Origin: Ostreococcus lucimarinus
Lineage: Eukaryota
Direction: 5' to 3' (one strand)
Assembly (NCBI GenBank): GCA_000092065.1
Contig: CP000595.1
Length of the DNA: 64,000 nt
A program made the position numbers and the translations under genes. A model generated the notes under the pieces. It saw nothing but the letters and a program-made list of their open reading frames with translations, did no database searches and was not told where the DNA came from. Positions within the stretch are counted from its first letter, which is position 1. Each line of letters starts with the position of its first letter. Shown one piece after another: positions 1-64,000 of this stretch.

Positions 1-1649
1 GTGAGCGATCGAATGACGAAAACCATGTACGGCGGAAGATTGAACCGATAGGCCGTGGAAATCTTCGTCAAATCCAACACGAGCTCGGTGAAGTTGGCTC
101 GCACTTTCGGGTTACCCTCTTCGCCGTCCATGCACACTTCAAACGCGCGCCGGAACTCGTCGTCGGAGATGACTTTCCACGACCCCGGACCGCCTTGCGT
201 GTAATCCGCCTGGTTGCCGTTTTCATCTATCCACATCTGCGGTTCTTGAGGTAACATATCCATTATTCTCAAGTTATCGATCAACTCCCCCCACTGACTG
301 TTCAAAATGTTCAAAATACAATTCGCCATGGCCTCTTGCTGGTCGTCGTCGACGCGGCAAATGAGGCCAAAGTCGAGCAACGCGAGCTTACCGTCGTCGG
401 TGAACAACATGTTCCCTTCGTGCGGGTCAGCGTGCACGAGTCCGGTGCGAAACAACTGCGCGGAAGAACACTCCACTCCCATCTGCACCATGAGCTTTTG
501 CTCTTCCAAGCTGAGCGACTTCATCGGTCGACCTTGAATCCACTGTTGCGTGAGCACCTTCTTCGTCGTCATGTTCGCGTGGTGCCTCGGGACGAAGAGG
601 TAGTCCAAAAATCGCAAAGACTTTCTAAACTCATCCGCGTTGCGCGCCTCGATTGTGTAATCGAGCTCCTGAAAGATCCCGGCGCCTACTTGGTCGACAA
701 TCTTGTCCAAATCCTCCGAGCCGTTGAGCCCGGATTCCTCCACCCAACCGAACCCGAGGCGAATGATGTGCAAATCCAACGCGATCCTCCTCGCCATCCC
801 CGGTCGCTGCACCTTCACCGCCACCTTACTACCATCATGCAACCGTCCAGCGTACACTTGCCCGATGCTCGCCGCCGCGATGGGCTCCGGGCTCAATTCC
901 TTGTACAAACTATACGCCGGTCCCGGCTTGCTCGCGTCTCGCTCGCAAACCGCGCCGTCCCAACTCAACTCTCTCTTAATGATCGCGTGCGCCTCTTCCG
1001 TAGAAAACGGCCCGACTTGATCTTGCAACACCATTAAATTATCCGCCGCCTCCTCACCGATTATATCCGGTCTCGTGCTCAGCGTCTGCGCCATCTTTAT
1101 AAACACCGGTCCCAACCGCGCGATGCCGTCCCGCAGCTTCTTCCCTCGCGTTCGCCGCTCCAAAGGAATCCCCATCCGTTCCTCGTACTGCCACGTCGCG
1201 TACACCCTTCCGATCACCGACAACACCTCCGCCATGCGTCCCGCGAGTTCGGTCGGGCTCTTCGAAAAGTACGCTCCGATATCCAGCATCTTTCGCGTGA
1301 ACGAGTAGTCGCCGCGAAAGTCGAGCACGACGCGCTCCAGCTCGTCTCGCCCCTTCGCGCTCGTCGCCTCCACCGCCGCTCGCGCCTCGCGCTCGAGCGG
1401 TAACAGGGCATCGTTCGCGGCGTCTTCCGACTCCGCGCGCGGGTCCGCGATCGTCCGCGCGCGCGTTTTATCGCCGCGTTTCGTCGCGAACGACGGGCTC
1501 GAGGTTATCCTCTTCGGCGCGCGCGTTCGAGGCGCGCGCGCGCTGACGCGGACGTCTCGAGGGCGCGACGCGGGCGCGCGGGCGCGCGCGTGACGCGCGC
1601 CGGGCTGGGGCGGCGCGCGCGCGCGCGCCGGAGGGACGTGCGCGCGCAT
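1..1649 (-). CDS. ABC1/ADCK (UbiB-family) atypical protein kinase, partial; C-terminus runs off the window start. R/A/S/P-rich N-terminal presequence suggests organellar targeting
   Basis: Minus-strand translation reads ...RLGPVFIKMAQTLSTRPDIIGEEAADNLMVLQDQVGPFS...AASIGQVYAGRLHDGSKVAVKVQRPG...GLVHADPHEGNMLFTDDGKLALLDFG... These are the hallmark ABC1-domain motifs (GPxFIKxGQxLSTRPD; AASIGQVH.A.L.dG..VAVKVQ.P; HADPHPGN). It is absent from the ORF track because its stop lies outside the window; + ORF 336..1037 is its antisense. Start set at the Met encoded by 1647-1649, the first in-frame ATG downstream of the OGG1 gene; this start is uncertain. Confidence 0.8.
   Translation of the reverse strand, partial: MRAHVPPARARAPPQPGARHARARAPASRPRDVRVSARAPRTRAPKRITSSPSFATKRGDKTRARTIADPRAESEDAANDALLPLEREARAAVEATSAKGRDELERVVLDFRGDYSFTRKMLDIGAYFSKSPTELAGRMAEVLSVIGRVYATWQYEERMGIPLERRTRGKKLRDGIARLGPVFIKMAQTLSTRPDIIGEEAADNLMVLQDQVGPFSTEEAHAIIKRELSWDGAVCERDASKPGPAYSLYKELSPEPIAAASIGQVYAGRLHDGSKVAVKVQRPGMARRIALDLHIIRLGFGWVEESGLNGSEDLDKIVDQVGAGIFQELDYTIEARNADEFRKSLRFLDYLFVPRHHANMTTKKVLTQQWIQGRPMKSLSLEEQKLMVQMGVECSSAQLFRTGLVHADPHEGNMLFTDDGKLALLDFGLICRVDDDQQEAMANCILNILNSQWGELIDNLRIMDMLPQEPQMWIDENGNQADYTQGGPGSWKVISDDEFRRAFEVCMDGEEGNPKVRANFTELVLDLTKISTAYRFNLPPYMVFVIRSL
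1521..1645. repeat. Alternating (GC)n / CpG-dense tract in the 5' region of the ABC1K gene and 3' flank of OGG1
   Basis: Runs such as gcgcgcgcgcg, cgcgcgcgcgc and ggcgcgcgcgcgcgcgccg are directly visible; they encode the Arg/Ala-rich presequence in one frame. Confidence 0.6.
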
Positions 1650-1764
1650 CCGTCGCGGTCTGACGAAATGTGCAACGTCACGCGCGGTGCGAGGACGAAT
1701 TGGAGGCGAAATCGACGCGAGCGCCGACGGCGGGCGCGATCGATGCGATGCGACGATACAACGG

Positions 1765-3111
1765 CTAAGGATCGATCTTAAGTTTTTTTGGGGTGTCGAA
1801 GACGGCGTCTGATTCGGCGTCGACGCCGGCGGCGGCTTCGCGGGCGGTTTTGGAAGACGGCTTCGACGCGTTTGGTTTCGATTTCGGCGTCGAGCGAGGG
1901 GTGGCGACGCGCTTTGGCGTGCGGAGCTCTGCGGGCAGGGCGTCTCTGACGTGCTTGAGCTCGGCGATGAAGAGAGCGTTGTGGGCCCAGCCGCAGTAAG
2001 GGCCGAAAATTTCCTTCATCTTGACCTCGATCGAGCGCATGACGCGAGGGGTGACGGATTTGGCGTCGCGTAATTCTGGCATGTAGTGCTCGACGGCGAA
2101 TTGCCACACGTGCGTGTCCACTGGGATCGCCTCGTGCTTGTTCAGGGAGAACAAGCACACGCAAGCGGATACTTTGGGACCGATCCCCGGGAGCGTCATC
2201 AGCGCGGCGTGGGCGTCGACGTACGGCGTTTCGTCGCGAAGCGCGCGCAAGAATTCGTCTGGAGAAGAGCCGACGGCGTCGCCCGCCTCCCCCAAAGCCG
2301 CCGCGGAGCCGACGATGAATTTGGCGCGATAACCAAAACCCAACGCTCGTAATTCCTCCTCCGTCGCGCCGTCAAGAATCTGCGCAACGCTCGGAAACGC
2401 ATAAAATTTCTCCGCCTCGGCCGCCGCCGCGGTCTCTTCGCCGCCGTTCTCGTCTCCATCATCATCATCCTCTTCTAAATCCCGCGTCGTCACCGGCAAC
2501 GCGTCTCCGTAGTGTACACACATCTTATTCACCATCCCGTGTATCCTCGAGATGTGATTATTGCTCGAACAAATAAAACTAAACAAGCACTCGCTCGGAT
2601 CCTGCCTTAACATCCGAGCGCCGTCCACGTGCGCCGCGAGCGCTCGAAACCTCCCATCCTTCGCCGCAAACTCCTCGTACAGCCTCTCCAGCGACACGTC
2701 CGCGTTAAAATATTCCCTCATCACCCTTCGATCGTCCGTCGCGCTCTCCCATCGCGGTCGACAGTACACTTTATATTCCACCTCGCCTCGCTCGCCGTCG
2801 TCGACTTCCCGCACTCGCACCACGCGTCGTCCGACGACGCCGACGTACTCTCGTCCGTCCTCGCGACCTCGCGCGCGCCAACGGAAGCTCTGTCCCGTGG
2901 GCAGCGTGTGCTTCAGCCGAAGTTCGCGCGTCGCGAGTCCGAGCGGCGTCCAGGTCGCGTCGAGGCACTTCGCCACGTCGCCGCCGCCGTCGCCGTCGCG
3001 CGCGTCCATCGTCGTCGCGCGCTCGGTCGCGCGCGACGCCGCGCGGCGACGCGCGCTCGGTCGCGCGCGCGCGATCGACCGGGCGAGCGCGAGCGGCCGC
3101 GCGCGCATGCG
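1765..3111 (-). CDS. OGG1: 8-oxoguanine DNA glycosylase / AP lyase (OGG1)
   Basis: Translation contains [55 protein letters not shown] and [11 protein letters not shown], which are near-identical to conserved human OGG1 blocks ([64 protein letters not shown]). The ORF is open to 3240. An R/A-rich leader is likely a targeting peptide; in-frame Mets at 3111 and 3009 are candidate starts. Confidence 0.85.
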   Translation of the reverse strand, partial: [448 protein letters not shown]

Positions 3112-3506
3112 CGTCGGCGTGTGCGACGCACCGCGGTCGCGCGATGAATCGGCAACGGAATCAGCCCGTCGCGACGATCGCGCGCGCGCGTCGTCGTCGT
3201 CGCGCCGACGCGATTCGGAACCGACCGAGACCGCGAACACAAATTTTCGCGAGCCCGACCGCGCGCGCGCGCGCCGACGCGACGCGAGGGCGGTGTTAAC
3301 GCGCGCGCTTTCGCGAGCCTCGCGAAAAGATGGGAAAAACGCACGAAACGGCGCGCTCGAGACGACACACGGCGACGCGCGGTGCGCGACGACGACGAGA
3401 GACGATGCCGGTGGCGCAAATAAAGGTGCGCGCGCGTCGTCGAGCGCGCGTCGTCGAGTGCGCGCGCGTCGTCGTCGACTCGGTGGATTGAACGCGCGTC
3501 GTCTCT
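3112..3506. promoter_or_regulatory. Putative bidirectional promoter region between divergent OGG1 (-) and the small + gene; extremely GC-rich with gcgcgcgtcgtcgag direct repeats (3421-3480)
   Basis: Inferred only from divergent gene arrangement and visible repeats; no defined motif. Confidence 0.25.
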
Positions 3507-3872
3507 GTGCGCCTCGAGACTGACGATTCGTTTCTCGCGAAAATATCGCAGATGATTCACGCCGGACCGTGGGGCAAGAGCGGGTCGATCATTCACGTGA
3601 ACGTGGAACACGACGATTTTAAGTCGGACATCAAGCGCAGGGTGTCGAACGCGACGGGGATTCCGGTGCCGGAGTTGAAATTAATCATGGCTTCTCCCAC
3701 GCAGATCGCGGCGGGGAGCAAGAGATGTCCGGGGTTGGCGTACGGAAACTGCGGCGTCGTCGATAAGGTTGGCTTAGCCGTGGTGCAGGCAGAAAGCGGG
3801 GAGAACCCGTTCGTCCCGAAGTTGTCGCCGAACCGCGTGGACAATAAAGGGAACTGGACGAGCGTTGATTGA
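3507..3872 (+). CDS. Small hypothetical protein (121 aa) with a possible ubiquitin-like beta-grasp segment
   Basis: ORF has strong G/C third-position codon bias like neighbouring genes. The segment IIHVNVEHDDFKSDIKRRVSNATGIPVPELKLIMAS resembles Ubl domains. No family recognised. Confidence 0.35.
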   Translation: MRLETDDSFLAKISQMIHAGPWGKSGSIIHVNVEHDDFKSDIKRRVSNATGIPVPELKLIMASPTQIAAGSKRCPGLAYGNCGVVDKVGLAVVQAESGENPFVPKLSPNRVDNKGNWTSVD

Positions 3873-3934
3873 ACCGAGGCGTCTTATTCGAAAGTAGATT
3901 ACATCTCGTCCGTTTGCGTTCGTTCGTTCATCGT

Positions 3935-5284
3935 CTATTCGTGATCGTACTGGTAATCTTCAAAGTCATTGTACATCAGCTTCCCATCCACGTCGCAATG
4001 CACGGCGTCGAAGCAAAGCTTGCAGAAAAAGCTCGGGCTCTCCGCCGCGAGTTTGTCGCCGTACGTGACGTGAGAGCTATCGAACACGCCGCACACGGAG
4101 CATCCTCGTCTATACACGCGCCCTTCGCGAATGACTAAAGGAAACATTTCGTTCCGCGTTTCGTCGTCCGAATGCGGCATGCGCACGTCTCGAACGCGCC
4201 ATTTGTGCTCGCATTTGCCTTGATGCGTCATCACGTACGGGCGCCCAATCGTCAGCGGCACTTGGCTGAACTTCACCCCTTCCATGTCTCGCGCGGTGAA
4301 CCCCTTGCCCTCGTTGTTCATCTTAACCGGCGCTCCCGGCGCCATGAGCGCGTTTTTCTTTTGAAATTCTATGAGATGCTCGGAGTAATCAGTCGCGCCC
4401 GGCGTCCGCATGTCGTTGTAAAACACGCCTTCGATGAAGAGAAATCCATTCTTCGACGGCGGATGCCCCTCGCGCGCGGCTTGGACGTCTCTGAGGCAGT
4501 ATATCATATCCTTGAACGCCGCCAACGGCGTGGACCCGCGCACGATGACGTCCATCAGCAAGTATCCCTGTTTGACCGGGTGATACAGTTCGATCCAAAT
4601 CATCGCCTCCTCCCCCGTCGGCGTCGCCGCGGCGTCGTGGCGAACACCGCCAACCTCGCAATCAAACAGCTCGCGCGCCTTCCACATCACCTGCGTCACG
4701 TCCACTTCTTTTCGCAACAGCGCCCGTTTGTAATCTCTCGCCTCCAATTGCTTATGTTCCAACTCAACCTCCCGCATCGACGCCAACGGTGCCATGGCCG
4801 TCTGCTCGCTCAGATGCTTCGTCATCAACCGCGCTTTCTCCGCCTTCTGCGCCTCCTCCTGAAACGTCAACTGATGATTCTTCGCCCCCGTCCCTCGATG
4901 ATTCCGCGCGCGGCCCGCGTCCTCCTCCACCGACGGCACGCTCGGCATCAACGACTCGATCGCCCGCTCCAGCGTCACCGCGCGATGCGTTTCCATCTCG
5001 ATATCATCCTCCTCGATCGCCGTTCGACGCTTCCGTCCCTTTCCCGCCTTTTTCGTCCTCGCGCTCGCCTCGCGCGCCGCGCTCGACGCCTCCGCCGCGT
5101 CCCGCAACCGTTTCACCGCCCGATGCGCCTCCTCGCAGAACCGTTTCGCGTCCTTCGTCCGCTCGGCCGCTCGCCCGATCGTCAGTCTTCGCTCGCGTCG
5201 CCTCTCCGCGTCGCTCTCGCGCCCTCGCGCGTCCGCGAGCCGCGTCGAAAGATTCGAATTCGCCGTTCGGTCGTCGCACCTCAA
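3935..5284 (-). CDS. SNAPC3: snRNA-activating protein complex subunit 3 (SNAP50/SNAPC3, plant SRD2-like)
   Basis: C-terminal block YVMTHQGKCEHKWRVRDVRM matches the SNAP50 signature (YxxHxGdCEHxIvIrDiR). It is followed by an unusual zinc finger CSVCGVF...SFFCKLCF, as in human SNAPC3 (CHICCRHY...CYFCDTCF). Antisense + ORF 4172..5383 is an artefact. Confidence 0.6.
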   Translation of the reverse strand: MRCDDRTANSNLSTRLADARGRESDAERRRERRLTIGRAAERTKDAKRFCEEAHRAVKRLRDAAEASSAAREASARTKKAGKGRKRRTAIEEDDIEMETHRAVTLERAIESLMPSVPSVEEDAGRARNHRGTGAKNHQLTFQEEAQKAEKARLMTKHLSEQTAMAPLASMREVELEHKQLEARDYKRALLRKEVDVTQVMWKARELFDCEVGGVRHDAAATPTGEEAMIWIELYHPVKQGYLLMDVIVRGSTPLAAFKDMIYCLRDVQAAREGHPPSKNGFLFIEGVFYNDMRTPGATDYSEHLIEFQKKNALMAPGAPVKMNNEGKGFTARDMEGVKFSQVPLTIGRPYVMTHQGKCEHKWRVRDVRMPHSDDETRNEMFPLVIREGRVYRRGCSVCGVFDSSHVTYGDKLAAESPSFFCKLCFDAVHCDVDGKLMYNDFEDYQYDHE

Positions 5285-5532
5285 TCTCCTCTCCCGGCTT
5301 CGCGTGCGGCGCCTCGGGCGGGCAGTGCCGCGCCAGCCGCGCGCGCGACTCCGCGTGGTGTCGCAGCGCGTCGCTCGGGGTGACGATGGTCGTGTCCGCG
5401 ATCGCGCGCGACATCGAGCGCGTCGAGGCGTGACGATCGATGGTCGACGCGGCGCCGATCGTCACCTCGCGACGCGAACTCCCGTCGACGACGCGCGAGC
5501 GACGCGCGACGCGACGCGCGACGACGGCGCGG
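5285..5532. promoter_or_regulatory. Putative bidirectional promoter between SNAPC3 (-) and EMC3 (+)
   Basis: Divergent gene starts ~250 bp apart; inference only. Confidence 0.25.
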
Positions 5533-6315
5533 ATGGACGCGAGCGTCGTGCGCCTGGACGCGGCGATCCGCGCGTGGGTGCTGCTGCCGATCACGCTCGC
5601 GATGTTCCTCGTCGGCGCGCTGCGACACCACGCGATGCGACTGACGCGCGACGGCGGCGCGGCGGACGTCGTCGCGCTTCGCGAGGCGAACGTCGCGCGA
5701 CGCGCGGAGCGGTGCCGGCAGTTCGCGGGATACCTGCGACCGGGGGCGTTCGCGGCGAGGCGGACGTTTTACTGCGCGGCGGACGGCGGCGCGCTGCGAA
5801 AGAAGAGCGAAAAAGCGTCGCCGCACGCGGCGATGCTGAGCGATCCGACGGTGATGACGAAAATGATGACGAAGAATGCGATGATGATGGCGCCGAACAT
5901 GCTGACGGCGGCGTGGGTGAATTTTTTCTTCGCGGGATTCGTGGTGGGGCGGACGCCGTTTCCGCTGACGCAGCGGTTTCGGGGGATGCTGCAGCGAGGG
6001 GTGGCGCTGCAGAGCCTGGACGTGACGTACGTGTCGAGCTTGTCGTGGTATTTCTTGAATTTTTTTGGGTTGGGGGGGGTGTTTCAGTTGGTTTTGGGGG
6101 ATAACGAGTTGGACGACGCGGCGGCGATGCAAAACGCGTTCGCGAGCGGGCTCAACGCGGACAAGGCGTTCGCGCACGCGTTGGAGGGGTTGGAGGCGTT
6201 GAAACACGAGTACATGATGCACATCGCCGACGCGCGCGCGACGGCGATGCTGCGCGCGCTGAACGAGGGTAAGAGTCCGCGCGAGGCGAGACTGGCGGCG
6301 GCGGCGGCGCGATGA
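5533..6315 (+). CDS. EMC3: ER membrane protein complex subunit 3 (EMC3/TMEM111, DUF106/Get1-like insertase)
   Basis: MTKMMTKNAMMMAPNMLTAAWVNFFFAGFVVGRTPFPLTQRFRGMLQRGVALQSLDVTYVSSLSWYFLNFFGL is nearly collinear with the conserved EMC3 core (MKMMTKN..MMVPNM..GWINFFFSGFV..KVPFPLTQRFRGMLQRGI.L.SLDVSYVSSLSWYFLNLFGL). Start taken at Met 5533; the ORF track begins at a GTG. Confidence 0.85.
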   Translation: MDASVVRLDAAIRAWVLLPITLAMFLVGALRHHAMRLTRDGGAADVVALREANVARRAERCRQFAGYLRPGAFAARRTFYCAADGGALRKKSEKASPHAAMLSDPTVMTKMMTKNAMMMAPNMLTAAWVNFFFAGFVVGRTPFPLTQRFRGMLQRGVALQSLDVTYVSSLSWYFLNFFGLGGVFQLVLGDNELDDAAAMQNAFASGLNADKAFAHALEGLEALKHEYMMHIADARATAMLRALNEGKSPREARLAAAAAR

Positions 6316-6555
6316 AAATCCCAAAGGCTACACTCGCGTCTCCGACGCGCGCGCGCGGCGCGATCGCGAGTAATCGATGTAACTTAGTTTAACTCCATCC
6401 ATCGCGCGTCCGTCGATCGTTCGTTTGGAATCTGTCGCGTCGCGCTCCGCGTCCGCGCCTCGCGCCGTCGCTCGCGCCGCAGTCATCGACGCGCGGCGTC
6501 CGCGCGCGCGCGACGGTCGTCCGCCGTCGTCCGGCGACGCACCGTCGCGGCGTCG

Positions 6556-9270
6556 ATGTCCGACAACCCCGACGGCGCGTCCGACGACGAGAGCGCGCGC
6601 TGTCCGCACTTTTCTTACGCCAGAGCCAATCCATCGCTCGCGCAACAATCCGCGTCGACGAGCGCGAAAGACGCGTCCGTGACGCTCGTCGTCGCGCGAA
6701 ACGATCGCTGCGTCATCGCGTACGACGATGGGTGCGTGCTCGTCGCGAGCGCGCGAGACGCGCGACGGGTGATCTGGAGGACGCGAACGCGGCGCGCGGC
6801 GTCGGCGTTGGCGACGGACGGCGCGAGCGCGCACGTGCTCGTCGCCGACGCTCGAGGCGAGATCGCGGTGCACGAGCTGCCGATAGACGATGGAATGGAC
6901 GCGAGCGAACGCGCGGGCGGGGCGCGCGGGCTGGGGGACGGGTGCGAGGTGATGCGGACGACGCACGCGCGCGGCGTGACATGCGCGGCGCTCGAGCGCG
7001 ACTACGGCGCGCGCGGACGCGGAAGAGGCGGCGTGGCGTACGGAGACGATCGCGGTGGGGTGTACGTGCGCGTGAGCACGCTCTTGGGACATAAAACGTT
7101 GACGCTGAGCGCGGCCGGAGGGAGCGATCGCGGGGCGGCGCGCGCGATGGAATGGAGCTCGCGCGGCGTCTTGGCGTGGGCGTGCGACGAAGGCGTGAAG
7201 CTGTACGACGTGGGACGGGATGAAAAGGTGGCGCTCGTCGAGCGACCGCGAGGAAGTCCGGCGGCGGGGATGTACGCGCCGCACTTGACGTGGAACGAGA
7301 CGTCGGACATGGGGAAGACGTTGCTCGTGGGATGGGCGGATTGCGTCAAGGTTGTTAGGATTCAGAAGCAGGACGCGCCGGATTCGAGCGTCGCGGCGAA
7401 ACTTTTGCGAGATAAGCCGACTCGCGGCGCAACGCGCGAAATTACTCGGGCGGATTCGTTTGCGAATGGGGGCTCGAGCGAGGGAGATAACGCGTCGGCG
7501 AGCGAGGCGTCGTCGGCGAGAGTTTACGTCGCGCGCGTGACGTCGATGTTTCAGACGGAGTATTACGTCGCGGGCATTCAACCGTTCGGGGATTTATTGG
7601 CGATTTTAGGTTGGTCCACGGATGGCGATCGCAAAACCGGGGCGCATCCGGAGTTGCACCTCGTCACGCACGCGAATGTCACGCAAAATATCGACGTCAT
7701 CGCGACGCGAGACGATCCGACAACGCTCGGATGCAACGCGTACGGGTTGGCGTGCGCGCAACCTATGCTCGATAACGGGAGCTTTGATCGATGTAAACAC
7801 GTCGGCGATCATAGATGGTGGAAGATCGGACTCGAGCCACGATTTTACGTGTACTCTCCGAAAGATCTCATCGTGGCCAAGGCGACGGGCGCGAGAGAGT
7901 CCATCGATTGGTTGTCGAAACAGGAAGACTACGTCAAGCTGCTCGACGTGTGCGAGTTGGCGTCGCGATACGGCCACATCGATGGGAGTGTGCGGGATAT
8001 TGGACATAGTGTTTTGCAGCGCACGTTTGACGAGCGAGATTACGCGCAAACGGCAGCTTTGTGCTCGAAATTGTTGCGCAAAGACGCCGCCGCGTGGGAA
8101 ACGTGGATTGAAAAGTTCATGCTGGCTCGCAAGCTCGCGGAGTTACAGCCGTATATTCCCACGGATGACCCGACGCTGAGCGTGCACACGTACGAAGTGG
8201 TGTTGAACGCGTTTCTAGCGGAAGCAGAGCATCATTCGCGCTTTCTCGCCTCCGTCAAGGCGTGGCCGGCGCGTTTGTATTCGCCTCAGTTTCTCATACC
8301 CGTCGTTAAGAGCAAGCTCGCGTCGTTGAACACCAACGCGGGAAGCCCGTCGGTGGCGTCATCGGTGTCATCGGTGGTACTGAAAGAAGCGCTCGCGGAG
8401 CTGTATCTCAACGATGGTCAACGCGAACGGGCGTTGAACTTGTACCTGGACATCGGTCGGCCGTCTGTGTTGAGCTTCATCGCTCGTCACGACTTGCTCT
8501 CTTTCGTCGCTCGCAACAAGCTTTCTCTCTTGGCGCAACTCGATATTGACGCGGCGATGTCGCTTTTCGTGCAGAAGCGAGAAAGCTTGCCGCCGCGAGT
8601 CGTGATTCCCGAGCTTTTGGGTCAAGGCGGCTTCGGCGCTCGAGAGTTGACGCACGCGTACATGTCGGCTCTCTTCGACGAAGACCCGACGTGCTTCGAA
8701 GAGTTCCACGACAAACTGTACGAGTTACACCTGGAGTTCAACCCAAAGGCACTGATGAACTTTTTGAAGAAGAGCGCGTCGTATGACGTCGCGCGCGCGT
8801 GCGCCTTACTCACGGGCAACAAAGCGCTCATCTTCGAGCGCGTGTTTCTGCTCTCCAAACTTGGTTCGCACGAAGAAGCCGTGCGCGTGCTCGTGACGGA
8901 CGCCAAGGACCTATCGGGCGCCATAAAGCTTGCGAGTGAGCTGGACAACCCCGTCGAGCTCTGGAACGTCATCATCAAAGTCTCAACCGACTCGAAGGAT
9001 TTCATGGCGACGCTTCTCGCGCACGCCAAAAATCTCGCCGGCGACCCCAACGCCATCGCCCTCATCCACGCCCTGCGCGAAGGCGTCTCCATCGACAACC
9101 TCAAATCTCGCCTCGTCGATCTCATGGACGAAAACATCGCCCTCACGCGTTCGCTGCGAACGTCGTACGCATCTGAATCCAAGCGCGCTCGGGAATCGTA
9201 CGAGCGCAAAACCAAAGTCGAAACGCGCGCGCTCCGCCGCCATCAAATCCACGTCAGCCGCAAGCGATGA
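6556..9270 (+). CDS. VPS41: Vacuolar protein sorting 41 (HOPS subunit; WD40 + clathrin-heavy-chain repeat), no C-terminal RING
   Basis: Collinear blocks with human VPS41: LAWACDEGVKLYDV / IAWANNMGVKIFDI; TLLVGWADCVKVVRIQ / TLIIGWGTSVKVCSVK; FQTEYYVAGIQPFGDLLAILGW / FETEFYISGLAPLCDQLVVLSY; PRFYVYSPKDLIVAK / SLFYIVSPRDVVVAK; IDWLSKQEDY / IDWLLEKKKY; AAWETWIEKF...LQPYIP / ALWEYEVYKF...ISPYLP. The antisense Arg-rich ORF 6328..7581 is an artefact. Confidence 0.85.
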   Translation: MSDNPDGASDDESARCPHFSYARANPSLAQQSASTSAKDASVTLVVARNDRCVIAYDDGCVLVASARDARRVIWRTRTRRAASALATDGASAHVLVADARGEIAVHELPIDDGMDASERAGGARGLGDGCEVMRTTHARGVTCAALERDYGARGRGRGGVAYGDDRGGVYVRVSTLLGHKTLTLSAAGGSDRGAARAMEWSSRGVLAWACDEGVKLYDVGRDEKVALVERPRGSPAAGMYAPHLTWNETSDMGKTLLVGWADCVKVVRIQKQDAPDSSVAAKLLRDKPTRGATREITRADSFANGGSSEGDNASASEASSARVYVARVTSMFQTEYYVAGIQPFGDLLAILGWSTDGDRKTGAHPELHLVTHANVTQNIDVIATRDDPTTLGCNAYGLACAQPMLDNGSFDRCKHVGDHRWWKIGLEPRFYVYSPKDLIVAKATGARESIDWLSKQEDYVKLLDVCELASRYGHIDGSVRDIGHSVLQRTFDERDYAQTAALCSKLLRKDAAAWETWIEKFMLARKLAELQPYIPTDDPTLSVHTYEVVLNAFLAEAEHHSRFLASVKAWPARLYSPQFLIPVVKSKLASLNTNAGSPSVASSVSSVVLKEALAELYLNDGQRERALNLYLDIGRPSVLSFIARHDLLSFVARNKLSLLAQLDIDAAMSLFVQKRESLPPRVVIPELLGQGGFGARELTHAYMSALFDEDPTCFEEFHDKLYELHLEFNPKALMNFLKKSASYDVARACALLTGNKALIFERVFLLSKLGSHEEAVRVLVTDAKDLSGAIKLASELDNPVELWNVIIKVSTDSKDFMATLLAHAKNLAGDPNAIALIHALREGVSIDNLKSRLVDLMDENIALTRSLRTSYASESKRARESYERKTKVETRALRRHQIHVSRKR

Positions 9271-9746
9271 GCGCGCGCGTCGAGTCAAATCCATCGTTCG
9301 TGTCTTTCAATAGCCGTAGCCATAGTTTCTAGCCGTAGCGTGTAGATCGAATTCCGAATTCGAGAACGCGTCTCGCCGCGCGTCTCTCGGTCGCCTCTCG
9401 ACCTCCAGTCACGTCGCTTTCACCACTCGCCCGCGCGTCGCGCGCGCGTCACGCTCGCGCCGACCCGCGCGCGCGACGCACCGTCGAACTCCGCGCCCCT
9501 GGCCGCGTTCTCACGCGCGCGCACCCTCACCGCGCGCGAAAATCCGCCGTTCGTTCGAGTCCAATTCGCGCGGTCGAATCGAGTTTCAAAATGGTTGATA
9601 ACGGCGCGATAAAAACCATCGGCGACGTCGAGACGGTCGTCCTGAGCGCGCTGGAACTCATGGAAGATAAAGTCACGCGATCGTAGCGCGCGCTGGAGAA
9701 AAAACTGGAGGAATTAGAGCGGGAATGCGCGAGGAGACACGAGGAG

Positions 9747-10664
9747 TTGAAGCAGTTGTTGACGGGGAAGCGCGCGAACGACGCGACGGCGACGAAGAGC
9801 GCGAAGAGAACGTCGAGAGACGACGACGCGGTGGCGACGATAATATCGATGGATTTATCGCGACCGACGCCGGCGACGGCGGAGAAGCAGGCGACGCGTG
9901 AGGGGGTACGTGAGATGAACGCGCGCGCGCCGCAAAAGAAACTAAAGGCGAGCCCGTTGGCGACGGCGTCGATGAACGCGAGCCTGCAAAAGTCGGTGAA
10001 GAAGAAACCGTCCGCGGCGTCGCCGGAAAAATCGAAGCGGAGTAAGAATAGCGCGGATCTCTGCGCGCACATCACGGATTTGACCGCGGACGAACGGTTG
10101 CTCGTGGAGACGGGCAAGGGGCGGCGAGGCGAGCCCATGCCCACGCCTCTCGGCTGGGCGTATTGGACGGCGACGAGCCACGAGACGCTGCGCACGATCG
10201 GCAACAAAATTGGCCTCGAACCGTTGACGTTATACAGCATGAATCGTTGGCACCATAAGCTCAAGAATTACGACATCGATCAAGAGTTCACCGCGAACTC
10301 CAAGCTCAGTCTCCCGGTGCCGCCGTTTGAGGACTGGGAGACGGAGTACATCGCGGCCGACCGCACAAAGATTTTCACGCGCCTGCTCGACCGCATCGAC
10401 GAAGTCTGGCCCGAGGTTTTGAGAAACGCCGAACCTCTGCGTTCGCTGAAGAGGGAGCAGTTGAAAACGTACCCCGACTCGGGCACGTTGTATCGCCAGT
10501 TGCGCGAGACGTTGGACAACGCCGAAGCCGCCGCGAAAAAATTCAACGACGGCGACGAGACTCTCCGGGACGTCCAGCAGTGTCGAAAGCAGCTCGTAAC
10601 GCGTTGGCATCGCGACGGGTTCTTGCTCCCGGACGAGATCGCGTTCAAAGCCGACGACCAGTAG
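9747..10664 (+). CDS. Hypothetical protein (Lys-rich N-terminal region; no family recognised); 5' end uncertain
   Basis: Long ORF with genome-typical codon bias. Its track start is a TTG and the first in-frame ATG is ~100 nt downstream. A 31-codon ATG ORF (9591-9686) lies immediately upstream in another frame. Confidence 0.4.
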   Translation: MKQLLTGKRANDATATKSAKRTSRDDDAVATIISMDLSRPTPATAEKQATREGVREMNARAPQKKLKASPLATASMNASLQKSVKKKPSAASPEKSKRSKNSADLCAHITDLTADERLLVETGKGRRGEPMPTPLGWAYWTATSHETLRTIGNKIGLEPLTLYSMNRWHHKLKNYDIDQEFTANSKLSLPVPPFEDWETEYIAADRTKIFTRLLDRIDEVWPEVLRNAEPLRSLKREQLKTYPDSGTLYRQLRETLDNAEAAAKKFNDGDETLRDVQQCRKQLVTRWHRDGFLLPDEIAFKADDQ

Positions 10665-10743
10665 CCGGATGTAAACGCAACGAGCGAACGCGACGACGGT
10701 CGTCGCGCGACGCGACCCCCAACCGTCCCGCACACTCGGACGC

Positions 10744-12312
10744 ATGCTCGCCGCCGCCCTCCGCGCGTCGTCCCGCCGCGCGCGCGTCCCGTCAACGTCG
10801 ACGTCGACGTCGCTCGCGCGCGCGCTCTCGTCCGCGTCCGAGGCGTCGGACGCGAGAAAACCAAAGACGAATGCAGAAATCGCCGTGCTCGCCGTCGGTT
10901 TCGCCGGTCTCGCGCTCGGCGCGTACACCGCGGACGACGCCCTGCGCGCGCGCGGCGGCGAAGCGCGCGCGCGAGATCCCGCCGCGGACGCGTGCGCGCG
11001 GGACGACGCGAACGCGCGCGGGAGACGGTTGCGGCGGTGGGCGGAGACGCACGGCGCGACGTTCGCGAGGAGCGACGTTCGGGACGGCGGCGCGCGCGAG
11101 GGCGCGGGCGCGTTCCACAGGGAAAACGATGGCGAGAGCATCGCGCCGAGAGGATTGCGATTGCGAAAGCGCGAGAGGGCGCTGATGACGATACCGGACG
11201 CGGCGGTGGTGAACTGGAACACGGCGGCGGCGCACCCGACGCTCGGATCGACGTTCGAGTCGCTGTTGCGGCGAGGCGTCGTCGACGAAAGGTTGGCGGT
11301 GATGTGTTTCTTCATGATTGAGCGGAGACGCGGGGAGGAGAGCGCGTGGAAAGAGTACATAGACTCGTTGCCGCGCGCGTACGACGCGCCGCTGAGCTTT
11401 AGCGATGAAGAGTTGGAGAGGGAGTTGTCGGGGACGACGGTGTACGCGCCGGTGAAGGCGCAAAAGGCACACGTGAAGAAGATGTTTGAAGAGTGCGTGC
11501 GTCCGGCGATGCGAGAGTTGACGCAGGCGGATAACGCCGCGGGATCGTCGTTGCACATGCTGCCGGACGTGAGCGAGAAGGAGTTTGCGTGGGCGTTTCA
11601 GACGTTTTGGTCTCGCGCGCTGGCGATTCCGGTCGGCGCCGGCGGTTCTGTGACCGTCGATAGCGTGGTGCCGGGCGTGGACATGGTCAATCATGCGCCG
11701 CGCGCGCGTGCGAACGCGAGATGGGAACACGTGGAAGATTCATCGCGTCCGGATGGTGGTTACGTCGCGCTCGTGTCGGCGCCGCCGAATCGCACTATGA
11801 AAGATGGCGAAGAAATTTTCATCAATTACGGCGACAAGTCCAACGAGGAGCTGTTGTTCACCTACGGCTTCGCGTTGAAAGATAACGCCGTTGAAGAACG
11901 AATGGTATTCTTTCCGCCCTGGGCGGGCGACGCAGAGCATTCGGAAGACGTCACGCGCCGGATCGAACTCCTTCGTGCGAAGGGACTGCCGCAGCACGTC
12001 GTCTTGCCCACGACACCACCGAAGCGGGGCTTCAGAGACATGGATGCTACGGTCCAAGAAACGTTACGAATTTGGTGCGCAGACGTTAAAGATTTAGACT
12101 CTCGTCGCCGCGTCGACGACGCGACGCGACGAAAGATTCACAACGTCTTACGCGCGTCCATCGGCGCGCAATCGCACGCACTACGCGATGTCGAACGCGA
12201 GGTTGATCACTCCATCGCGAGCGCGAGAGAGATCGCGTGCGATGTCTACCGACGAGACATTCGCCGTTTGTACGACAATTACATCGAAGCCGCCGCGCGC
12301 TGGGAGTCGTGA
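10744..12312 (+). CDS. SET-domain protein of the Rubisco-LSMT / SETD3-SETD6-like class
   Basis: SET-domain blocks FWSRALAIP, VPGVDMVNH and EEIFINYGDKSNEELLFTYGF. The C-terminal region fits an RBCMT-like substrate-binding domain. N-terminal R/S/A-rich leader plus a hydrophobic stretch (IAVLAVGFAGLALGAY). Confidence 0.7.
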   Translation: MLAAALRASSRRARVPSTSTSTSLARALSSASEASDARKPKTNAEIAVLAVGFAGLALGAYTADDALRARGGEARARDPAADACARDDANARGRRLRRWAETHGATFARSDVRDGGAREGAGAFHRENDGESIAPRGLRLRKRERALMTIPDAAVVNWNTAAAHPTLGSTFESLLRRGVVDERLAVMCFFMIERRRGEESAWKEYIDSLPRAYDAPLSFSDEELERELSGTTVYAPVKAQKAHVKKMFEECVRPAMRELTQADNAAGSSLHMLPDVSEKEFAWAFQTFWSRALAIPVGAGGSVTVDSVVPGVDMVNHAPRARANARWEHVEDSSRPDGGYVALVSAPPNRTMKDGEEIFINYGDKSNEELLFTYGFALKDNAVEERMVFFPPWAGDAEHSEDVTRRIELLRAKGLPQHVVLPTTPPKRGFRDMDATVQETLRIWCADVKDLDSRRRVDDATRRKIHNVLRASIGAQSHALRDVEREVDHSIASAREIACDVYRRDIRRLYDNYIEAAARWES

Positions 12313-12636
12313 ACGTCAGCTAGCAACTTGTATTATATACATCGTCGAGCAATCGACGAGCGAGACTAAATTTGATCGTAAATTTTATCGCGGTGGTATT
12401 AAAATAACTCTACACTGGCGGATTACCCCTTTAAATACGTTATGATCCACGCACTAAATATACGATATAGTGCTAAAGTACCCTAGAATATGATAAATTA
12501 TAAAACCCTAGGAACAAAAACAGCCTGGCGAAAGCCCTGGCTGGCGACGCGACCGACGTCACTCGCGCGCGCACGCGTGCGGCGCGCGCCTCACTCGCAC
12601 GCGCATCGCACGCGACGCGACGCTCAGACGCCCACG
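12313..12636. promoter_or_regulatory. AT-rich intergenic island (3' end of SET gene / promoter and 5' leader of ALS)
   Basis: Sharp GC drop (e.g. ttgtattatatacatcg, taaattttatcg, tagaatatgataaattataaaaccc) between two + genes; TGTA-type elements present. Confidence 0.4.
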
Positions 12637-14670
12637 ATGCGACGCACCGCCGTCGCGAGCGCGCCCGCGCGCGCCCCCGCGTCGCGCGCGGCGCCGCGGA
12701 CACACGCCGCCAATCGCAGCGCCGCGTCGACGAAATTCGCGCGCGCGCGCCGCGCGCCGCGCGCGGTTCGCCAGCCCGACGCGTCGGAGTACGTCGATCC
12801 GTCGCAGTTCACCGAACTCGAGCTGTCCACGGCGCAGATGACGGCGTACGCGAGCAAACGACCGAGAGGGCAGTTCGCGTCGAGGTTCGCGGACGACGAG
12901 CCGCGCAAGGGGTCGGACATCCTGGTCGAGGCGCTCGAGCGCGAGGGCGTGGACTGCGTGTTCGCGTACCCGGGAGGGGCGTCGATGGAGATTCATCAAA
13001 GCCTGACGAAGAGCGCGACGGGGATACGGAACGTGCTGTGCCGACACGAACAAGGGGAGGTTTTCGCGGCGGAGGGATACGCGAAGGCGACGGGTAAGGT
13101 GGGCGTGTGCATCGCGACCAGCGGACCGGGGGCGACGAATTTGGTCACGGGGTTGGCAGATGCGCTGTTGGACTCGGTGCCGATGGTGGCGATCACGGGA
13201 CAGGTGCCGCGACCGATGATCGGGACGGACGCGTTTCAAGAGACGCCCATCGTGGAGATCACGAGACAGATCACGAAGCACAACTATTTGGTGATGAACG
13301 TCGAGGAAATTCCGCGAATCGTGCGCGAAGCGTTCTTTTTGGCCGCTTCAGGACGTCCGGGCCCGGTTTTGATCGATATTCCAAAGGATGTGCAGCAGCA
13401 GTTGGCGGTTCCGTATTGGGAGCCCAAGGTTTCGCTCAACGGTTACTTGAGCCGTCTGCCCGCGCCGCCGACGTCGCCGCAGCTCCAACAAGTTTTGGAT
13501 TTGATTAAGGACTCAAAGCGTCCGGTGGTGTACGCCGGCGGTGGATGCTTGGACGCCGACTTAGAGCTGGTTGAATTCTGCCGCGCGACGGGGATTCCCG
13601 TGACGAACACGCTCATGGGTCTCGGTACGTTCCCGCAGAGCGACGATTTGAGCCTGAGCATGCTTGGCATGCACGGTGCGGTGTATGCCAACTATGCGAT
13701 CGACAGCGCTGATTTGTTGCTCGCTTTTGGCGTGCGATTCGACGATCGTGTGACCGGTAAGTTGGCGGAATTCGCCAAGCGCGCCGCCATTGTGCACATC
13801 GACATTGATCCGGCGGAGCTCGGTAAGAACAAGAAGCCGTTCTGCTCCATCTTTAGCAACATCAAGCCCGCGTTGAAGACTTTGAACAAGTTGATCGCGC
13901 TCGAGAAGGATATGCCCGATTTCTCGGAGTGGCGCGCGGCTATTGACGTGCAGCGCAAAAAGTTCCCGTTTCCGATTCCCGAGCAAGTCGGCGACGTCAT
14001 CGCTCCGCAGGCGGCGATCGAGCTGTTGTGCAAGATGACCGAAGGTAAGGCGATCATCTCCACTGGTGTCGGTCAGCACCAAATGTGGGCGGCTCAGCAC
14101 TACAAGTTTGACGAGCCTCGCAACTGGCTCACGTCTGGTGGTTTGGGTTCGATGGGCTTCGGCTTGCCCGCCGCCATCGGCGCCGCCGCGGCGCGTCCTG
14201 GCGATCTGGTCGTCGACATCGACGGCGATGGCTCGTTCGTCATGAATATTCAAGAACTCGCGACCTTGCACGCGGAAAACTTGCCGGTGAAGTGCTTCAT
14301 CTTGAACAACCAGTACCTCGGCATGGTCGTGCAGTGGGAGGATCGATTTTACAAGGCGAATCGCGGTCACACGTACCTCGGCTCCCCGAATGACGATTTC
14401 CAAGTCTCCAAGGAAGAGGCGCACATTTTCCCCGATTTTGTCACCATCTCACAGGGCTTCCGCGTCCCCGCCGAACGCGTGATGCGCATGAGCGATCTCG
14501 AAGGCGCGATCAAGCGCATGATTGAAGCCGACGGTCCGTACTTGCTCGACGTCATGGTGCCGCACGTCGAGCACGTGTTGCCCATGGTCCCCGGCGGCGG
14601 TACGTTCGCCGACACCATCACCACGGGTGACGGGAGAAGCCCGGAAGAGAAGGACATGAAAACCTTGTAA
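12637..14670 (+). CDS. ALS: Acetolactate synthase (acetohydroxy-acid synthase) large catalytic subunit with plastid-type transit peptide
   Basis: [72 protein letters not shown] and [17 protein letters not shown] are canonical TPP-enzyme/ALS blocks, collinear over the full length. Start taken at Met 12637 ([14 protein letters not shown]..., Arg/Ala-rich presequence); the track ORF begins further upstream. Confidence 0.9.
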
Positions 14671-14804
14671 GATGTTTATGTTACGACGTATTAGCAACGG
14701 GCGCAAATATTTTAATGGATGGCTAAATTCTCAACAACAAAATTCTGAACAACGCGCGAAAACTTAACCAAAGAAGACAACTAAAGATTCATCAAACACA
14801 AACA

Positions 14805-16115
14805 TCAAGGAGCGGTTTCTTCTCCTCGCTCGATCACCTCCTCGTCGACCACCTTCCGCTTCGCCGCCTCGGCCGCCGCGTACCGACCCGTCATCCACGA
14901 CAGGACGCCGTTCCAGGCGATGCCGATGGCGTTCATCCACGGAATGGTCAAATGCTTCGGTACTACGGCAAAGTTGATCGCCTGCGCGGGCACCCACACC
15001 AACCAAAGCGCAGTCATCGTTTCCGGCCCAGTTTGTTTCCACTTGGCGAATATTTCGCTCGGAAGATCTAACAGACGCGTCCCGCCTTCGCTCACGACGC
15101 GAATGCCGAGAAACGTGGGCAGGTAGAGAAACGGCTGCACGAAGGCTTGGTCGATGGCGACGACGGCGCCCGTGGAGAGCGCCAAGCCGTATTTTGGCCG
15201 CCAAACATCATTCAACGGTTTCAACCAATGATTATACAAACGATATTGAAACGCCCCCACGTACGTTACGCCGAGGACGAAGAAGGACGCCACGCGATTC
15301 CAATCCAACTCAAAGAAACTCTTCTCCTCCAGCACCATCTGGACGAAAATATCCGAGCTCACGCACTTGGTGACGGACGAAAACATCGCCGTCGAGAACG
15401 GATGCCGCACCACCGTGCGCACGTACGCGGCAACGACGCGCGCCCAGTAATACTCGCGCACCTTTTCGTGCGTCAACGCCGCGAATCGACTCGCCCCCGC
15501 GTGTCGCAGCGACCCAAACGGATCGATGACGTCCCTCGCCTTCGCCTTCGCTCTCGCCTCCGCCGCATCGATCGCGCCTTGCCTCAACCACACCGGCTGA
15601 AACGGCCTCGCCAGCGTCTTCCCGAGCTGCGTCTTAAACTCCGGATGCGTCAACACGTCCAACCACGACCCTCCGGCGTGTCGCAGCGCCGCGCTCGGCG
15701 TCACCGGCGCCTCTCGCCGCCACCGCTTCAGCGTCGCCCACGCCCGTCGCGCCGCCCGTCCCGGCGCCCGAGGAAACCGCGTTCCTATCTTCGCGCCCGC
15801 CACGAACGCGCTCGCGATCTCGTCTCGCGCCTCGCGCTGTTTAAACACCTCGTACCACGTCGCGCCCGCGTGTCGAAGCGCGTCCACCCTCGACACCCCG
15901 CGCGGCGCCTCCTCCCGCGCCGTCCCGCCCTCTCGCGCGCGCGCCTGTCGTCGACACGCGCCGAGGGGTTTTTGCCGCGCGTACGACCGCGCGTGTCGCG
16001 CCACGGCGCCCGTCGCGCTCCCGCGGCGTCGCATTTCTCGTCGAATCGCGCGTCCCGTCGCGGCGACCCACATCGCCGCGCGTCGCGTCTCGGTCGCGCG
16101 CGCGTCGACGCTCAC
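14805..16115 (-). CDS. Mpv17/PMP22-family membrane protein with a long N-terminal extension carrying three LRHAG(A/G)(T/S)W repeats
   Basis: C-terminal half (HPFSTAMFSSV...WNRVASFFVLGVTYVGAFQY...WVPAQAINFAVVPKHLTIPWMNAIGIAWNGVLSWM) matches the Mpv17/PMP22 fold signature. N-terminal repeats ALRHAGATWYEV / ALRHAGGSWLDV / SLRHAGASRFAAL are visible in translation and DNA. Antisense + ORF 15147..16475 is an artefact. Confidence 0.7.
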   Translation of the reverse strand: MSVDARATETRRAAMWVAATGRAIRREMRRRGSATGAVARHARSYARQKPLGACRRQARAREGGTAREEAPRGVSRVDALRHAGATWYEVFKQREARDEIASAFVAGAKIGTRFPRAPGRAARRAWATLKRWRREAPVTPSAALRHAGGSWLDVLTHPEFKTQLGKTLARPFQPVWLRQGAIDAAEARAKAKARDVIDPFGSLRHAGASRFAALTHEKVREYYWARVVAAYVRTVVRHPFSTAMFSSVTKCVSSDIFVQMVLEEKSFFELDWNRVASFFVLGVTYVGAFQYRLYNHWLKPLNDVWRPKYGLALSTGAVVAIDQAFVQPFLYLPTFLGIRVVSEGGTRLLDLPSEIFAKWKQTGPETMTALWLVWVPAQAINFAVVPKHLTIPWMNAIGIAWNGVLSWMTGRYAAAEAAKRKVVDEEVIERGEETAP

Positions 16116-16241
16116 CGCGCGCGCGCGTCTCGCATCGTCGTCGCGCCTCGGTCGCGTCGGGATGTGCGCGCAACGATTCGTGGGTGTTACAGTGTAGTCG
16201 TACTTTGGAGGAGCGAGAAAATTCGAAAGACGCGCGCGGAC

Positions 16242-18338
16242 TCAAGCGGCGACGCACGTGCGACCGGTGAACCAATTCCTCTCCGTTTTGACCGCGCCGC
16301 TTATTTCGGACGCCACCGCGCCGCCTTCCGCCCAGCCGCCGGTTTTAGAGACTTGGAGCGCTTTGAAGCGTCCCATGTTCGCGCCTTCGACGCCGAAAGC
16401 CGCGGGGAGATTACCGGTGAAATCGGCGGCGCGAGTGGGCTCGCCGTGCGTTTTCAAGGAGTGACCGATCCATAACGATGTGTCGCCGGTTCGCCTGACG
16501 CGAAGGGTGAAGGTGACGTTGCGCCAAGCGTATCGTCCGTACGGCGATCCAGCGCTACCGAGCCACGAGTTGGCGTTCATCCACTGCCCGTTCGCGCTTC
16601 TGTAGCCAACTTGTGTTCTGAACCCCGCATTAGCGACGAGATCCGCCGCTTCGGGGCTACTGCTGTCTTCCACGACGATGGAAATATACACCGTTTTACC
16701 GTAGGCCGTGCAACAGCTACCGGCGCCATCCCCATTCACACGGTCGAAGGTGCAGTATCTGCCCGCCGAATATCTGTCGAGTTGACATCTATCGTCCATA
16801 GTGGCGCCTATCCAAGCCTCGTTCCAATCATTGGCGTCGTCCAATGCAGGGTGAAAGACATCCTCCGCGGCGGCGGTGCCGGTGACTCCATACCCGTGTC
16901 CAAAATAGATCATGGGGTAGCCATTTTCAAATACTGGTTGCGAGTACCTCGACAGCGCGTCCTCTGACGTGTCGAACTCATCAAAGTCACTCGGCTGCAC
17001 GTTCACCAGACGTTTCGAGCCCCCAGACCGAAATCCACTCGGGCACGCGGCGAGACACTCGCCATTGTGAAGGAATTTCCTGTTGGTACACTCAGTACAC
17101 TGACCGTTCAGACACTTGTTGCAGTTAGTTGGGCACTGCGTGCACCGTCGCGTCGTTGGAGTCGACCCACTACCGCCGTAACCCGGCGGACACGCGAGAG
17201 AACACGTGCCACCCAGATACCAAGAGCCTTCAGGGCACCAAAACTCGGGAATCGGGCACGAAGCAGCGCACCCACCGAAGACGTACGAAATGTCTTTCGC
17301 GTTGCGTTCGAGCGTCACGATTCTGTTCCAGAACGCGCCGAACTGTTGGGTATCGTGACATTTTCTTTCAAAAAGTGGAGCGCCGTTACCGCCGATTTCG
17401 TACAGCGCCTTTCCATTTTCACTCTTCACAACGAATCCAAACTCATAGTTGAGACCCCTCGTAGTGACTTCGAAGATGCCATCTGAAGTCGGGCAGACGA
17501 GTCCCAGCTTCGTAGAAACACATTTCAAGAAATTCACGGCGCCGTTGATCATCTCTTCACCTTCGTGAAGTTCAAAGAATCCGTGGTTCGGATCGTTATC
17601 GTGCATATTGTGGTGAACGACGTACGCGTGCGTCAGCGTCTCGTCGGGGCCAAAAATTTCGGGCCACTTGTTCCTGATTTTGGCGTCGATGCAGCTCGTG
17701 TGCAGCGTGAACCTCCGCTCCTCGCGTCTCTCGCGTCTGCTCGGCAATCTCGCGACCGAATAGTCCCACTTCCCGAGGCGACCGACCCCGGGCGAACGGT
17801 ACGCGCTCCGATTCACTGGATTCAACGCGGCGGTTTCCTCGCTCCGCGCGACGCGGCGCGGCGCGAGACGGTACGTCCCCAGAGACGTCGGCCCCGGCTC
17901 GACGACGTTTTCTCGCCCCAACGCCGCCGAGCTCGCGGACGCCGGATCTGCTTCCAACGCATCCGGGCAGTGATGTTGTATCGCCTCCACCACGCGCGTG
18001 TCCCCCGGCCCGCACGCCGGTTCCGTGAACACGCACTGCTGTTCCTCCGTCGTCTGAATCGCCGCGCAATCCATCGGCTCCGCCTCGAGCGCGCTCACGA
18101 GCGTCGGCGTGGCGTTCCGACACGCCTCCAGGCACGCCACGGGAACGTCCGTGAACGCCCCGAGCGCGGCGCGCCCCGTCGCGCCGTCGCCGCCGACCAG
18201 CGCGAGCGCCGCGACGCCGAACGCGACGCCAACACCCATCGCGAGCCACAGCTTCGACTTCGCGCCGCCGCGCGCGCGCGCGCCGTCGCCGTCGAGCAAC
18301 CGCGCGCGCTCGGCGTCGCGCATCGCGCCTCGATCCAT
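16242..18338 (-). CDS. Secreted / membrane-anchored cysteine-rich protein with furin-like (growth-factor-receptor-type) Cys repeats
   Basis: N-terminal hydrophobic anchor (LWLAMGVGVAFGVAALALVGG). Central CTQCPTNCNKCLNGQCTECTNRKFLHNGECLAACPSGF is a furin-like repeat. Good coding bias; function unknown. Confidence 0.55.
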   Translation of the reverse strand: MDRGAMRDAERARLLDGDGARARGGAKSKLWLAMGVGVAFGVAALALVGGDGATGRAALGAFTDVPVACLEACRNATPTLVSALEAEPMDCAAIQTTEEQQCVFTEPACGPGDTRVVEAIQHHCPDALEADPASASSAALGRENVVEPGPTSLGTYRLAPRRVARSEETAALNPVNRSAYRSPGVGRLGKWDYSVARLPSRRERREERRFTLHTSCIDAKIRNKWPEIFGPDETLTHAYVVHHNMHDNDPNHGFFELHEGEEMINGAVNFLKCVSTKLGLVCPTSDGIFEVTTRGLNYEFGFVVKSENGKALYEIGGNGAPLFERKCHDTQQFGAFWNRIVTLERNAKDISYVFGGCAASCPIPEFWCPEGSWYLGGTCSLACPPGYGGSGSTPTTRRCTQCPTNCNKCLNGQCTECTNRKFLHNGECLAACPSGFRSGGSKRLVNVQPSDFDEFDTSEDALSRYSQPVFENGYPMIYFGHGYGVTGTAAAEDVFHPALDDANDWNEAWIGATMDDRCQLDRYSAGRYCTFDRVNGDGAGSCCTAYGKTVYISIVVEDSSSPEAADLVANAGFRTQVGYRSANGQWMNANSWLGSAGSPYGRYAWRNVTFTLRVRRTGDTSLWIGHSLKTHGEPTRAADFTGNLPAAFGVEGANMGRFKALQVSKTGGWAEGGAVASEISGAVKTERNWFTGRTCVAA

Positions 18339-18411
18339 CGCGCGCGCGCTCGAACGCGCCGCGCGCGTCGCAGTCGCGTCGCCGCGCGCGCGAAGGATGG
18401 CACGATCGATC

Positions 18412-18535
18412 GACGCGCGTCGACCCTCGCGCCGTCGATCGATCGACGCGCGTCGACCCTCGCGCCGTCGATCGATCGCGCGCGTCGACCCTCGCGCCGT
18501 CGATCGACCGATCGATCGATCGACCGATCGACGAA
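18412..18535. repeat. Tandem array of a ~33-bp unit containing the palindrome gtcgacgcgcgtcgac (3 copies) plus a (gatcga/gaccga)n tail, in the divergent promoter upstream of the RBR gene
   Basis: Directly visible: gatcgatcgacgcgcgtcgaccctcgcgccgtc repeated three times at 18414-18512, then gatcgaccgatcgatcgatcgaccgatcgacg. Confidence 0.8.
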
Positions 18536-18615
18536 AAAGCGCGGGAAAAGGCGATTGCGAATCGACGCGACATTCGCGCGCTCCGGGACGCGGCGCGCGC
18601 GCGTCGACGACGGTG

Positions 18616-21600
18616 ATGTCGACGATCGATCCGACGGCGCGCCTGGACGCGCGCGGGACGCACGCGAGAGCGGATGAGGTGCGAGCGCTGGCGAAGGATT
18701 TGACCGAGACGGCGACGCGGACGCGAGGGGCGAGCGCGGACGCGGACGCGGACGCGGTGAATCGCGCGGCGAGGGCGTGCGGGACGTTCGCGGCGCTGGG
18801 ATTGGTGGACGCCGAGGACGTCGTGAGGGACGGGAAGAGAGGCGGGGCGGTGGACGCGGCGGCGCGCGGCGCGGGGGACGTGACGGCGATACTGGAGGAG
18901 CACGAGACGACGTTGGTGGCGGTGTTGGACGCGTTGCCCGAGTTTTTAAACGCGGCGGCGCGCGCGCTCGCGATGCGATTGCGCAGTCACGCGCCCGCGG
19001 GATCGTCGACGGTGGCGGAGGTGGAGCGTGTGTTGAAGATTCGCGAATTGCGCAGCGCGTTTGCGTTTAACAAGGTGATTGCGAAGAAGTTTCACGAGTT
19101 TATGCGCGTGCATTTCGACGCCGACTCCCCCGCGGGCGTGGCGGTGGCCAAGCTCGGGTGGGCGCTTTACGTGTGCGCCAAGTGCGAGTCTTTACCGACG
19201 TTTCCAGATTTGTACTCGTGCTACCACTTGCTCGTCGCCGTGGAGGCGTTTTTGTTAATCAACGCCCCGCGAGAGTCGTTGAGAACGTCGCTGAAGAATA
19301 TGGTGAGCATGACGGCCAAGGACGAGACGACGAAGCTTCCAGATCCGCTTGCCAGTCTCAGTTTGGCGTCGAAAGCCAAGAAGGATACCGTGCGCGCGAT
19401 GTCAGACGCCGTGCTCAAGGTGGTGAAAGCGTCGTTCCCGGAGGCTACGATGGATGCGTCGAAACACTTTGACGACGTCGCGCCGAGCGACATGTGCGCA
19501 CAAGGCGTCTTCGACGGCGAACGGGACGTGTCTGCATCCGTCGTCGAGCGTTACTCTCGCGTCGCGTCGGAAACGTTTGGCCGTCTCGCCGTTGACGAGA
19601 CGTTGTACTTGTACACGGAGATGACGAGCGCAGAGTCGCGAGGAAGGAAAATCATCGGCGATCTCGCCGATTGCAAGACGACAACGACGTACGGATCGAT
19701 GGCCACGCCCGCTCGTCGCAAGCGCGTGGCGCCTTTCTCGCCAATCAGACCGAAGAAAATTCCCATACACGGCGTCCCGCCGAGTCCGATGCACTCGTTG
19801 CGCGGGATCATGGCGAGCGGCGTTGGCGGCGTCGCCGCGACGCCGATTAGTCAAGCCATGGCGAGCGCATCGTGGTTACAAGACGTCGTGTGTGGCAGCT
19901 CAGATCTCGAGACGAAAACTGCAGAGTTACAACGCTTCGTTCCGGACAATCCCGAAATCGTGCAAGCGTTGAAGAAAAAAGTCACAAACTTTGGGCAAAG
20001 AATAGGACAAGCGATCCGCGAGGACGCGCTGGTGACGACTATGCGCACGGACATCAGTCCGCACAGCACGGTGATGGATGAGTTAGTCAAACAGCGAACA
20101 TCCGAGGTGTCGCACGTCTTCTTTTACTTTTTGAATCGCATTTTGAAGGACGAACTCGAGCGAATCGCCGGGGACAAGAAGGATGTCAACTTTACCACCT
20201 TGCTCGCGAGCGACCGCTTCACAAAGTCGTTGGTGACGTGCTGCATGGAAGTCGTCGTTTCCACGTACAAGACGTCCACGTTGGCGTTTCCGGCGACGAC
20301 ACACTTGATGGGAATTCACCCGTTCGATTTAGCGACCATCATCGAACCCTTTGTGCGCGCAGACATGAGCATGCCGCGCGAGATTCAGCGACACTTCAAC
20401 TCGCTCGAGGAAAAGACGCTCGAGCGCCTGGCGTGGTGCAAGGGATCGACGTTGTTTGAGTTTTTGAAAACGTTTCACGAGAGCGCGCGTGGCAGTGGTG
20501 GAGCGTCGACGGCATTGCCGGGACGAACGGCGCCTAGGTCACCGCAAGCGCCCAAACGCGTGAGCACACCCGTCTTGAACGTGGCGTCTGTGGCGGAGGT
20601 CGCGGCGATTGGCGGCACCGAGCGCGAAGGCTCGTCGGGCGATGACGCAGACCTCGTCATGGCGCAGTGTCAATCGCCAGTGCGACGCGCACCGACGAGC
20701 GCGTTTTCAGCGTTTTCGTCTCCTTTGCGTGGTGCGACGACGCCGCGTCGGCGGGTGTCTCGAGGCGAACCGTTGCCCGTGCGTTTCGCCGCCGTTCGAA
20801 ATCACACCGTCGAACAGCCGAGTGGGTGCGACGTGTGTGCGTTCAAGGCGCTCCGAATGTTCTTTGCCAAGGTTATGCATCTTGCGGCGAGACGTTTAGG
20901 GGACTTGGCGTCGAGATTAAACTTGTCAACGGACGTCACGCGCGACATTTACGCATTGATTGAACACGTCGTGTACGAACAGACTAATCTCGTGTACAAC
21001 AGGCACATCGATCAAATCATCTTGGTCTCGGTCTACGGTGTGTGCAAGGCGAGCGCTGGGATTTCCTCGAACTCGCTGCAGTTCAAGGATATCATATACC
21101 AATACTCCAAGCAGCCGCAATCGAGCGAAGAGATATTCTGGGCCGTGGTGTTGGAGCAAAACGACCCCGAGCTCGAAGTCGTCAATCGGGGCGACATCAT
21201 TTCCTTTTACAACAAGGTCTTCGTCGGGCGGGTTAAGGAGTTTTTGTTGACGCTCCGCGAGCGCCCTGCGCGAGATACGACCAATCTAGATACCGATGGT
21301 GGCGAGCAAGGAAATACCGTGAGCGTAGACGACGCGCTTCCGTTTGGGTTGTCGTCGCCTCGGCGGCGTTTACCCATCGACAACCAAAACATTTACGTGT
21401 CGCCAATGCGTCCCGAACGCGTTGCCAGCATGCTCCACGAAGGCGCACCGCCAACGCCACGCACGCGAAGCCTGTTTGCCACTATCGGTGAGAGCGTGTA
21501 CGCATATACATCACCGTCAAGTGACTTTGAAGCAATCAATCGCAAGCTACTGATGGACAAGCCGAAACCGCCGAAGGGACGCTTCGCCCCGAACGTCCCG

Positions 21601-21624
21601 AAATTCGGTGAACACGATCGTTGA
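18616..21624 (+). CDS. RBR: Retinoblastoma-related pocket protein (RB/RBR; A and B pocket domains + C-terminal region)
   Basis: A-box LVTCCMEVVVSTYKTSTLAFPATTHLMGIHPFDLATIIEPFVRADMSMPREIQRHFNSLEEKTLERLAW matches human RB LLACALEVVMATYS...[50 protein letters not shown]. B-box NRHIDQIILVSVYGVCK, IISFYNKVFVGRVKEFLL, NIYVSPM and TPRTRSLFATIGES match human HLDQIMMCSMYGICK, IIVFYNSVFMQRLKTNIL, NIYISPL, TPRSRILVSIGES. The track ORF opens at 18109 but the upstream part is the repeat-encoded R-rich leader; the first ATG is 18616. Confidence 0.85.
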   Translation: MSTIDPTARLDARGTHARADEVRALAKDLTETATRTRGASADADADAVNRAARACGTFAALGLVDAEDVVRDGKRGGAVDAAARGAGDVTAILEEHETTLVAVLDALPEFLNAAARALAMRLRSHAPAGSSTVAEVERVLKIRELRSAFAFNKVIAKKFHEFMRVHFDADSPAGVAVAKLGWALYVCAKCESLPTFPDLYSCYHLLVAVEAFLLINAPRESLRTSLKNMVSMTAKDETTKLPDPLASLSLASKAKKDTVRAMSDAVLKVVKASFPEATMDASKHFDDVAPSDMCAQGVFDGERDVSASVVERYSRVASETFGRLAVDETLYLYTEMTSAESRGRKIIGDLADCKTTTTYGSMATPARRKRVAPFSPIRPKKIPIHGVPPSPMHSLRGIMASGVGGVAATPISQAMASASWLQDVVCGSSDLETKTAELQRFVPDNPEIVQALKKKVTNFGQRIGQAIREDALVTTMRTDISPHSTVMDELVKQRTSEVSHVFFYFLNRILKDELERIAGDKKDVNFTTLLASDRFTKSLVTCCMEVVVSTYKTSTLAFPATTHLMGIHPFDLATIIEPFVRADMSMPREIQRHFNSLEEKTLERLAWCKGSTLFEFLKTFHESARGSGGASTALPGRTAPRSPQAPKRVSTPVLNVASVAEVAAIGGTEREGSSGDDADLVMAQCQSPVRRAPTSAFSAFSSPLRGATTPRRRVSRGEPLPVRFAAVRNHTVEQPSGCDVCAFKALRMFFAKVMHLAARRLGDLASRLNLSTDVTRDIYALIEHVVYEQTNLVYNRHIDQIILVSVYGVCKASAGISSNSLQFKDIIYQYSKQPQSSEEIFWAVVLEQNDPELEVVNRGDIISFYNKVFVGRVKEFLLTLRERPARDTTNLDTDGGEQGNTVSVDDALPFGLSSPRRRLPIDNQNIYVSPMRPERVASMLHEGAPPTPRTRSLFATIGESVYAYTSPSSDFEAINRKLLMDKPKPPKGRFAPNVPKFGEHDR

Positions 21625-21810
21625 GGTTTTGTCTCTTGAATCGGAGTTGTTTTAGAACTGTACAATACACGTCTTCCGTAAACACAATCGCCCTCGAGTC
21701 TTCGCTCTCGAGCGCTTCGTCTCGTCCTCGTGTGACTGTTCACGTTCCTCGGGCGAGGAGAAGTGTCACTCGCCACTTCACCGCGCGCGAGCAGACGCAG
21801 AACGAACACC

Positions 21811-22461
21811 ATGAAGCTTCAAAAAATCGCATTGACGACGTGCGCGACGCTCTTGATGGCCACGAGCGCTATCGGCGCCGAGATGCGTGGTACGACGGCT
21901 TCGAGCGCGCGGCGACTGCTGCAACAAGCAGAGACCAACGACGCCGACGCTGATTCTCAAGCGCGCATCGATCGCATCAATTGGCTCGGTCGCGCTGTGG
22001 TAGAAAATGGCGCGTTCCAGTTTTGGACCAAGAACGCCTCTGGGTACTACACCGCCGTCAACGACTACTATGTCAAATCTTTCGAGCTCGAATCCGACGC
22101 CGACGTCGTCGGCAAGACGGACGTCCAACTGATCGTGCTTGTCGCCGGCGATCGCACGATCGAGGACTTTGAAGACGCCAAACCCGATGAAACACTCGAC
22201 TCCATCGCTTCTGCGTACCGCGAACACGATATGATGGTACAGGAAACCGGAAAAGCGACTCGATTCAACGAGCGCGTGATCGCGGACGACCGCGTGTACG
22301 ACGTCGTCGCCATCAAAGCTCCATTCGAAGGCGGGACGGTCGGGATCGCTATCCCGCGCAACGCCGATGACGACATCAACGTCGTCGTCACGAGCGAATC
22401 CGACGACGACGAATCCGACGACGACGAATCCGACGACGACGAATCCGACGACGACGACTAG
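21811..22461 (+). CDS. Hypothetical secreted protein with signal peptide and C-terminal (ESDDD)4 acidic repeat
   Basis: MKLQKIALTTCATLLMATSAIGA is a classic signal peptide. The tail ESDDDESDDDESDDDESDDDD is encoded by 4 x gaatccgacgacgac (22393-22455). Confidence 0.5.
   Translation: MKLQKIALTTCATLLMATSAIGAEMRGTTASSARRLLQQAETNDADADSQARIDRINWLGRAVVENGAFQFWTKNASGYYTAVNDYYVKSFELESDADVVGKTDVQLIVLVAGDRTIEDFEDAKPDETLDSIASAYREHDMMVQETGKATRFNERVIADDRVYDVVAIKAPFEGGTVGIAIPRNADDDINVVVTSESDDDESDDDESDDDESDDDD
22393..22455. repeat. 15-bp coding microsatellite (gaatccgacgacgac)x4
   Basis: Directly visible. It translates as ESDDD in the gene frame and as PTTTN in the overlapping upstream extension of the next ORF. 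Confidence 0.85.
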
Positions 22462-22645
22462 TCCAGTCGCCGACCGACGCGCCAACCGTCGCGCCGGCTC
22501 GATCGCGCAAGACTCTCGATCGCGCTCGCCGCTCGAACGAATCGAATCGAATCACGACGAAATCAATCCGCGAGATCTCCGCACCGCGCCTCGCGGCGTC
22601 TTCGCTCGTCGTCGCGTCGCCGCGCCGCACACCGCCGCTCGCGTC

Positions 22646-23359
22646 ATGCTCGAAACCCTCGGCGTCGCGCTCGACGCCGACGCGCGCCACCCGGCGCGCG
22701 CGCTCGCCATCGTCGACCACCTGGACGCCCCCGGGACGTGGCTCTTCGCCTCGTTCGTCGCGTACGCGTGCGAACGAAGCCCGGTGGTGGTGCTCTGCGT
22801 GGAGCACCACCCGAGTGAAATCACCGCGCTGGCGCGTAAAATCGCGCGCGGCGCGCGAGATTCGGTGTCAAACGCCCTCTCGCGCGGCTCGTGCGCGTTC
22901 GTGGACGCGTTCACGACGGCGAGGACGACGACGGGGGACGGGTTGACGGGGACGCTGCGGGACGTTCGGGACGCGGCGGCGGCGACGACGCGCGCGGCGG
23001 GATCGGGACGCGTCTGCGTCTGCGTCGATGGGCTCGATGGGCTGGTTATGAGCGAATGCGCGGATGATGCGATGGAGTTGGAGCGGTTCTTGGACGCGGT
23101 CTCGCGCGAGGCGGGGGAGGAGGTTGATTTGGTGACGCTGTCGCACTGGGACGTCGGCGCGGTCGAGGCGTGGTTGGCGGAGAGCGCGGATTGTGAGATT
23201 CGCTTGGAGCCTTTGCGTACGGGGAGCGCGGAAGACGCGCAGGGAATGTGTCAGACGACGCATAGGAATAGCGCGTGGCGTGCGAAAGGGGCGGCGAGAC
23301 GCTCGAGGGCGGGATTCGCGTTGACGGAGCTCGGCGCCAAGTTGGAGCGTCGGCGTTGA
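22646..23359 (+). CDS. Elongator ELP5/ELP6-like protein (RecA-like fold), tentative
   Basis: LAIVDHLDAPGTWLFASFVAYACERSPVVVLCVEHH resembles the conserved N-terminal block of ELP6 (LLCD...GSFLVHHFLSFYLKANCKVCFVAL). DLVTLSHWDVGAVEAWL...EIRLEPLRTGSAEDAQG resembles the ELP6 C-terminal block (LVHDSGDAED...HLILRAEGLATGF). Weak, recall-based call. Start at Met 22646; the ORF track extends upstream over the repeat. Confidence 0.35.
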   Translation: MLETLGVALDADARHPARALAIVDHLDAPGTWLFASFVAYACERSPVVVLCVEHHPSEITALARKIARGARDSVSNALSRGSCAFVDAFTTARTTTGDGLTGTLRDVRDAAAATTRAAGSGRVCVCVDGLDGLVMSECADDAMELERFLDAVSREAGEEVDLVTLSHWDVGAVEAWLAESADCEIRLEPLRTGSAEDAQGMCQTTHRNSAWRAKGAARRSRAGFALTELGAKLERRR

Positions 23360-23410
23360 TGTCGTCGTAGTGTTGTAAAATACAAGCTGTAGGAATTCGT
23401 TTGCTAGTGA

Positions 23411-25576
23411 TTACGCTTCTTCTTCTGCAGCCTCGGGTTCGACGTTTTCGTCCGCAGCAGTCTTCGAGGGCGTCGCCTTGAGCACCGAGGGCGGCGCGTC
23501 GACGTCCATGGGATCGTCGTTCATCTCCAACTCTTGGAGCGGCGTCTCTTCTCGGGCATCCAACTCGACGGGTGCGGCGACGGTGGCCGGTTCTTCGACG
23601 ACCTGCGACGTCGTCGTCGTGGTCGTGGTCGCTTCGGCAGCGTCGTGTACTCTAGTGAAATCCGTGTTCAATTCGACGACGTCCTCGAGCTCGCTCACGT
23701 CGAGCGGCGCCTCTTCGACGACTCGCTCTTCTTCAATGGACCTCGCACCCTCCTCTTCCGCCTCGGCGGCGGCCTCCGCCGCGAGCTCGGCCGCTAATTC
23801 ACGCTCTACTTCCGCCACGGCTTCATCCGCTTCGCGCTCGGCCTGACGTTCCACTTCGTCGTCATCCAATTCTTCCGTGGCGACGACGACCTCCGCCTCG
23901 ATGACATCCTTACTAGCTTGCGCCTCGTCCTCCGCGATTTCTTCTGGCGAGCGGTTGGCGGCGATGACGTTGCTCATGATATTCGCCACCGTTGACGCGA
24001 CGAACGCTTCGTTCGCGGCTCGCTCTTCAGCCTCCTTGATAGCCTTTGGCTTGCGTCCGCGTTTCTTTTGCTTCTTTGCGCCGCCGCGAAGAGCGTCTTC
24101 GTCGACGTCTTCTTCGCGCATCAAAGGCACACCGCGACCAGGGGCAGGAGCAATGCTCGTCGACAGCGGATTGATGCCGTACCTCTCCGCCCACGACGCT
24201 GGTGGCGGCGGCGGCATCAAGCCGTAACGCACGCCGCGACGATCCAAAGGCGAGGGGTCGGGAAGACTGCCGCCGAGATCGCGCAGCGCCTCCGCCGGGC
24301 GAAGTCGCGACACGCGGAACGGTTGCGAAGGACCACCCGGGGTCTTACGCGGCCAAATCGGGTTTGCCGTGCGTCGTTCGATCTGCGTGACCGTGGGCAA
24401 GGAGTTGTGGACTCGTTGGTACACCTTGGTCTCTCCGCGCCAATACTCGAGTGGCTTGGATCGTTGACGCGTCGATCGTCGCACGCCACCCTCGGTTGCT
24501 TGTAAACCGGCCAAGGCGAGCGACTTGCGGCGCTCCATCTCGGCGCGAAGGCGCTTGTGCGGCACACCTGCGGTGGTGCGCTTGCGCGGCGCCGGTGGTT
24601 CGGGAAATCCGTCGTCGTCGTACGCCGCGACGTCGTCGTAGCCGAGATCCATATCCTCCTCGCCGTAAAAGTCCGCGAGCGGCGGTTCGTCGCGCTGCGA
24701 ATTGGCGAAGTGTGACACGCCCTGCATCTCTTCCGGCAACCCCTCGGGGTATTCGGCGTGCATCATCATCGCCAACGCCTCGGCCGCGTTCGGCGTACCC
24801 GCGCTCGACAGCCGTCCCGCCTTTGACTTGGACCCGTTCGGCGTCGCCGCCGCGTCGTGCAAAATGTGCGTCGACGGCCTGAACATCGGTCGCGGGCCGT
24901 CCATCGAACCGGTGTTCACCGTAAACGGATTCACATTCGACCCACCGCTGCCGCTACCGCTCCCCGCGCTCGCGTGCGAATCCTCTCCAATCTCCACGAT
25001 GCTCACGCCGTTCGGCGCCGAAAACGCCTCCCCGCCGCTCCCGTTCGACACGTCCATATCGCTCGAACTTTTCTGCTTCATGATCCCCGGAATGTTCACC
25101 CTGATCACGAACGGTCGCGCGCGCACCTCCCGCCCGGTTCCACGTCGCAACCGCAGCCGTTCCCGTCGACTCGCTCGCGGCGCGTACGCGCCCGCCGGCT
25201 TGCCTCCCGCCGCCGCCGCCGCCGCCGCCGCCGCGCGCGCCGCGCGCAACTGCGCCAACCGCGTCGTCGTGCCTACCGCGCCATCGCCCCGCGCGAGCGT
25301 TTTCGTCAGTCCTCGTTCCTCGCGCTCGTCCCGCCCCGTCGCGTCCGTCGCATCGTTCTCCGCACCATCCTTCGCGCGCGTCTCGCCTCGCGCCGTTTTT
25401 AAATCAACGGTCGGCGCCACCTCGCCCCGGTCATCCATCGTCTTGAACGACACCCGTCGCGGCCGCGACGCGCGTCGCGCGCGCGCGTCGTCGACGTCGG
25501 CGTCGAAACGCTTTTCGCGCGTTCCCGCGTCGTCGCCGCGGGCGTTCGCGTCGCGCGGCGCGAGCGGCGTCGACAT
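23411..25576 (-). CDS. CENP-C-motif kinetochore protein (CENP-C-like); acidic low-complexity C-terminal half, poly-Ala tract
   Basis: [25 protein letters not shown] (encoded at 24428..24484) matches the CENP-C motif (human [23 protein letters not shown]). No cupin domain was recognised. Antisense + ORF 24702..25826 is an artefact. Confidence 0.5.
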
Positions 25577-25890
25577 GAAGTCGGATCGTCGACCGACAGA
25601 CGGGTCGAATTCAAACGTCGCGCGACGTCGCGCGCGCGCGGTGGGAGGCGCGAGGGCGCGCGGGCGCGTCGGAGACGCGCGGCGTGGCGTCGCGGATCGA
25701 TGCGCGACGCGGGACGCGCGACGCGATGGGCGTCGAGGTGTGGGGGGCGACGACGCGACGCGCGGCGCGATGGGAGGGGAACCAACGGAATCGCGGAGGA
25801 CGAAGCGCTCGCGCCGAGGAGGTTGATTTGGATTAAAACTAAGGTGGCTAAGGGCGCGAAACGCGCGATGTGGGCGAGAAATAATGTATT

Positions 25891-28800
25891 TTATTCGCGC
25901 GCGGTCGAGGACGAAGCGCCGCCGAAGCCGAAAAATTTGCCCAGACGGGACGCCGAGGAGGCGGCTTCGGCGCGCTCGCGATCGGCTCGGCTGGGAGCGC
26001 GCGCGAACGCGCGAGGTCGGGCGACGCTTTCGTCGTCGACGACGGTCGTGGTGACCTTGCGGACTCGAGCGATGCGCTCGCGCTCGGGCTTTGGCGGCGG
26101 TGGCGAAGATGGGGTGAAAGCGCGTGGTTTGGCGATGGGCGCGTCGTCGTCGACGCGCCTCTTGGTCACCTTGCGAACGCGAGCGACGCGTTGGCGTTGC
26201 GCCTTCTCAATTTTGGGTTTGGTGAACGCCGGAGCGGACGGGTAGTCCTCATCGTCGATGTCATCGTCGAGTGCTTCGTCGGGGAAGCACTCGGCGCAGT
26301 AGACGTTGCCGTCTGGACCGGGCATGACGTCCTCCGGTTCCATCTCACGCGAGCAGTTCGGACACTCGAAGGGCGCCGGCGCCTTGGACGAAGCTTGTCT
26401 TGGCGCTTCGTCCATCTCAGGTTCTTCCTCGGGTACGCACCGCGGGCAGTAATCCTTCCCGCCTGGACCCGTGATGATATCGTTCAACGTACACGGTGCG
26501 TCGCAATTCGGACACGTGGGGATTGAGCGTTTTCGCTGTGGCGACCAACATTTCGGACAGAATTGCCCACCGTCGACCTTGATGACGTCTTCGGGCTCGC
26601 ACGGCGTCTCGCAGTTCGGGCACACGAACGGCTCCGGCGCGCAACGCGGGCAGTGTTTCTTGCCGTCGACGTCGCTGATCGCGACTTCTTCGGGCTCGCA
26701 CGGCGTCTCGCAGTTCGGGCACACGAACGGCTCCGGCGCGCAACGCGGGCAGTGTTTCTTGCCGTCGACGTCGCTGATCGCGACTTCTTCGGGCTCGCAC
26801 GGCGTCTCGCAGTTCGGGCACACGAACGGCTCCGGCGCGCAACGCGGGCAGTGTTTCTTGCCGTCGACGTCGCTGATCGCGACTTCTTCGGGCTCGCACG
26901 GCGTCTCGCAGTTCGGGCACACGAACGGCTCCGGCGCGCAACGCGGGCAGTGTTTCTTGCCGTCGACGTCGCTGATCGCGACTTCTTCGGGCTCGCACGG
27001 CGTCTCGCAGTTCGGGCACACGAACGGCTCCGGCGCGCAACGCGGGCAGTGTTTCTTGCCGTCGACGTCGCTGATCGCGACTTCTTCGGGCTCGCACGGC
27101 GTCTCGCAGTTCGGGCACACGAACGGCTCCGGCGCGCAACGCGGGCAGTGTTTCTTGCCGTCGACGTCGCTGATCGCGACTTCTTCGGGCTCGCACGGCG
27201 TCTCGCAGTTCGGGCACACGAACGGCTCCGGCGCGCAACGCGGGCAGTGTTTCTTGCCGTCGACGTCGCTGATCGCGACTTCTTCGGGCTCGCACGGCGT
27301 CTCGCAGTTCGGGCACACGAACGGCTCGTCTTCCGGTACATCCTCCCGCAAGCACTCGTTGCAATATTCCAAATCATCCGGACCGATGACGATTTTATTC
27401 GGCGGCTCTACGGTGATTCCGCAATTTGGACAGTTGACATCCTTTTTGCGAGGACAATTTGGCGCTTCATGATCCGTCATACCGCAGATGGAGCAGCGCG
27501 AATCCGGCATGACGAGGTTCTTGCGCGCCAACTCATCGCTCGGCTCTTCGAGCACCGCATGCACACTCGGCGACTCCGCGAGCGGTTTTCTCTCTTGTGC
27601 TTGTTTGAATTGTGCTTGAAGCGCTTCCGATGGCTTTACGGTTGGATTCGCGCGGAAGCAGAAATCGCCAAACGCGAGCATAAACTTCTTCGCGTCCAGC
27701 CGGCTCCCTTGGCAGCACAAGTACCCGTCAGGTTTTTCATCGATGGCGTGCACCCAGCCATGTCGAGCGCCGTGGTACACCCAATCAGGAGTCGACGTTG
27801 AGAAATCGCTGTAGGTTCGGAAGACCAATTCACCAAACTTGTTCAATGGACTCTCGGCACCGACGGCCCACATTGTTGCAGCCTTGAACTCCATCACTCC
27901 CATGCCATCCTTGTCGGTGAAAGCCTTGTACACAGTGCTCACAGCGCGGATGTCCTCGTCAGACGATTTGCCTTGCTTCTTCATAGCCGTCGCAAATCTC
28001 GCTTGTGCTTCGTATGCTTCGACGATATGATGCGCCTTAGGGCGAAGTATGCGTTCAATCAGCCAGCGCGTTGCGCGAGCGACGCCTCTATCTGTCAATG
28101 GCACGCGATGACCGTAGATGATCCAAGCCATGAAGACGAGGGAAGTGAGGAATTCATCCAGGTGCATTCCCCAAGCGTGCTTGATACGCAGCTCCAACCT
28201 CGGACCTTCGCTCGGACATAGCGATCCTTCAACTGAGCCAGTCTCTCGATCGAGTGTGAGACACTTGGCGAGAAGCTCGGGCGCCTTGACGGTATCGAAT
28301 ACCGATCGAACGACGGCTGAGAGCTGATTGTACTGCGAGTTCGGTAGTTTGTCCTCAATCTTGCAACTCGAGATGAGGTACATGAACTGACGGTAAGACA
28401 TGAGCAAGTGATCATCCGCACCGACGCGCGTTTCGTTGTCACTCGGACCAGACGGAATCGACGCGTATGTTTTGAACAAACCCTCCAAAAATGTCCAGTG
28501 ATTGCGAATCTCGCTCCAGACGTAATAGTTGCCATCTTCGGGCTCGAAAGAAGTCAGCACATGGTTCGGTTTGCTGATACCCTTGCGAGTAAGCGGAGCG
28601 GCATCTTGGATGAGCTCCTTACCATTGTTGCGGTAACGCAGAATCGTTCGTTCAAGAGGTTTTGAATTGCTGTCCGCAAGCATTCTGCGCAAGTCGAGCA
28701 CCGTCATTTCCGGATTTTCGTGAACAAGATTAGATTGGAGCACCGGTTGCGCCAACACTGGCCCTTCTTCAATATCCGGTCGAGCGTACATTCGTTCATC

Positions 28801-31800
28801 TTCATCGGGATCCCTTGCCTCTTCTGGGTCATCTTGAAGAATCAACCACGCTGTCGTCTTGGCCAAATTACCGCGGCGGTTCTCGAGCTGCACCTCCGCC
28901 TTCCATTGAAGATTCTCGAGCTTCACTGTGTTGTGAGTGTCGAGCAGCTTGCCTTTGTGCGAGATATCAAATTTACTTCCAGTGACAGCAGGAAGCTCGT
29001 CTTCACCTGCGAACTCGCCCCGATCGCGCATGTCTCGCAATTCTGTGGCGAGCTTGGTGTGAACGCTTGAGACTTCCTCCTTGAGACGAACGGGGACGTA
29101 CACGTTCCATCCTAAATCTCTCGATCGATCCGGGTCTTCTTCCTGAATGATGATGGTTTCTCTCGTACGGAAGTGTCGTTCTCGCTCTTGTTTAATTCGC
29201 GACACCTCTTCGTCGTCTTGCTGGATGACGACGTACAAGTTGCCGTGACGAGCGCAGCGCTCTCCGGGCTCGCATTCGCAGAGGCAACAGAAATCGTCGT
29301 AGACGTCGTCGAGGTCAAGGTGCCACGGCAACACGTCACCGTCTTCATCCTGCGCCTCTGCTTTCGCTTTTGCGAGACTTTCATCGTAAGCATCCCAATC
29401 AGGGTGAATATCACCAAAGTAACCCTGGAACCGAACAAAGTGCGTGCGTCCACTGACTTCGGATGTTTGGAAAAAGAGCTCCTCTTGGTCCAAGTCTGCC
29501 GCGTCGTTCACATCCGTTTGAAAGGCTCTTCGAACGTTGTCAGCTTGTTGAAGTACCTCATACTCAGCGAGTTGCTTCTCTTCGTCCTCCTTCTCTTTCT
29601 CTTGCGTAGCGTGCGACTTCGCACGGGCGAGAGTGGAGTCTCGAAGTAAAAAGCGTTCGACCGACGGGTTGTGAGCGCCTGAGACGCCGCGTAAATCTTT
29701 TTGAGCCTGTCTGTAAAACTTGCGATAGAAGTTGTATCTCTTTTGAATCATCTTATTCTCGATGAAGAGTTGCACTTGTCGATTCATGTCCCGATTGTCC
29801 ACCGCCGCGGCGCGAATCAGGCTTTGACGCACCGGGCGCGAGAGCATCTTGTAGAAAGATTTGGCTCTGTCGTCATGGGTACCCAGAATGGTCTCCACAG
29901 TCTTGTGTCGCCAGAGCGAGCGAATTCCTCGAGCGAATTCCATTCGCAGGTGCATGTCGAAATTACCACTGAAATACAATCCTTGATCACCTTCCGCGGA
30001 CTCAAGCTGAAGAATCGCGCCCGCACTGGGGTTGAGCAGCGAAAGTGTCGGTTTCCATTCGACCCACTTGCGTTCGCGTAGCCACTGCGATGAGCGGTGC
30101 TCACTCACGACAATACTGATGACACGAGCGATAAAATTCTTGTAGGCCCGTCGAAGGTGCCAGTCAGCTCTCTTGAACCATTCCGCGCTGCTATAGGCTT
30201 CGTAAAAAATCCCTGCGCAGAAAACAAAGACAGCCACCGCAATGGTTTGCCACACGGCATTTCTGGCGTTGTCCTTTGTCCTTTGGTTGATGATGTACGA
30301 CACCGGCGCTATTGAAATGACTGAAAGCATCAGTACGAGCACCATGGCGAGCAAATGTAAGCCAAGATACCGTTTTGCTTCGCTCGTTTTAAAAGGTCGC
30401 AAAATGACGGTCGCGAACGACACAGATATTACGAGTAGAGCGGTGAGCGCCTGCACGACACCGTTGCCATTTCTGAGCTCGTAGCCTAGAAGTTGAATCA
30501 AGCACAACGCCAATATTCGTGCCATCTCGTTCACACGATACCAAACGTAGTCATCTGTGAACTGGAACGTTGCAAATCCAATCAAATCTCGTTTCCACAG
30601 CTTTTCCCATCCTCCCATGGCGTACTTTATTACCCAATACATGATGGCAAAGAAACCGATCGGGTACAGAAGCAGGGCGATCAAGGCGAGCGGGAACAGC
30701 TGTTGCCATTTCGTGCTTCCAGTCGTCGATGAGAAATATCCGAATCGCAAGTTCGGCTGCGCACGAATGTACCCAAACTTGTCCGTCACTGAACGATGAA
30801 ATATGAAAAAGTCAAATGTCGCGATGATGACGGCGACATAAGTAATTTGAATGACGTTCAAAATACTTCGAAGCATTAAAACCCATCGCCTTTGACCGTT
30901 GCGAACCACCTCGACACTCGGCTGCGTTTTGATGTAAAATTTACCCCAAATGTAGGCGTACAGCTGTGCGATGCCGTACATCAGCGCAAGTCCAATCGCC
31001 GGCATGGCCATTAATGAGTTCCAGCGTGCCACAAAATCGTATTCAGTCAAACATTCGAGGCCGATGACTTCGGGGTTGAGCTGCAGTATGTAGCATAGCT
31101 GTAGCAGCAAAGTCAAGCCGGGATAATCGTTCCAGCCAAGATTGTATCTCCCAATAATCCCAACTTCTTGCAGAAACACAACGAGCGATAATATACGACA
31201 ATAGACGATGTATCGAAAGCTCTGCTCGTCGATGAGCCAGGGCATCAAAATCGCCGAAAGCATCACCAAGCCGACGCCCGCACCATACAGCGTGTGCCCC
31301 AAAGCAGATCCGCACTTCAAACACTGACCATTGAGACGGTAGTAGCCCGTAACACACGTCTCACACGCGTCGTGAACATATCCCTCTGCGCACTGCACGG
31401 CATCCGCACTCGATCCGCCCGCGGCGATGGCGTCCACTTGCGCCGAGCCAGCGATGCCTTTCACACCGGGACACGCCTTATGGGGGAAGCACTGTCGCAT
31501 GGAGATGGGTTGCTTGTACGAGCGCGTTTCAGGAGACACGACGTAGAAACCAGGCTGCGGATAAGGCACCGTGAGATTCGTCTCAGCACAATACGTCCAA
31601 CGTTCGGGCGCTCCGTAGGAGTCGCTGTACTCTGGGCAAGGAAAGCAATATCCCGGCACGCCGTACCAACCGATGTTGCAGAAACATTGGTCCCTTGACG
31701 TTGCGCCTTGAACAGAGGTACTCCCAGCGGGACATGAAATGCAAGTTTCAAGTCCCGGGGTGTCGGAATAATACCCATTGCTGCATCGGGTACAGAAGCC

Positions 31801-34800
31801 TCGTTGCACGGTTCCGCCAGCCATACCCACCGGGCAGGCACGACAGGTGTGCGAGTTGATGGCGTCGGTGACTTGACCAAGCGGACAAATCGTGCACGTG
31901 CCGTAAGTCTTTGCGTTTGACGCATCACCAACGGCGCTTGCTGACTCTGTTGTGTAACCTAGCGCACAACCAACATGAATATTCAATGTTGCCTCCGCAC
32001 TCACCAGGCTGCCGTCGTCGACTACGCGAATCGCGTACTTCTCTAAAGGATTCTGCCGAACCAACGTGGTCGACGGAAAGAATCCGTAGAGTAATGGCGG
32101 CGCCAAATAATAAAGCGTGATCGATGTCCCGTTGTTCAGCAGACCAACCTGATCGAGCGTTGCTGCCGTAATTTCGTCCACCGGTCGTCCAAATCTGTCG
32201 ATTGATTTGTACCATCGACCTCTCCTACGCGTCGCCCAATCGCTTTGTGTGACGATCGGTTTCCACGTCAAGAAAAGTCTAAAGTATGGACCAGCGTCGA
32301 CGTCGTAAGGCGAAAACGTAATCGGGGTCAAATCTGCATCTCCTAAGTCATCCGCCGCTCGGTCTCTATTCATCACCGCGTTCACCTCCATGTTTGCCAA
32401 AAATGGGGGGTCATTCACAGGTCTGATCGTCACGTTGACTGAGGCGGACGCCGCGAGAGTCGAGTCGTAACTGGACACGATAGAGAACTCAATACTGTCG
32501 GTCCCGGTGAAATTCGCGCTCGGCGTATAGTTGAAGTACTGAAAATTGAGATTTCCGTCATCAGTGTTGACAGAACAATTCCACCAATACTGCACCTCCA
32601 CGTCATTGCACAGCTTTGTCACGGTGCCATTCTGCACGCCCGCATTCGTTACGGTGTAAGTTAAAGTGCCGGCATACTCCGAAGCCATGATCGTTCGCCC
32701 GAATCGACCCGTCATTGTCGTATCTTCATCCACCCAATAGTGCGAGACTACGCCGACGGGCTTTCCGGTGGCGGATCCGACGGCTACGACGACGCTGGCC
32801 ACGTCGTACAAAGTCGTATCGGGCGTGTTATCCAAACTGTCATCCACACTGTAAATGAAATAATCATACCCAGTAAAATTAATGTCTGGTATATACTCGA
32901 ACGTCGACGAATAAGCGACGGGACCGGCCGGAAGCTCGAGGGTTCCGTGCGCCGGCTGTTGACGAATTGTCCACGTGAGTCTGTCGCCGTCGATATCAGT
33001 CGCCGTCATAGGGCGGCTCAACTTGCTGCCCGTCGCGGTCGCATCAACCTGCGTACGCATTGGAATAATATCAGCCGTTGACTCGTAGCTCAATATTTGC
33101 TCACCGCCCGCGGCGACTGGTGCGTCGTTGCGTTTCGCGATATCCACTCGCGCCTCCTTGATATCCGTCGTGCAGCTATTGTCGTACAACGCCAGCACGG
33201 CGGGACTACAATCGACTGTGCCATCGGTGTCGAGACCGAGCGCTTGTGCGACGGTATATTCAACCGTTCCGCGAAAGGTGAATACGTCTACGCCGTTTTC
33301 ATTCGGTTTGGGTTGATACGACACGACGCCGTATCCGGCGTTCATCTCGACTTGGAAAGTAGCCTCGACTGCTTTCCGAGGATCACAGACGGTGAATATG
33401 TTCGCCACAAACGGAATACCCGAGCGACTCGTGAACAAAGGGAGCTCTCGCTGCCAGAGAGGCCCATCTTCGTACGTGTAAAAGTTGACTACGTTTCCGG
33501 ACGAGTTGCTCGTCACCGCCAACTGCGTCGCGTACGTCACCGTAATCGATTCTAATGCTAGTATGTCCGTCGGTATGTGTCCTACTTGATCTGCGCCGAT
33601 GAACGTGGAGTCCGTCCCGAACGTTGCATTCGTGTTCACCGTGTTTTGCGCGTTCAGTAAATCAATCCATGCCGCTGGTGGCGGTGGTGGATACGCAGGC
33701 GACGGCGGCGGGCTGGGTGGCGGTGGGAACGGTGGCGGACTAAAGGGCGTGGGTGATGGTGGCGGCGGTGGTGATGGAATCCCCGAATCATTCTTTCTAT
33801 CCCACGACCAAGTCGACGCACAGAGCGATAACGAAAGTATGAAGAAGAAATACAGGCAGAAGATGATGACGTTGTCGCTGAAGATGTAACGCAAGCGCTT
33901 CAGTGCCTTCTTCTTTGACGTGTACTTGTGCGTCTCATGGTTGCCGCGAAGCTTCAGGTGCACGTGACACGTCTGTGCAACGTTGATTCCATCGCCTAAG
34001 CGCCAACCAGGATCGACGAGACATCCCAAATAGAACAAATCCACGCTGTCCGGATCCGGCTGATGTTTCAAGCGCCGACAAACCATTCGCTTCACCTTTT
34101 GGAAGTTGTCCGTCAACTTGCAAGTCAAGCTAATGGTCTGCATCTCGTTCACGTCATCGATGTTTCGCATGAAAAGTGAATCTCGCAACCGCACGATAGT
34201 GGGCAATCGGACCACCACGGTGCACGTCGGGTCTGGATGTCCTGAAATCGCCGCGATGATCGCGGCCGATAAGTACATGCCTAGGAAAAACAACAGCAAC
34301 CCCAGGAACACCAAAAACCCATCGTCTCTGCTCTCTACCGGACACTTCGTCGTATCCGCTGGCGCTATCACGCATTGTCCGGCGTTCAGCGACCCCGATG
34401 GACATTCAATGTAACTATACGGGCAACAGCCCGTCTTGTTCGTGTTCAACAACGCGTCCGGATAAGGATAACTCACCAAAGATTGCGACAGGCACGAGCA
34501 TGACTCTCCGGCGAACCCTAAATCGCACACACACGTGCCATCTCGCTCGGAGCAATAGCCGTTACCGTTGCAATCCACCGACGGCGAACACGAAAATTTG
34601 CACCGATTGTCCCCGACGCCCACCCATCCTCGATCGCACACGCAATCCTTCGCCGTGGCGTCCCACGTCCCGTGTCCATTACACGCGTCCCGACCGTTGT
34701 TCGTCGTGGTGTTGAACTGGCACAGACTACCCGTGAAGGCATCAGGGCAAATGCACTCCTTGCTCGTCGCCGCGCACACGCCGTTATTCTCGCACCCGCA

Positions 34801-35631
34801 CGTTGCGCACCCATCCCCAGTCATCGCCCCCACGCACGTCGGCGTCGGCGCACTGTACGTCCAATTATACGCACACGTTCTACACGGTCCGTTATACACG
34901 CTTCCGCTCATGCACGTCGACGACGCCGCGCACCATCCGCAGCCGTCCGCTTTCGCGCAGTGCTCCGCGTTCCCAATCGCCGCGCACCTCGGATCGCACG
35001 GTATCTCAATCTCATTCGTCACCGCGTTCACCACTCGCGGCGCGTTCATCACCGGCGGCAAATGCGACACGCACAGCGCGGCGTCGAGCAAGGAGTAGCA
35101 CGTCGGGTTGTGTCCGTCCACGTCGCGCGAGTCGCACCACCCGCACCCGACCTCCTGCACGCACTCCCCGAACACCGCCCGTCGCTGGCACCGCAGCGGG
35201 CTCACGATGCTCTCATCGCTCGCGTTCCACGCCGTGAGCGCGTCGTCGTGCGCCGCCTCGGTCGTTCGCACGCCGAGCGCGCGTCGCGCGTCGCGCGCGC
35301 GCGCGCCCCGAGCGCCCGCGGCTTCGCTTCCCGGCGCGCTCGCGCTCGAGCGCGGGCTCGGCGCGAGCGCGAACAGCGCGAGGGCGACGCGAACGAGCGT
35401 TCGCAATCGCGCGTCGCGCGCGCGATCGCCGACGCGCATGGCGCCGCGTTCTGCGGTCGACGCATCCGCGGTGCCGTTCAAATCGAGGGTGTTACGCCCT
35501 ATAAATATACGTGATACCTTAAAAACACACACACTACTAGGGTTTAACGCAGACCAAACGTTTATTTCAAACGCGGTCGAACGCGGTCGGCCGCGCGCGC
35601 GCGCGTCGCTCGCACAACTCCGCGCGCGCAT
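25891..35631 (-). CDS. Giant multidomain membrane protein (3,246-aa ORF; probable start Met at 35439): signal peptide, PSI and EGF-like repeats, TM, Pro-rich segment, cadherin-like region (PVNDPP), ephrin-receptor-like Cys repeats, multi-pass TM module, large cytoplasmic region, C-terminal zinc-ribbon array
   Basis: 9.7-kb stop-free frame. PSI-type C..C......CGWC blocks ([14 protein letters not shown]; [16 protein letters not shown]). EGF blocks ([25 protein letters not shown]). Cys repeats CTICPLGQ...[11 protein letters not shown]...[11 protein letters not shown]...[10 protein letters not shown]. Hydrophobic module [17 protein letters not shown] ... [16 protein letters not shown] ... Repeated [33 protein letters not shown] zinc ribbons. 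Domain calls are by motif recall. Internal introns cannot be excluded. Confidence 0.75.
26584..27328. repeat. Perfect tandem repeat, 99-bp unit x ~7.5 copies, inside the coding region of the 3,246-aa gene (encodes 33-aa CPNC...CPRC zinc-ribbon units); flanked by degenerate copies (~26280-27480)
   Basis: Unit gacttcttcgggctcgcacggcgtctcgcagttcgggcacacgaacggctccggcgcgcaacgcgggcagtgtttcttgccgtcgacgtcgctgatcgc recurs with 100% identity starting at 26683, 26782, 26881, 26980, 27079 and 27178. A 5'-variant copy lies at 26584 and a partial copy at 27277-27328. The + ORFs 26471..27472 and 26563..27801 are repeat artefacts. Confidence 0.95.
30100..31300 (-). other. Multi-pass transmembrane module of the 3,246-aa protein, paralogous to the TM module of the 7,684-aa neighbour
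   Basis: [36 protein letters not shown] and [16 protein letters not shown] (minus strand) align with LAVADLQILGLDCVSTWDYFTRFATTMFAPFVWVFVLG and LYPVGLFLAAFGWLYVH of the + strand giant protein. Confidence 0.6.
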
Positions 35632-35729
35632 CGCCGCGCCCCGAACGCGCGAGCGTCGCGCGACGCGGCGCGATCGGCGCGCGCGCGATGTCGACGCGGC
35701 GCGTCGACGCGCGCGCGACGACGACGACG

Positions 35730-35760
<31 letters not shown>

Positions 35761-35777
35761 AGGTGTTGGACGACGCG
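35440..35777. promoter_or_regulatory. Putative shared bidirectional promoter / 5' leaders of the divergent giant gene pair, containing a (GAC)n microsatellite (35715-35770)
   Basis: Probable signal-peptide start Mets are at 35439 (-) and 35778 (+). gacgacgacgacgacgacgacgacgacg is directly visible. Inference from gene arrangement. Confidence 0.35.
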
Positions 35778-38700
35778 ATGGCGACGGCGACGGCGCCGAC
35801 GCCGACGCGAAGCGCGCGAACGCCGAGCGCGTGGACGCGGACGGCGATGATCGCGATCGCGCTCTTCGCGGCGCTCGGCGGCGCGACGCCGGGCCGCGCG
35901 GCGTTCACGGCGGACGTGTGTTACGGCGCGTCGTGGGAGCCGACGGCGACGGCGACGAAGGCGTCCATAGGGAAAACCGTCAAACCGGTCACCGCGGTGC
36001 CGAAAGAGCACCCGCTGTTCGTGGACGCGTTCGCGAAGGCGTGCTTGGACGTGGGGAACGCGGCGGGGAACACGTCGGCGGCGACGACGGTGCGATTGCC
36101 GAAGCGGACGAACGCGGGGAACGAGACCTATTGGTCGAACGCGGCGGGGGCGTGCGCGACGTCGCCGACGGTGAGCGCGGGACAGTTGTTTTATAATCGA
36201 GCGGAGATGGGATCGACGTTGTCGTACGCGGATTCGAACACGGGACTGGAGAAGGATAAGACGGTTAGGATTGTGTTCGTGAACGACGACGGAAAGGGCG
36301 CGCACGTGGTGGTGTTGGCGGGCGCGAGGGCGGCGACGGGGTCGAGCTCTCCCGAGGTTGGGCTGATGATGGAGGGTGGTTCGTTGAAAAACTCGGCGAA
36401 CGTGGTGATAGAGGAACCTCGGGGATTGACGAACGTGGTGACGAGTGGAAGCGGATGCGACCCGTCGGTTTCGTCGGCGAGCGATTGCTACGAGTTGGAC
36501 ACGGATTTGGGTCTTGGCAAGTTTCGCTGGGGATCGGGATCGGATCAACGCGGTATCGTCATCGGCCACGTCGCCGATGTGAACTCAGAGTTTGCGATGA
36601 AGTTCACGCTGCTCGAACGCATCGATTCGGTGGAGATTGGGTCGTTTGACGACGCGACGTTTGCGATGTCGTGGGAGACGATTCCGACGGCGAGCGCGTT
36701 GAGAGGTTTCAAGATTCGCAGCGCAACTTGCACGAATCACTGCGCTTTGCACGCAACGTGCGCGTCGTGCGCCACGGATGACGCGTGCGGGTACTGCTCG
36801 GCGACGAAGACGTGCACGAAGATTGATGGTTCGTGCTCGAGCGGCTTCGACGTCATCGGCGAGTGCCTCGATACGTGCGGCGCGGCGTTGACGTGCGGCG
36901 AGTGCGCCGATCAGAGCGGATGTGGGTGGTGCCACACCACTGGTCGGTGTACCGCGGCGCAGCTCGACGGTAGTGCTCCGCAAGATGGTAATTGCTCCGC
37001 GTTTAGCGTGGGATCGAGCGCACAGTGCGCCACGTGTCCGGGCGCCGTCACCTCAACTATGTTGCCCGCTTACGTAGATGTCGACCGCGTCAGCGCGTTT
37101 TGCAACGGCAGGGGGACGTGTGATAACATCACGCGCACGTGTACGTGCTCGAGCGGTTACGGTGGAGACGGATGCGAGAAGATGTGCCCCGGCGGCGCGA
37201 GCAATCCGTGCTCGAGAAACGGTTTATGCGACTCGGCGTCGGGAAGTTGCTTCTGTAATCCTGGCTACGTCGGCTCGCGATGTAACGCCGCCACGATAGT
37301 CGGGACGTGCGAATGTGGCTCAGCGCACACATACTTGAAGTCGGACGGCACGCAGCAGCGCGTGTGCTCTGGTCGTCTCGATTCGAGCGGCTCGTGCGTG
37401 TGCCTCGAGGGATGGTCGGGTGTAAACTGCACCGTCGCGTGCGCCGGCACCTTGACCGTCGGCACCGAGGTGTGTGGTGGACACGGTACGTGCAATGTTG
37501 GAACCGGTCAGTGCGATTGTGAGCCGTGTTATTCGCGGGACGCCACTTCAGGGCTTTGCGTGCAAGACACTTGCTCAACGTGCGACTCTAGCAATGGAGT
37601 GTGTTCGTGCGTGAGCGGAAGTATGCAATGCGCCTGTCGGGGCGCCTTCGATGGGTACGCGTGCGATCAGTGCAAGTGTGGCGACCACGGTCGTTGCAAC
37701 GCACTCTCGGGCGAGTGCGAGTGCGACGCAGGATACGCTGGCGAGCTCTGTGAGCGACTCATTGAGCCGCAGCCGACGTGCGCCAACGGCGGCACCTGGA
37801 ACGCGGCCCTCAAGCGATGCGAGTGCGCGGGCGGATACACGGGCACTCTTTGCGATGCAGCGTGCACGACGAACCCGTGTAATGATCTTTGCAGTGGGCA
37901 TGGTACCGTGAACGTCGATGGGACCTCGTGTACGTGTTTCACTGGATTCTCGGGGAGCACTTGCAACACTTGCGCCACAGGCTACGGCCCGTATCCCAAG
38001 TGCGGCGCGACGCTTGCAAACGGAGAATGTACAGATAATATCGTAGCTTACACTGGGACCACAAACGTGACGATTTCGGGCAAACAGTGCCAGTCGTGGT
38101 CGTCCCAATCGCCGTTCGCGCACACGTACGCGTCGTCTTCGGGATCGACGAGCAATGAGTGTCGTAATCCGTCGTCTGACGCGCACCCGTGGTGCTACGT
38201 CGATCACACCGCCATCACCGGGTCGTACACCCGAGGCGAACCTCGATGGGAGTTTTGTTCAGTACCGACGTGTAAGTCGGCATACGTCAACCCACAGAAG
38301 ATTTGTGGCGTTTTCGGTGGTGAAACAGTCGTGACGTTTGACAAGGACTCCACCTCGGGAGCGCTCAACGCTGTCAGCCAACAGGCGCTGACGACGACGA
38401 ACGACGCAGTGGACAAGACGAACTGTGGCGCAATGAATCTGACTAATAACGATATCACCTTGCACGCGAACGCCGCGGCGCATGGAGACTTTGTCGCTCG
38501 GTTCGCCGAAGACTCCGGCACGGGTTATGCGAGACGCATCATCACGCACATCGGTCTCAAAGCATCCGTTTCGCCGGCGCACGATAGCGTCGAAGTGCAC
38601 GCCGATGGCACCGTGAAAGTCAACAGTGTTACCAAAACGAATGATCTGCCATACTCCGACGGCTCCACTGGTGTTTTGTGCGTGTCTGACTGGATGCCCG

Positions 38701-41700
38701 TGAGCTCGGGCTTGGCGAGCACGGAGCTTTTACAAATAACGATTTCAGAGACGACGGTGGCAAACATCACCAAGTTTACCGCTTGCACGGGATGCGCGGC
38801 GCAGCTCATCGTGGTCATAAGTGTCCCAAATAGTGTTACATCGACAGGCATATGCGCCACGGCGGGCTCGGCGACCAGCGTAAACTTCGACGAGAACGCA
38901 GAAGGAAGCGCGCCGTGGGGCGTCGGCGCGGCGCTCAACGCCGCTTGCGGGACCGACACGCACGACCCTGGTAGCGTCTCAACGGTGCAAGCGAAGTGGT
39001 GCGACCAGTGCCAGTATCTGGGTGAAGTGTACGATTCGTGCGTCGCTCAGATGGCGAACGAAGGGTTCAACTTTGCCCGCGCCGCCGTAATAGAGGGCTG
39101 TCGCATGGCGTTTGTGGCAATCTACGGATACGACCGCACGATTCCCTCATATCTCACGGCGACGGCGTCGACGGGCGCCACATTAGCGGACACCGTGTAC
39201 CCGTATAGAAGCTACACTCCGTCTGATGTGCAGTTTAAGTCACTCTCCGACAATCGCTTAGCTTTTGACGTGCTAGACGTCACGGAAACCTTGCCGGAAT
39301 ACATCGTCGGTACGACGAGAACGGATGGGTCGCGCACGCGAATGACTGGTTTGCCACGAGAGTTTACAGGCGAGACCGATACGACGCAAGTGTTCCCGTT
39401 CCCTAGAATTGAAGACTCGTGCAGAACCGCGAGTGATATAGGATCAACATCTGGGTATCGCGTGTACACTATGAATTACGCTTCGGCGACGGATGAAGCT
39501 CTGGAGATTACGATGTGCGGCTCCGCCACGGGAACCAACGTGGGCGTCTACACAAAAGACTTTGTAGACATCCCGTCGGCGGATTGGACGCACAATACTA
39601 CAAGTGCGAATGGGAATATCACTTTCACATTCACCCCGTGGATCGATGGCTTGGCCACGTATGAGGCTCGTTTCGAGTACTCTTTGGCGTCCACCAAGAA
39701 AAACGTGACGTTTGACGTCACTCGCACCTCTGCAAACGTCAACATTGGCTCGTTTGAATTCTACCCGCCGACGGCGTCGGATTCGTACGGCTCTGTTGGC
39801 TTTGAGTTTAGCGTTCCCAGTGCGGAAGCCGCCGCCACGGTTTCGTTCACAATGTCACCCACTGGCACTGGTGACTCAACGGCGGCGAACTCTGCGTTTA
39901 TCTCGCTTACCGCGGTTTTCATTCACGCGAAGAACTACGCGCAAGCGAGTTTGAATTACCCGCCATTCGGTGGGTTCAAGCAAGTCTCGTGCGCCAACTT
40001 CCAAGCGGCATCCTGTGGGTCGCTGAAGTTCACGGCGACGCAAAAGACATATTACATCGTCGTCTCTGGACAAAAATTCGTCTCGGGGGCGTACAGCATG
40101 CAAATAAAAAAGTTGAGCGCGGATTTGACAACCGTGTACACGGTGAGCAGCAACGCAGCGACGTCTTTGGTGAGGCCGTTGACGGGATTGGATGGCGCAG
40201 CCGATGGCACGTTGACGCCGTACAAGGTGGCAAAGTATGGCGATAATATTCGCGTCGTCGTGCGCGCGTCGCACGCAATAGATAGACCAAGAATCACGTT
40301 GGGCAATTACGCGGTTCCGAGCTCGAAGATTGTCTCTGCAGGTGCCGGCGCGGAGTATTCAGCGACGGTGACCGTCAGCGCTAGCATGGCGACTTCTGGA
40401 CACATCACGGTAAAGGTTGAGCAGGCGAGTACGCTCACCTCAGCATCGTATGGGTTTAAGACGTCCACTCATCCGTTGGGTTCTGACATCGCGCTCGTCG
40501 TGTTGGACAACACCGCGCCTACTGTCAGTCACGCCTGGGTCGTCAATCCATCCTACATGCTCGCGCCGTCGTCGGCGCCATCGTCCTGTACGAATCTTAC
40601 GACGTCCACGGGTAAGGATGTAAACGTTACGGCGGCAAAGTACGCAAAAGCGGGAGATTACATCGCCGTCATCTTTACGCCGTCGGAAAACGTCGCCACC
40701 ATCGGCGGTACCATCGGCGGTCAAGCTGCGACGAAATGGGTGCGAGCAACCGCGCCGCGCGACGTCACGCTCGCGATCGATGCTTATAAAATCACGATGT
40801 CCGCGGCCTACGTCGATGCCGCGTACGCGCTCGTCAATGACATCACACTCAGCGATGGAGTTTTACCGTTTTCCATTACGTTTACGGACGCCGTTGGCAA
40901 CGTCGGGACGACAATTAACTCGGCGATCAACTCCCTGACCGGTGTCACCGCGAGTTCACCTTTGGCCGATCGACTCAGCGCCGCTCGATTATTGTATGAT
41001 AAGTCACCACCGCGACCGGACTCATGGTCACTGAGGTACGCTAGTTCTTCGGAGATGACTGGGAACCAAGGTTCCAAGCCAGTGTATTATCACGGCTTTG
41101 ACAACGTGGCCTCGAGCGCCAAAGAGTATCGCATCGGTGACACGCTCGTATTAACTGGCACTTGGACCGAATATGTCTCTCGTCCGTACGGCGCGTACAT
41201 GCGCTCGAGCGCTTCAAGTGGCGTGCACGTTCCGCAATCAGCCATTACGATCACGGAGCAAGGCGGAAAACTCACCGGCAAGTTGGAGTGCATGGCGAAG
41301 GAGTTCCGTCCGCGAGCGCAAGAAGCCGTGAGCACCGCGCAAGGTTTCGGTGGAACCAGTTACGTGACATCGACATATCACAAATCATGGAAAGTGGAAG
41401 CGAACACGATCGATCCATGTGATATCGTCGGTAAAGGTGCGTTGGCGTGGAGCGCTCGCGCGGATTGCCAAGCGGAGCACTACGCCGGGAACTCGTTGTG
41501 GATTCCTCTCTGGTCTGCGTGGTGTCGTCACGGTTGGGGTACCTTGGGTTACGCCGTACTCGGAGGCGTCGACCCCGCTGGTAATTCGGCGACGGCGTTG
41601 CGCCAAGTGAGCAAATCTCCGAACAACGCCGACGCTACAGTTGTGATTGCCTCGTCCGCGGTGGCGGGCGACGCGATTATTCGCACGCCGATTCCCATCG

Positions 41701-44700
41701 CCGGGAAGATTGTGCCAAGCTGGATGAACTCAGTCCCTAGAGGTGACTGGACCGCAGACCCGAAGGTGATTGAAGTGTACATCGAGCCGCAAAACGTGAG
41801 ATGGAACGAGTATAGGCGCGTCGTCAAGGTTGGCGACATGCTGCAGATTCAATTCTACACTGACCAACCGGTGAAGGGCGTGCGCGCGCTCATCGGAGAC
41901 GATAAAGCCCTTCCGCCTGCGACACATTCCGAAGTCGCGAGCGCCATGAACGTCGAGCGACCGTGCTCAAGCGATCCGGACATGCAAACTTGGCTCGGCG
42001 CGCGCGGCTTGCTCGCGCTCGCCGCCGAAGAGTACAACGACGGATCGCAGTTTTCGAACGACGACGATTGGTTCGATTGGTTGGTTCAGACGTCTTACAA
42101 CTATCGCCAACCCGTGCCCAATGTGCCGAATTACCCCAACGCCGCTGTTACGTGCACTGGATTCTGGGTCCAACGCGGGTTACGACCCAACGGTAAGCGT
42201 TATTCGGTGCGCCGTTTGTGCCCGAATAGGTACTACTTGCGACGAAGCTCGTTCGCCGCTCAGGCGCCGCTTACGTGCTCGGATCCAAATGATCGAATCT
42301 ACAAAGCCACAGACGCGTACAACTATTGGGTGATCAACTTTAGATACGTCACATCGCATCAAGTCGTCAATGGCGACGGAGCGCTTCAAATCAAGTGGCA
42401 GTTGACCACGATGGACGACCGCGTGTTGCCGACGGGTGGCGGTTGGCAGACCTCTGCAGCCTTCTTCACCTCTGCGGACACCTCTGCGGATGTCAATCAT
42501 CTCAAACCAACGTCAACTGATGCCGTCGGCGCTGCGTTTGATCCCGCGATTAGCTGCGGGCGCAACGCGGATACCGCGTTCAATCAAGCCGGGTCGGCAG
42601 TCTGGGCCGTCCAAGATACGCTGGCGCCTTCGTGCGCGAGCTTTGTCACGGATGGTTCGTGCGCGAGCACGACTGTCGCCCGTGTCGCTAACAGTAGCGG
42701 TACGACGTTCCCCACCGTCACGAATCCGGCGACCAATGTCGCCGAGCACGTGGCCGTCGTTGGTGATTATATCACGCTCATCATCACTTTTGACGAGCAT
42801 ATTGCAGCTGGAGTGTACGTGACTTTGAACGACGGGGTTCTCACCGCTCGAGCGACGAAAGTTGACAAGTACTCGGCGACGTTCACCTTTGAGGTGACGC
42901 AGACGCTCGCGGCTCTGAATACGTTTTTGGAGTACAAAGTGTACAATCTGAAGGATATTCAGGAAGCGAACACGGCGACGGCGACGTTTACGACGAACGT
43001 CTTCAACGCTGAAAAGATTCGGTTGCAAAGCGCGAGCGAATTGACGGCGTTTTCGCTCACCAATGGCGCGTGCTCAACCACTAGTAACAACGTGAATAAT
43101 CAGTACGCCAAAAATGGGAATACAGTCAACGTCTCAGTGACGCTGCCGCTGCCACCGAGTAGCGCCAACACCGTGCTGACCATCCACGAATCCAAACTTG
43201 CGGGCGTCTACGTCACGCCGCCGACGCCCACATGCGTGGGTACACCGAATGCGTGCACGATAACCATGGCGCGTACGGTTGACAGTCTCTCAGCGGACTT
43301 CGTCGATGGTAGCGTCGTGTCTTGGTCACTGGTGGTTATCGGTACGACCAAGTGTGCGCACCACGCTTCAAGCTTGTGCATCACACGCTTCAAGCTCACG
43401 TCGTGTCGCCCGACGTTTGCGTCTGAAGTCGTCTTGGATTTTACGCCGCCGTCTCTGACTTCGGTGCGTTTGAGCGAGCCTGTCACCTCAGCCTCGCTCG
43501 TCAATGGCACTGGTCAAGTGAAAGTTGACGTCGTATCGAGCGAACAATTGTATACGCTGACGTACACATTGGATACGCGAGGCCCCCTGTGCACGTACGA
43601 CTTTGGCATGGTCTCCGCCCAGTCGATGACGTTGACGACGGATGGTACTCTCACGGGTACGCACACAAAAACCATCACCGCCACGTATAACTCCGCATCG
43701 CTTCATTGCGTGCTCGAAGTCATCTGTATCACGTTTGTCGGCGAAGATATGGCTGGACACAAGCTCACGAATCCGACGACGTGTCGAAGCTTTTCTCCGA
43801 CGGATTCCGAAGACTATCCAGGATGGTTCATGCTTCACAACGTCGGCACGGGCCCAAGTTCTGTCTCGCTCGCCCGACCTCTCGGGTTACACTGCATGGA
43901 TAGTTCCGTGGACACGCAGGCATGCGCTAACAGCGCAAGCGTGACTTCGACGACGCTCGAGTACGGGAATTATCTCGCTCTCGACGTGTCGTCGGGGTAC
44001 CCTATCGGCATTACTGACATTTCCGTGGACGGCCATTCCGTCTACGCGGCGACTGGCTTTGGCTCGTCTACGTTCCAAAATGATAACGCGTGGACGATCG
44101 ATTGCTCTGATTTGGTTCGCGACGACTTGTGCGTGCGCTTTGCCACGAGCGCGACGTGCCAGGCGTACTTATGCCCGACGTGCCAGTACGCCGGTATGTG
44201 TGACTTTTCGTGCGGCTACTGCGATAGCCGTCGAGCCTTCTCGAAAACTCACAAACTAACGCTGAAGACGACCGATTTCGGATTACCCGCGACCGATTTC
44301 ACTAACGAAGTCGTCACAGTTTCGTATCGAACGAATCCGGCGATTGCGCCGGCGGCGACGATGAACTCGACGGATACTCTTACGTACACGGCGCCCACGA
44401 CGAGTTCGTGTGCTGGTCGATGTGGAGGTACAGCGCCATCTGGCTGCGAATGCAACCCGACTTGCAAATCTCGGGGCACGTGCTGCGCTGATGCCGGCCA
44501 CTGTTGTACCGTCGGTTTGCCGTCCACAGGCGCTCTCAACGTCGACGGTGGATGTCTTCGACCAAACGCCGTGACGCTCAGCGTCACCAAAGAGTCTTGG
44601 GGGGTGGACACGAAAGGCGTGCGAAAATCTAACGTTAACCGATACTCCACGATTTACATTAAACTGACTGGAAACAAGCCGATTGACGTGCGACGTGTGC

Positions 44701-47700
44701 TCATCGGTGGCGTCCTTGTTCCAGATTCGGACGTCGCCATCGAGTACAACTCGCAGACGTCCGCGCGACAGTCTCTCAACGAAGCGCTCGTGGCGTACGG
44801 CAACGGCAATGATGCTCAGTTCACGTCGAAGAGTGCAGCGTTCGCGGGGAGTCTAGCGACCCTCCCAAGCGCTGCCTATTCGTGGGATGGCAATGAGTTT
44901 TCAATAGCGTTCCCGGACATTCCAAGTACGCTCGTCGCCACCATTCGCGTCAACGGCGCAAACCTGGTTCCGCAACCTGACGGCGCGTTGACGTATGAGG
45001 TAGTGTACCGCGAACGTTCGGGTGCGCCTTACTTTACGGACAACACCGAGCTCACCCTCACCGGAACTGGTCCGACGTGGTTGAATCCGCCGTCCATCTC
45101 AAGTGTCTCTTACGTTCTCTTGAACAGCAGCTCGACCTGCGACTTGTCCACTCCGGGCACACCGGTGACCGCGGCAGGCAACGGTTTGACAAAGATTGAA
45201 ATCGGTCATCAACTCCGAACCGTAGTGACGTTCAGTTCGCCGGTCGTCGTTCGCAAGTGGACCGTGGAAGGTGCGGAAACAAATTGCTACGGCACGTGTC
45301 ATCTCCACGGATTGTGCAAACTTGACCCGCACATTTTGCCGCCCGACGAACACGATGAAGCTGAATACATCACCACCTGGACGAGCTGCCGTACTTTCGA
45401 TGCCAAAGAAATGACCACACTCGAGAATCTTGAATGTGGTGTTCGCGAATTCATTCGCGCCGTCGACAGGTCAGGTAACCTCGTCATGGGTGAGCGATGG
45501 AACAACTTGTATTGCTTCACATTGCCGCCGGCGATTCCGAGTCAAGGTTTGATAAAAGTACGCGGTCTAACGTCTTGCTACCGAAGTACGACGACGAAAA
45601 AGTTTGGCCCAGGTTGTATCGCTACCATCCACATCGAAGCCGACGGCGAAATCATGGAGCCAACGGTGAAGTGGTGGAACACAGCGACCAACGCGTACGC
45701 AAACTTTCCTTCTGCGTGCGTCATGACGGCGACGGATCCGACGTCTCCAAGCTCGTTGGTTTGGACACTCACATGTGCGGGTACAGCCGCGGCGACATTC
45801 CCACCCAGTAACTCTTACACGTTACAGCTTGAAGTCAGCGACGTGCGAGCCACGGACGAGTCAACCTTTACGGGCACGGCGCGAGACACGGACGACGGAT
45901 ACCTAGGCTCAGACAAGGACCCGATCATCGTCGATAACCTCGCACCCACGCCGACTGCCACTGTCCCGCTTTCGTGTGCGTTAGTCATAGGAAGCCAATC
46001 TACGATAACCGTCACGTATGCGGTGGAACCATCATGGCGCCCGACTGTGAGCGCGTTTGGCGCGCAGGTTGGCGGCGTCATTGCGCAAACCGGCGCGTTG
46101 AGCGGATTTCACACCGTTTGGATTGCACCGATCACAGTCCCCTCCGACTGGTTAGGCGGTAGCCCGATGCCTTTCGTGATTACGAACGGCGAGGATGAGT
46201 ACGGCAACATCGACACGACGTCGCACGGGAACTACTTGTCCAATGACAACGTGCTCACTGGGGATGTGAATTGTTCAGTGAATGTCGATGCGCCGCGAGT
46301 CACGTCTGCGACGTGCGCTAGCCCGTCACCGAGGGTCGTCAAACCAGGCGGAAGTGTGACGGTTGATTTCTCCACCAATGTTGCAGTGACGATTCCGTCG
46401 GGTTGCGTCAAGATTTCCGGTGTCACGGTGACGCCCACGGATCTGGGAGGCTCGAAAAAGAGCTGGAGAGCCACGGCGACCATTCCGTCAGACCCCCCCG
46501 CTTGCGACGGCGAAGTCGCTCTCAGCATCTGTGCTGAAATCACCGATACCGGAAATAACACCGGCGTTGAAGTAGTAACGCAGTTTTTTGGCCCCGAAAG
46601 CGAAGCTTGTCTCATCGACGGCACAGCGCCGGTGCTACAGTTGATTGATTTCACCAGCGACAACACGTACGATTCAAAACTGGCCACCGTCGGTGACACT
46701 GTTCGACTGTACTTTGAAGCGAGCGAAATGATCACCGCGCCTACAATTACGCTATTCGCGACCGCAACGCCGTCTGCAACGGCGGTTGAAACATCGGGAC
46801 CGAGTCGTCGACGATTCCCATCGACGGTGCTTAATGCAGGAGGAACGCAGTACGCGACAATATGGACGGCTGAATACGTCGTCGACGGGACCACGCCGGT
46901 AGGCGCGCTCACATGGGATGCGACTGGATTCATGGATCGCGCGACGAATGATGGCACTAAAAGTGCGTGCGCGGATTGGAACCCGCCATCTTGTTCAATC
47001 GTGCACGCTGCGCAGACGACTGCGCAACGAGCTCTCGAACCAAGTATCAACTTTGTCGGCGACGTCGTTCAAACGTTCAACAACTTTTTGACGACGTCAC
47101 CGAGCGGTAACGTGTCCACACTGTTTTCGTGCTACGCCAACTCATCATCGACATCGCTGTCGGCGTTAAATCTGGCAATCTTGAAGACAGATTTGTCGCG
47201 GCACGATATCGTCGCTGGTGGGATATTCCAACATCATCTCATGACGGCTCAAGATTTGTGGTGGCAACGCGGTGGCGCGTGTGGCACCGCCAATGGTCTC
47301 ATGTGTCGGTCGACATGCGGACGGTGTAACGATGCCGCCGTCGTGGTACACCGCACGACAACCACGCTCACTGTTGCAAACGTCACCGCCGGTGGTACCG
47401 CCATTCCGGGAGACCAATGTCCAGGAGGTGTGGGTACGTGCATGTGCAACCCAACGCTCGGCGATCAATCCGAAGCCCGCTATATCGTGAGCACCTCGGC
47501 CCGCGATCTTGTCTCGAAACCAACCATCAGATTTAACGACACTAGCGGCACGGTGTATACCGTACCCGAGGCCAACATCGTGGCGGTGAGTCCTGTCATG
47601 TGGCCCACGCTCCCGACGGTGGATTGTCTGTCCGAATCGACGGTGCGCGACGGCGTCTGCGACCCATCCGCCACGTTGAACAATCGCGACGGATGCTGGG

Positions 47701-50700
47701 ACGGTGGCGATTGCTGCCAAGACACGTGCCGGCAAGTCTTTAGTGACGGCGCATATTGCCAGGCGCAAGATTGCCGGGATCACTCAATCTCACCAGTGAC
47801 AGGGCGACCGACATCTGGGTTCTGGAGCTCGTACAACGCCAAGGCGCTCGTCGCTCGGGAACTCTCTGTGGAGTGGAAGGTGACGTTTCCAGTAGATGAC
47901 ACTCTTCCGTTGATTGATGGCGTTCTCACCGGTACCGCGTGCTGCATGCAAGACAAGAGCGGCTTGGACGTGTTGCACGCAAATAAGGGTACATTCGTCG
48001 CGGGTGCGCCGTGCCTGGACGCTGTCTTGACTCGCGACACGAGCTGTTTGCTTCGCGCCGCGCTTACGGCGGACAACGGCGAATTCGTCGTCAAGGAAAA
48101 CCAGCCCGTATCGCTTACGCTCGAATTTGAAGGGAACCCTCGCGGGATGAATTGCACAATCGGCGGCGAATCGGTGACGATGACGCAGACACGCGCCGCG
48201 AGCTCTGGCGTCACCGCGCTGTGGTCAACCACACGGACTTCGGTGAATGCAGTCGACACCGCGATTGCGACGCGCATTGCGGCGTCTGAGGAGCAGAAGC
48301 GACGTCACGAACTTTTGCCCGAGGTTTTCGAATTAAATCTGTGGGCGAATTGTTCACGAGGCGTCACGATTCCGTTTGAGTGTTCCATTTCGGATTGCGG
48401 TGGCAACTTGTTTGAGATTACCGACGCCGTCGACCCGACTTCAGATGTGTGCTTTGACTACGTGCGCCCGGACGCGACCAGCATTGGGCAGACGAGTTCG
48501 AACACGTGCAGCAACGCATACGCCAAAGTTGGCGATACGCTGATACTCAACGTTACGATGGATGCGGACGTTTCCAATCCCACTGCGTACACCCTCGCTG
48601 GCGAAGCGTGCACGTTGAGAACTTTCGGTACGAATGCGTTTACGTGTGACGTCGTCGTGTCGTCGACGACGATTGAAGGACCCGCAAACTTCACGTTTGA
48701 CGGCATCAAAAGCTCTGTGCCCGCGTATCTCGACGCCGTCAACACGAGCTACACTGAACTGAAGACGTTATCTCCAGATGGCGTCGTCACGCTCGGTGGG
48801 GATCGCGTCATCATCGATCGGACTGCGCCGACTTTTGACTCTTTGGCGATGTACAGCCTCGAAGTCGCTAACAAGACGTGTCAGAAGCGGTGTACCGTTC
48901 GCGTCGCCATCGACGCCGCGGAAGAGTTGAGTAGCTGCACGGCAACTATCGGTGGCATCACTGCAAACATCACCGGCACGGGCTCCGAACGCGTGGCGGA
49001 GGCGTACATTGATGAGAACAGTGGTATAGCGGCGGGCGAGATTACCTTCTCCGTCATCTGCCTGGATCTCGCGTGCAACTCGGTGACGACATCGACGCTC
49101 GTTGGTGATACGGACGCCGTGATTTATTCTTTAGACCGGGACATTCCATTGGAAGTCTTGTTCTACAGCGATCGACCGGGGCACTTGGAAATTGGGAACG
49201 AAAACGACTGTCTCATGATGGAGATGAGGTTTCTTCTCGCCGTCGAACTGAAAGCCATCGTCATGGGCAATATTACGAACAACGCATTGAGTCTGTGGAA
49301 CATCACCACAACCGGTGGCGCCTTGGTAGTCCCGGGTACGACCCACACCTATTATCTCATCACTCACTGCATCACGGATGCGTGGGGTACGGAGGACTGG
49401 CCAGTCGTTCCTTGGAGTTTTACGTACGACGATGGATTGCAAGACGTTGTGTGGAACACGACTTTTACGTCTGACGTAAACTTTCCGCGAGTGGTCCGAC
49501 TCGATTTGGAAGACCCAGTCGCGACGTACGTCTACGCCTTCACCACTGGCGCTAATGATCCATCGGCTGGTCTCGGCGACGCGCTGTACTTGGATATCAT
49601 CGCCAGCGAAGCAGTTGTGGCGCCGACGGTGACGTTTGGCGGCGTAACGCTCAACGCCACCGATGTCTCGCAAGTGGGTACGTCTAGCGAGTGGCGCGCG
49701 GGTCCCTACATCGTGAAGAATTCGACGGATGACCCGAACATTCTGAAGGATATCAACGATTGTTTCTTATTCAGCGTGACGCTGAAGGACTTAGTCGATC
49801 ACACATCCATATTGTACTCGCAGCAAGTCAACGCCACGGGCTCGCTCAATTGCGTCACGCAACGCGTTGACATTGATCAAGATGCGCCCACCATCGTTTG
49901 GTTGCAAACTGAGTACGTCACCGCTACCACCGTAGACTTTACCTTTGCCGTAGACGAACTCTCCAACGTCAGCTACGTCGTCTTGCCGAGAGGTGCGGTG
50001 GAGCCGACGCCTTTGGAAGTTCAAGCAGGCACCGGAGCAGCGGGTACTGGCGCTGTGGCCAGCGGTGTTAAGGAATATCTTGGATCATCCACGCCTTCTC
50101 CGGGAGCTGGTGCGGGTGGCAAGGGCCAAGATGTGTTAAACATCACTGGTCTTCTCGCGGGTACGAACTACGACGTATGGTTCGTGCCTTTCGATCGATT
50201 CGGCAACTCCCAAACCGAGGCGCAAAGTCGATGGATACGAACCGTTGGGTTGGACATGCTCATCAACTCGCTTGCGACGCAAGAGGGCGGTTACACGGAT
50301 GTCATTCAGGTGAAGCTCACGCAAGTCCCGACCGCAGATGTTTCGGTGACGATCAGTGAACGCAGTGGTATCGGGAACGTCGTCCTCGTTGATCAGGCGC
50401 TGAGTCTTACGGATTACGTCTCCTCGGTGACGCTAGTCTTCACGCCCATCACGTGGAACGTAGCGCAAGAAGTCGGTGTCAAGGCGGTTGATGACATTTA
50501 TGTCGAAGATCAACACACAGAAGAGTTGAAGTTTGACGTACGATCGCTTGATGTACGCTATGACGCGCTCGTCGATCCAAACCGTACGGTCGTCATCGCA
50601 GATAACGACGAGTGTGGCGTCATCGTGTATGACCCCAACAATCGACCCTTGGAGCGCACTCTCTCGTGCAGCGCGAATGCAGTGATCGCTTTGTTGAACT

Positions 50701-53700
50701 ATTCCGTCGCTGAAGATACGACGGTATACGCAGATATCTACTTGCAAGCGGCGGTGCGAGGCGATGACGTGCGCGTGACGCTGACGAGCTCTGATTTGAC
50801 GCAAATTTCATCTCCAGCGTCCGTCACTCTGACGTTCAACGAAACCAACTACAATTTGGCGCAACGTGTCCCAATCATTCCGGTGTATTCGTGCGTCGCC
50901 GCGCTTGATCGCTACGTTCCGATCGCAGTGAGCGTAGAATCCGCGACGACGTGCGGCGATCTCGTCGTACCAGAAATTCCTGTGTACGTGACAGATTTGC
51001 AAAAGGTTGGATTAGCGTTTACCAAGGCGCAAATCACCGGCCCCCCCGGGAGCAACTACGAGTTTGACATGTATTTAACGTCTCAACCGACATCAGACGT
51101 TCAAGTGTCCTTAGCAACGCTACCAGACGCTTTCGGAGCCGACTTGTACGGCAGCGCGTCGTTCAATTGCGGTGCCCAAGGTCCTGTTTGGACGTTTAGT
51201 GCTGATGAGTGCTCGGTGCCGGTGACTTGCATCGTCACGCTCGTCGGCGACGACACCAAGTGCGGAGATGTGACGTTGCAAGTTGGCGCCAAAGTCACTT
51301 CCTTGGATTCAATGTACAACGGCATCTCGAGTTCGCCGCCGAATATGACCATCCTCGAAACCGCCAACGCCGCGGGATGGTACATTCGAAATGCTGACAA
51401 CACAGAATTCATCGTGACGCCGCCAGATGCGCCAAACGGCACGTTGCCGCTCGAACCGTGGAAGGTGAATGAACAGATTGAAACGGGTATTTACACCATC
51501 ACACCGACTACGGCGTTGTGCAAAACAGTGACCCTTCGACCGTATATTCCAGACACAGATTACGCTCGATACGCCACCATCTCTCCGAGACAGGTGACAC
51601 TTGAGGCTGGATTCTTTGGTCCGACGAAGTTCAAAGTCATCTTCCCGCGTAACTACAACGTGCCCGTGACGAACGACATCGTTCAAATTTGGCACGATGT
51701 GGTGTACGGCACTGATGATCCGGATTACCTCGCATTGAGCCCGAATCTCGGTGGTAGTGCCCTGCCGGTCGAAATCGTCGAGTACGACGTCGCCGGTTTA
51801 TTGCTCGGCAACGGCGCGGAGAACACTGTTCTCATCGATGAGCCGTGCTCGACAGATGTGACGACACAGGTCTCATCTTTGGGATTCACGCTGTCAAGTG
51901 CACCCTCTGCAACTGTCGTCGTTTCGCTCAGCGAAATGAATTACAACGCGACTCAACTCGCGATTCTGAAGGCGAATAAACACCTTGTGTTGGGGACAAC
52001 GTCGCTGAGTTTTACGCCCAACAATTGGAACATTCCGCAGCCGGTGATGGTCTCCGCCATCAGCTATGACAACCTGACGGAAGCCCGCACGGCATATGTA
52101 TGTGGAGATATGACTTCAGATGATGATGTGTATCAAGCACTGAATCAAACGTGCTACCCCGTGCATATTTGTGATTGCTCCGGTTCATGCGGTCTCATCT
52201 CGTTTGATGATCACGCGAATTGTACTTTCGCCGCTGACCAATTAAACAACACGGAGATAACGTTCCCGCCTAGTATGAAGCAACTTTCATCTTGTTGGAA
52301 CATCAGTGCCACCTGTGGCGGTATTCAGGTCGCGAGTTTAAGCGCTGCCGGTCACGATCCGGTCATGACGAACTTTACGACGCTGCCAGATTCTGAAGCG
52401 TACTCGGTGAGTTTGGACAAAGTACAACGGTTATTTTACACCACGCAGTGGTCTGTCATCGATAAACTCGAGCTACCGCTATCGCTAATCGATGGTGGTA
52501 TGCAAGGCTTGACGGACGCTTCTGGTACCTATTGCCTCGGTATCTCATCATCGAGCTTTGTCGTCAACAACACAGCCAATGGTGGCTTGTTTGTTGAAAA
52601 GGCCGCCCCGATGAGCGCCTTTGCGAATTCTTTCGAAATCCTCCCGGCAGCGGCGAATACATTTGATTCGGACGTGTACATCCTTGAGGTGAGAGTTCTT
52701 GCCGGTGCATCGCCGTTGACTGATTCGTATTCGCTCAATTGCACGGATGGAGGCAACTTCTCTGCACCAGGCGGATGTATCATCGGTCCCAGTCTTCGAG
52801 GGTATTTCAATAACGCAACGCAAGTCATGACGTTCACGAACACGGCATATCTCCCGGAAGCAGATTTGGCCAACGCAGCTGGTAGAAAATTACTTGGAAA
52901 GTACCCATACCCATCACAACGCCGTCGCCTGTTGCAGGCACCGGCTGCACCGGCTCCTGCATCGACTTCTCAATTTGTGTGGGCTGTGAACAACATAACG
53001 TTTTCGGACATCAGTCTAGATCCCACCGGTGCGACGCGAATGATGAACACTCGAGTGGTGGATCAGTTCGGGGCCATCGTCGAAGGACCAATTCTAAATA
53101 TCGATACCGAAGGTGTGAACGATCCACCGATTATCGATATCGACTTGCCGCTCATTTACACAGAGAAAGAGAGTCTGACGCTCAACGCACCGCTTCAAGC
53201 CTATGACGTTGACAATTATAATTGGACGCAGTGTGTCGTGAACATCACGGATATCGCAAACAACTTCATGGCTGGAGATACATTCTCGTATAACAAAACG
53301 GCAATCGTCGAATACTATCAGTATTGGAACACATCTTTGCCAGCCGGTTTCGTGGACATTGACGCCACGTTCACCGACTCTCAGCGTACAGTGACTTTCG
53401 CCGGCCTGGCGCCGCCGGCGGCGTACTTGCGTGCGATGCGAAACCTGGTGCTGTTGAATGCTGGACCGGCAATGACAGCGGATGATCGATACATCATGTT
53501 CTGCTGTCAAGATCCGGAAGCGCTCAACAACAAAGGGTGCGGTTTGCAACGTGTTGTGTTCCAACCCGTCAACGACCCCCCGCTAGCTGAGAACAAGATT
53601 GTGTATCTTGCTGATCCTCGCGTCGGAGGGTTAACCGGTGAAACTGTTCCAGGATCAGATCCTGATGGCGATACGTTCACGTTCAATATTTCATGCTTAC

Positions 53701-56700
53701 CGAACAAGGGTGACTTGACGTTCAACACCGCCACCGGACAGTTTGATTATGCCCCGTATCCAAACATGATCGGCGACGACAGATTCGTGTACTTTACGTG
53801 GGATGGATACACCGGTCCAAACGAACGCCCGTTGCAGTCGAAATACGCCACTGTAGAGATTCGCATCGGCAACGGCGAGACGAATCCCGTGGCGCAAGAT
53901 ATTAACGTCGATGTGTGGGAGAACTCTGCTGAGTATTTCACGTTCAGCGCCACCGATGCAGATTCCACCAACACGGAGATGACGAACGATATTCTTCGAT
54001 ATCAAATCTTTGAAGAACCGGAGCTGAATGTTGCGGGTATTCAGCTTGACACTCAGCAAATGAGTGGAGGGAAGCGATATTCCGAAAATGCAACGTTCCA
54101 GTACACGGCGTTCTCGAGTTCTGATCTCGTCAGGCGCGTGTCAGAGCGTATGGCGAACTACGGCACCAACTTCGATTTCAACACTCTTGCGCGAGAAAAT
54201 CATCCGGGATTCAACGTGACGTCCTTCAAATATGTCGCTATCGATTTATCTGGTCGCGTTTCCAACGTCGCAAACGCCTGGGTCTGGGTTCGACTCACCT
54301 CAGAGACGAATTCTCGACCGAGTGCCAACGCGATGACGTTCACCACGCCTGAATCTGTCGGCGTGGCGAGCAATTTCGACACGGCGGATTCCGAATCCCC
54401 GTTGCAACTGAGACACACGCTCCCATCGCTCGCGTTACAGCCGACGCTCGGCGTCGCTGCGCAAGTCGGTATCGCTGCCTCACCCTACGGCAAGGCGTTC
54501 ACATATGAACCGTTTCCATTCTATTACGGCGTTGATGTGTTCGAATACCTCGTCACCGATCCACACGGGTCTACTTCTGATCTCACCACTATCACCGTCA
54601 CGGTCTCGCAAGTCGATCAGCCGCCACAAGGCGCATGCGGAGTGAACTCTACTCTTAAGTCCTCAGCCGATCCGACGTACGATCTCAAAGGACGAACGGC
54701 GGAACTGAGCGTGCTCATGGGTTATCAAATTATCCGCGCCAAGACGATGCGATATTTGATCAATCCCGAGCGAAGAGACTTGGAGTTTTACAATTACTTG
54801 CCCTTTATCAATGATTTGTCCAAGTTTGACAGCGTCATCGATCATCAAAATATATTTTTGTCATGTGGGTCGACTTCAGCTTTGACAACGGCTGCTATTT
54901 ATCACGACCAAGTGACCGCGGTGGCGCTCTTGGCGTACGATGTCGACCAAGCTGTGAACGACACAATACGGTACGTACTAAGTGAACTGCCGACTATAGC
55001 GTCGTCAGATGCAGCACGAGGTACAGCTGGGTACGCTGGTACTCTTTATCGATACGTCGCCCCGAATGGCACATATTACAACTCCACCGGGACGACAGTG
55101 TACTCTTACACATCAGATTCCGTCACCGGACTCACGCCGCTCGCCGCTGGTGATACCATCGGTGACGCCGCGAATGGGGCTGTAATGCTGCTTTTCAAGC
55201 CTCGAGAATACATCCACGGACCAATCACGTTCAAATGGCATGCGGTAGATACAACGACGTCGGCGCGAGGCGACGACGTCGCGATGACAATCAGTGCCAT
55301 GTGCAGAGGAGGTGAAAGCGTCAACGCTGACCATGGAGAAACGTGCGATTTGTGCCCAGTTGGTTCATTCAACTCGGCGAACATAGCCGATCAACAAAGC
55401 TGCGTGCAGTGCCCGGCGGGGAGTTACACCTCCGCCACGGGCTCGACTATTTGCGTGCCATGTCCCGCGGATACGTACGCGAGCACCGCCGGATCGCAAG
55501 TCTGTACACCATGCCCAGCGAACACGCGTTCACCATCAGGAAGCGACGACGTTTCAGATTGCCTGTGCGATATCGGTTTTGTCGTTTCGAACAGCCCGCA
55601 GTGCCATCCTTGCGCGCTCGATCGCGTCAAATGTACCGAACTCGGTCAGTACACACCTCTTCCGTACGATGGATTTTGGCAAGATAGCACAAATGGAAAA
55701 CGAAACCTCACCTGTATCCCGGGCTTGGCTTGTCAAGAGAAGTTTGATAAGGACGAAGTACGCACTGGTGCATGTGCGCAACCTCGGTTCTACGCCAATA
55801 ATGTGACAAATTCTCCCGCGTACGTCGGAGATGGTTGCTCAAAGTGTGCGAAAGATCACTATCGTTACGCGTCCTTCTGCGAAGCGTGTGACCCAGTGCA
55901 AGAAGTAAGAATCTTCTTCGTGATACTGGCGTACTGCGTTGCGCTTTACGCCATGTTCGAACTCGCAACACACCCAGCTATTCCTTCTTTGACGATTTTG
56001 CTGTCATTCACGCAAATCACTGCTCAAATGCAGTACTTTGAAATTCCGTGGCCGAAAGCGCTCGCGCGTTGGATGCAAGTCGCGTCGCTCGCCGTGGCAG
56101 ACTTACAAATCCTTGGTTTAGATTGCGTTTCGACCTGGGACTACTTCACGCGATTCGCGACGACCATGTTCGCACCTTTTGTTTGGGTGTTCGTCCTCGG
56201 CATCGCCATCATTTTACGCTGCTGGAGAGAGATTGCGAATCAAGCTTATGCGAACGTGCAGCGACGGCGACTGATTGAGCGTCGAAGACTGCTCCACGAA
56301 TTTGACGTCGACGCCAAAAAATGGACTGATCTCGCCATCGCTCGCGATGGGTTACCGTTTGATCGCCCCGATTTGAAGGGCAAAGGAGACGACTACAACG
56401 CACTTGAGCTGCATCTGTACGGCAATACTAAAAACGAAGGGTTGCGAAAAAGAGTCTTCAAAGAGGGCGTCGAAGAGTTACGCAAGGCGGATTTGCGGGC
56501 GAAAAGCTCGCAAGAACAGTCCAAGACTGAGCGAAAGCTGAGGCAAACCAAGGATGAAATAGAAGAGCTCGAAAAGCAAAAGGCTGTGAGCGCCAGAATC
56601 ATCCGGGATAACGTCAACCGCGCCATTCCTTCGCTCGTCATCGTCATGTGGTGGGGTTACATGCTCTTGAGCCGCACCGCGATCGAGTACTTTGAATGCA

Positions 56701-58742
56701 AAGATAACACTGAGTCGGTGTTATTGGTGGCGGATCCACAGATAAGATGCAATTTTGATAAGCACTTGCAGTGGAAGCCTGTTGCGTTGATTGGTTTCAT
56801 TCTCTATCCGGTTGGTTTGTTCCTTGCCGCATTTGGCTGGCTTTACGTCCATCGATCAAGCTCAAAGACGCGACCGCGCGTGCACGTCTTGGCCACGAGA
56901 GCGTCTCAGATTGAGAAGGCTCGCGCCGATCAGGTTGAACAATTCAATGCACGTTACGGTATGATGTACAACTGCCTTCGTCCACAATTTTATCTATGGA
57001 TATGTGTTGACCTAGGCAAAAAGTTTTCCATCGTTGGCGTCAAGGTTTTGTTCCCGAACGACATTTTGTTGCAATCATTCGTCTCGATGGTTGTCTTCGT
57101 AACTTTCGGGATCATGAGCACGAGGAATCCTTACGTGAGTGTGAACTTGAACGTAGCGGAAATGCTTGCGACATTCATGAACTCAATCACGCTCATCGCA
57201 GGGTTCTACTTCCAGCTTGGTATCATGGATGACGTGTCTACGCAGATCGCCACGTACGTTATCATCAGTGGTTTGGCTGGCACGACGATTGTCTTGACCG
57301 TCATCGTCGTCGTCGAGTTTTTCCCATGGATGAAGCGCTTGTTTTTCTTGCTCAAGTACAACACGCAAACCGATATTTACAAACCAGATAAAATCGGCAC
57401 GCACGAAAGTGGACCGCAAGGAACTTCGTGCTACATTTTTGCTTCAGATTCAGCGTTCAGATACTGGTGCTGGCGCACAGTTCGTCATCCAGTTTTTGAC
57501 CGTCTCATCACAGCCACCGTGATGATGAGCGTCGGTTGTCTCATTTCGGAGTCTGTCTTATACGACGAAACTTTCACGTCATCTGCGTACGTGCGCATCG
57601 TGTGGTTCAATTCGTTCATGAACGGTATCTTTGTTTTGGAAGCTGCCGTGAAAATCATTGCCATGGGTTTCATCCTTGGCGATGGCGCGTACCTGCGCGA
57701 TACTTTCAACTGCATCGACTTTTTAGTCATCATGTTGCAGTTCATTCTCTTCGCAGTGAACATCACGACGAATGTCACCGGTGCGAGAAGTGCGAGATTT
57801 GTCAAATTCGCGCGCGTGGCGAAGGTCAGAGTCATTCGCGTCTTCCGAAGATTCCTGCAGTTTAACGCCGTCCGCGGCGAGAAATTCCGTCTGATGCTAC
57901 TTGAGGCGAAGGCGGAGGACACGCCCGCGCTCAGCGAGAGCATCGAGCGACTTCGCGTGGTTTTTGAACCACGCAGTGCCGAGACGATGGAATACAACTT
58001 GCGGGTGCTACAGCCCGATGTTTTGCGCGTCGCCCAAGGACTGATTGACGAGCTTTACCAAGAAAAGTTTGATCCTGAATTGGTCGCCGTGTACGAATCT
58101 CAAACCGACGCCGTGCATCAGATGGTGCAGAAGCAATATCACGACATCGTGTACGAATGGCTCGCTTTCGTGGCAGAACCTGGGCAAAAGCGCGCATTTT
58201 TGGCCACGCTGAAGAACATCCGAGACGTCGCCCTGGATCTCGGTCCTGAGGGCATCGCCAAAGAAATGCTTCGTCAAAAGTACGACATCGCCGCCATTCT
58301 CAACACGGCGTTGTACAAGGTTCCAGCCGATGTCAAGACGGACACGCGAGCGTATAAACGAAAGATTGCGAAAGACGCCAAGTCATTCACCAGCACAAAG
58401 GCAACCATCAGCAAACAATTCAACGCCTTCCAGGCTTCCATGCAAAGTGACGACCGCGTCGAAGATGCACTCAACCAGTTGCCGCTGCACTCGGTGGAGG
58501 AAGACAGCGCTCTCGCCAAACGGCGCGCCGAGAACGCGAGCGTGCGCATTCGTAACCGCTCGCTCAATGCGAGTGCAAAAGAGAAAATCATCCAAGATGA
58601 TCTTCAACAGAAAACCTCAGGCGCGGGCGAGCTCCTCGCAGCGGCGTCTAGCGTCGTCGCTGAAGACGACGTCGCTCCCGCCGCGCCGGCACCGGTGAAA
58701 TCGTCCGGATTGTTGGCGCGTTTCCGAAAGAAAAAGACGTGA
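35778..58742 (+). CDS. Giant multidomain membrane protein (7,684-aa ORF; probable start Met 35778): signal peptide, PSI, EGF/tenascin-like repeats, Kringle, very long beta-rich extracellular region with cadherin-like PVNDPP repeats, ephrin-receptor-like Cys repeats, multi-pass TM module, coiled coil, C-terminal voltage-sensor domain (S1-S4) and ~290-aa tail
   Basis: 23-kb stop-free frame. Signal peptide MATATAPTPTRSARTPSAWTRTAMIAIALFAALGGATPG. PSI (GECLDTCGAALTCGECADQSGCGWCHTTGRC). EGF-like (CSSGYGGDGCEKMCPGG...CFCNPGYVGSRC; multiple). Kringle (GKQCQSW...ECRNPSSDAHPWCYV). PVNDPPLAEN / VNDPPIIDID. CDLCPVGSFNS...CVQCPAGSYTS...CVPCPADTYAS...CTPCPANTRS. VSD (see separate feature). Confidence 0.8.
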   Translation: MATATAPTPTRSARTPSAWTRTAMIAIALFAALGGATPGRAAFTADVCYGASWEPTATATKASIGKTVKPVTAVPKEHPLFVDAFAKACLDVGNAAGNTSAATTVRLPKRTNAGNETYWSNAAGACATSPTVSAGQLFYNRAEMGSTLSYADSNTGLEKDKTVRIVFVNDDGKGAHVVVLAGARAATGSSSPEVGLMMEGGSLKNSANVVIEEPRGLTNVVTSGSGCDPSVSSASDCYELDTDLGLGKFRWGSGSDQRGIVIGHVADVNSEFAMKFTLLERIDSVEIGSFDDATFAMSWETIPTASALRGFKIRSATCTNHCALHATCASCATDDACGYCSATKTCTKIDGSCSSGFDVIGECLDTCGAALTCGECADQSGCGWCHTTGRCTAAQLDGSAPQDGNCSAFSVGSSAQCATCPGAVTSTMLPAYVDVDRVSAFCNGRGTCDNITRTCTCSSGYGGDGCEKMCPGGASNPCSRNGLCDSASGSCFCNPGYVGSRCNAATIVGTCECGSAHTYLKSDGTQQRVCSGRLDSSGSCVCLEGWSGVNCTVACAGTLTVGTEVCGGHGTCNVGTGQCDCEPCYSRDATSGLCVQDTCSTCDSSNGVCSCVSGSMQCACRGAFDGYACDQCKCGDHGRCNALSGECECDAGYAGELCERLIEPQPTCANGGTWNAALKRCECAGGYTGTLCDAACTTNPCNDLCSGHGTVNVDGTSCTCFTGFSGSTCNTCATGYGPYPKCGATLANGECTDNIVAYTGTTNVTISGKQCQSWSSQSPFAHTYASSSGSTSNECRNPSSDAHPWCYVDHTAITGSYTRGEPRWEFCSVPTCKSAYVNPQKICGVFGGETVVTFDKDSTSGALNAVSQQALTTTNDAVDKTNCGAMNLTNNDITLHANAAAHGDFVARFAEDSGTGYARRIITHIGLKASVSPAHDSVEVHADGTVKVNSVTKTNDLPYSDGSTGVLCVSDWMPVSSGLASTELLQITISETTVANITKFTACTGCAAQLIVVISVPNSVTSTGICATAGSATSVNFDENAEGSAPWGVGAALNAACGTDTHDPGSVSTVQAKWCDQCQYLGEVYDSCVAQMANEGFNFARAAVIEGCRMAFVAIYGYDRTIPSYLTATASTGATLADTVYPYRSYTPSDVQFKSLSDNRLAFDVLDVTETLPEYIVGTTRTDGSRTRMTGLPREFTGETDTTQVFPFPRIEDSCRTASDIGSTSGYRVYTMNYASATDEALEITMCGSATGTNVGVYTKDFVDIPSADWTHNTTSANGNITFTFTPWIDGLATYEARFEYSLASTKKNVTFDVTRTSANVNIGSFEFYPPTASDSYGSVGFEFSVPSAEAAATVSFTMSPTGTGDSTAANSAFISLTAVFIHAKNYAQASLNYPPFGGFKQVSCANFQAASCGSLKFTATQKTYYIVVSGQKFVSGAYSMQIKKLSADLTTVYTVSSNAATSLVRPLTGLDGAADGTLTPYKVAKYGDNIRVVVRASHAIDRPRITLGNYAVPSSKIVSAGAGAEYSATVTVSASMATSGHITVKVEQASTLTSASYGFKTSTHPLGSDIALVVLDNTAPTVSHAWVVNPSYMLAPSSAPSSCTNLTTSTGKDVNVTAAKYAKAGDYIAVIFTPSENVATIGGTIGGQAATKWVRATAPRDVTLAIDAYKITMSAAYVDAAYALVNDITLSDGVLPFSITFTDAVGNVGTTINSAINSLTGVTASSPLADRLSAARLLYDKSPPRPDSWSLRYASSSEMTGNQGSKPVYYHGFDNVASSAKEYRIGDTLVLTGTWTEYVSRPYGAYMRSSASSGVHVPQSAITITEQGGKLTGKLECMAKEFRPRAQEAVSTAQGFGGTSYVTSTYHKSWKVEANTIDPCDIVGKGALAWSARADCQAEHYAGNSLWIPLWSAWCRHGWGTLGYAVLGGVDPAGNSATALRQVSKSPNNADATVVIASSAVAGDAIIRTPIPIAGKIVPSWMNSVPRGDWTADPKVIEVYIEPQNVRWNEYRRVVKVGDMLQIQFYTDQPVKGVRALIGDDKALPPATHSEVASAMNVERPCSSDPDMQTWLGARGLLALAAEEYNDGSQFSNDDDWFDWLVQTSYNYRQPVPNVPNYPNAAVTCTGFWVQRGLRPNGKRYSVRRLCPNRYYLRRSSFAAQAPLTCSDPNDRIYKATDAYNYWVINFRYVTSHQVVNGDGALQIKWQLTTMDDRVLPTGGGWQTSAAFFTSADTSADVNHLKPTSTDAVGAAFDPAISCGRNADTAFNQAGSAVWAVQDTLAPSCASFVTDGSCASTTVARVANSSGTTFPTVTNPATNVAEHVAVVGDYITLIITFDEHIAAGVYVTLNDGVLTARATKVDKYSATFTFEVTQTLAALNTFLEYKVYNLKDIQEANTATATFTTNVFNAEKIRLQSASELTAFSLTNGACSTTSNNVNNQYAKNGNTVNVSVTLPLPPSSANTVLTIHESKLAGVYVTPPTPTCVGTPNACTITMARTVDSLSADFVDGSVVSWSLVVIGTTKCAHHASSLCITRFKLTSCRPTFASEVVLDFTPPSLTSVRLSEPVTSASLVNGTGQVKVDVVSSEQLYTLTYTLDTRGPLCTYDFGMVSAQSMTLTTDGTLTGTHTKTITATYNSASLHCVLEVICITFVGEDMAGHKLTNPTTCRSFSPTDSEDYPGWFMLHNVGTGPSSVSLARPLGLHCMDSSVDTQACANSASVTSTTLEYGNYLALDVSSGYPIGITDISVDGHSVYAATGFGSSTFQNDNAWTIDCSDLVRDDLCVRFATSATCQAYLCPTCQYAGMCDFSCGYCDSRRAFSKTHKLTLKTTDFGLPATDFTNEVVTVSYRTNPAIAPAATMNSTDTLTYTAPTTSSCAGRCGGTAPSGCECNPTCKSRGTCCADAGHCCTVGLPSTGALNVDGGCLRPNAVTLSVTKESWGVDTKGVRKSNVNRYSTIYIKLTGNKPIDVRRVLIGGVLVPDSDVAIEYNSQTSARQSLNEALVAYGNGNDAQFTSKSAAFAGSLATLPSAAYSWDGNEFSIAFPDIPSTLVATIRVNGANLVPQPDGALTYEVVYRERSGAPYFTDNTELTLTGTGPTWLNPPSISSVSYVLLNSSSTCDLSTPGTPVTAAGNGLTKIEIGHQLRTVVTFSSPVVVRKWTVEGAETNCYGTCHLHGLCKLDPHILPPDEHDEAEYITTWTSCRTFDAKEMTTLENLECGVREFIRAVDRSGNLVMGERWNNLYCFTLPPAIPSQGLIKVRGLTSCYRSTTTKKFGPGCIATIHIEADGEIMEPTVKWWNTATNAYANFPSACVMTATDPTSPSSLVWTLTCAGTAAATFPPSNSYTLQLEVSDVRATDESTFTGTARDTDDGYLGSDKDPIIVDNLAPTPTATVPLSCALVIGSQSTITVTYAVEPSWRPTVSAFGAQVGGVIAQTGALSGFHTVWIAPITVPSDWLGGSPMPFVITNGEDEYGNIDTTSHGNYLSNDNVLTGDVNCSVNVDAPRVTSATCASPSPRVVKPGGSVTVDFSTNVAVTIPSGCVKISGVTVTPTDLGGSKKSWRATATIPSDPPACDGEVALSICAEITDTGNNTGVEVVTQFFGPESEACLIDGTAPVLQLIDFTSDNTYDSKLATVGDTVRLYFEASEMITAPTITLFATATPSATAVETSGPSRRRFPSTVLNAGGTQYATIWTAEYVVDGTTPVGALTWDATGFMDRATNDGTKSACADWNPPSCSIVHAAQTTAQRALEPSINFVGDVVQTFNNFLTTSPSGNVSTLFSCYANSSSTSLSALNLAILKTDLSRHDIVAGGIFQHHLMTAQDLWWQRGGACGTANGLMCRSTCGRCNDAAVVVHRTTTTLTVANVTAGGTAIPGDQCPGGVGTCMCNPTLGDQSEARYIVSTSARDLVSKPTIRFNDTSGTVYTVPEANIVAVSPVMWPTLPTVDCLSESTVRDGVCDPSATLNNRDGCWDGGDCCQDTCRQVFSDGAYCQAQDCRDHSISPVTGRPTSGFWSSYNAKALVARELSVEWKVTFPVDDTLPLIDGVLTGTACCMQDKSGLDVLHANKGTFVAGAPCLDAVLTRDTSCLLRAALTADNGEFVVKENQPVSLTLEFEGNPRGMNCTIGGESVTMTQTRAASSGVTALWSTTRTSVNAVDTAIATRIAASEEQKRRHELLPEVFELNLWANCSRGVTIPFECSISDCGGNLFEITDAVDPTSDVCFDYVRPDATSIGQTSSNTCSNAYAKVGDTLILNVTMDADVSNPTAYTLAGEACTLRTFGTNAFTCDVVVSSTTIEGPANFTFDGIKSSVPAYLDAVNTSYTELKTLSPDGVVTLGGDRVIIDRTAPTFDSLAMYSLEVANKTCQKRCTVRVAIDAAEELSSCTATIGGITANITGTGSERVAEAYIDENSGIAAGEITFSVICLDLACNSVTTSTLVGDTDAVIYSLDRDIPLEVLFYSDRPGHLEIGNENDCLMMEMRFLLAVELKAIVMGNITNNALSLWNITTTGGALVVPGTTHTYYLITHCITDAWGTEDWPVVPWSFTYDDGLQDVVWNTTFTSDVNFPRVVRLDLEDPVATYVYAFTTGANDPSAGLGDALYLDIIASEAVVAPTVTFGGVTLNATDVSQVGTSSEWRAGPYIVKNSTDDPNILKDINDCFLFSVTLKDLVDHTSILYSQQVNATGSLNCVTQRVDIDQDAPTIVWLQTEYVTATTVDFTFAVDELSNVSYVVLPRGAVEPTPLEVQAGTGAAGTGAVASGVKEYLGSSTPSPGAGAGGKGQDVLNITGLLAGTNYDVWFVPFDRFGNSQTEAQSRWIRTVGLDMLINSLATQEGGYTDVIQVKLTQVPTADVSVTISERSGIGNVVLVDQALSLTDYVSSVTLVFTPITWNVAQEVGVKAVDDIYVEDQHTEELKFDVRSLDVRYDALVDPNRTVVIADNDECGVIVYDPNNRPLERTLSCSANAVIALLNYSVAEDTTVYADIYLQAAVRGDDVRVTLTSSDLTQISSPASVTLTFNETNYNLAQRVPIIPVYSCVAALDRYVPIAVSVESATTCGDLVVPEIPVYVTDLQKVGLAFTKAQITGPPGSNYEFDMYLTSQPTSDVQVSLATLPDAFGADLYGSASFNCGAQGPVWTFSADECSVPVTCIVTLVGDDTKCGDVTLQVGAKVTSLDSMYNGISSSPPNMTILETANAAGWYIRNADNTEFIVTPPDAPNGTLPLEPWKVNEQIETGIYTITPTTALCKTVTLRPYIPDTDYARYATISPRQVTLEAGFFGPTKFKVIFPRNYNVPVTNDIVQIWHDVVYGTDDPDYLALSPNLGGSALPVEIVEYDVAGLLLGNGAENTVLIDEPCSTDVTTQVSSLGFTLSSAPSATVVVSLSEMNYNATQLAILKANKHLVLGTTSLSFTPNNWNIPQPVMVSAISYDNLTEARTAYVCGDMTSDDDVYQALNQTCYPVHICDCSGSCGLISFDDHANCTFAADQLNNTEITFPPSMKQLSSCWNISATCGGIQVASLSAAGHDPVMTNFTTLPDSEAYSVSLDKVQRLFYTTQWSVIDKLELPLSLIDGGMQGLTDASGTYCLGISSSSFVVNNTANGGLFVEKAAPMSAFANSFEILPAAANTFDSDVYILEVRVLAGASPLTDSYSLNCTDGGNFSAPGGCIIGPSLRGYFNNATQVMTFTNTAYLPEADLANAAGRKLLGKYPYPSQRRRLLQAPAAPAPASTSQFVWAVNNITFSDISLDPTGATRMMNTRVVDQFGAIVEGPILNIDTEGVNDPPIIDIDLPLIYTEKESLTLNAPLQAYDVDNYNWTQCVVNITDIANNFMAGDTFSYNKTAIVEYYQYWNTSLPAGFVDIDATFTDSQRTVTFAGLAPPAAYLRAMRNLVLLNAGPAMTADDRYIMFCCQDPEALNNKGCGLQRVVFQPVNDPPLAENKIVYLADPRVGGLTGETVPGSDPDGDTFTFNISCLPNKGDLTFNTATGQFDYAPYPNMIGDDRFVYFTWDGYTGPNERPLQSKYATVEIRIGNGETNPVAQDINVDVWENSAEYFTFSATDADSTNTEMTNDILRYQIFEEPELNVAGIQLDTQQMSGGKRYSENATFQYTAFSSSDLVRRVSERMANYGTNFDFNTLARENHPGFNVTSFKYVAIDLSGRVSNVANAWVWVRLTSETNSRPSANAMTFTTPESVGVASNFDTADSESPLQLRHTLPSLALQPTLGVAAQVGIAASPYGKAFTYEPFPFYYGVDVFEYLVTDPHGSTSDLTTITVTVSQVDQPPQGACGVNSTLKSSADPTYDLKGRTAELSVLMGYQIIRAKTMRYLINPERRDLEFYNYLPFINDLSKFDSVIDHQNIFLSCGSTSALTTAAIYHDQVTAVALLAYDVDQAVNDTIRYVLSELPTIASSDAARGTAGYAGTLYRYVAPNGTYYNSTGTTVYSYTSDSVTGLTPLAAGDTIGDAANGAVMLLFKPREYIHGPITFKWHAVDTTTSARGDDVAMTISAMCRGGESVNADHGETCDLCPVGSFNSANIADQQSCVQCPAGSYTSATGSTICVPCPADTYASTAGSQVCTPCPANTRSPSGSDDVSDCLCDIGFVVSNSPQCHPCALDRVKCTELGQYTPLPYDGFWQDSTNGKRNLTCIPGLACQEKFDKDEVRTGACAQPRFYANNVTNSPAYVGDGCSKCAKDHYRYASFCEACDPVQEVRIFFVILAYCVALYAMFELATHPAIPSLTILLSFTQITAQMQYFEIPWPKALARWMQVASLAVADLQILGLDCVSTWDYFTRFATTMFAPFVWVFVLGIAIILRCWREIANQAYANVQRRRLIERRRLLHEFDVDAKKWTDLAIARDGLPFDRPDLKGKGDDYNALELHLYGNTKNEGLRKRVFKEGVEELRKADLRAKSSQEQSKTERKLRQTKDEIEELEKQKAVSARIIRDNVNRAIPSLVIVMWWGYMLLSRTAIEYFECKDNTESVLLVADPQIRCNFDKHLQWKPVALIGFILYPVGLFLAAFGWLYVHRSSSKTRPRVHVLATRASQIEKARADQVEQFNARYGMMYNCLRPQFYLWICVDLGKKFSIVGVKVLFPNDILLQSFVSMVVFVTFGIMSTRNPYVSVNLNVAEMLATFMNSITLIAGFYFQLGIMDDVSTQIATYVIISGLAGTTIVLTVIVVVEFFPWMKRLFFLLKYNTQTDIYKPDKIGTHESGPQGTSCYIFASDSAFRYWCWRTVRHPVFDRLITATVMMSVGCLISESVLYDETFTSSAYVRIVWFNSFMNGIFVLEAAVKIIAMGFILGDGAYLRDTFNCIDFLVIMLQFILFAVNITTNVTGARSARFVKFARVAKVRVIRVFRRFLQFNAVRGEKFRLMLLEAKAEDTPALSESIERLRVVFEPRSAETMEYNLRVLQPDVLRVAQGLIDELYQEKFDPELVAVYESQTDAVHQMVQKQYHDIVYEWLAFVAEPGQKRAFLATLKNIRDVALDLGPEGIAKEMLRQKYDIAAILNTALYKVPADVKTDTRAYKRKIAKDAKSFTSTKATISKQFNAFQASMQSDDRVEDALNQLPLHSVEEDSALAKRRAENASVRIRNRSLNASAKEKIIQDDLQQKTSGAGELLAAASSVVAEDDVAPAAPAPVKSSGLLARFRKKKT
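38025..38275 (+). other. Kringle domain within the 7,684-aa protein
   Basis: GECTDNIVAYTGTTNVTISGKQCQSWSSQSPFAHTY...SNECRNPSSDAHPWCYVDH...EFCSVPTC fits the kringle pattern: C..YRG-like / CQ.W / (F/Y)CRNP / PWC(Y/F) / C...C. Confidence 0.65.
55900..57300 (+). other. Multi-pass TM module of the 7,684-aa protein (shared with the 3,246-aa paralogue) with an intervening charged coiled-coil loop
   Basis: Hydrophobic segments RIFFVILAYCVALYAMF, ASLAVADLQILGLDCVSTWDYF, MFAPFVWVFVLGIAIIL, IPSLVIVMWWGYMLL, VALIGFILYPVGLFLAAFGWLYV, etc. Loop EELRKADLRAKSSQEQSKTERKLRQTKDEIEELEKQKA. Confidence 0.6.
57456..57860 (+). other. Voltage-sensor domain (VIC-superfamily S1-S4) at the C-terminus of the 7,684-aa protein; no S5-pore-S6 follows
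   Basis: HPVFDRLITATVMMSVGCLISE (S1); IVWFNSFMNGIFVLEAAVKIIAMGFILGDGAYLRDTFNCIDFLVIMLQFILFAV (S2-S3); RSARFVKFARVAKVRVIRVFRRF (S4, R/K every third residue). Compare Nav/Cav repeat-I: [31 protein letters not shown]... and S4 ALRTFRVLRALKTIS. The sequence after S4 (FLQFNAVRGEKFRLMLLEAKAEDTPALSE...) is hydrophilic to the stop. Confidence 0.7.
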
Positions 58743-58902
58743 TCGTCATCAAACAAAGTTCAATTATTAATTTACCCCACTAGCGGCGCTTGGGATCACG
58801 ACATTAGCGCCTTGATCCTTGTTATAACGCACCACAGTTATACCGCGCCGACGCGCCGCACACGCCGCCTCGCTCGACGCACCCGATGGCGTGAATCCCG
58901 GA

Positions 58903-61900
58903 ATGTCGCCCCCCACGCTCGACGCCGCGCTTCGTCGCAACGCACGCGAGCGCCCGAGCGCCATCGCGTGCGTCCTCGTCCCGAACGCGCGCGAGAAGAA
59001 CCGAAAGTGCTTCTTCACTTGGGACGAGTTACACGGCGTCGTCGACGCCCTCGCGCGCGTCTTGCGCGCCGACCGCCATCCGCGCGTTCTGAGCTTTTGT
59101 CGCGACGGCGTCGAGGCGTTCGTGGCGCTGCACGCGTGCGCGCGGGCGCGGAAGAGTTTGGTGAACGTGGACGCGGCGACGCCGGCGAGCAGGATTCGGG
59201 ACGTCGCGCGGGACGCGAACGCGACGACGTGTCTGTGCGCGAACGACGGCGATGAAGACTCGGTAAAATCGGTGTTAGGAGAAGACGGTGTCGCGGTGCG
59301 CGTGTGGGAGGTGATTAATGCGGGCGCGGAGGCGATCGAGGCGGAAGAGGACGAGACGCGAGAGGACGACGAAATTTGGATTGCGTACACGAGCGGGACG
59401 ACGGGAAAATGCAAGGGCGCCGCGGCGACGCATCGACGCGCGATGGCGTACGCACGGGCGAAGTGTGAGGTGGAAGAGATCGACGCGTGCTCGCGGGTGT
59501 GCTTGGCGTCGAACGCGACGTTCGATTTGTGGCACGGCGACGCGTGCGCGGCGGCGGCGGCGGGCGCCGCCGTCGTCGTCGCGTCTCGCGCGACTTTTCA
59601 ACACGATTTCGCGAGAGTGTTGCGAGAGGGCGAAGTCACGCACGTGTGTTGCACGCCGACGATGTTCTCGCTGGCGCGACTTCCGCGTGGGATCGTGGAC
59701 GCACCGAAGTTGCGATGCGTATCGCTGGCGGGGGAGCGCATGCGCGAGAGCACAATCGCACTATGGGCCGACGACGTGGCGTTGTACAACGTGTACGGTG
59801 CCACGGAAACGACTGTGGTGCAAACGTACGCAAGAATGCGCAATGCAGAAGACGAAAGCACGAATCGGGCGGGGAAAGCGTACGAAGGATTTGCCAGCGT
59901 GTTCGTCGTGGATGAAATGCGCGAAGGCGAATTGGCGGTGCAATCCTTCGCGCAGAGACGCGGCGTCGAAGGCGAAGTTGCCATCGGCGGTATTTGCGTC
60001 GCAGACGGGTATTTGAACGACCCCGAACGCACGGCACGTGCGTTCGTTCACTCACCATTCGGTACCGTCTATCTCACGGGCGATCGCGGGTACATCGATG
60101 ACGCAGGCGATTTGTATTTGCGCGGTAGACTCGATCGCCAAGTCAAGATTCGCGGTCATCGCGTCGAGTTGGATGAAATCGAAGCCGCGCTTCGTTCGTG
60201 CCCCGCACTATGCGACGACGCCGTCGTGTTCTACGATGCCAATGAGGGAGTGCTGACTTCCCACGCACGAGCAGCTTCGCCGACGTTCGACGCGTCGAGC
60301 GATGCAGATTTATACGCGTTCGCGCTCGAACGCGTCGTCGAGCTACGATTGCCGCGACACATGGTGCCTCGTCGACACGTCTTCATCGAGCACGCGCGAT
60401 GGCCTTTGACTTCGAGTGGAAAAACGAATCGTCAGATACTGCTTCAATGGTTTGCGAGCGGCGAGACGAAGGCGTTTCGACCTAAGCGTGAGAAACCGCA
60501 AGCGGGATTGGAAACAGTCGTCGCGAACGCTTGGGCTGTCGCGCTGGGGCACGGCGACGCGAGCGATATCGGCGCCCTCGACGCGTTCGATGCGCTCGGT
60601 GGAACCTCACTCAACGTTCTCGCAGTTTCAAAAGCGCTGGCGAGCGACGACGGAATCGTGCGCTCGCGCGATACCGCGCGTGGCGAAATTGTGCGCGAAG
60701 CGCGAATTGGTTTACGCGACGGCGAAGCTGCGGCGCTGCTCAACGACGGCGAAGAACCCGCGGCGTGCGCGTTCGACGTCATCGACGGCCCGTTCGCACC
60801 GTGCGAAATATTCGCGAGACCCGTGCTTCGCGATTACGTTGATTATTTGCGAGCGCAAGGTATAGACGCCGACGTGAACGCTCCCGCGTCCACCGCCGTC
60901 GAGCCACAGCGAGATACATCTGCGAATCGTCGCATGCTCGCGGCGTGCGGTCGCGGCGTCGCCCCCGTCGTTCGCGCTTTGCTCGCGACCGGCGTCGAAG
61001 CATCGGGCGAGCACCTTCGAGCCGCCGCCGCGAGCCTCGCCGACGAAGCCGTGGACGTAGTGCAAACTTTACTCGCCGCCGGTGCGGATGCAAGTTCATC
61101 ATCCGCCACAGCCGGTACGCTCGCGACGCACGTCGCCGCCGCTCGCGGGAACTCTGAAATGTTAGAAATGTTGCTCGCCGCCGGCGCTCCAGCGGGAGCG
61201 AAGGACGCGGATAAGCAAACGATTTGTCACTTAGCAGTGCGGAGCGGGGATGTGAGTACCGTGCGCGTCGCGGCAAACGCGTGTAAACACTTGAAGACAC
61301 GCAAAGGTGGCTTGGAGTCGTGGGATCGTTGGAAGCGCACGCCCGCAGCGTGGGCGCTCGTCGCGGGATCGAGTGAAATTTTAGCCGAGTTGCGAGATGC
61401 CGGGGCGAATTTAACATCGCTTGAAACTGACGTCTCCAACGCCTGGGTGCACGGTTCGCTGAGCGCAAAGAGCGAGGTGCAGTTGGCGCATCGCCCGGTT
61501 CGCAAGCGAGGTGCCGCGGCGGAGGTGTTGAGCGCGCTCGCGGCTAGATTGGACGCCGCAAACGTCGAGAGCGAACGTATTGAAGCGGCGACGGCGATTC
61601 GCGAGCTCGTGTGCGCAAACGCAGAGAATCGAGAAAAGGCGCGAACGATCGGTTTGGTGCCAAAACTGTGCGAACTCGCGCGCGATCGTCACTGCGTTGA
61701 AGCCATCGGCGCGTTGAGAAATTTAGCCACCAACACGAGCGCGGCAGGGGCGGCTGGCGACGCCGGAGCTATGGAAATCCTCGGTGATGTCATTCGCGCT
61801 CGTGCTAAATTAAAAGACAGCGAGCTGAGTGCTGACGATAGGCGAGTAGTGTACGCTGCGGCGAGCGCGATGCGCGCGTTGGCGGTGAAGCACGACGCGA

Positions 61901-61977
61901 ATGCCGCGCGATTGCGCGCGTCGAGAGACGTCGCGGACGTCGTCAGTCGATTGTGCGAAGGCATGCGATTAGAGTAG
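58903..61977 (+). CDS. NRPS-like single-module protein: adenylation (AMP-binding) domain + peptidyl-carrier (thiolation) domain fused to ankyrin repeats and armadillo-like repeats
   Basis: Adenylation core motifs: YTSGTTGKCKG (A3), NVYGATETT (A5), GEVAIGGICVADGYLN (A6), YLTGDRG (A7), GRLDRQVKIRGHRVELDEIE (A8), PLTSSGKTNR (A10). Carrier motif DAFDALGGTSLNVLAVS (LGGxS). Ankyrin-type repeats (ATHVAAARGNSEMLEMLLAAGA; TICHLAVRSGDVSTV; TPAAWALVAGSSEILAELRDAGANL). ARM-like C-terminus (IRELVCANAENREKARTIGLVPKLCELA...AIGALRNLA). Start at ATG 58903; the track start is a GTG. Confidence 0.8.
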   Translation: MSPPTLDAALRRNARERPSAIACVLVPNAREKNRKCFFTWDELHGVVDALARVLRADRHPRVLSFCRDGVEAFVALHACARARKSLVNVDAATPASRIRDVARDANATTCLCANDGDEDSVKSVLGEDGVAVRVWEVINAGAEAIEAEEDETREDDEIWIAYTSGTTGKCKGAAATHRRAMAYARAKCEVEEIDACSRVCLASNATFDLWHGDACAAAAAGAAVVVASRATFQHDFARVLREGEVTHVCCTPTMFSLARLPRGIVDAPKLRCVSLAGERMRESTIALWADDVALYNVYGATETTVVQTYARMRNAEDESTNRAGKAYEGFASVFVVDEMREGELAVQSFAQRRGVEGEVAIGGICVADGYLNDPERTARAFVHSPFGTVYLTGDRGYIDDAGDLYLRGRLDRQVKIRGHRVELDEIEAALRSCPALCDDAVVFYDANEGVLTSHARAASPTFDASSDADLYAFALERVVELRLPRHMVPRRHVFIEHARWPLTSSGKTNRQILLQWFASGETKAFRPKREKPQAGLETVVANAWAVALGHGDASDIGALDAFDALGGTSLNVLAVSKALASDDGIVRSRDTARGEIVREARIGLRDGEAAALLNDGEEPAACAFDVIDGPFAPCEIFARPVLRDYVDYLRAQGIDADVNAPASTAVEPQRDTSANRRMLAACGRGVAPVVRALLATGVEASGEHLRAAAASLADEAVDVVQTLLAAGADASSSSATAGTLATHVAAARGNSEMLEMLLAAGAPAGAKDADKQTICHLAVRSGDVSTVRVAANACKHLKTRKGGLESWDRWKRTPAAWALVAGSSEILAELRDAGANLTSLETDVSNAWVHGSLSAKSEVQLAHRPVRKRGAAAEVLSALAARLDAANVESERIEAATAIRELVCANAENREKARTIGLVPKLCELARDRHCVEAIGALRNLATNTSAAGAAGDAGAMEILGDVIRARAKLKDSELSADDRRVVYAAASAMRALAVKHDANAARLRASRDVADVVSRLCEGMRLE

Positions 61978-62014
61978 ATATATGTAGCGAAACTATAGCG
62001 TCTATTGAAACAAT

Positions 62015-64000
62015 TTAGCAAATTTGCGCACGCGTTTGAAGCAAGACGATGCGATCGCCCACGACGGCGCCTTCGATGTCTTGCGGCGAGCCTCGATAGC
62101 TCTCCACCGACTTGGCGATGTCGGAGATTCGTCTAATCATCGCTTCGCGCGCGAGGGAGTTCCACACGATAGACGACGCGGTGTAGTCCACCACGCGTTC
62201 TTCCGTAGGCTCGGCGGTGATGCTGTCGTAGAGACCAGCGCCGGCGAAATTTTCCAAGTCTTCACCGTTCGAGTCGCTTCTCGCGATGACGGTACCGCCG
62301 GATGGCGCAAAGTGCCCGCAGAGCTTACTCGGAAGCGAACGAAGCGTGACCTCACCCGTTGTCTTGCTCACCGTAAATCCGAGCGCACTACCAGCGTCGT
62401 TACCGACCAAAGTTTCCCCGAGACCGACGCAAATCTCACCAAAGATTTCATCCGCGTCGCCGGTGACAGGGTTGGCGGTGTGCACCACGAAGGCGAATTC
62501 GGCGTCCACGAGTTCCATGAGAAGCACGGCGACGTTGAGATCCTTGTCGTCGATGCCGCAGGATTTACGCGACAACCACGCACGCTCTGTCCATTTTGAC
62601 GCCCATACACCGCAAACGGCGTCCCAGAGTCGCGGGAGGTCGACGGATGGTGAAAGCTTCGCCGCCGCTTCGTCGAGCGCGGATTCCAAACCTTGCGGGC
62701 ACACGAGACGGGTGGCGATGATTTCTCGCGCATCCGCGAGCGCCGCACGGCGGTCTTCGGCGGTAGTCGCTGTCTCAATGGCGGCAACGGCTGCTTCGAG
62801 CGCAGTACGAGTGTCGACGTCTTCCTCGAGGGCGCGTTCAAAGGTGCCAAATGGAAGCGCGTACGATCCTGGCACGTCGACGTTCGCAATGTTCATTGCG
62901 GCGAGTTCCTTGGCCATTTCCGAAAGACTGTTGCTCTTGCCGCCGACAATATCGCTGCTGTACGCGTCAGGAGTAATCAGCCACGCGTCAGAGGGCTTGT
63001 AAGGGGCGATAGACACCTTGGTCGTCGCCTTGGCGCTCGCCGTCGTCGTCGCGTCGGAGACGTTGGCTTTATCAATCTGCACATCTTCACCCGCGATAGA
63101 GAATCGCACGTTTTCACCCGCCATCTCTAGGACTTTGTTCCAAAGTACGTCATCTGCGACGCTCGCGAGAAGCACGTTCGTGTTTCTCGCTCGAATGGCG
63201 ATGTGACTGAGCAGATCGACCGGCGCCTTGGTGACGACGGCCTTGACGCCCGCGGGAATGTCTTCCAACCCACCGAGCGTTTCGGTGAAGCAAACCATGG
63301 GAGTGGACGAAAAATCTTCGCCTTGAATCTCACTGAGCGTTTGAACTTTCGCCATCCCGGCGTACGTCTCGAGGCTGGCGTCGCCGACGCTGACAATTTG
63401 CCAAGGCGAGCGACCCGCGGCGGCTCGAACCGCCGGACGAAGCGTCGAAATCAATTGCGAGACGACAAACAGGCTGTGTGAGCGCACGTTTTCTTCCCCA
63501 AAGTTGATCAAGTACTTGGGATCAGCCTTGGTGGACTTAGACGCGATGATATCTGCAGCGTTTTGCGTAGCGCGGCACAAAAAGTCCATATCGCTCTCCA
63601 TGGCGAGAGCGCAGAAATCGAGCGCGGCGTCCATGGTCTTCGACCAGTCCGCGCCCCAGCGTTCGCCGTGACCGTCACCCATGGCGACTTGGAGAAATTT
63701 TAAGCCCTCGCCGATGCGCGTGGACTCGTTCGTCAGCGCGACGTTCGTCAAAGAAAGCTCGAGAAGCGAAAGCAAATCATCCGAGGACATTGCGCCGTAA
63801 TCGACGGCTTCCACCTTGGTTCTGAAAAACTTTTCCAACGTCGCGTCGAGCATGACGACGTCTCGGTTCGGGCTGTCGTGTTGCCAAACTCCGAGAAGCT
63901 TCTTACGAACTTCGATAATTTTCCCCGGCACCCACCACGCGTCGCGGTTTTGCAGCAAATCGTCCACCTCCCACGCCAAGTCGCCGGGCAAACCGTTTCT
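62015..64000 (-). CDS. GWD: Alpha-glucan / phosphoglucan water dikinase (GWD/PWD family), partial; N-terminus lies beyond the window end
   Basis: Phosphohistidine-domain block GVKAVVTKAPVDLLSHIAIRARNTNVLLAS (plant GWD: AVLTPDMPDVLSHVSVRARN.KV.FAT). PEP/ATP-grasp-type nucleotide-binding region GGKSNSLSEMAKEL ... NVAVLLMELVDAEFAFVVHTANPVTGDADEIFGEICVGLGETLVGN. The in-frame ORF is open to the window edge. Confidence 0.8.
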   Translation of the reverse strand, partial: RNGLPGDLAWEVDDLLQNRDAWWVPGKIIEVRKKLLGVWQHDSPNRDVVMLDATLEKFFRTKVEAVDYGAMSSDDLLSLLELSLTNVALTNESTRIGEGLKFLQVAMGDGHGERWGADWSKTMDAALDFCALAMESDMDFLCRATQNAADIIASKSTKADPKYLINFGEENVRSHSLFVVSQLISTLRPAVRAAAGRSPWQIVSVGDASLETYAGMAKVQTLSEIQGEDFSSTPMVCFTETLGGLEDIPAGVKAVVTKAPVDLLSHIAIRARNTNVLLASVADDVLWNKVLEMAGENVRFSIAGEDVQIDKANVSDATTTASAKATTKVSIAPYKPSDAWLITPDAYSSDIVGGKSNSLSEMAKELAAMNIANVDVPGSYALPFGTFERALEEDVDTRTALEAAVAAIETATTAEDRRAALADAREIIATRLVCPQGLESALDEAAAKLSPSVDLPRLWDAVCGVWASKWTERAWLSRKSCGIDDKDLNVAVLLMELVDAEFAFVVHTANPVTGDADEIFGEICVGLGETLVGNDAGSALGFTVSKTTGEVTLRSLPSKLCGHFAPSGGTVIARSDSNGEDLENFAGAGLYDSITAEPTEERVVDYTASSIVWNSLAREAMIRRISDIAKSVESYRGSPQDIEGAVVGDRIVLLQTRAQIC

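Follow-up and report, generated by a model that had tools for sequence, protein, structure and literature searches.

Known voltage sensors and the locus

A 2024 review spans voltage-gated channels, Hv1, TMEM266, SLC9C1 and VSPs (PMC13095418), and a voltage-sensor domain (VSD) within a giant receptor is absent from it. A literature search likewise found no description of an ectodomain-core-VSD-tail architecture, and the VSD-bearing homologs found are all unnamed metagenome proteins, in keeping with the original prediction that the arrangement is undescribed. In the window (the whole 64,000-nucleotide stretch of DNA analysed), the 7,684-residue product of Ostreococcus, a marine green picoalga, is a receptor-like surface protein (Table 1). 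As had been proposed, its VSD and the giant ectodomain share one reading frame in a single ORF, and the homologs from L003, L004 and L005 are each single-frame and collinear.

Table 1. Features of the giant gene and its neighbouring paralog in the window
Feature	Coordinates	Strand	Residues and details	Evidence
VSD-less paralog (context, separate gene)	25891..35631	-	3,246 aa; head-to-head with giant gene	Pfam, BLASTP
Giant receptor-like protein	35688..58742	+	single ORF, 7,684 aa (stop codon included)	ORF list, translation
N-terminal hydrophobic signal/anchor segment	35844..35900	+	aa 53-71	read off sequence
EGF-like repeats, ectodomain	37203..38177	+	~aa 506-830	Pfam EGF_Teneurin, EGF_2
Big_9/cadherin-like domain	53556..53816	+	~aa 5957-6043	Pfam PF17963 (28.9 bits), PF17803, PF17892
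Ephrin_rec_like (GCC2/GCC3) Cys-rich repeats	55329..55448	+	~aa 6548-6587; directly N-terminal of membrane region	Pfam PF07699
modA, first TM block	55905..56225	+	aa 6740-6846; TM A, helices B and C, TM D	hydropathy peaks, phmmer, BLASTP
Coiled-coil-like long charged loop	56226..56621	+	aa 6847-6978	K/R/E-rich sequence; AF2 helix, low confidence
modB, second TM block	56622..57323	+	aa 6979-7212; TM E-J	phmmer homology
Pre-S1 cytosolic helix	57426..57488	+	aa 7247-7267; SCYIFASDSAFRYWCWRTVRH	alignment; AF2 helix, pLDDT ~80
S1	57489..57563	+	aa 7268-7292	Ion_trans alignment start, hydropathy, AF2 helix
S2	57588..57671	+	aa 7301-7328; N7308, charge-transfer-centre F7315 and E7318, K7322	conservation
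S3	57708..57758	+	aa 7341-7357; N7341, D7344	conservation
S3-S4 loop	57759..57782	+	NITTNVTG, two N-x-T sequons	sequence, alignment
S4	57783..57854	+	aa 7366-7389	R7367, R7370, K7373, R7376, K7379, R7381, R7384, R7387, R7388
Cytosolic hydrophilic tail	57855..58739	+	295 aa after S4	no TM segment

The voltage-sensor domain

The peptide quoted in the original prediction (window 57456-57860, frame 1) corresponds exactly to aa 7257-7391 of the ORF, and its sequence identifies it as a true Cav/Nav-type S1-S4 VSD of the calcium-channel type. The Pfam profile Ion_trans (PF00520), the check proposed for this claim, matched the segment at 47-55 bits (cut-off 25; E 7.5e-15 to 2e-12), with the alignment covering only profile positions 1-112 of 241, the S1-S4 half. 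Searching the PDB with the segment by phmmer returned Cav, Nav and CatSper chains only, the best single-domain matches being repeat III of Cav3.1 (E 9e-13) and repeats I (E 3.6e-12) and III (E 7e-12) of Cav2.3; the nearest solved relatives are repeats I and III of Cav2/Cav3. The pre-S1 helix is a feature of Cav/Nav repeats I and III, and the algal copy aligns with Cav2.x repeats I/III and Cav3.1 repeat III.

F7315, E7318 and K7322 of S2 are invariant in 10 lineages (24-69% identity), as are N7341 and D7344 of S3. The expected S2-S3 signature is present as KIIAMGFILGDGAYLRDTFNCIDF, although the usual W of 'WN' is replaced by F. S4 is strongly basic as predicted, but carries nine basic residues rather than eight at i+3 spacing: the five from R7367 to K7379 keep a strict i+3 register, followed by a +2 step to R7381 and then R7384, R7387 and R7388. 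This register shift is present in all lineages examined, and the charge pattern is kept across clades, with R1-R4 conserved (R1/K3/R4 by R/K exchange); strain L005 has T in place of K7379. The S3-S4 loop, presumably extracellular, retains at least one N-x-T/S sequon in five of six aligned Ostreococcus-type sequences, where glycosylation may occur.

Ectodomain and membrane core

The N-terminal segment AMIAIALFAALGGATPGRA probably acts as a secretory signal. Pfam supported the EGF-like and Big_9/cadherin-like parts of the ectodomain originally proposed, including EGF_Teneurin in seven stretches of the EGF-like region (E 1.3e-14) alongside EGF_2, whereas no Kringle was recovered in the protein at E<=1. 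Ephrin_rec_like (36.1 bits; cut-off 23.1) has the same placement in the window paralog and family members. The VSD had been thought to terminate the ectodomain directly; both belong to the same ORF, but ~9 TM helices besides the VSD (aa 6740-7212), overlooked earlier, intervene between ectodomain and S1.

Within this core, modA was matched by phmmer to family members, and BLASTP against the paralog gave E 1e-17, spanning the Cys-rich and first TM block. The charged loop that follows is probably cytosolic. modB matched P0059, P0100, P0078, P0139, P0174 and others (phmmer E 1e-10 to 1e-25), and its extracellular Cys pair C7004/C7021 is conserved, both residues being invariant across family members. 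Its homologue in green-algal relatives that lack a VSD is their PF06011-like core. PF06011, a 'TRP-like' family of putative channels (fungal Pkd2/Flc), is tied to the core through these relatives: 9 of 12 family members matched it when modB was scanned as excised segments (best E 2.3e-10), full-length P0174 reached 31.6 bits (GA 28.5), and the window copy's own modB gave no match.

Cytosolic tail and absence of a canonical pore

No S5-P-S6 follows the VSD, either in the rest of the ORF (by hydropathy) or downstream, where the next gene encodes an unrelated AMP-binding/ankyrin protein. S3 is the final hydropathy peak of the protein, and the ~290 hydrophilic residues predicted after S4 number 295. 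In orthologs the post-S4 KD-19 maximum is 0.46-1.04, and the stop codon position is kept even in clades with a different downstream gene. Because relatives carry a PF06011-like core, the description 'pore-less' is established for the canonical S5-P-S6 pore only.

Two helical stretches of the tail are conserved (aa 7405-7462 and aa 7484-7519, the second with a YEWLAF motif); AF2 models helices here at pLDDT 62-84. Searches of Pfam, NCBIfam and the PDB with the tail gave no match, and hhalign aligned it with the tails of VSD-less relatives (probability 96.7%, E 4.5e-10).

Family distribution

The green-algal family shares a layout of Cys-rich ectodomain, multi-pass core and conserved helical cytosolic tail, and the TM core is common to its VSD-less members. 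The paralog carries Big_9, Cadherin_4 and Ephrin_rec_like, and Ion_trans is absent from it in the Pfam scan. At least six Ostreococcus-like clades have collinear orthologs with the same placement of VSD, tail and stop, and so do Micromonas and lineages further removed. Since VSD-less family members exist, the VSD appears to be a module of Cav origin that was inserted between the core and the tail.

Functional implications

The algal VSD may be capable of voltage sensing and coupling. Its partner is likely the TM core together with the conserved cytosolic tail, rather than the ectodomain as such. We consider it most likely that the domain is a working voltage sensor acting on the tail or membrane core, as in the known systems SLC9C1 and VSP, and the arrangement may represent a new way to link membrane voltage with a cell-surface receptor.

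A Cav/Nav-type voltage-sensor domain in a giant surface protein

The voltage-sensor domain (VSD) of the giant protein is encoded in frame 1 of an uninterrupted 23-kb ORF, and translation of that frame reproduces the peptide quoted in the original prediction. The proposed VSD fold was borne out by both profile and structure databases. The Ion_trans profile PF00520 matched at 47-55 bits (cut-off 25) over profile positions 1-112 of 241 only, that is, over its S1-S4 half, and ortholog VSDs scored 62-71 bits. A phmmer search of the PDB with the VSD returned only Cav, Nav, and CatSper chains, with the best single-domain alignments to repeats I and III of Cav2.3 and repeat III of Cav3.1 (E about 1e-12 each), beginning in the cytosolic pre-S1 helix (SCYIFASDSAFRYWCWRTVRH); no Hv1, VSP, SLC9C1, or TMEM266 chain was returned at E<=1. 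A word-indexed homolog search found 2 proteins with the VSD alone and 19 with the family profile, and the alignment is therefore shallow. The AF2 model of the VSD and the tail behind it (16 sequences) had a mean pLDDT of 63, with values of 76-85 from pre-S1 to S3 and 49-56 in S4. The top Foldseek matches listed against the PDB were all voltage-gated cation channels, mostly Nav, Cav, and CatSper with their bacterial relatives (CatSper, Nav, Cav, NavAb/NavMs/CavAb, Kv/KCNQ, and TPC1). This model supports the VSD fold only, with S4 and the VSD-tail contacts being unreliable in it, and a model of the C-terminal 955 aa built on a 7-sequence alignment had a mean pLDDT of 34.

The charge-transfer centre is complete, comprising a Phe and a Glu in S2 and an Asp in S3. 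The S2-S3 signature named in the original prediction is present as KIIA.GF...YLRD..N..DF, but its 'WN' element carries F in place of the usual W. Similarly, the basic character claimed for S4 was upheld but its count of eight basic residues at i+3 spacing was not: there are nine, of which only five share one register, so that S4 still holds at least four basic residues at every third position.

The giant protein is a type-I-like surface protein of Ostreococcus with an EGF/cadherin-like/Ephrin_rec_like ectodomain, from which a Pfam scan at E<=1 did not recover the Kringle that had also been proposed. By eye, a somatomedin-B-like motif (SCAGRCGG...CxCNPTCKSRGTCCADAGHCC) and a Notch/LNR-like motif (DGVCDPSATLNNRDGCWDGGDCC) can be seen in the ectodomain; Pfam gave no match for either at E<=1 on two ectodomain segments, and both are present again in the distant homolog P0059. 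Other ORFs of the window encode a retinoblastoma homolog, Vps41, and acetolactate synthase, and another Cys-rich putative surface protein, with a Furin-like_2 repeat, lies nearby. Two window proteins cluster at 90% identity with proteins of Ostreococcus lucimarinus CCE9901, and one of these clusters also includes a protein of O. mediterraneus, which places the eukaryotic source in Ostreococcus. Head-to-head with the giant gene is a paralog of the same family without a VSD, whose start codon is 56 bp from that of the giant ORF; this divergent arrangement suggests a bidirectional promoter common to both. The GC content of the two giant genes is 0.50-0.57, compared with 0.60-0.68 in the flanking genes.

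Coordinates of the giant protein, its modules, and neighbouring features (residue numbers refer to the 7,684-aa protein)
Feature	Window position (strand)	Residues	Remarks
Giant protein ORF	35688..58742 (+)	7,684 aa	uninterrupted
N-terminal hydrophobic segment		53-71	signal-like
Somatomedin-B-like and Notch/LNR-like motifs	43500-47900	~2620-2660 and ~3700-3760	ectodomain
modA		6740-6846	helices A-D
modB		6979-7212	helices E-J
VSD portion	57456-57860	7257-7391	frame 1
S2 functional residues		N7308, F7315, E7318, K7322
S3 functional residues		N7341, D7344
S3-S4 loop	57759-57782		NITTNVTG
S4, i+3 register		R7367, R7370, K7373, R7376, K7379
S4, beyond +2 step		R7381, R7384, R7387, R7388
Window paralog	25891..35631 (-)	3,246 aa	no VSD
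Gap between giant genes	35632-35687		divergent transcription
GC 0.50-0.57	28000-34000, 38000-58000		both giant genes
Cys-rich ORF	16242-18338 (-)	698 aa	Furin-like_2 repeat
Next ORF downstream	58891..61977		AMP-binding + ankyrin (Pfam)

The membrane core, the tail, and their family

Two further blocks of TM helices, modA and modB, parted by a charged loop of about 130 aa, lie between the ectodomain and S1. The VSD is therefore in frame with an adhesion-like ectodomain, as had been proposed, but does not directly follow it, because this core intervenes. An exhaustive HMMER search with the last 984 aa of the giant protein as query returned three kinds of relatives, together with thousands of channel VSDs. 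Core, VSD, and tail are all present in P0059 (6,608 aa, 28% identity); P0062, P0069, and P0071 are VSD-bearing fragments, the second of which includes the end of the core and the other two of which start at or just before the VSD. Core and tail without a VSD occur in P0078 ([Myrmecia] bisecta, a trebouxiophyte), P0093 (Cymbomonas, a prasinophyte), P0100, P0139, P0174, and others, the named VSD-less members being [Myrmecia] bisecta KAK9818094 and Cymbomonas KAK3279970. Members with and without a VSD have homologous tails (hhalign probability 96.7%, E 4.5e-10, after trimming by eye of the variable inserts in the VSD-less tails) that share a (Y)EWLA(F/L) block. Since the tail behind S4 is homologous to that of VSD-less relatives, the reading frame after S4 is the family's own. 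The giant protein thus belongs to a green-algal family with an Ephrin_rec_like ectodomain, a multi-pass core, and an EWLA tail, possessing the Cys-rich Ephrin_rec_like module, modA and modB with a conserved Cys pair, and the homologous helical tail.

The core of the window protein gave no Pfam match of any kind, including none to PF06011, the fungal Pkd2/Flc 'TRP-like' family, at E<=1. However, when modB segments were excised and scanned, 9 of 12 homologous cores matched PF06011 (best E 2.3e-10), with the matches concentrated in the last four helices, and full-length P0174 scored 31.6 bits against a gathering score of 28.5. As the window core matches P0174 (E 9e-13), which itself matches PF06011, the core is probably a distant relative of that family through a transitive link. 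PF06011 comprises fungal Pkd2, Flc1-3, and TrpR, and the channel nature of these proteins is still debated. Neither the core profile nor the tail profile had a significant match in the PDB, and NCBIfam gave nothing for the tail.

The number and sidedness of the TM helices were derived from hydropathy, positive-inside reasoning, and the conserved Cys pair. Topology cues include the signal-like segment at the N-terminus, the invariant Cys pair in the E-F loop, positive F-G and post-J segments, and N-x-T sequons between S3 and S4. About nine core helices are predicted (A, B or C, D, and E-J), which would place the ectodomain outside and the pre-S1 helix, the end of S4, and the tail inside. The S3-S4 loop contains two N-x-T sequons, with at least one in 5 of 6 aligned Ostreococcus-type sequences, which would fit an extracellular, glycosylated loop. 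In the Mamiellales, the VSD module (pre-S1 to S4) is located between the last core helix and the tail, and it appears to derive from a four-domain Cav/Nav-type channel, as a copy of repeat I or repeat III. Because core and tail are also found in VSD-less relatives, including those from [Myrmecia] bisecta and Cymbomonas as well as the window paralog, the simplest history would be the insertion of a Cav-type S0-S4 module between the two. The tail would have stayed cytosolic, since the four inserted helices are an even number.

Conservation across clades and absence of a canonical pore

A scan of metagenome contigs recovered 44 homologous loci. Where these loci were on short-read contigs, a clean ORF encoded the VSD, its frame staying open for at least 1,000 codons upstream and giving no TM segment beyond S4. 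Such ORFs occurred in six Ostreococcus-like clades, which share 99, 68, 66 (two sub-clades), 62, and 60% identity with the VSD-plus-tail query from the window (contig GC 0.56-0.62), and in a 36% clade (contig GC 0.69-0.70). Altogether, a single clean ORF through core, VSD, and tail was seen on more than 15 independent short-read contigs, which represent at least seven clades. Long collinearity with the giant protein was found at L005, a same-species strain (98% identity, aa 3944-7684), at L004 (32-36%, aa 3988-7525), and at L003, a distant lineage in which the match runs in one frame (24-28%, aa 1424-7348, GC 0.66). L004 was assigned to Micromonas through its LHC neighbour, which has an identical counterpart in MMETSP labelled "Micromonas pusilla"; downstream of the ortholog, the 449-kb contig of L004 (JGI 3300046169) is partly syntenic (Pyr_redox_2, ferredoxin) with L001 and L005 of Ostreococcus. 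The JGI sample that contains L003, 3300016647, may be a culture transcriptome and would, if so, constitute mRNA evidence for the fusion.

Every VSD-bearing homolog found came from JGI, ENA, or Logan assemblies and has no informative name, and NCBI and UniRef hold only VSD-less relatives among the homologs found by word-indexed searches, which are not exhaustive. The giant genes of this green-algal family appear to be missing from annotated reference proteomes. A 104-aa Logan contig product, P0010, is a VSD copy dominated by A>V, T>I, R>C, H>Y, and S>F/L changes, and looks as if it were C-to-T converted, for example through assembly of a bisulfite-treated library. Two ENA scaffolds of the ~66% clade each contain one in-frame TGA upstream of the VSD, at codon 603 of L002 (frame 2), where it replaces W in a cytosolic loop, and at codon 604 of L006 (frame 2), where it replaces R after TM helix F. 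Neither TGA occurs in L001, L022, or L023, which belong to the same clade, and both may represent base errors or rare nonsense alleles; pseudogenisation or recoding as a general feature was rejected, other contigs of that clade being intact. The long-read contigs L001, L004, and L005 are frameshifted.

The last hydropathy peak of the giant protein is S3. As predicted, the sequence continues as a hydrophilic stretch to the stop, and these 295 aa contain no hydrophobic segment and gave no Pfam, NCBIfam, or PDB match. No S5-P loop-S6 was found after S4, the Ion_trans match ending at profile position 112, and no pore-only gene adjoins the giant gene in any clade examined. The downstream gene of the 98%-identical strain is the same as in the window, whereas in the ~66% clade it encodes a glucan-water-dikinase on the opposite strand, and the ORF ends 253-302 aa beyond S4 in every clade. 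A downstream exon supplying a pore was rejected as very unlikely, because the next ORF is unrelated, the downstream genes differ between clades, and the position of the stop is kept. The term 'pore-less' is thus correct for S5-P-S6 but does not extend to other pore types, since the core of relatives is PF06011-like, and the giant protein may hold a Pkd2/Flc-like putative conductance upstream of the sensor.

Comparison with known voltage-sensing and receptor systems

Voltage-gated channels, Hv1, TMEM266, SLC9C1, and VSPs are the systems treated in the 2024 review "Voltage sensors" (PMC13095418). Among these, Cav2.x, Cav3.x, and Nav channels give the closest sequence matches, through their repeats I and III (E about 1e-12 for each domain, pre-S1 included), with which the giant protein shares the S2 F-x-x-E-x-x-x-K pattern, the S2-S3 signature, the S3 Asp, and the R/K triplets of S4. 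However, it has a single repeat without an S4-S5 linker or S5-P-S6, and its VSD stands after the likely effector, not before it, inside a 7,684-aa receptor-like protein. In protein build, the closest analogue is the sperm Na+/H+ exchanger SLC9C1, in which a multi-pass effector is likewise followed by S1-S4 and a cytosolic regulatory domain, and the cytosolic end of S4 continues into, and is embedded in, intracellular helices (PMC13095418). In contrast to SLC9C1, the giant protein has no Na_H_Exchanger or CNBD domain (Pfam) and its upstream domain is PF06011-like, while SLC9C1 lacks a giant ectodomain and is absent from the PDB matches.

Voltage-sensing phosphatases (Ci-VSP, TPTE) resemble the giant protein in having a VSD without a pore and a cytosolic domain; in them a polybasic linker follows S4, and the giant protein likewise has a polybasic stretch immediately after S4. 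However, its tail contains no phosphatase or C2 domain (Pfam, NCBIfam), and VSPs have neither a TM domain nor an ectodomain upstream of the sensor. Polycystin-1 (PKD1) also combines a very large adhesion-like ectodomain with a multi-pass C-terminus split by a large cytosolic loop, and both proteins have a last block related to a 'TRP-like' family. This resemblance is architectural only: behind its last TM helix, PKD1 lacks a charged S4-type sensor, and no REJ, GPS/GAIN, PLAT, or PKD_channel (PF08016) domain was detected by Pfam in the whole giant protein at E<=0.01 or in its C-terminal 1,084 aa at E<=10. Fungal Pkd2 and Flc1-3 (PF06011) share the order of extracellular N-terminal domain, multi-pass core, and cytosolic tail, whereas the giant protein has no TRP_N/ML-like domain and an ectodomain about 20 times larger; no fungal PF06011 member is known to carry a VSD. 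The comparison with Hv1, VSP/TPTE, and PKD1 suggested in the original prediction therefore sets the giant protein apart from each, and membership in the Hv1, VSP, SLC9C1, or PKD1 type was excluded on domain content.

Proposed voltage-sensing mechanism and alternative explanations

Judging from sequence features, the VSD of this core-VSD-tail receptor probably serves as a voltage sensor that acts on the tail or on the PF06011-like core. S4 would hold the gating charges and move with membrane potential. A short, conserved polybasic stretch (R7381-R7388) and a short linker would pass this movement on to the tail, which is joined to S4 here and hangs straight from the core in VSD-less relatives. 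Repositioning of the tail could then alter how it signals or how active the PF06011-like core is, the latter possibly acting as a conductance that is Ca2+-permeable or mechanosensitive. Such a logic would be like that of SLC9C1 (transporter, VSD, cytosolic domain) and VSP (VSD, polybasic linker, enzyme), and not that of an S4-S5 linker and pore. We would extend this only tentatively to a working VSD that gates or tunes a PF06011-type conductance, or cytosolic signalling, of a giant adhesion-type receptor.

A different and rather unlikely possibility is that the Cav-derived bundle is a relic that has lost voltage sensing and now only separates the core from the tail, as a structural or membrane-anchoring element. 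In close pairs, the VSD is the least constrained and fastest-evolving module, with dN/dS of 0.34-1.2 compared with 0.08-0.30 in the core, 0.15-0.35 in the tail, and 0.13 in the ectodomain, all from small counts, and three independent close comparisons gave VSD values of 0.84, 0.85, and 1.2. These high ratios and the S4 polymorphism K7379T, carried by one 98%-identical strain (L005), keep the relic explanation alive; the F in place of W in the S2-S3 'WN' motif also agrees with it, as do the VSD-less members, the neighbouring paralog included, which evidently work without the domain. However, the residues of the charge-transfer machinery, which are not mere packing positions, are invariant in 10 lineages at 24-69% identity (F7315, E7318, and K7322 in S2, N7341 and D7344 in S3, and R7370, the second S4 charge), as is the S2-S3 Y.R..FN motif. 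Moreover, the S4 positions R1, K3, and R4 are always R or K in these lineages, and the S4 charges, with the +2 register shift after the fifth, are kept in Ostreococcus, Micromonas, and three more distant lineages. Between clades, VSD pN (0.17-0.45) is far below pS (0.58-0.80), indicating purifying selection. The elevated dN/dS of the VSD may be read as fast exchange of residues that face the lipid, with the functional core staying fixed.

The L005 copy (10001-11134, P0242) differs from window 57489-57860 at ~10 of ~120 VSD residues, with an ectodomain 98% identical, and several of its VSD states match the 66% clade. This pattern suggests fast or mosaic VSD evolution, or recombination.

Hv1 and TMEM266 are likewise S1-S4 proteins without a pore domain, and the conduction known for isolated VSDs such as Hv1 provides a general precedent (PMC13095418) for a VSD that itself conducts, through an Hv1-like or omega current, or recruits a separately encoded pore subunit in trans. 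We regard this as improbable for the giant protein, in which nothing in the sequence specifically supports conduction or a trans pore, no PDB chain of Hv1 or VSP was matched at E<=1, and no clade has an adjoining pore-only gene. Hv1 and TMEM266 are small, with a coiled-coil and only three arginines in S4, whereas the giant protein has five in-register S4 charges in another context. In Hv1, a mid-S1 Asp provides selectivity and S4 reads RxWRxxR; S1 of the giant protein (PVFDRLITATVMMSVGCLISESVLY) has no mid-helix acidic residue, and its S4 pattern differs. Finally, it is hardly credible that an ORF joined in error, an overlooked intron or stop, or faulty assembly attached the VSD of a separate channel gene whose pore exons lie elsewhere. 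The TGA codons of L002 and L006 and the frameshifts of the long-read contigs would favour such an artefact, but the two TGAs stand at different codons and are lacking in other loci of the clade, the ORF is clean in so many short-read contigs, the frame after S4 is that of the family, and the stop position is kept while the downstream genes differ.

Implications

The original prediction was right in its core, as the segment is a real VSD without a canonical pore and forms part of a giant receptor, but the PF06011-like core and the conserved tail need to be added to it. Its claim of novelty also stands: searches of the literature on Ostreococcus voltage sensors and polycystins and on pore-less and fused voltage sensors found no description of the architecture, which is absent from the systems in the 2024 review (PMC13095418). 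Very few cases are known in which an S1-S4 sensor controls anything but a canonical pore, and the discovery of each, namely the VSP phosphatase, the SLC9C1 transporter, and the sensor-only Hv1 and TMEM266, changed the view of voltage sensing. If working, the present domain would be a Cav-type sensor with a new coupling partner, a Pkd2/Flc-like core and a conserved cytosolic domain, and would add a further VSD-coupled class beyond voltage-gated channels, VSP, Hv1/TMEM266, and SLC9C1.

The adjoining VSD-bearing and VSD-less paralogs in one genome constitute a natural experiment, and gene targeting has been reported in Ostreococcus. If the voltage-sensing interpretation is true, this would be the first direct link of membrane potential to a cell-surface receptor or mechanosensor, found in some of the ocean's most abundant picoeukaryotes, and it would point to electrical signalling in a roughly 1-µm, wall-less, non-flagellate alga.
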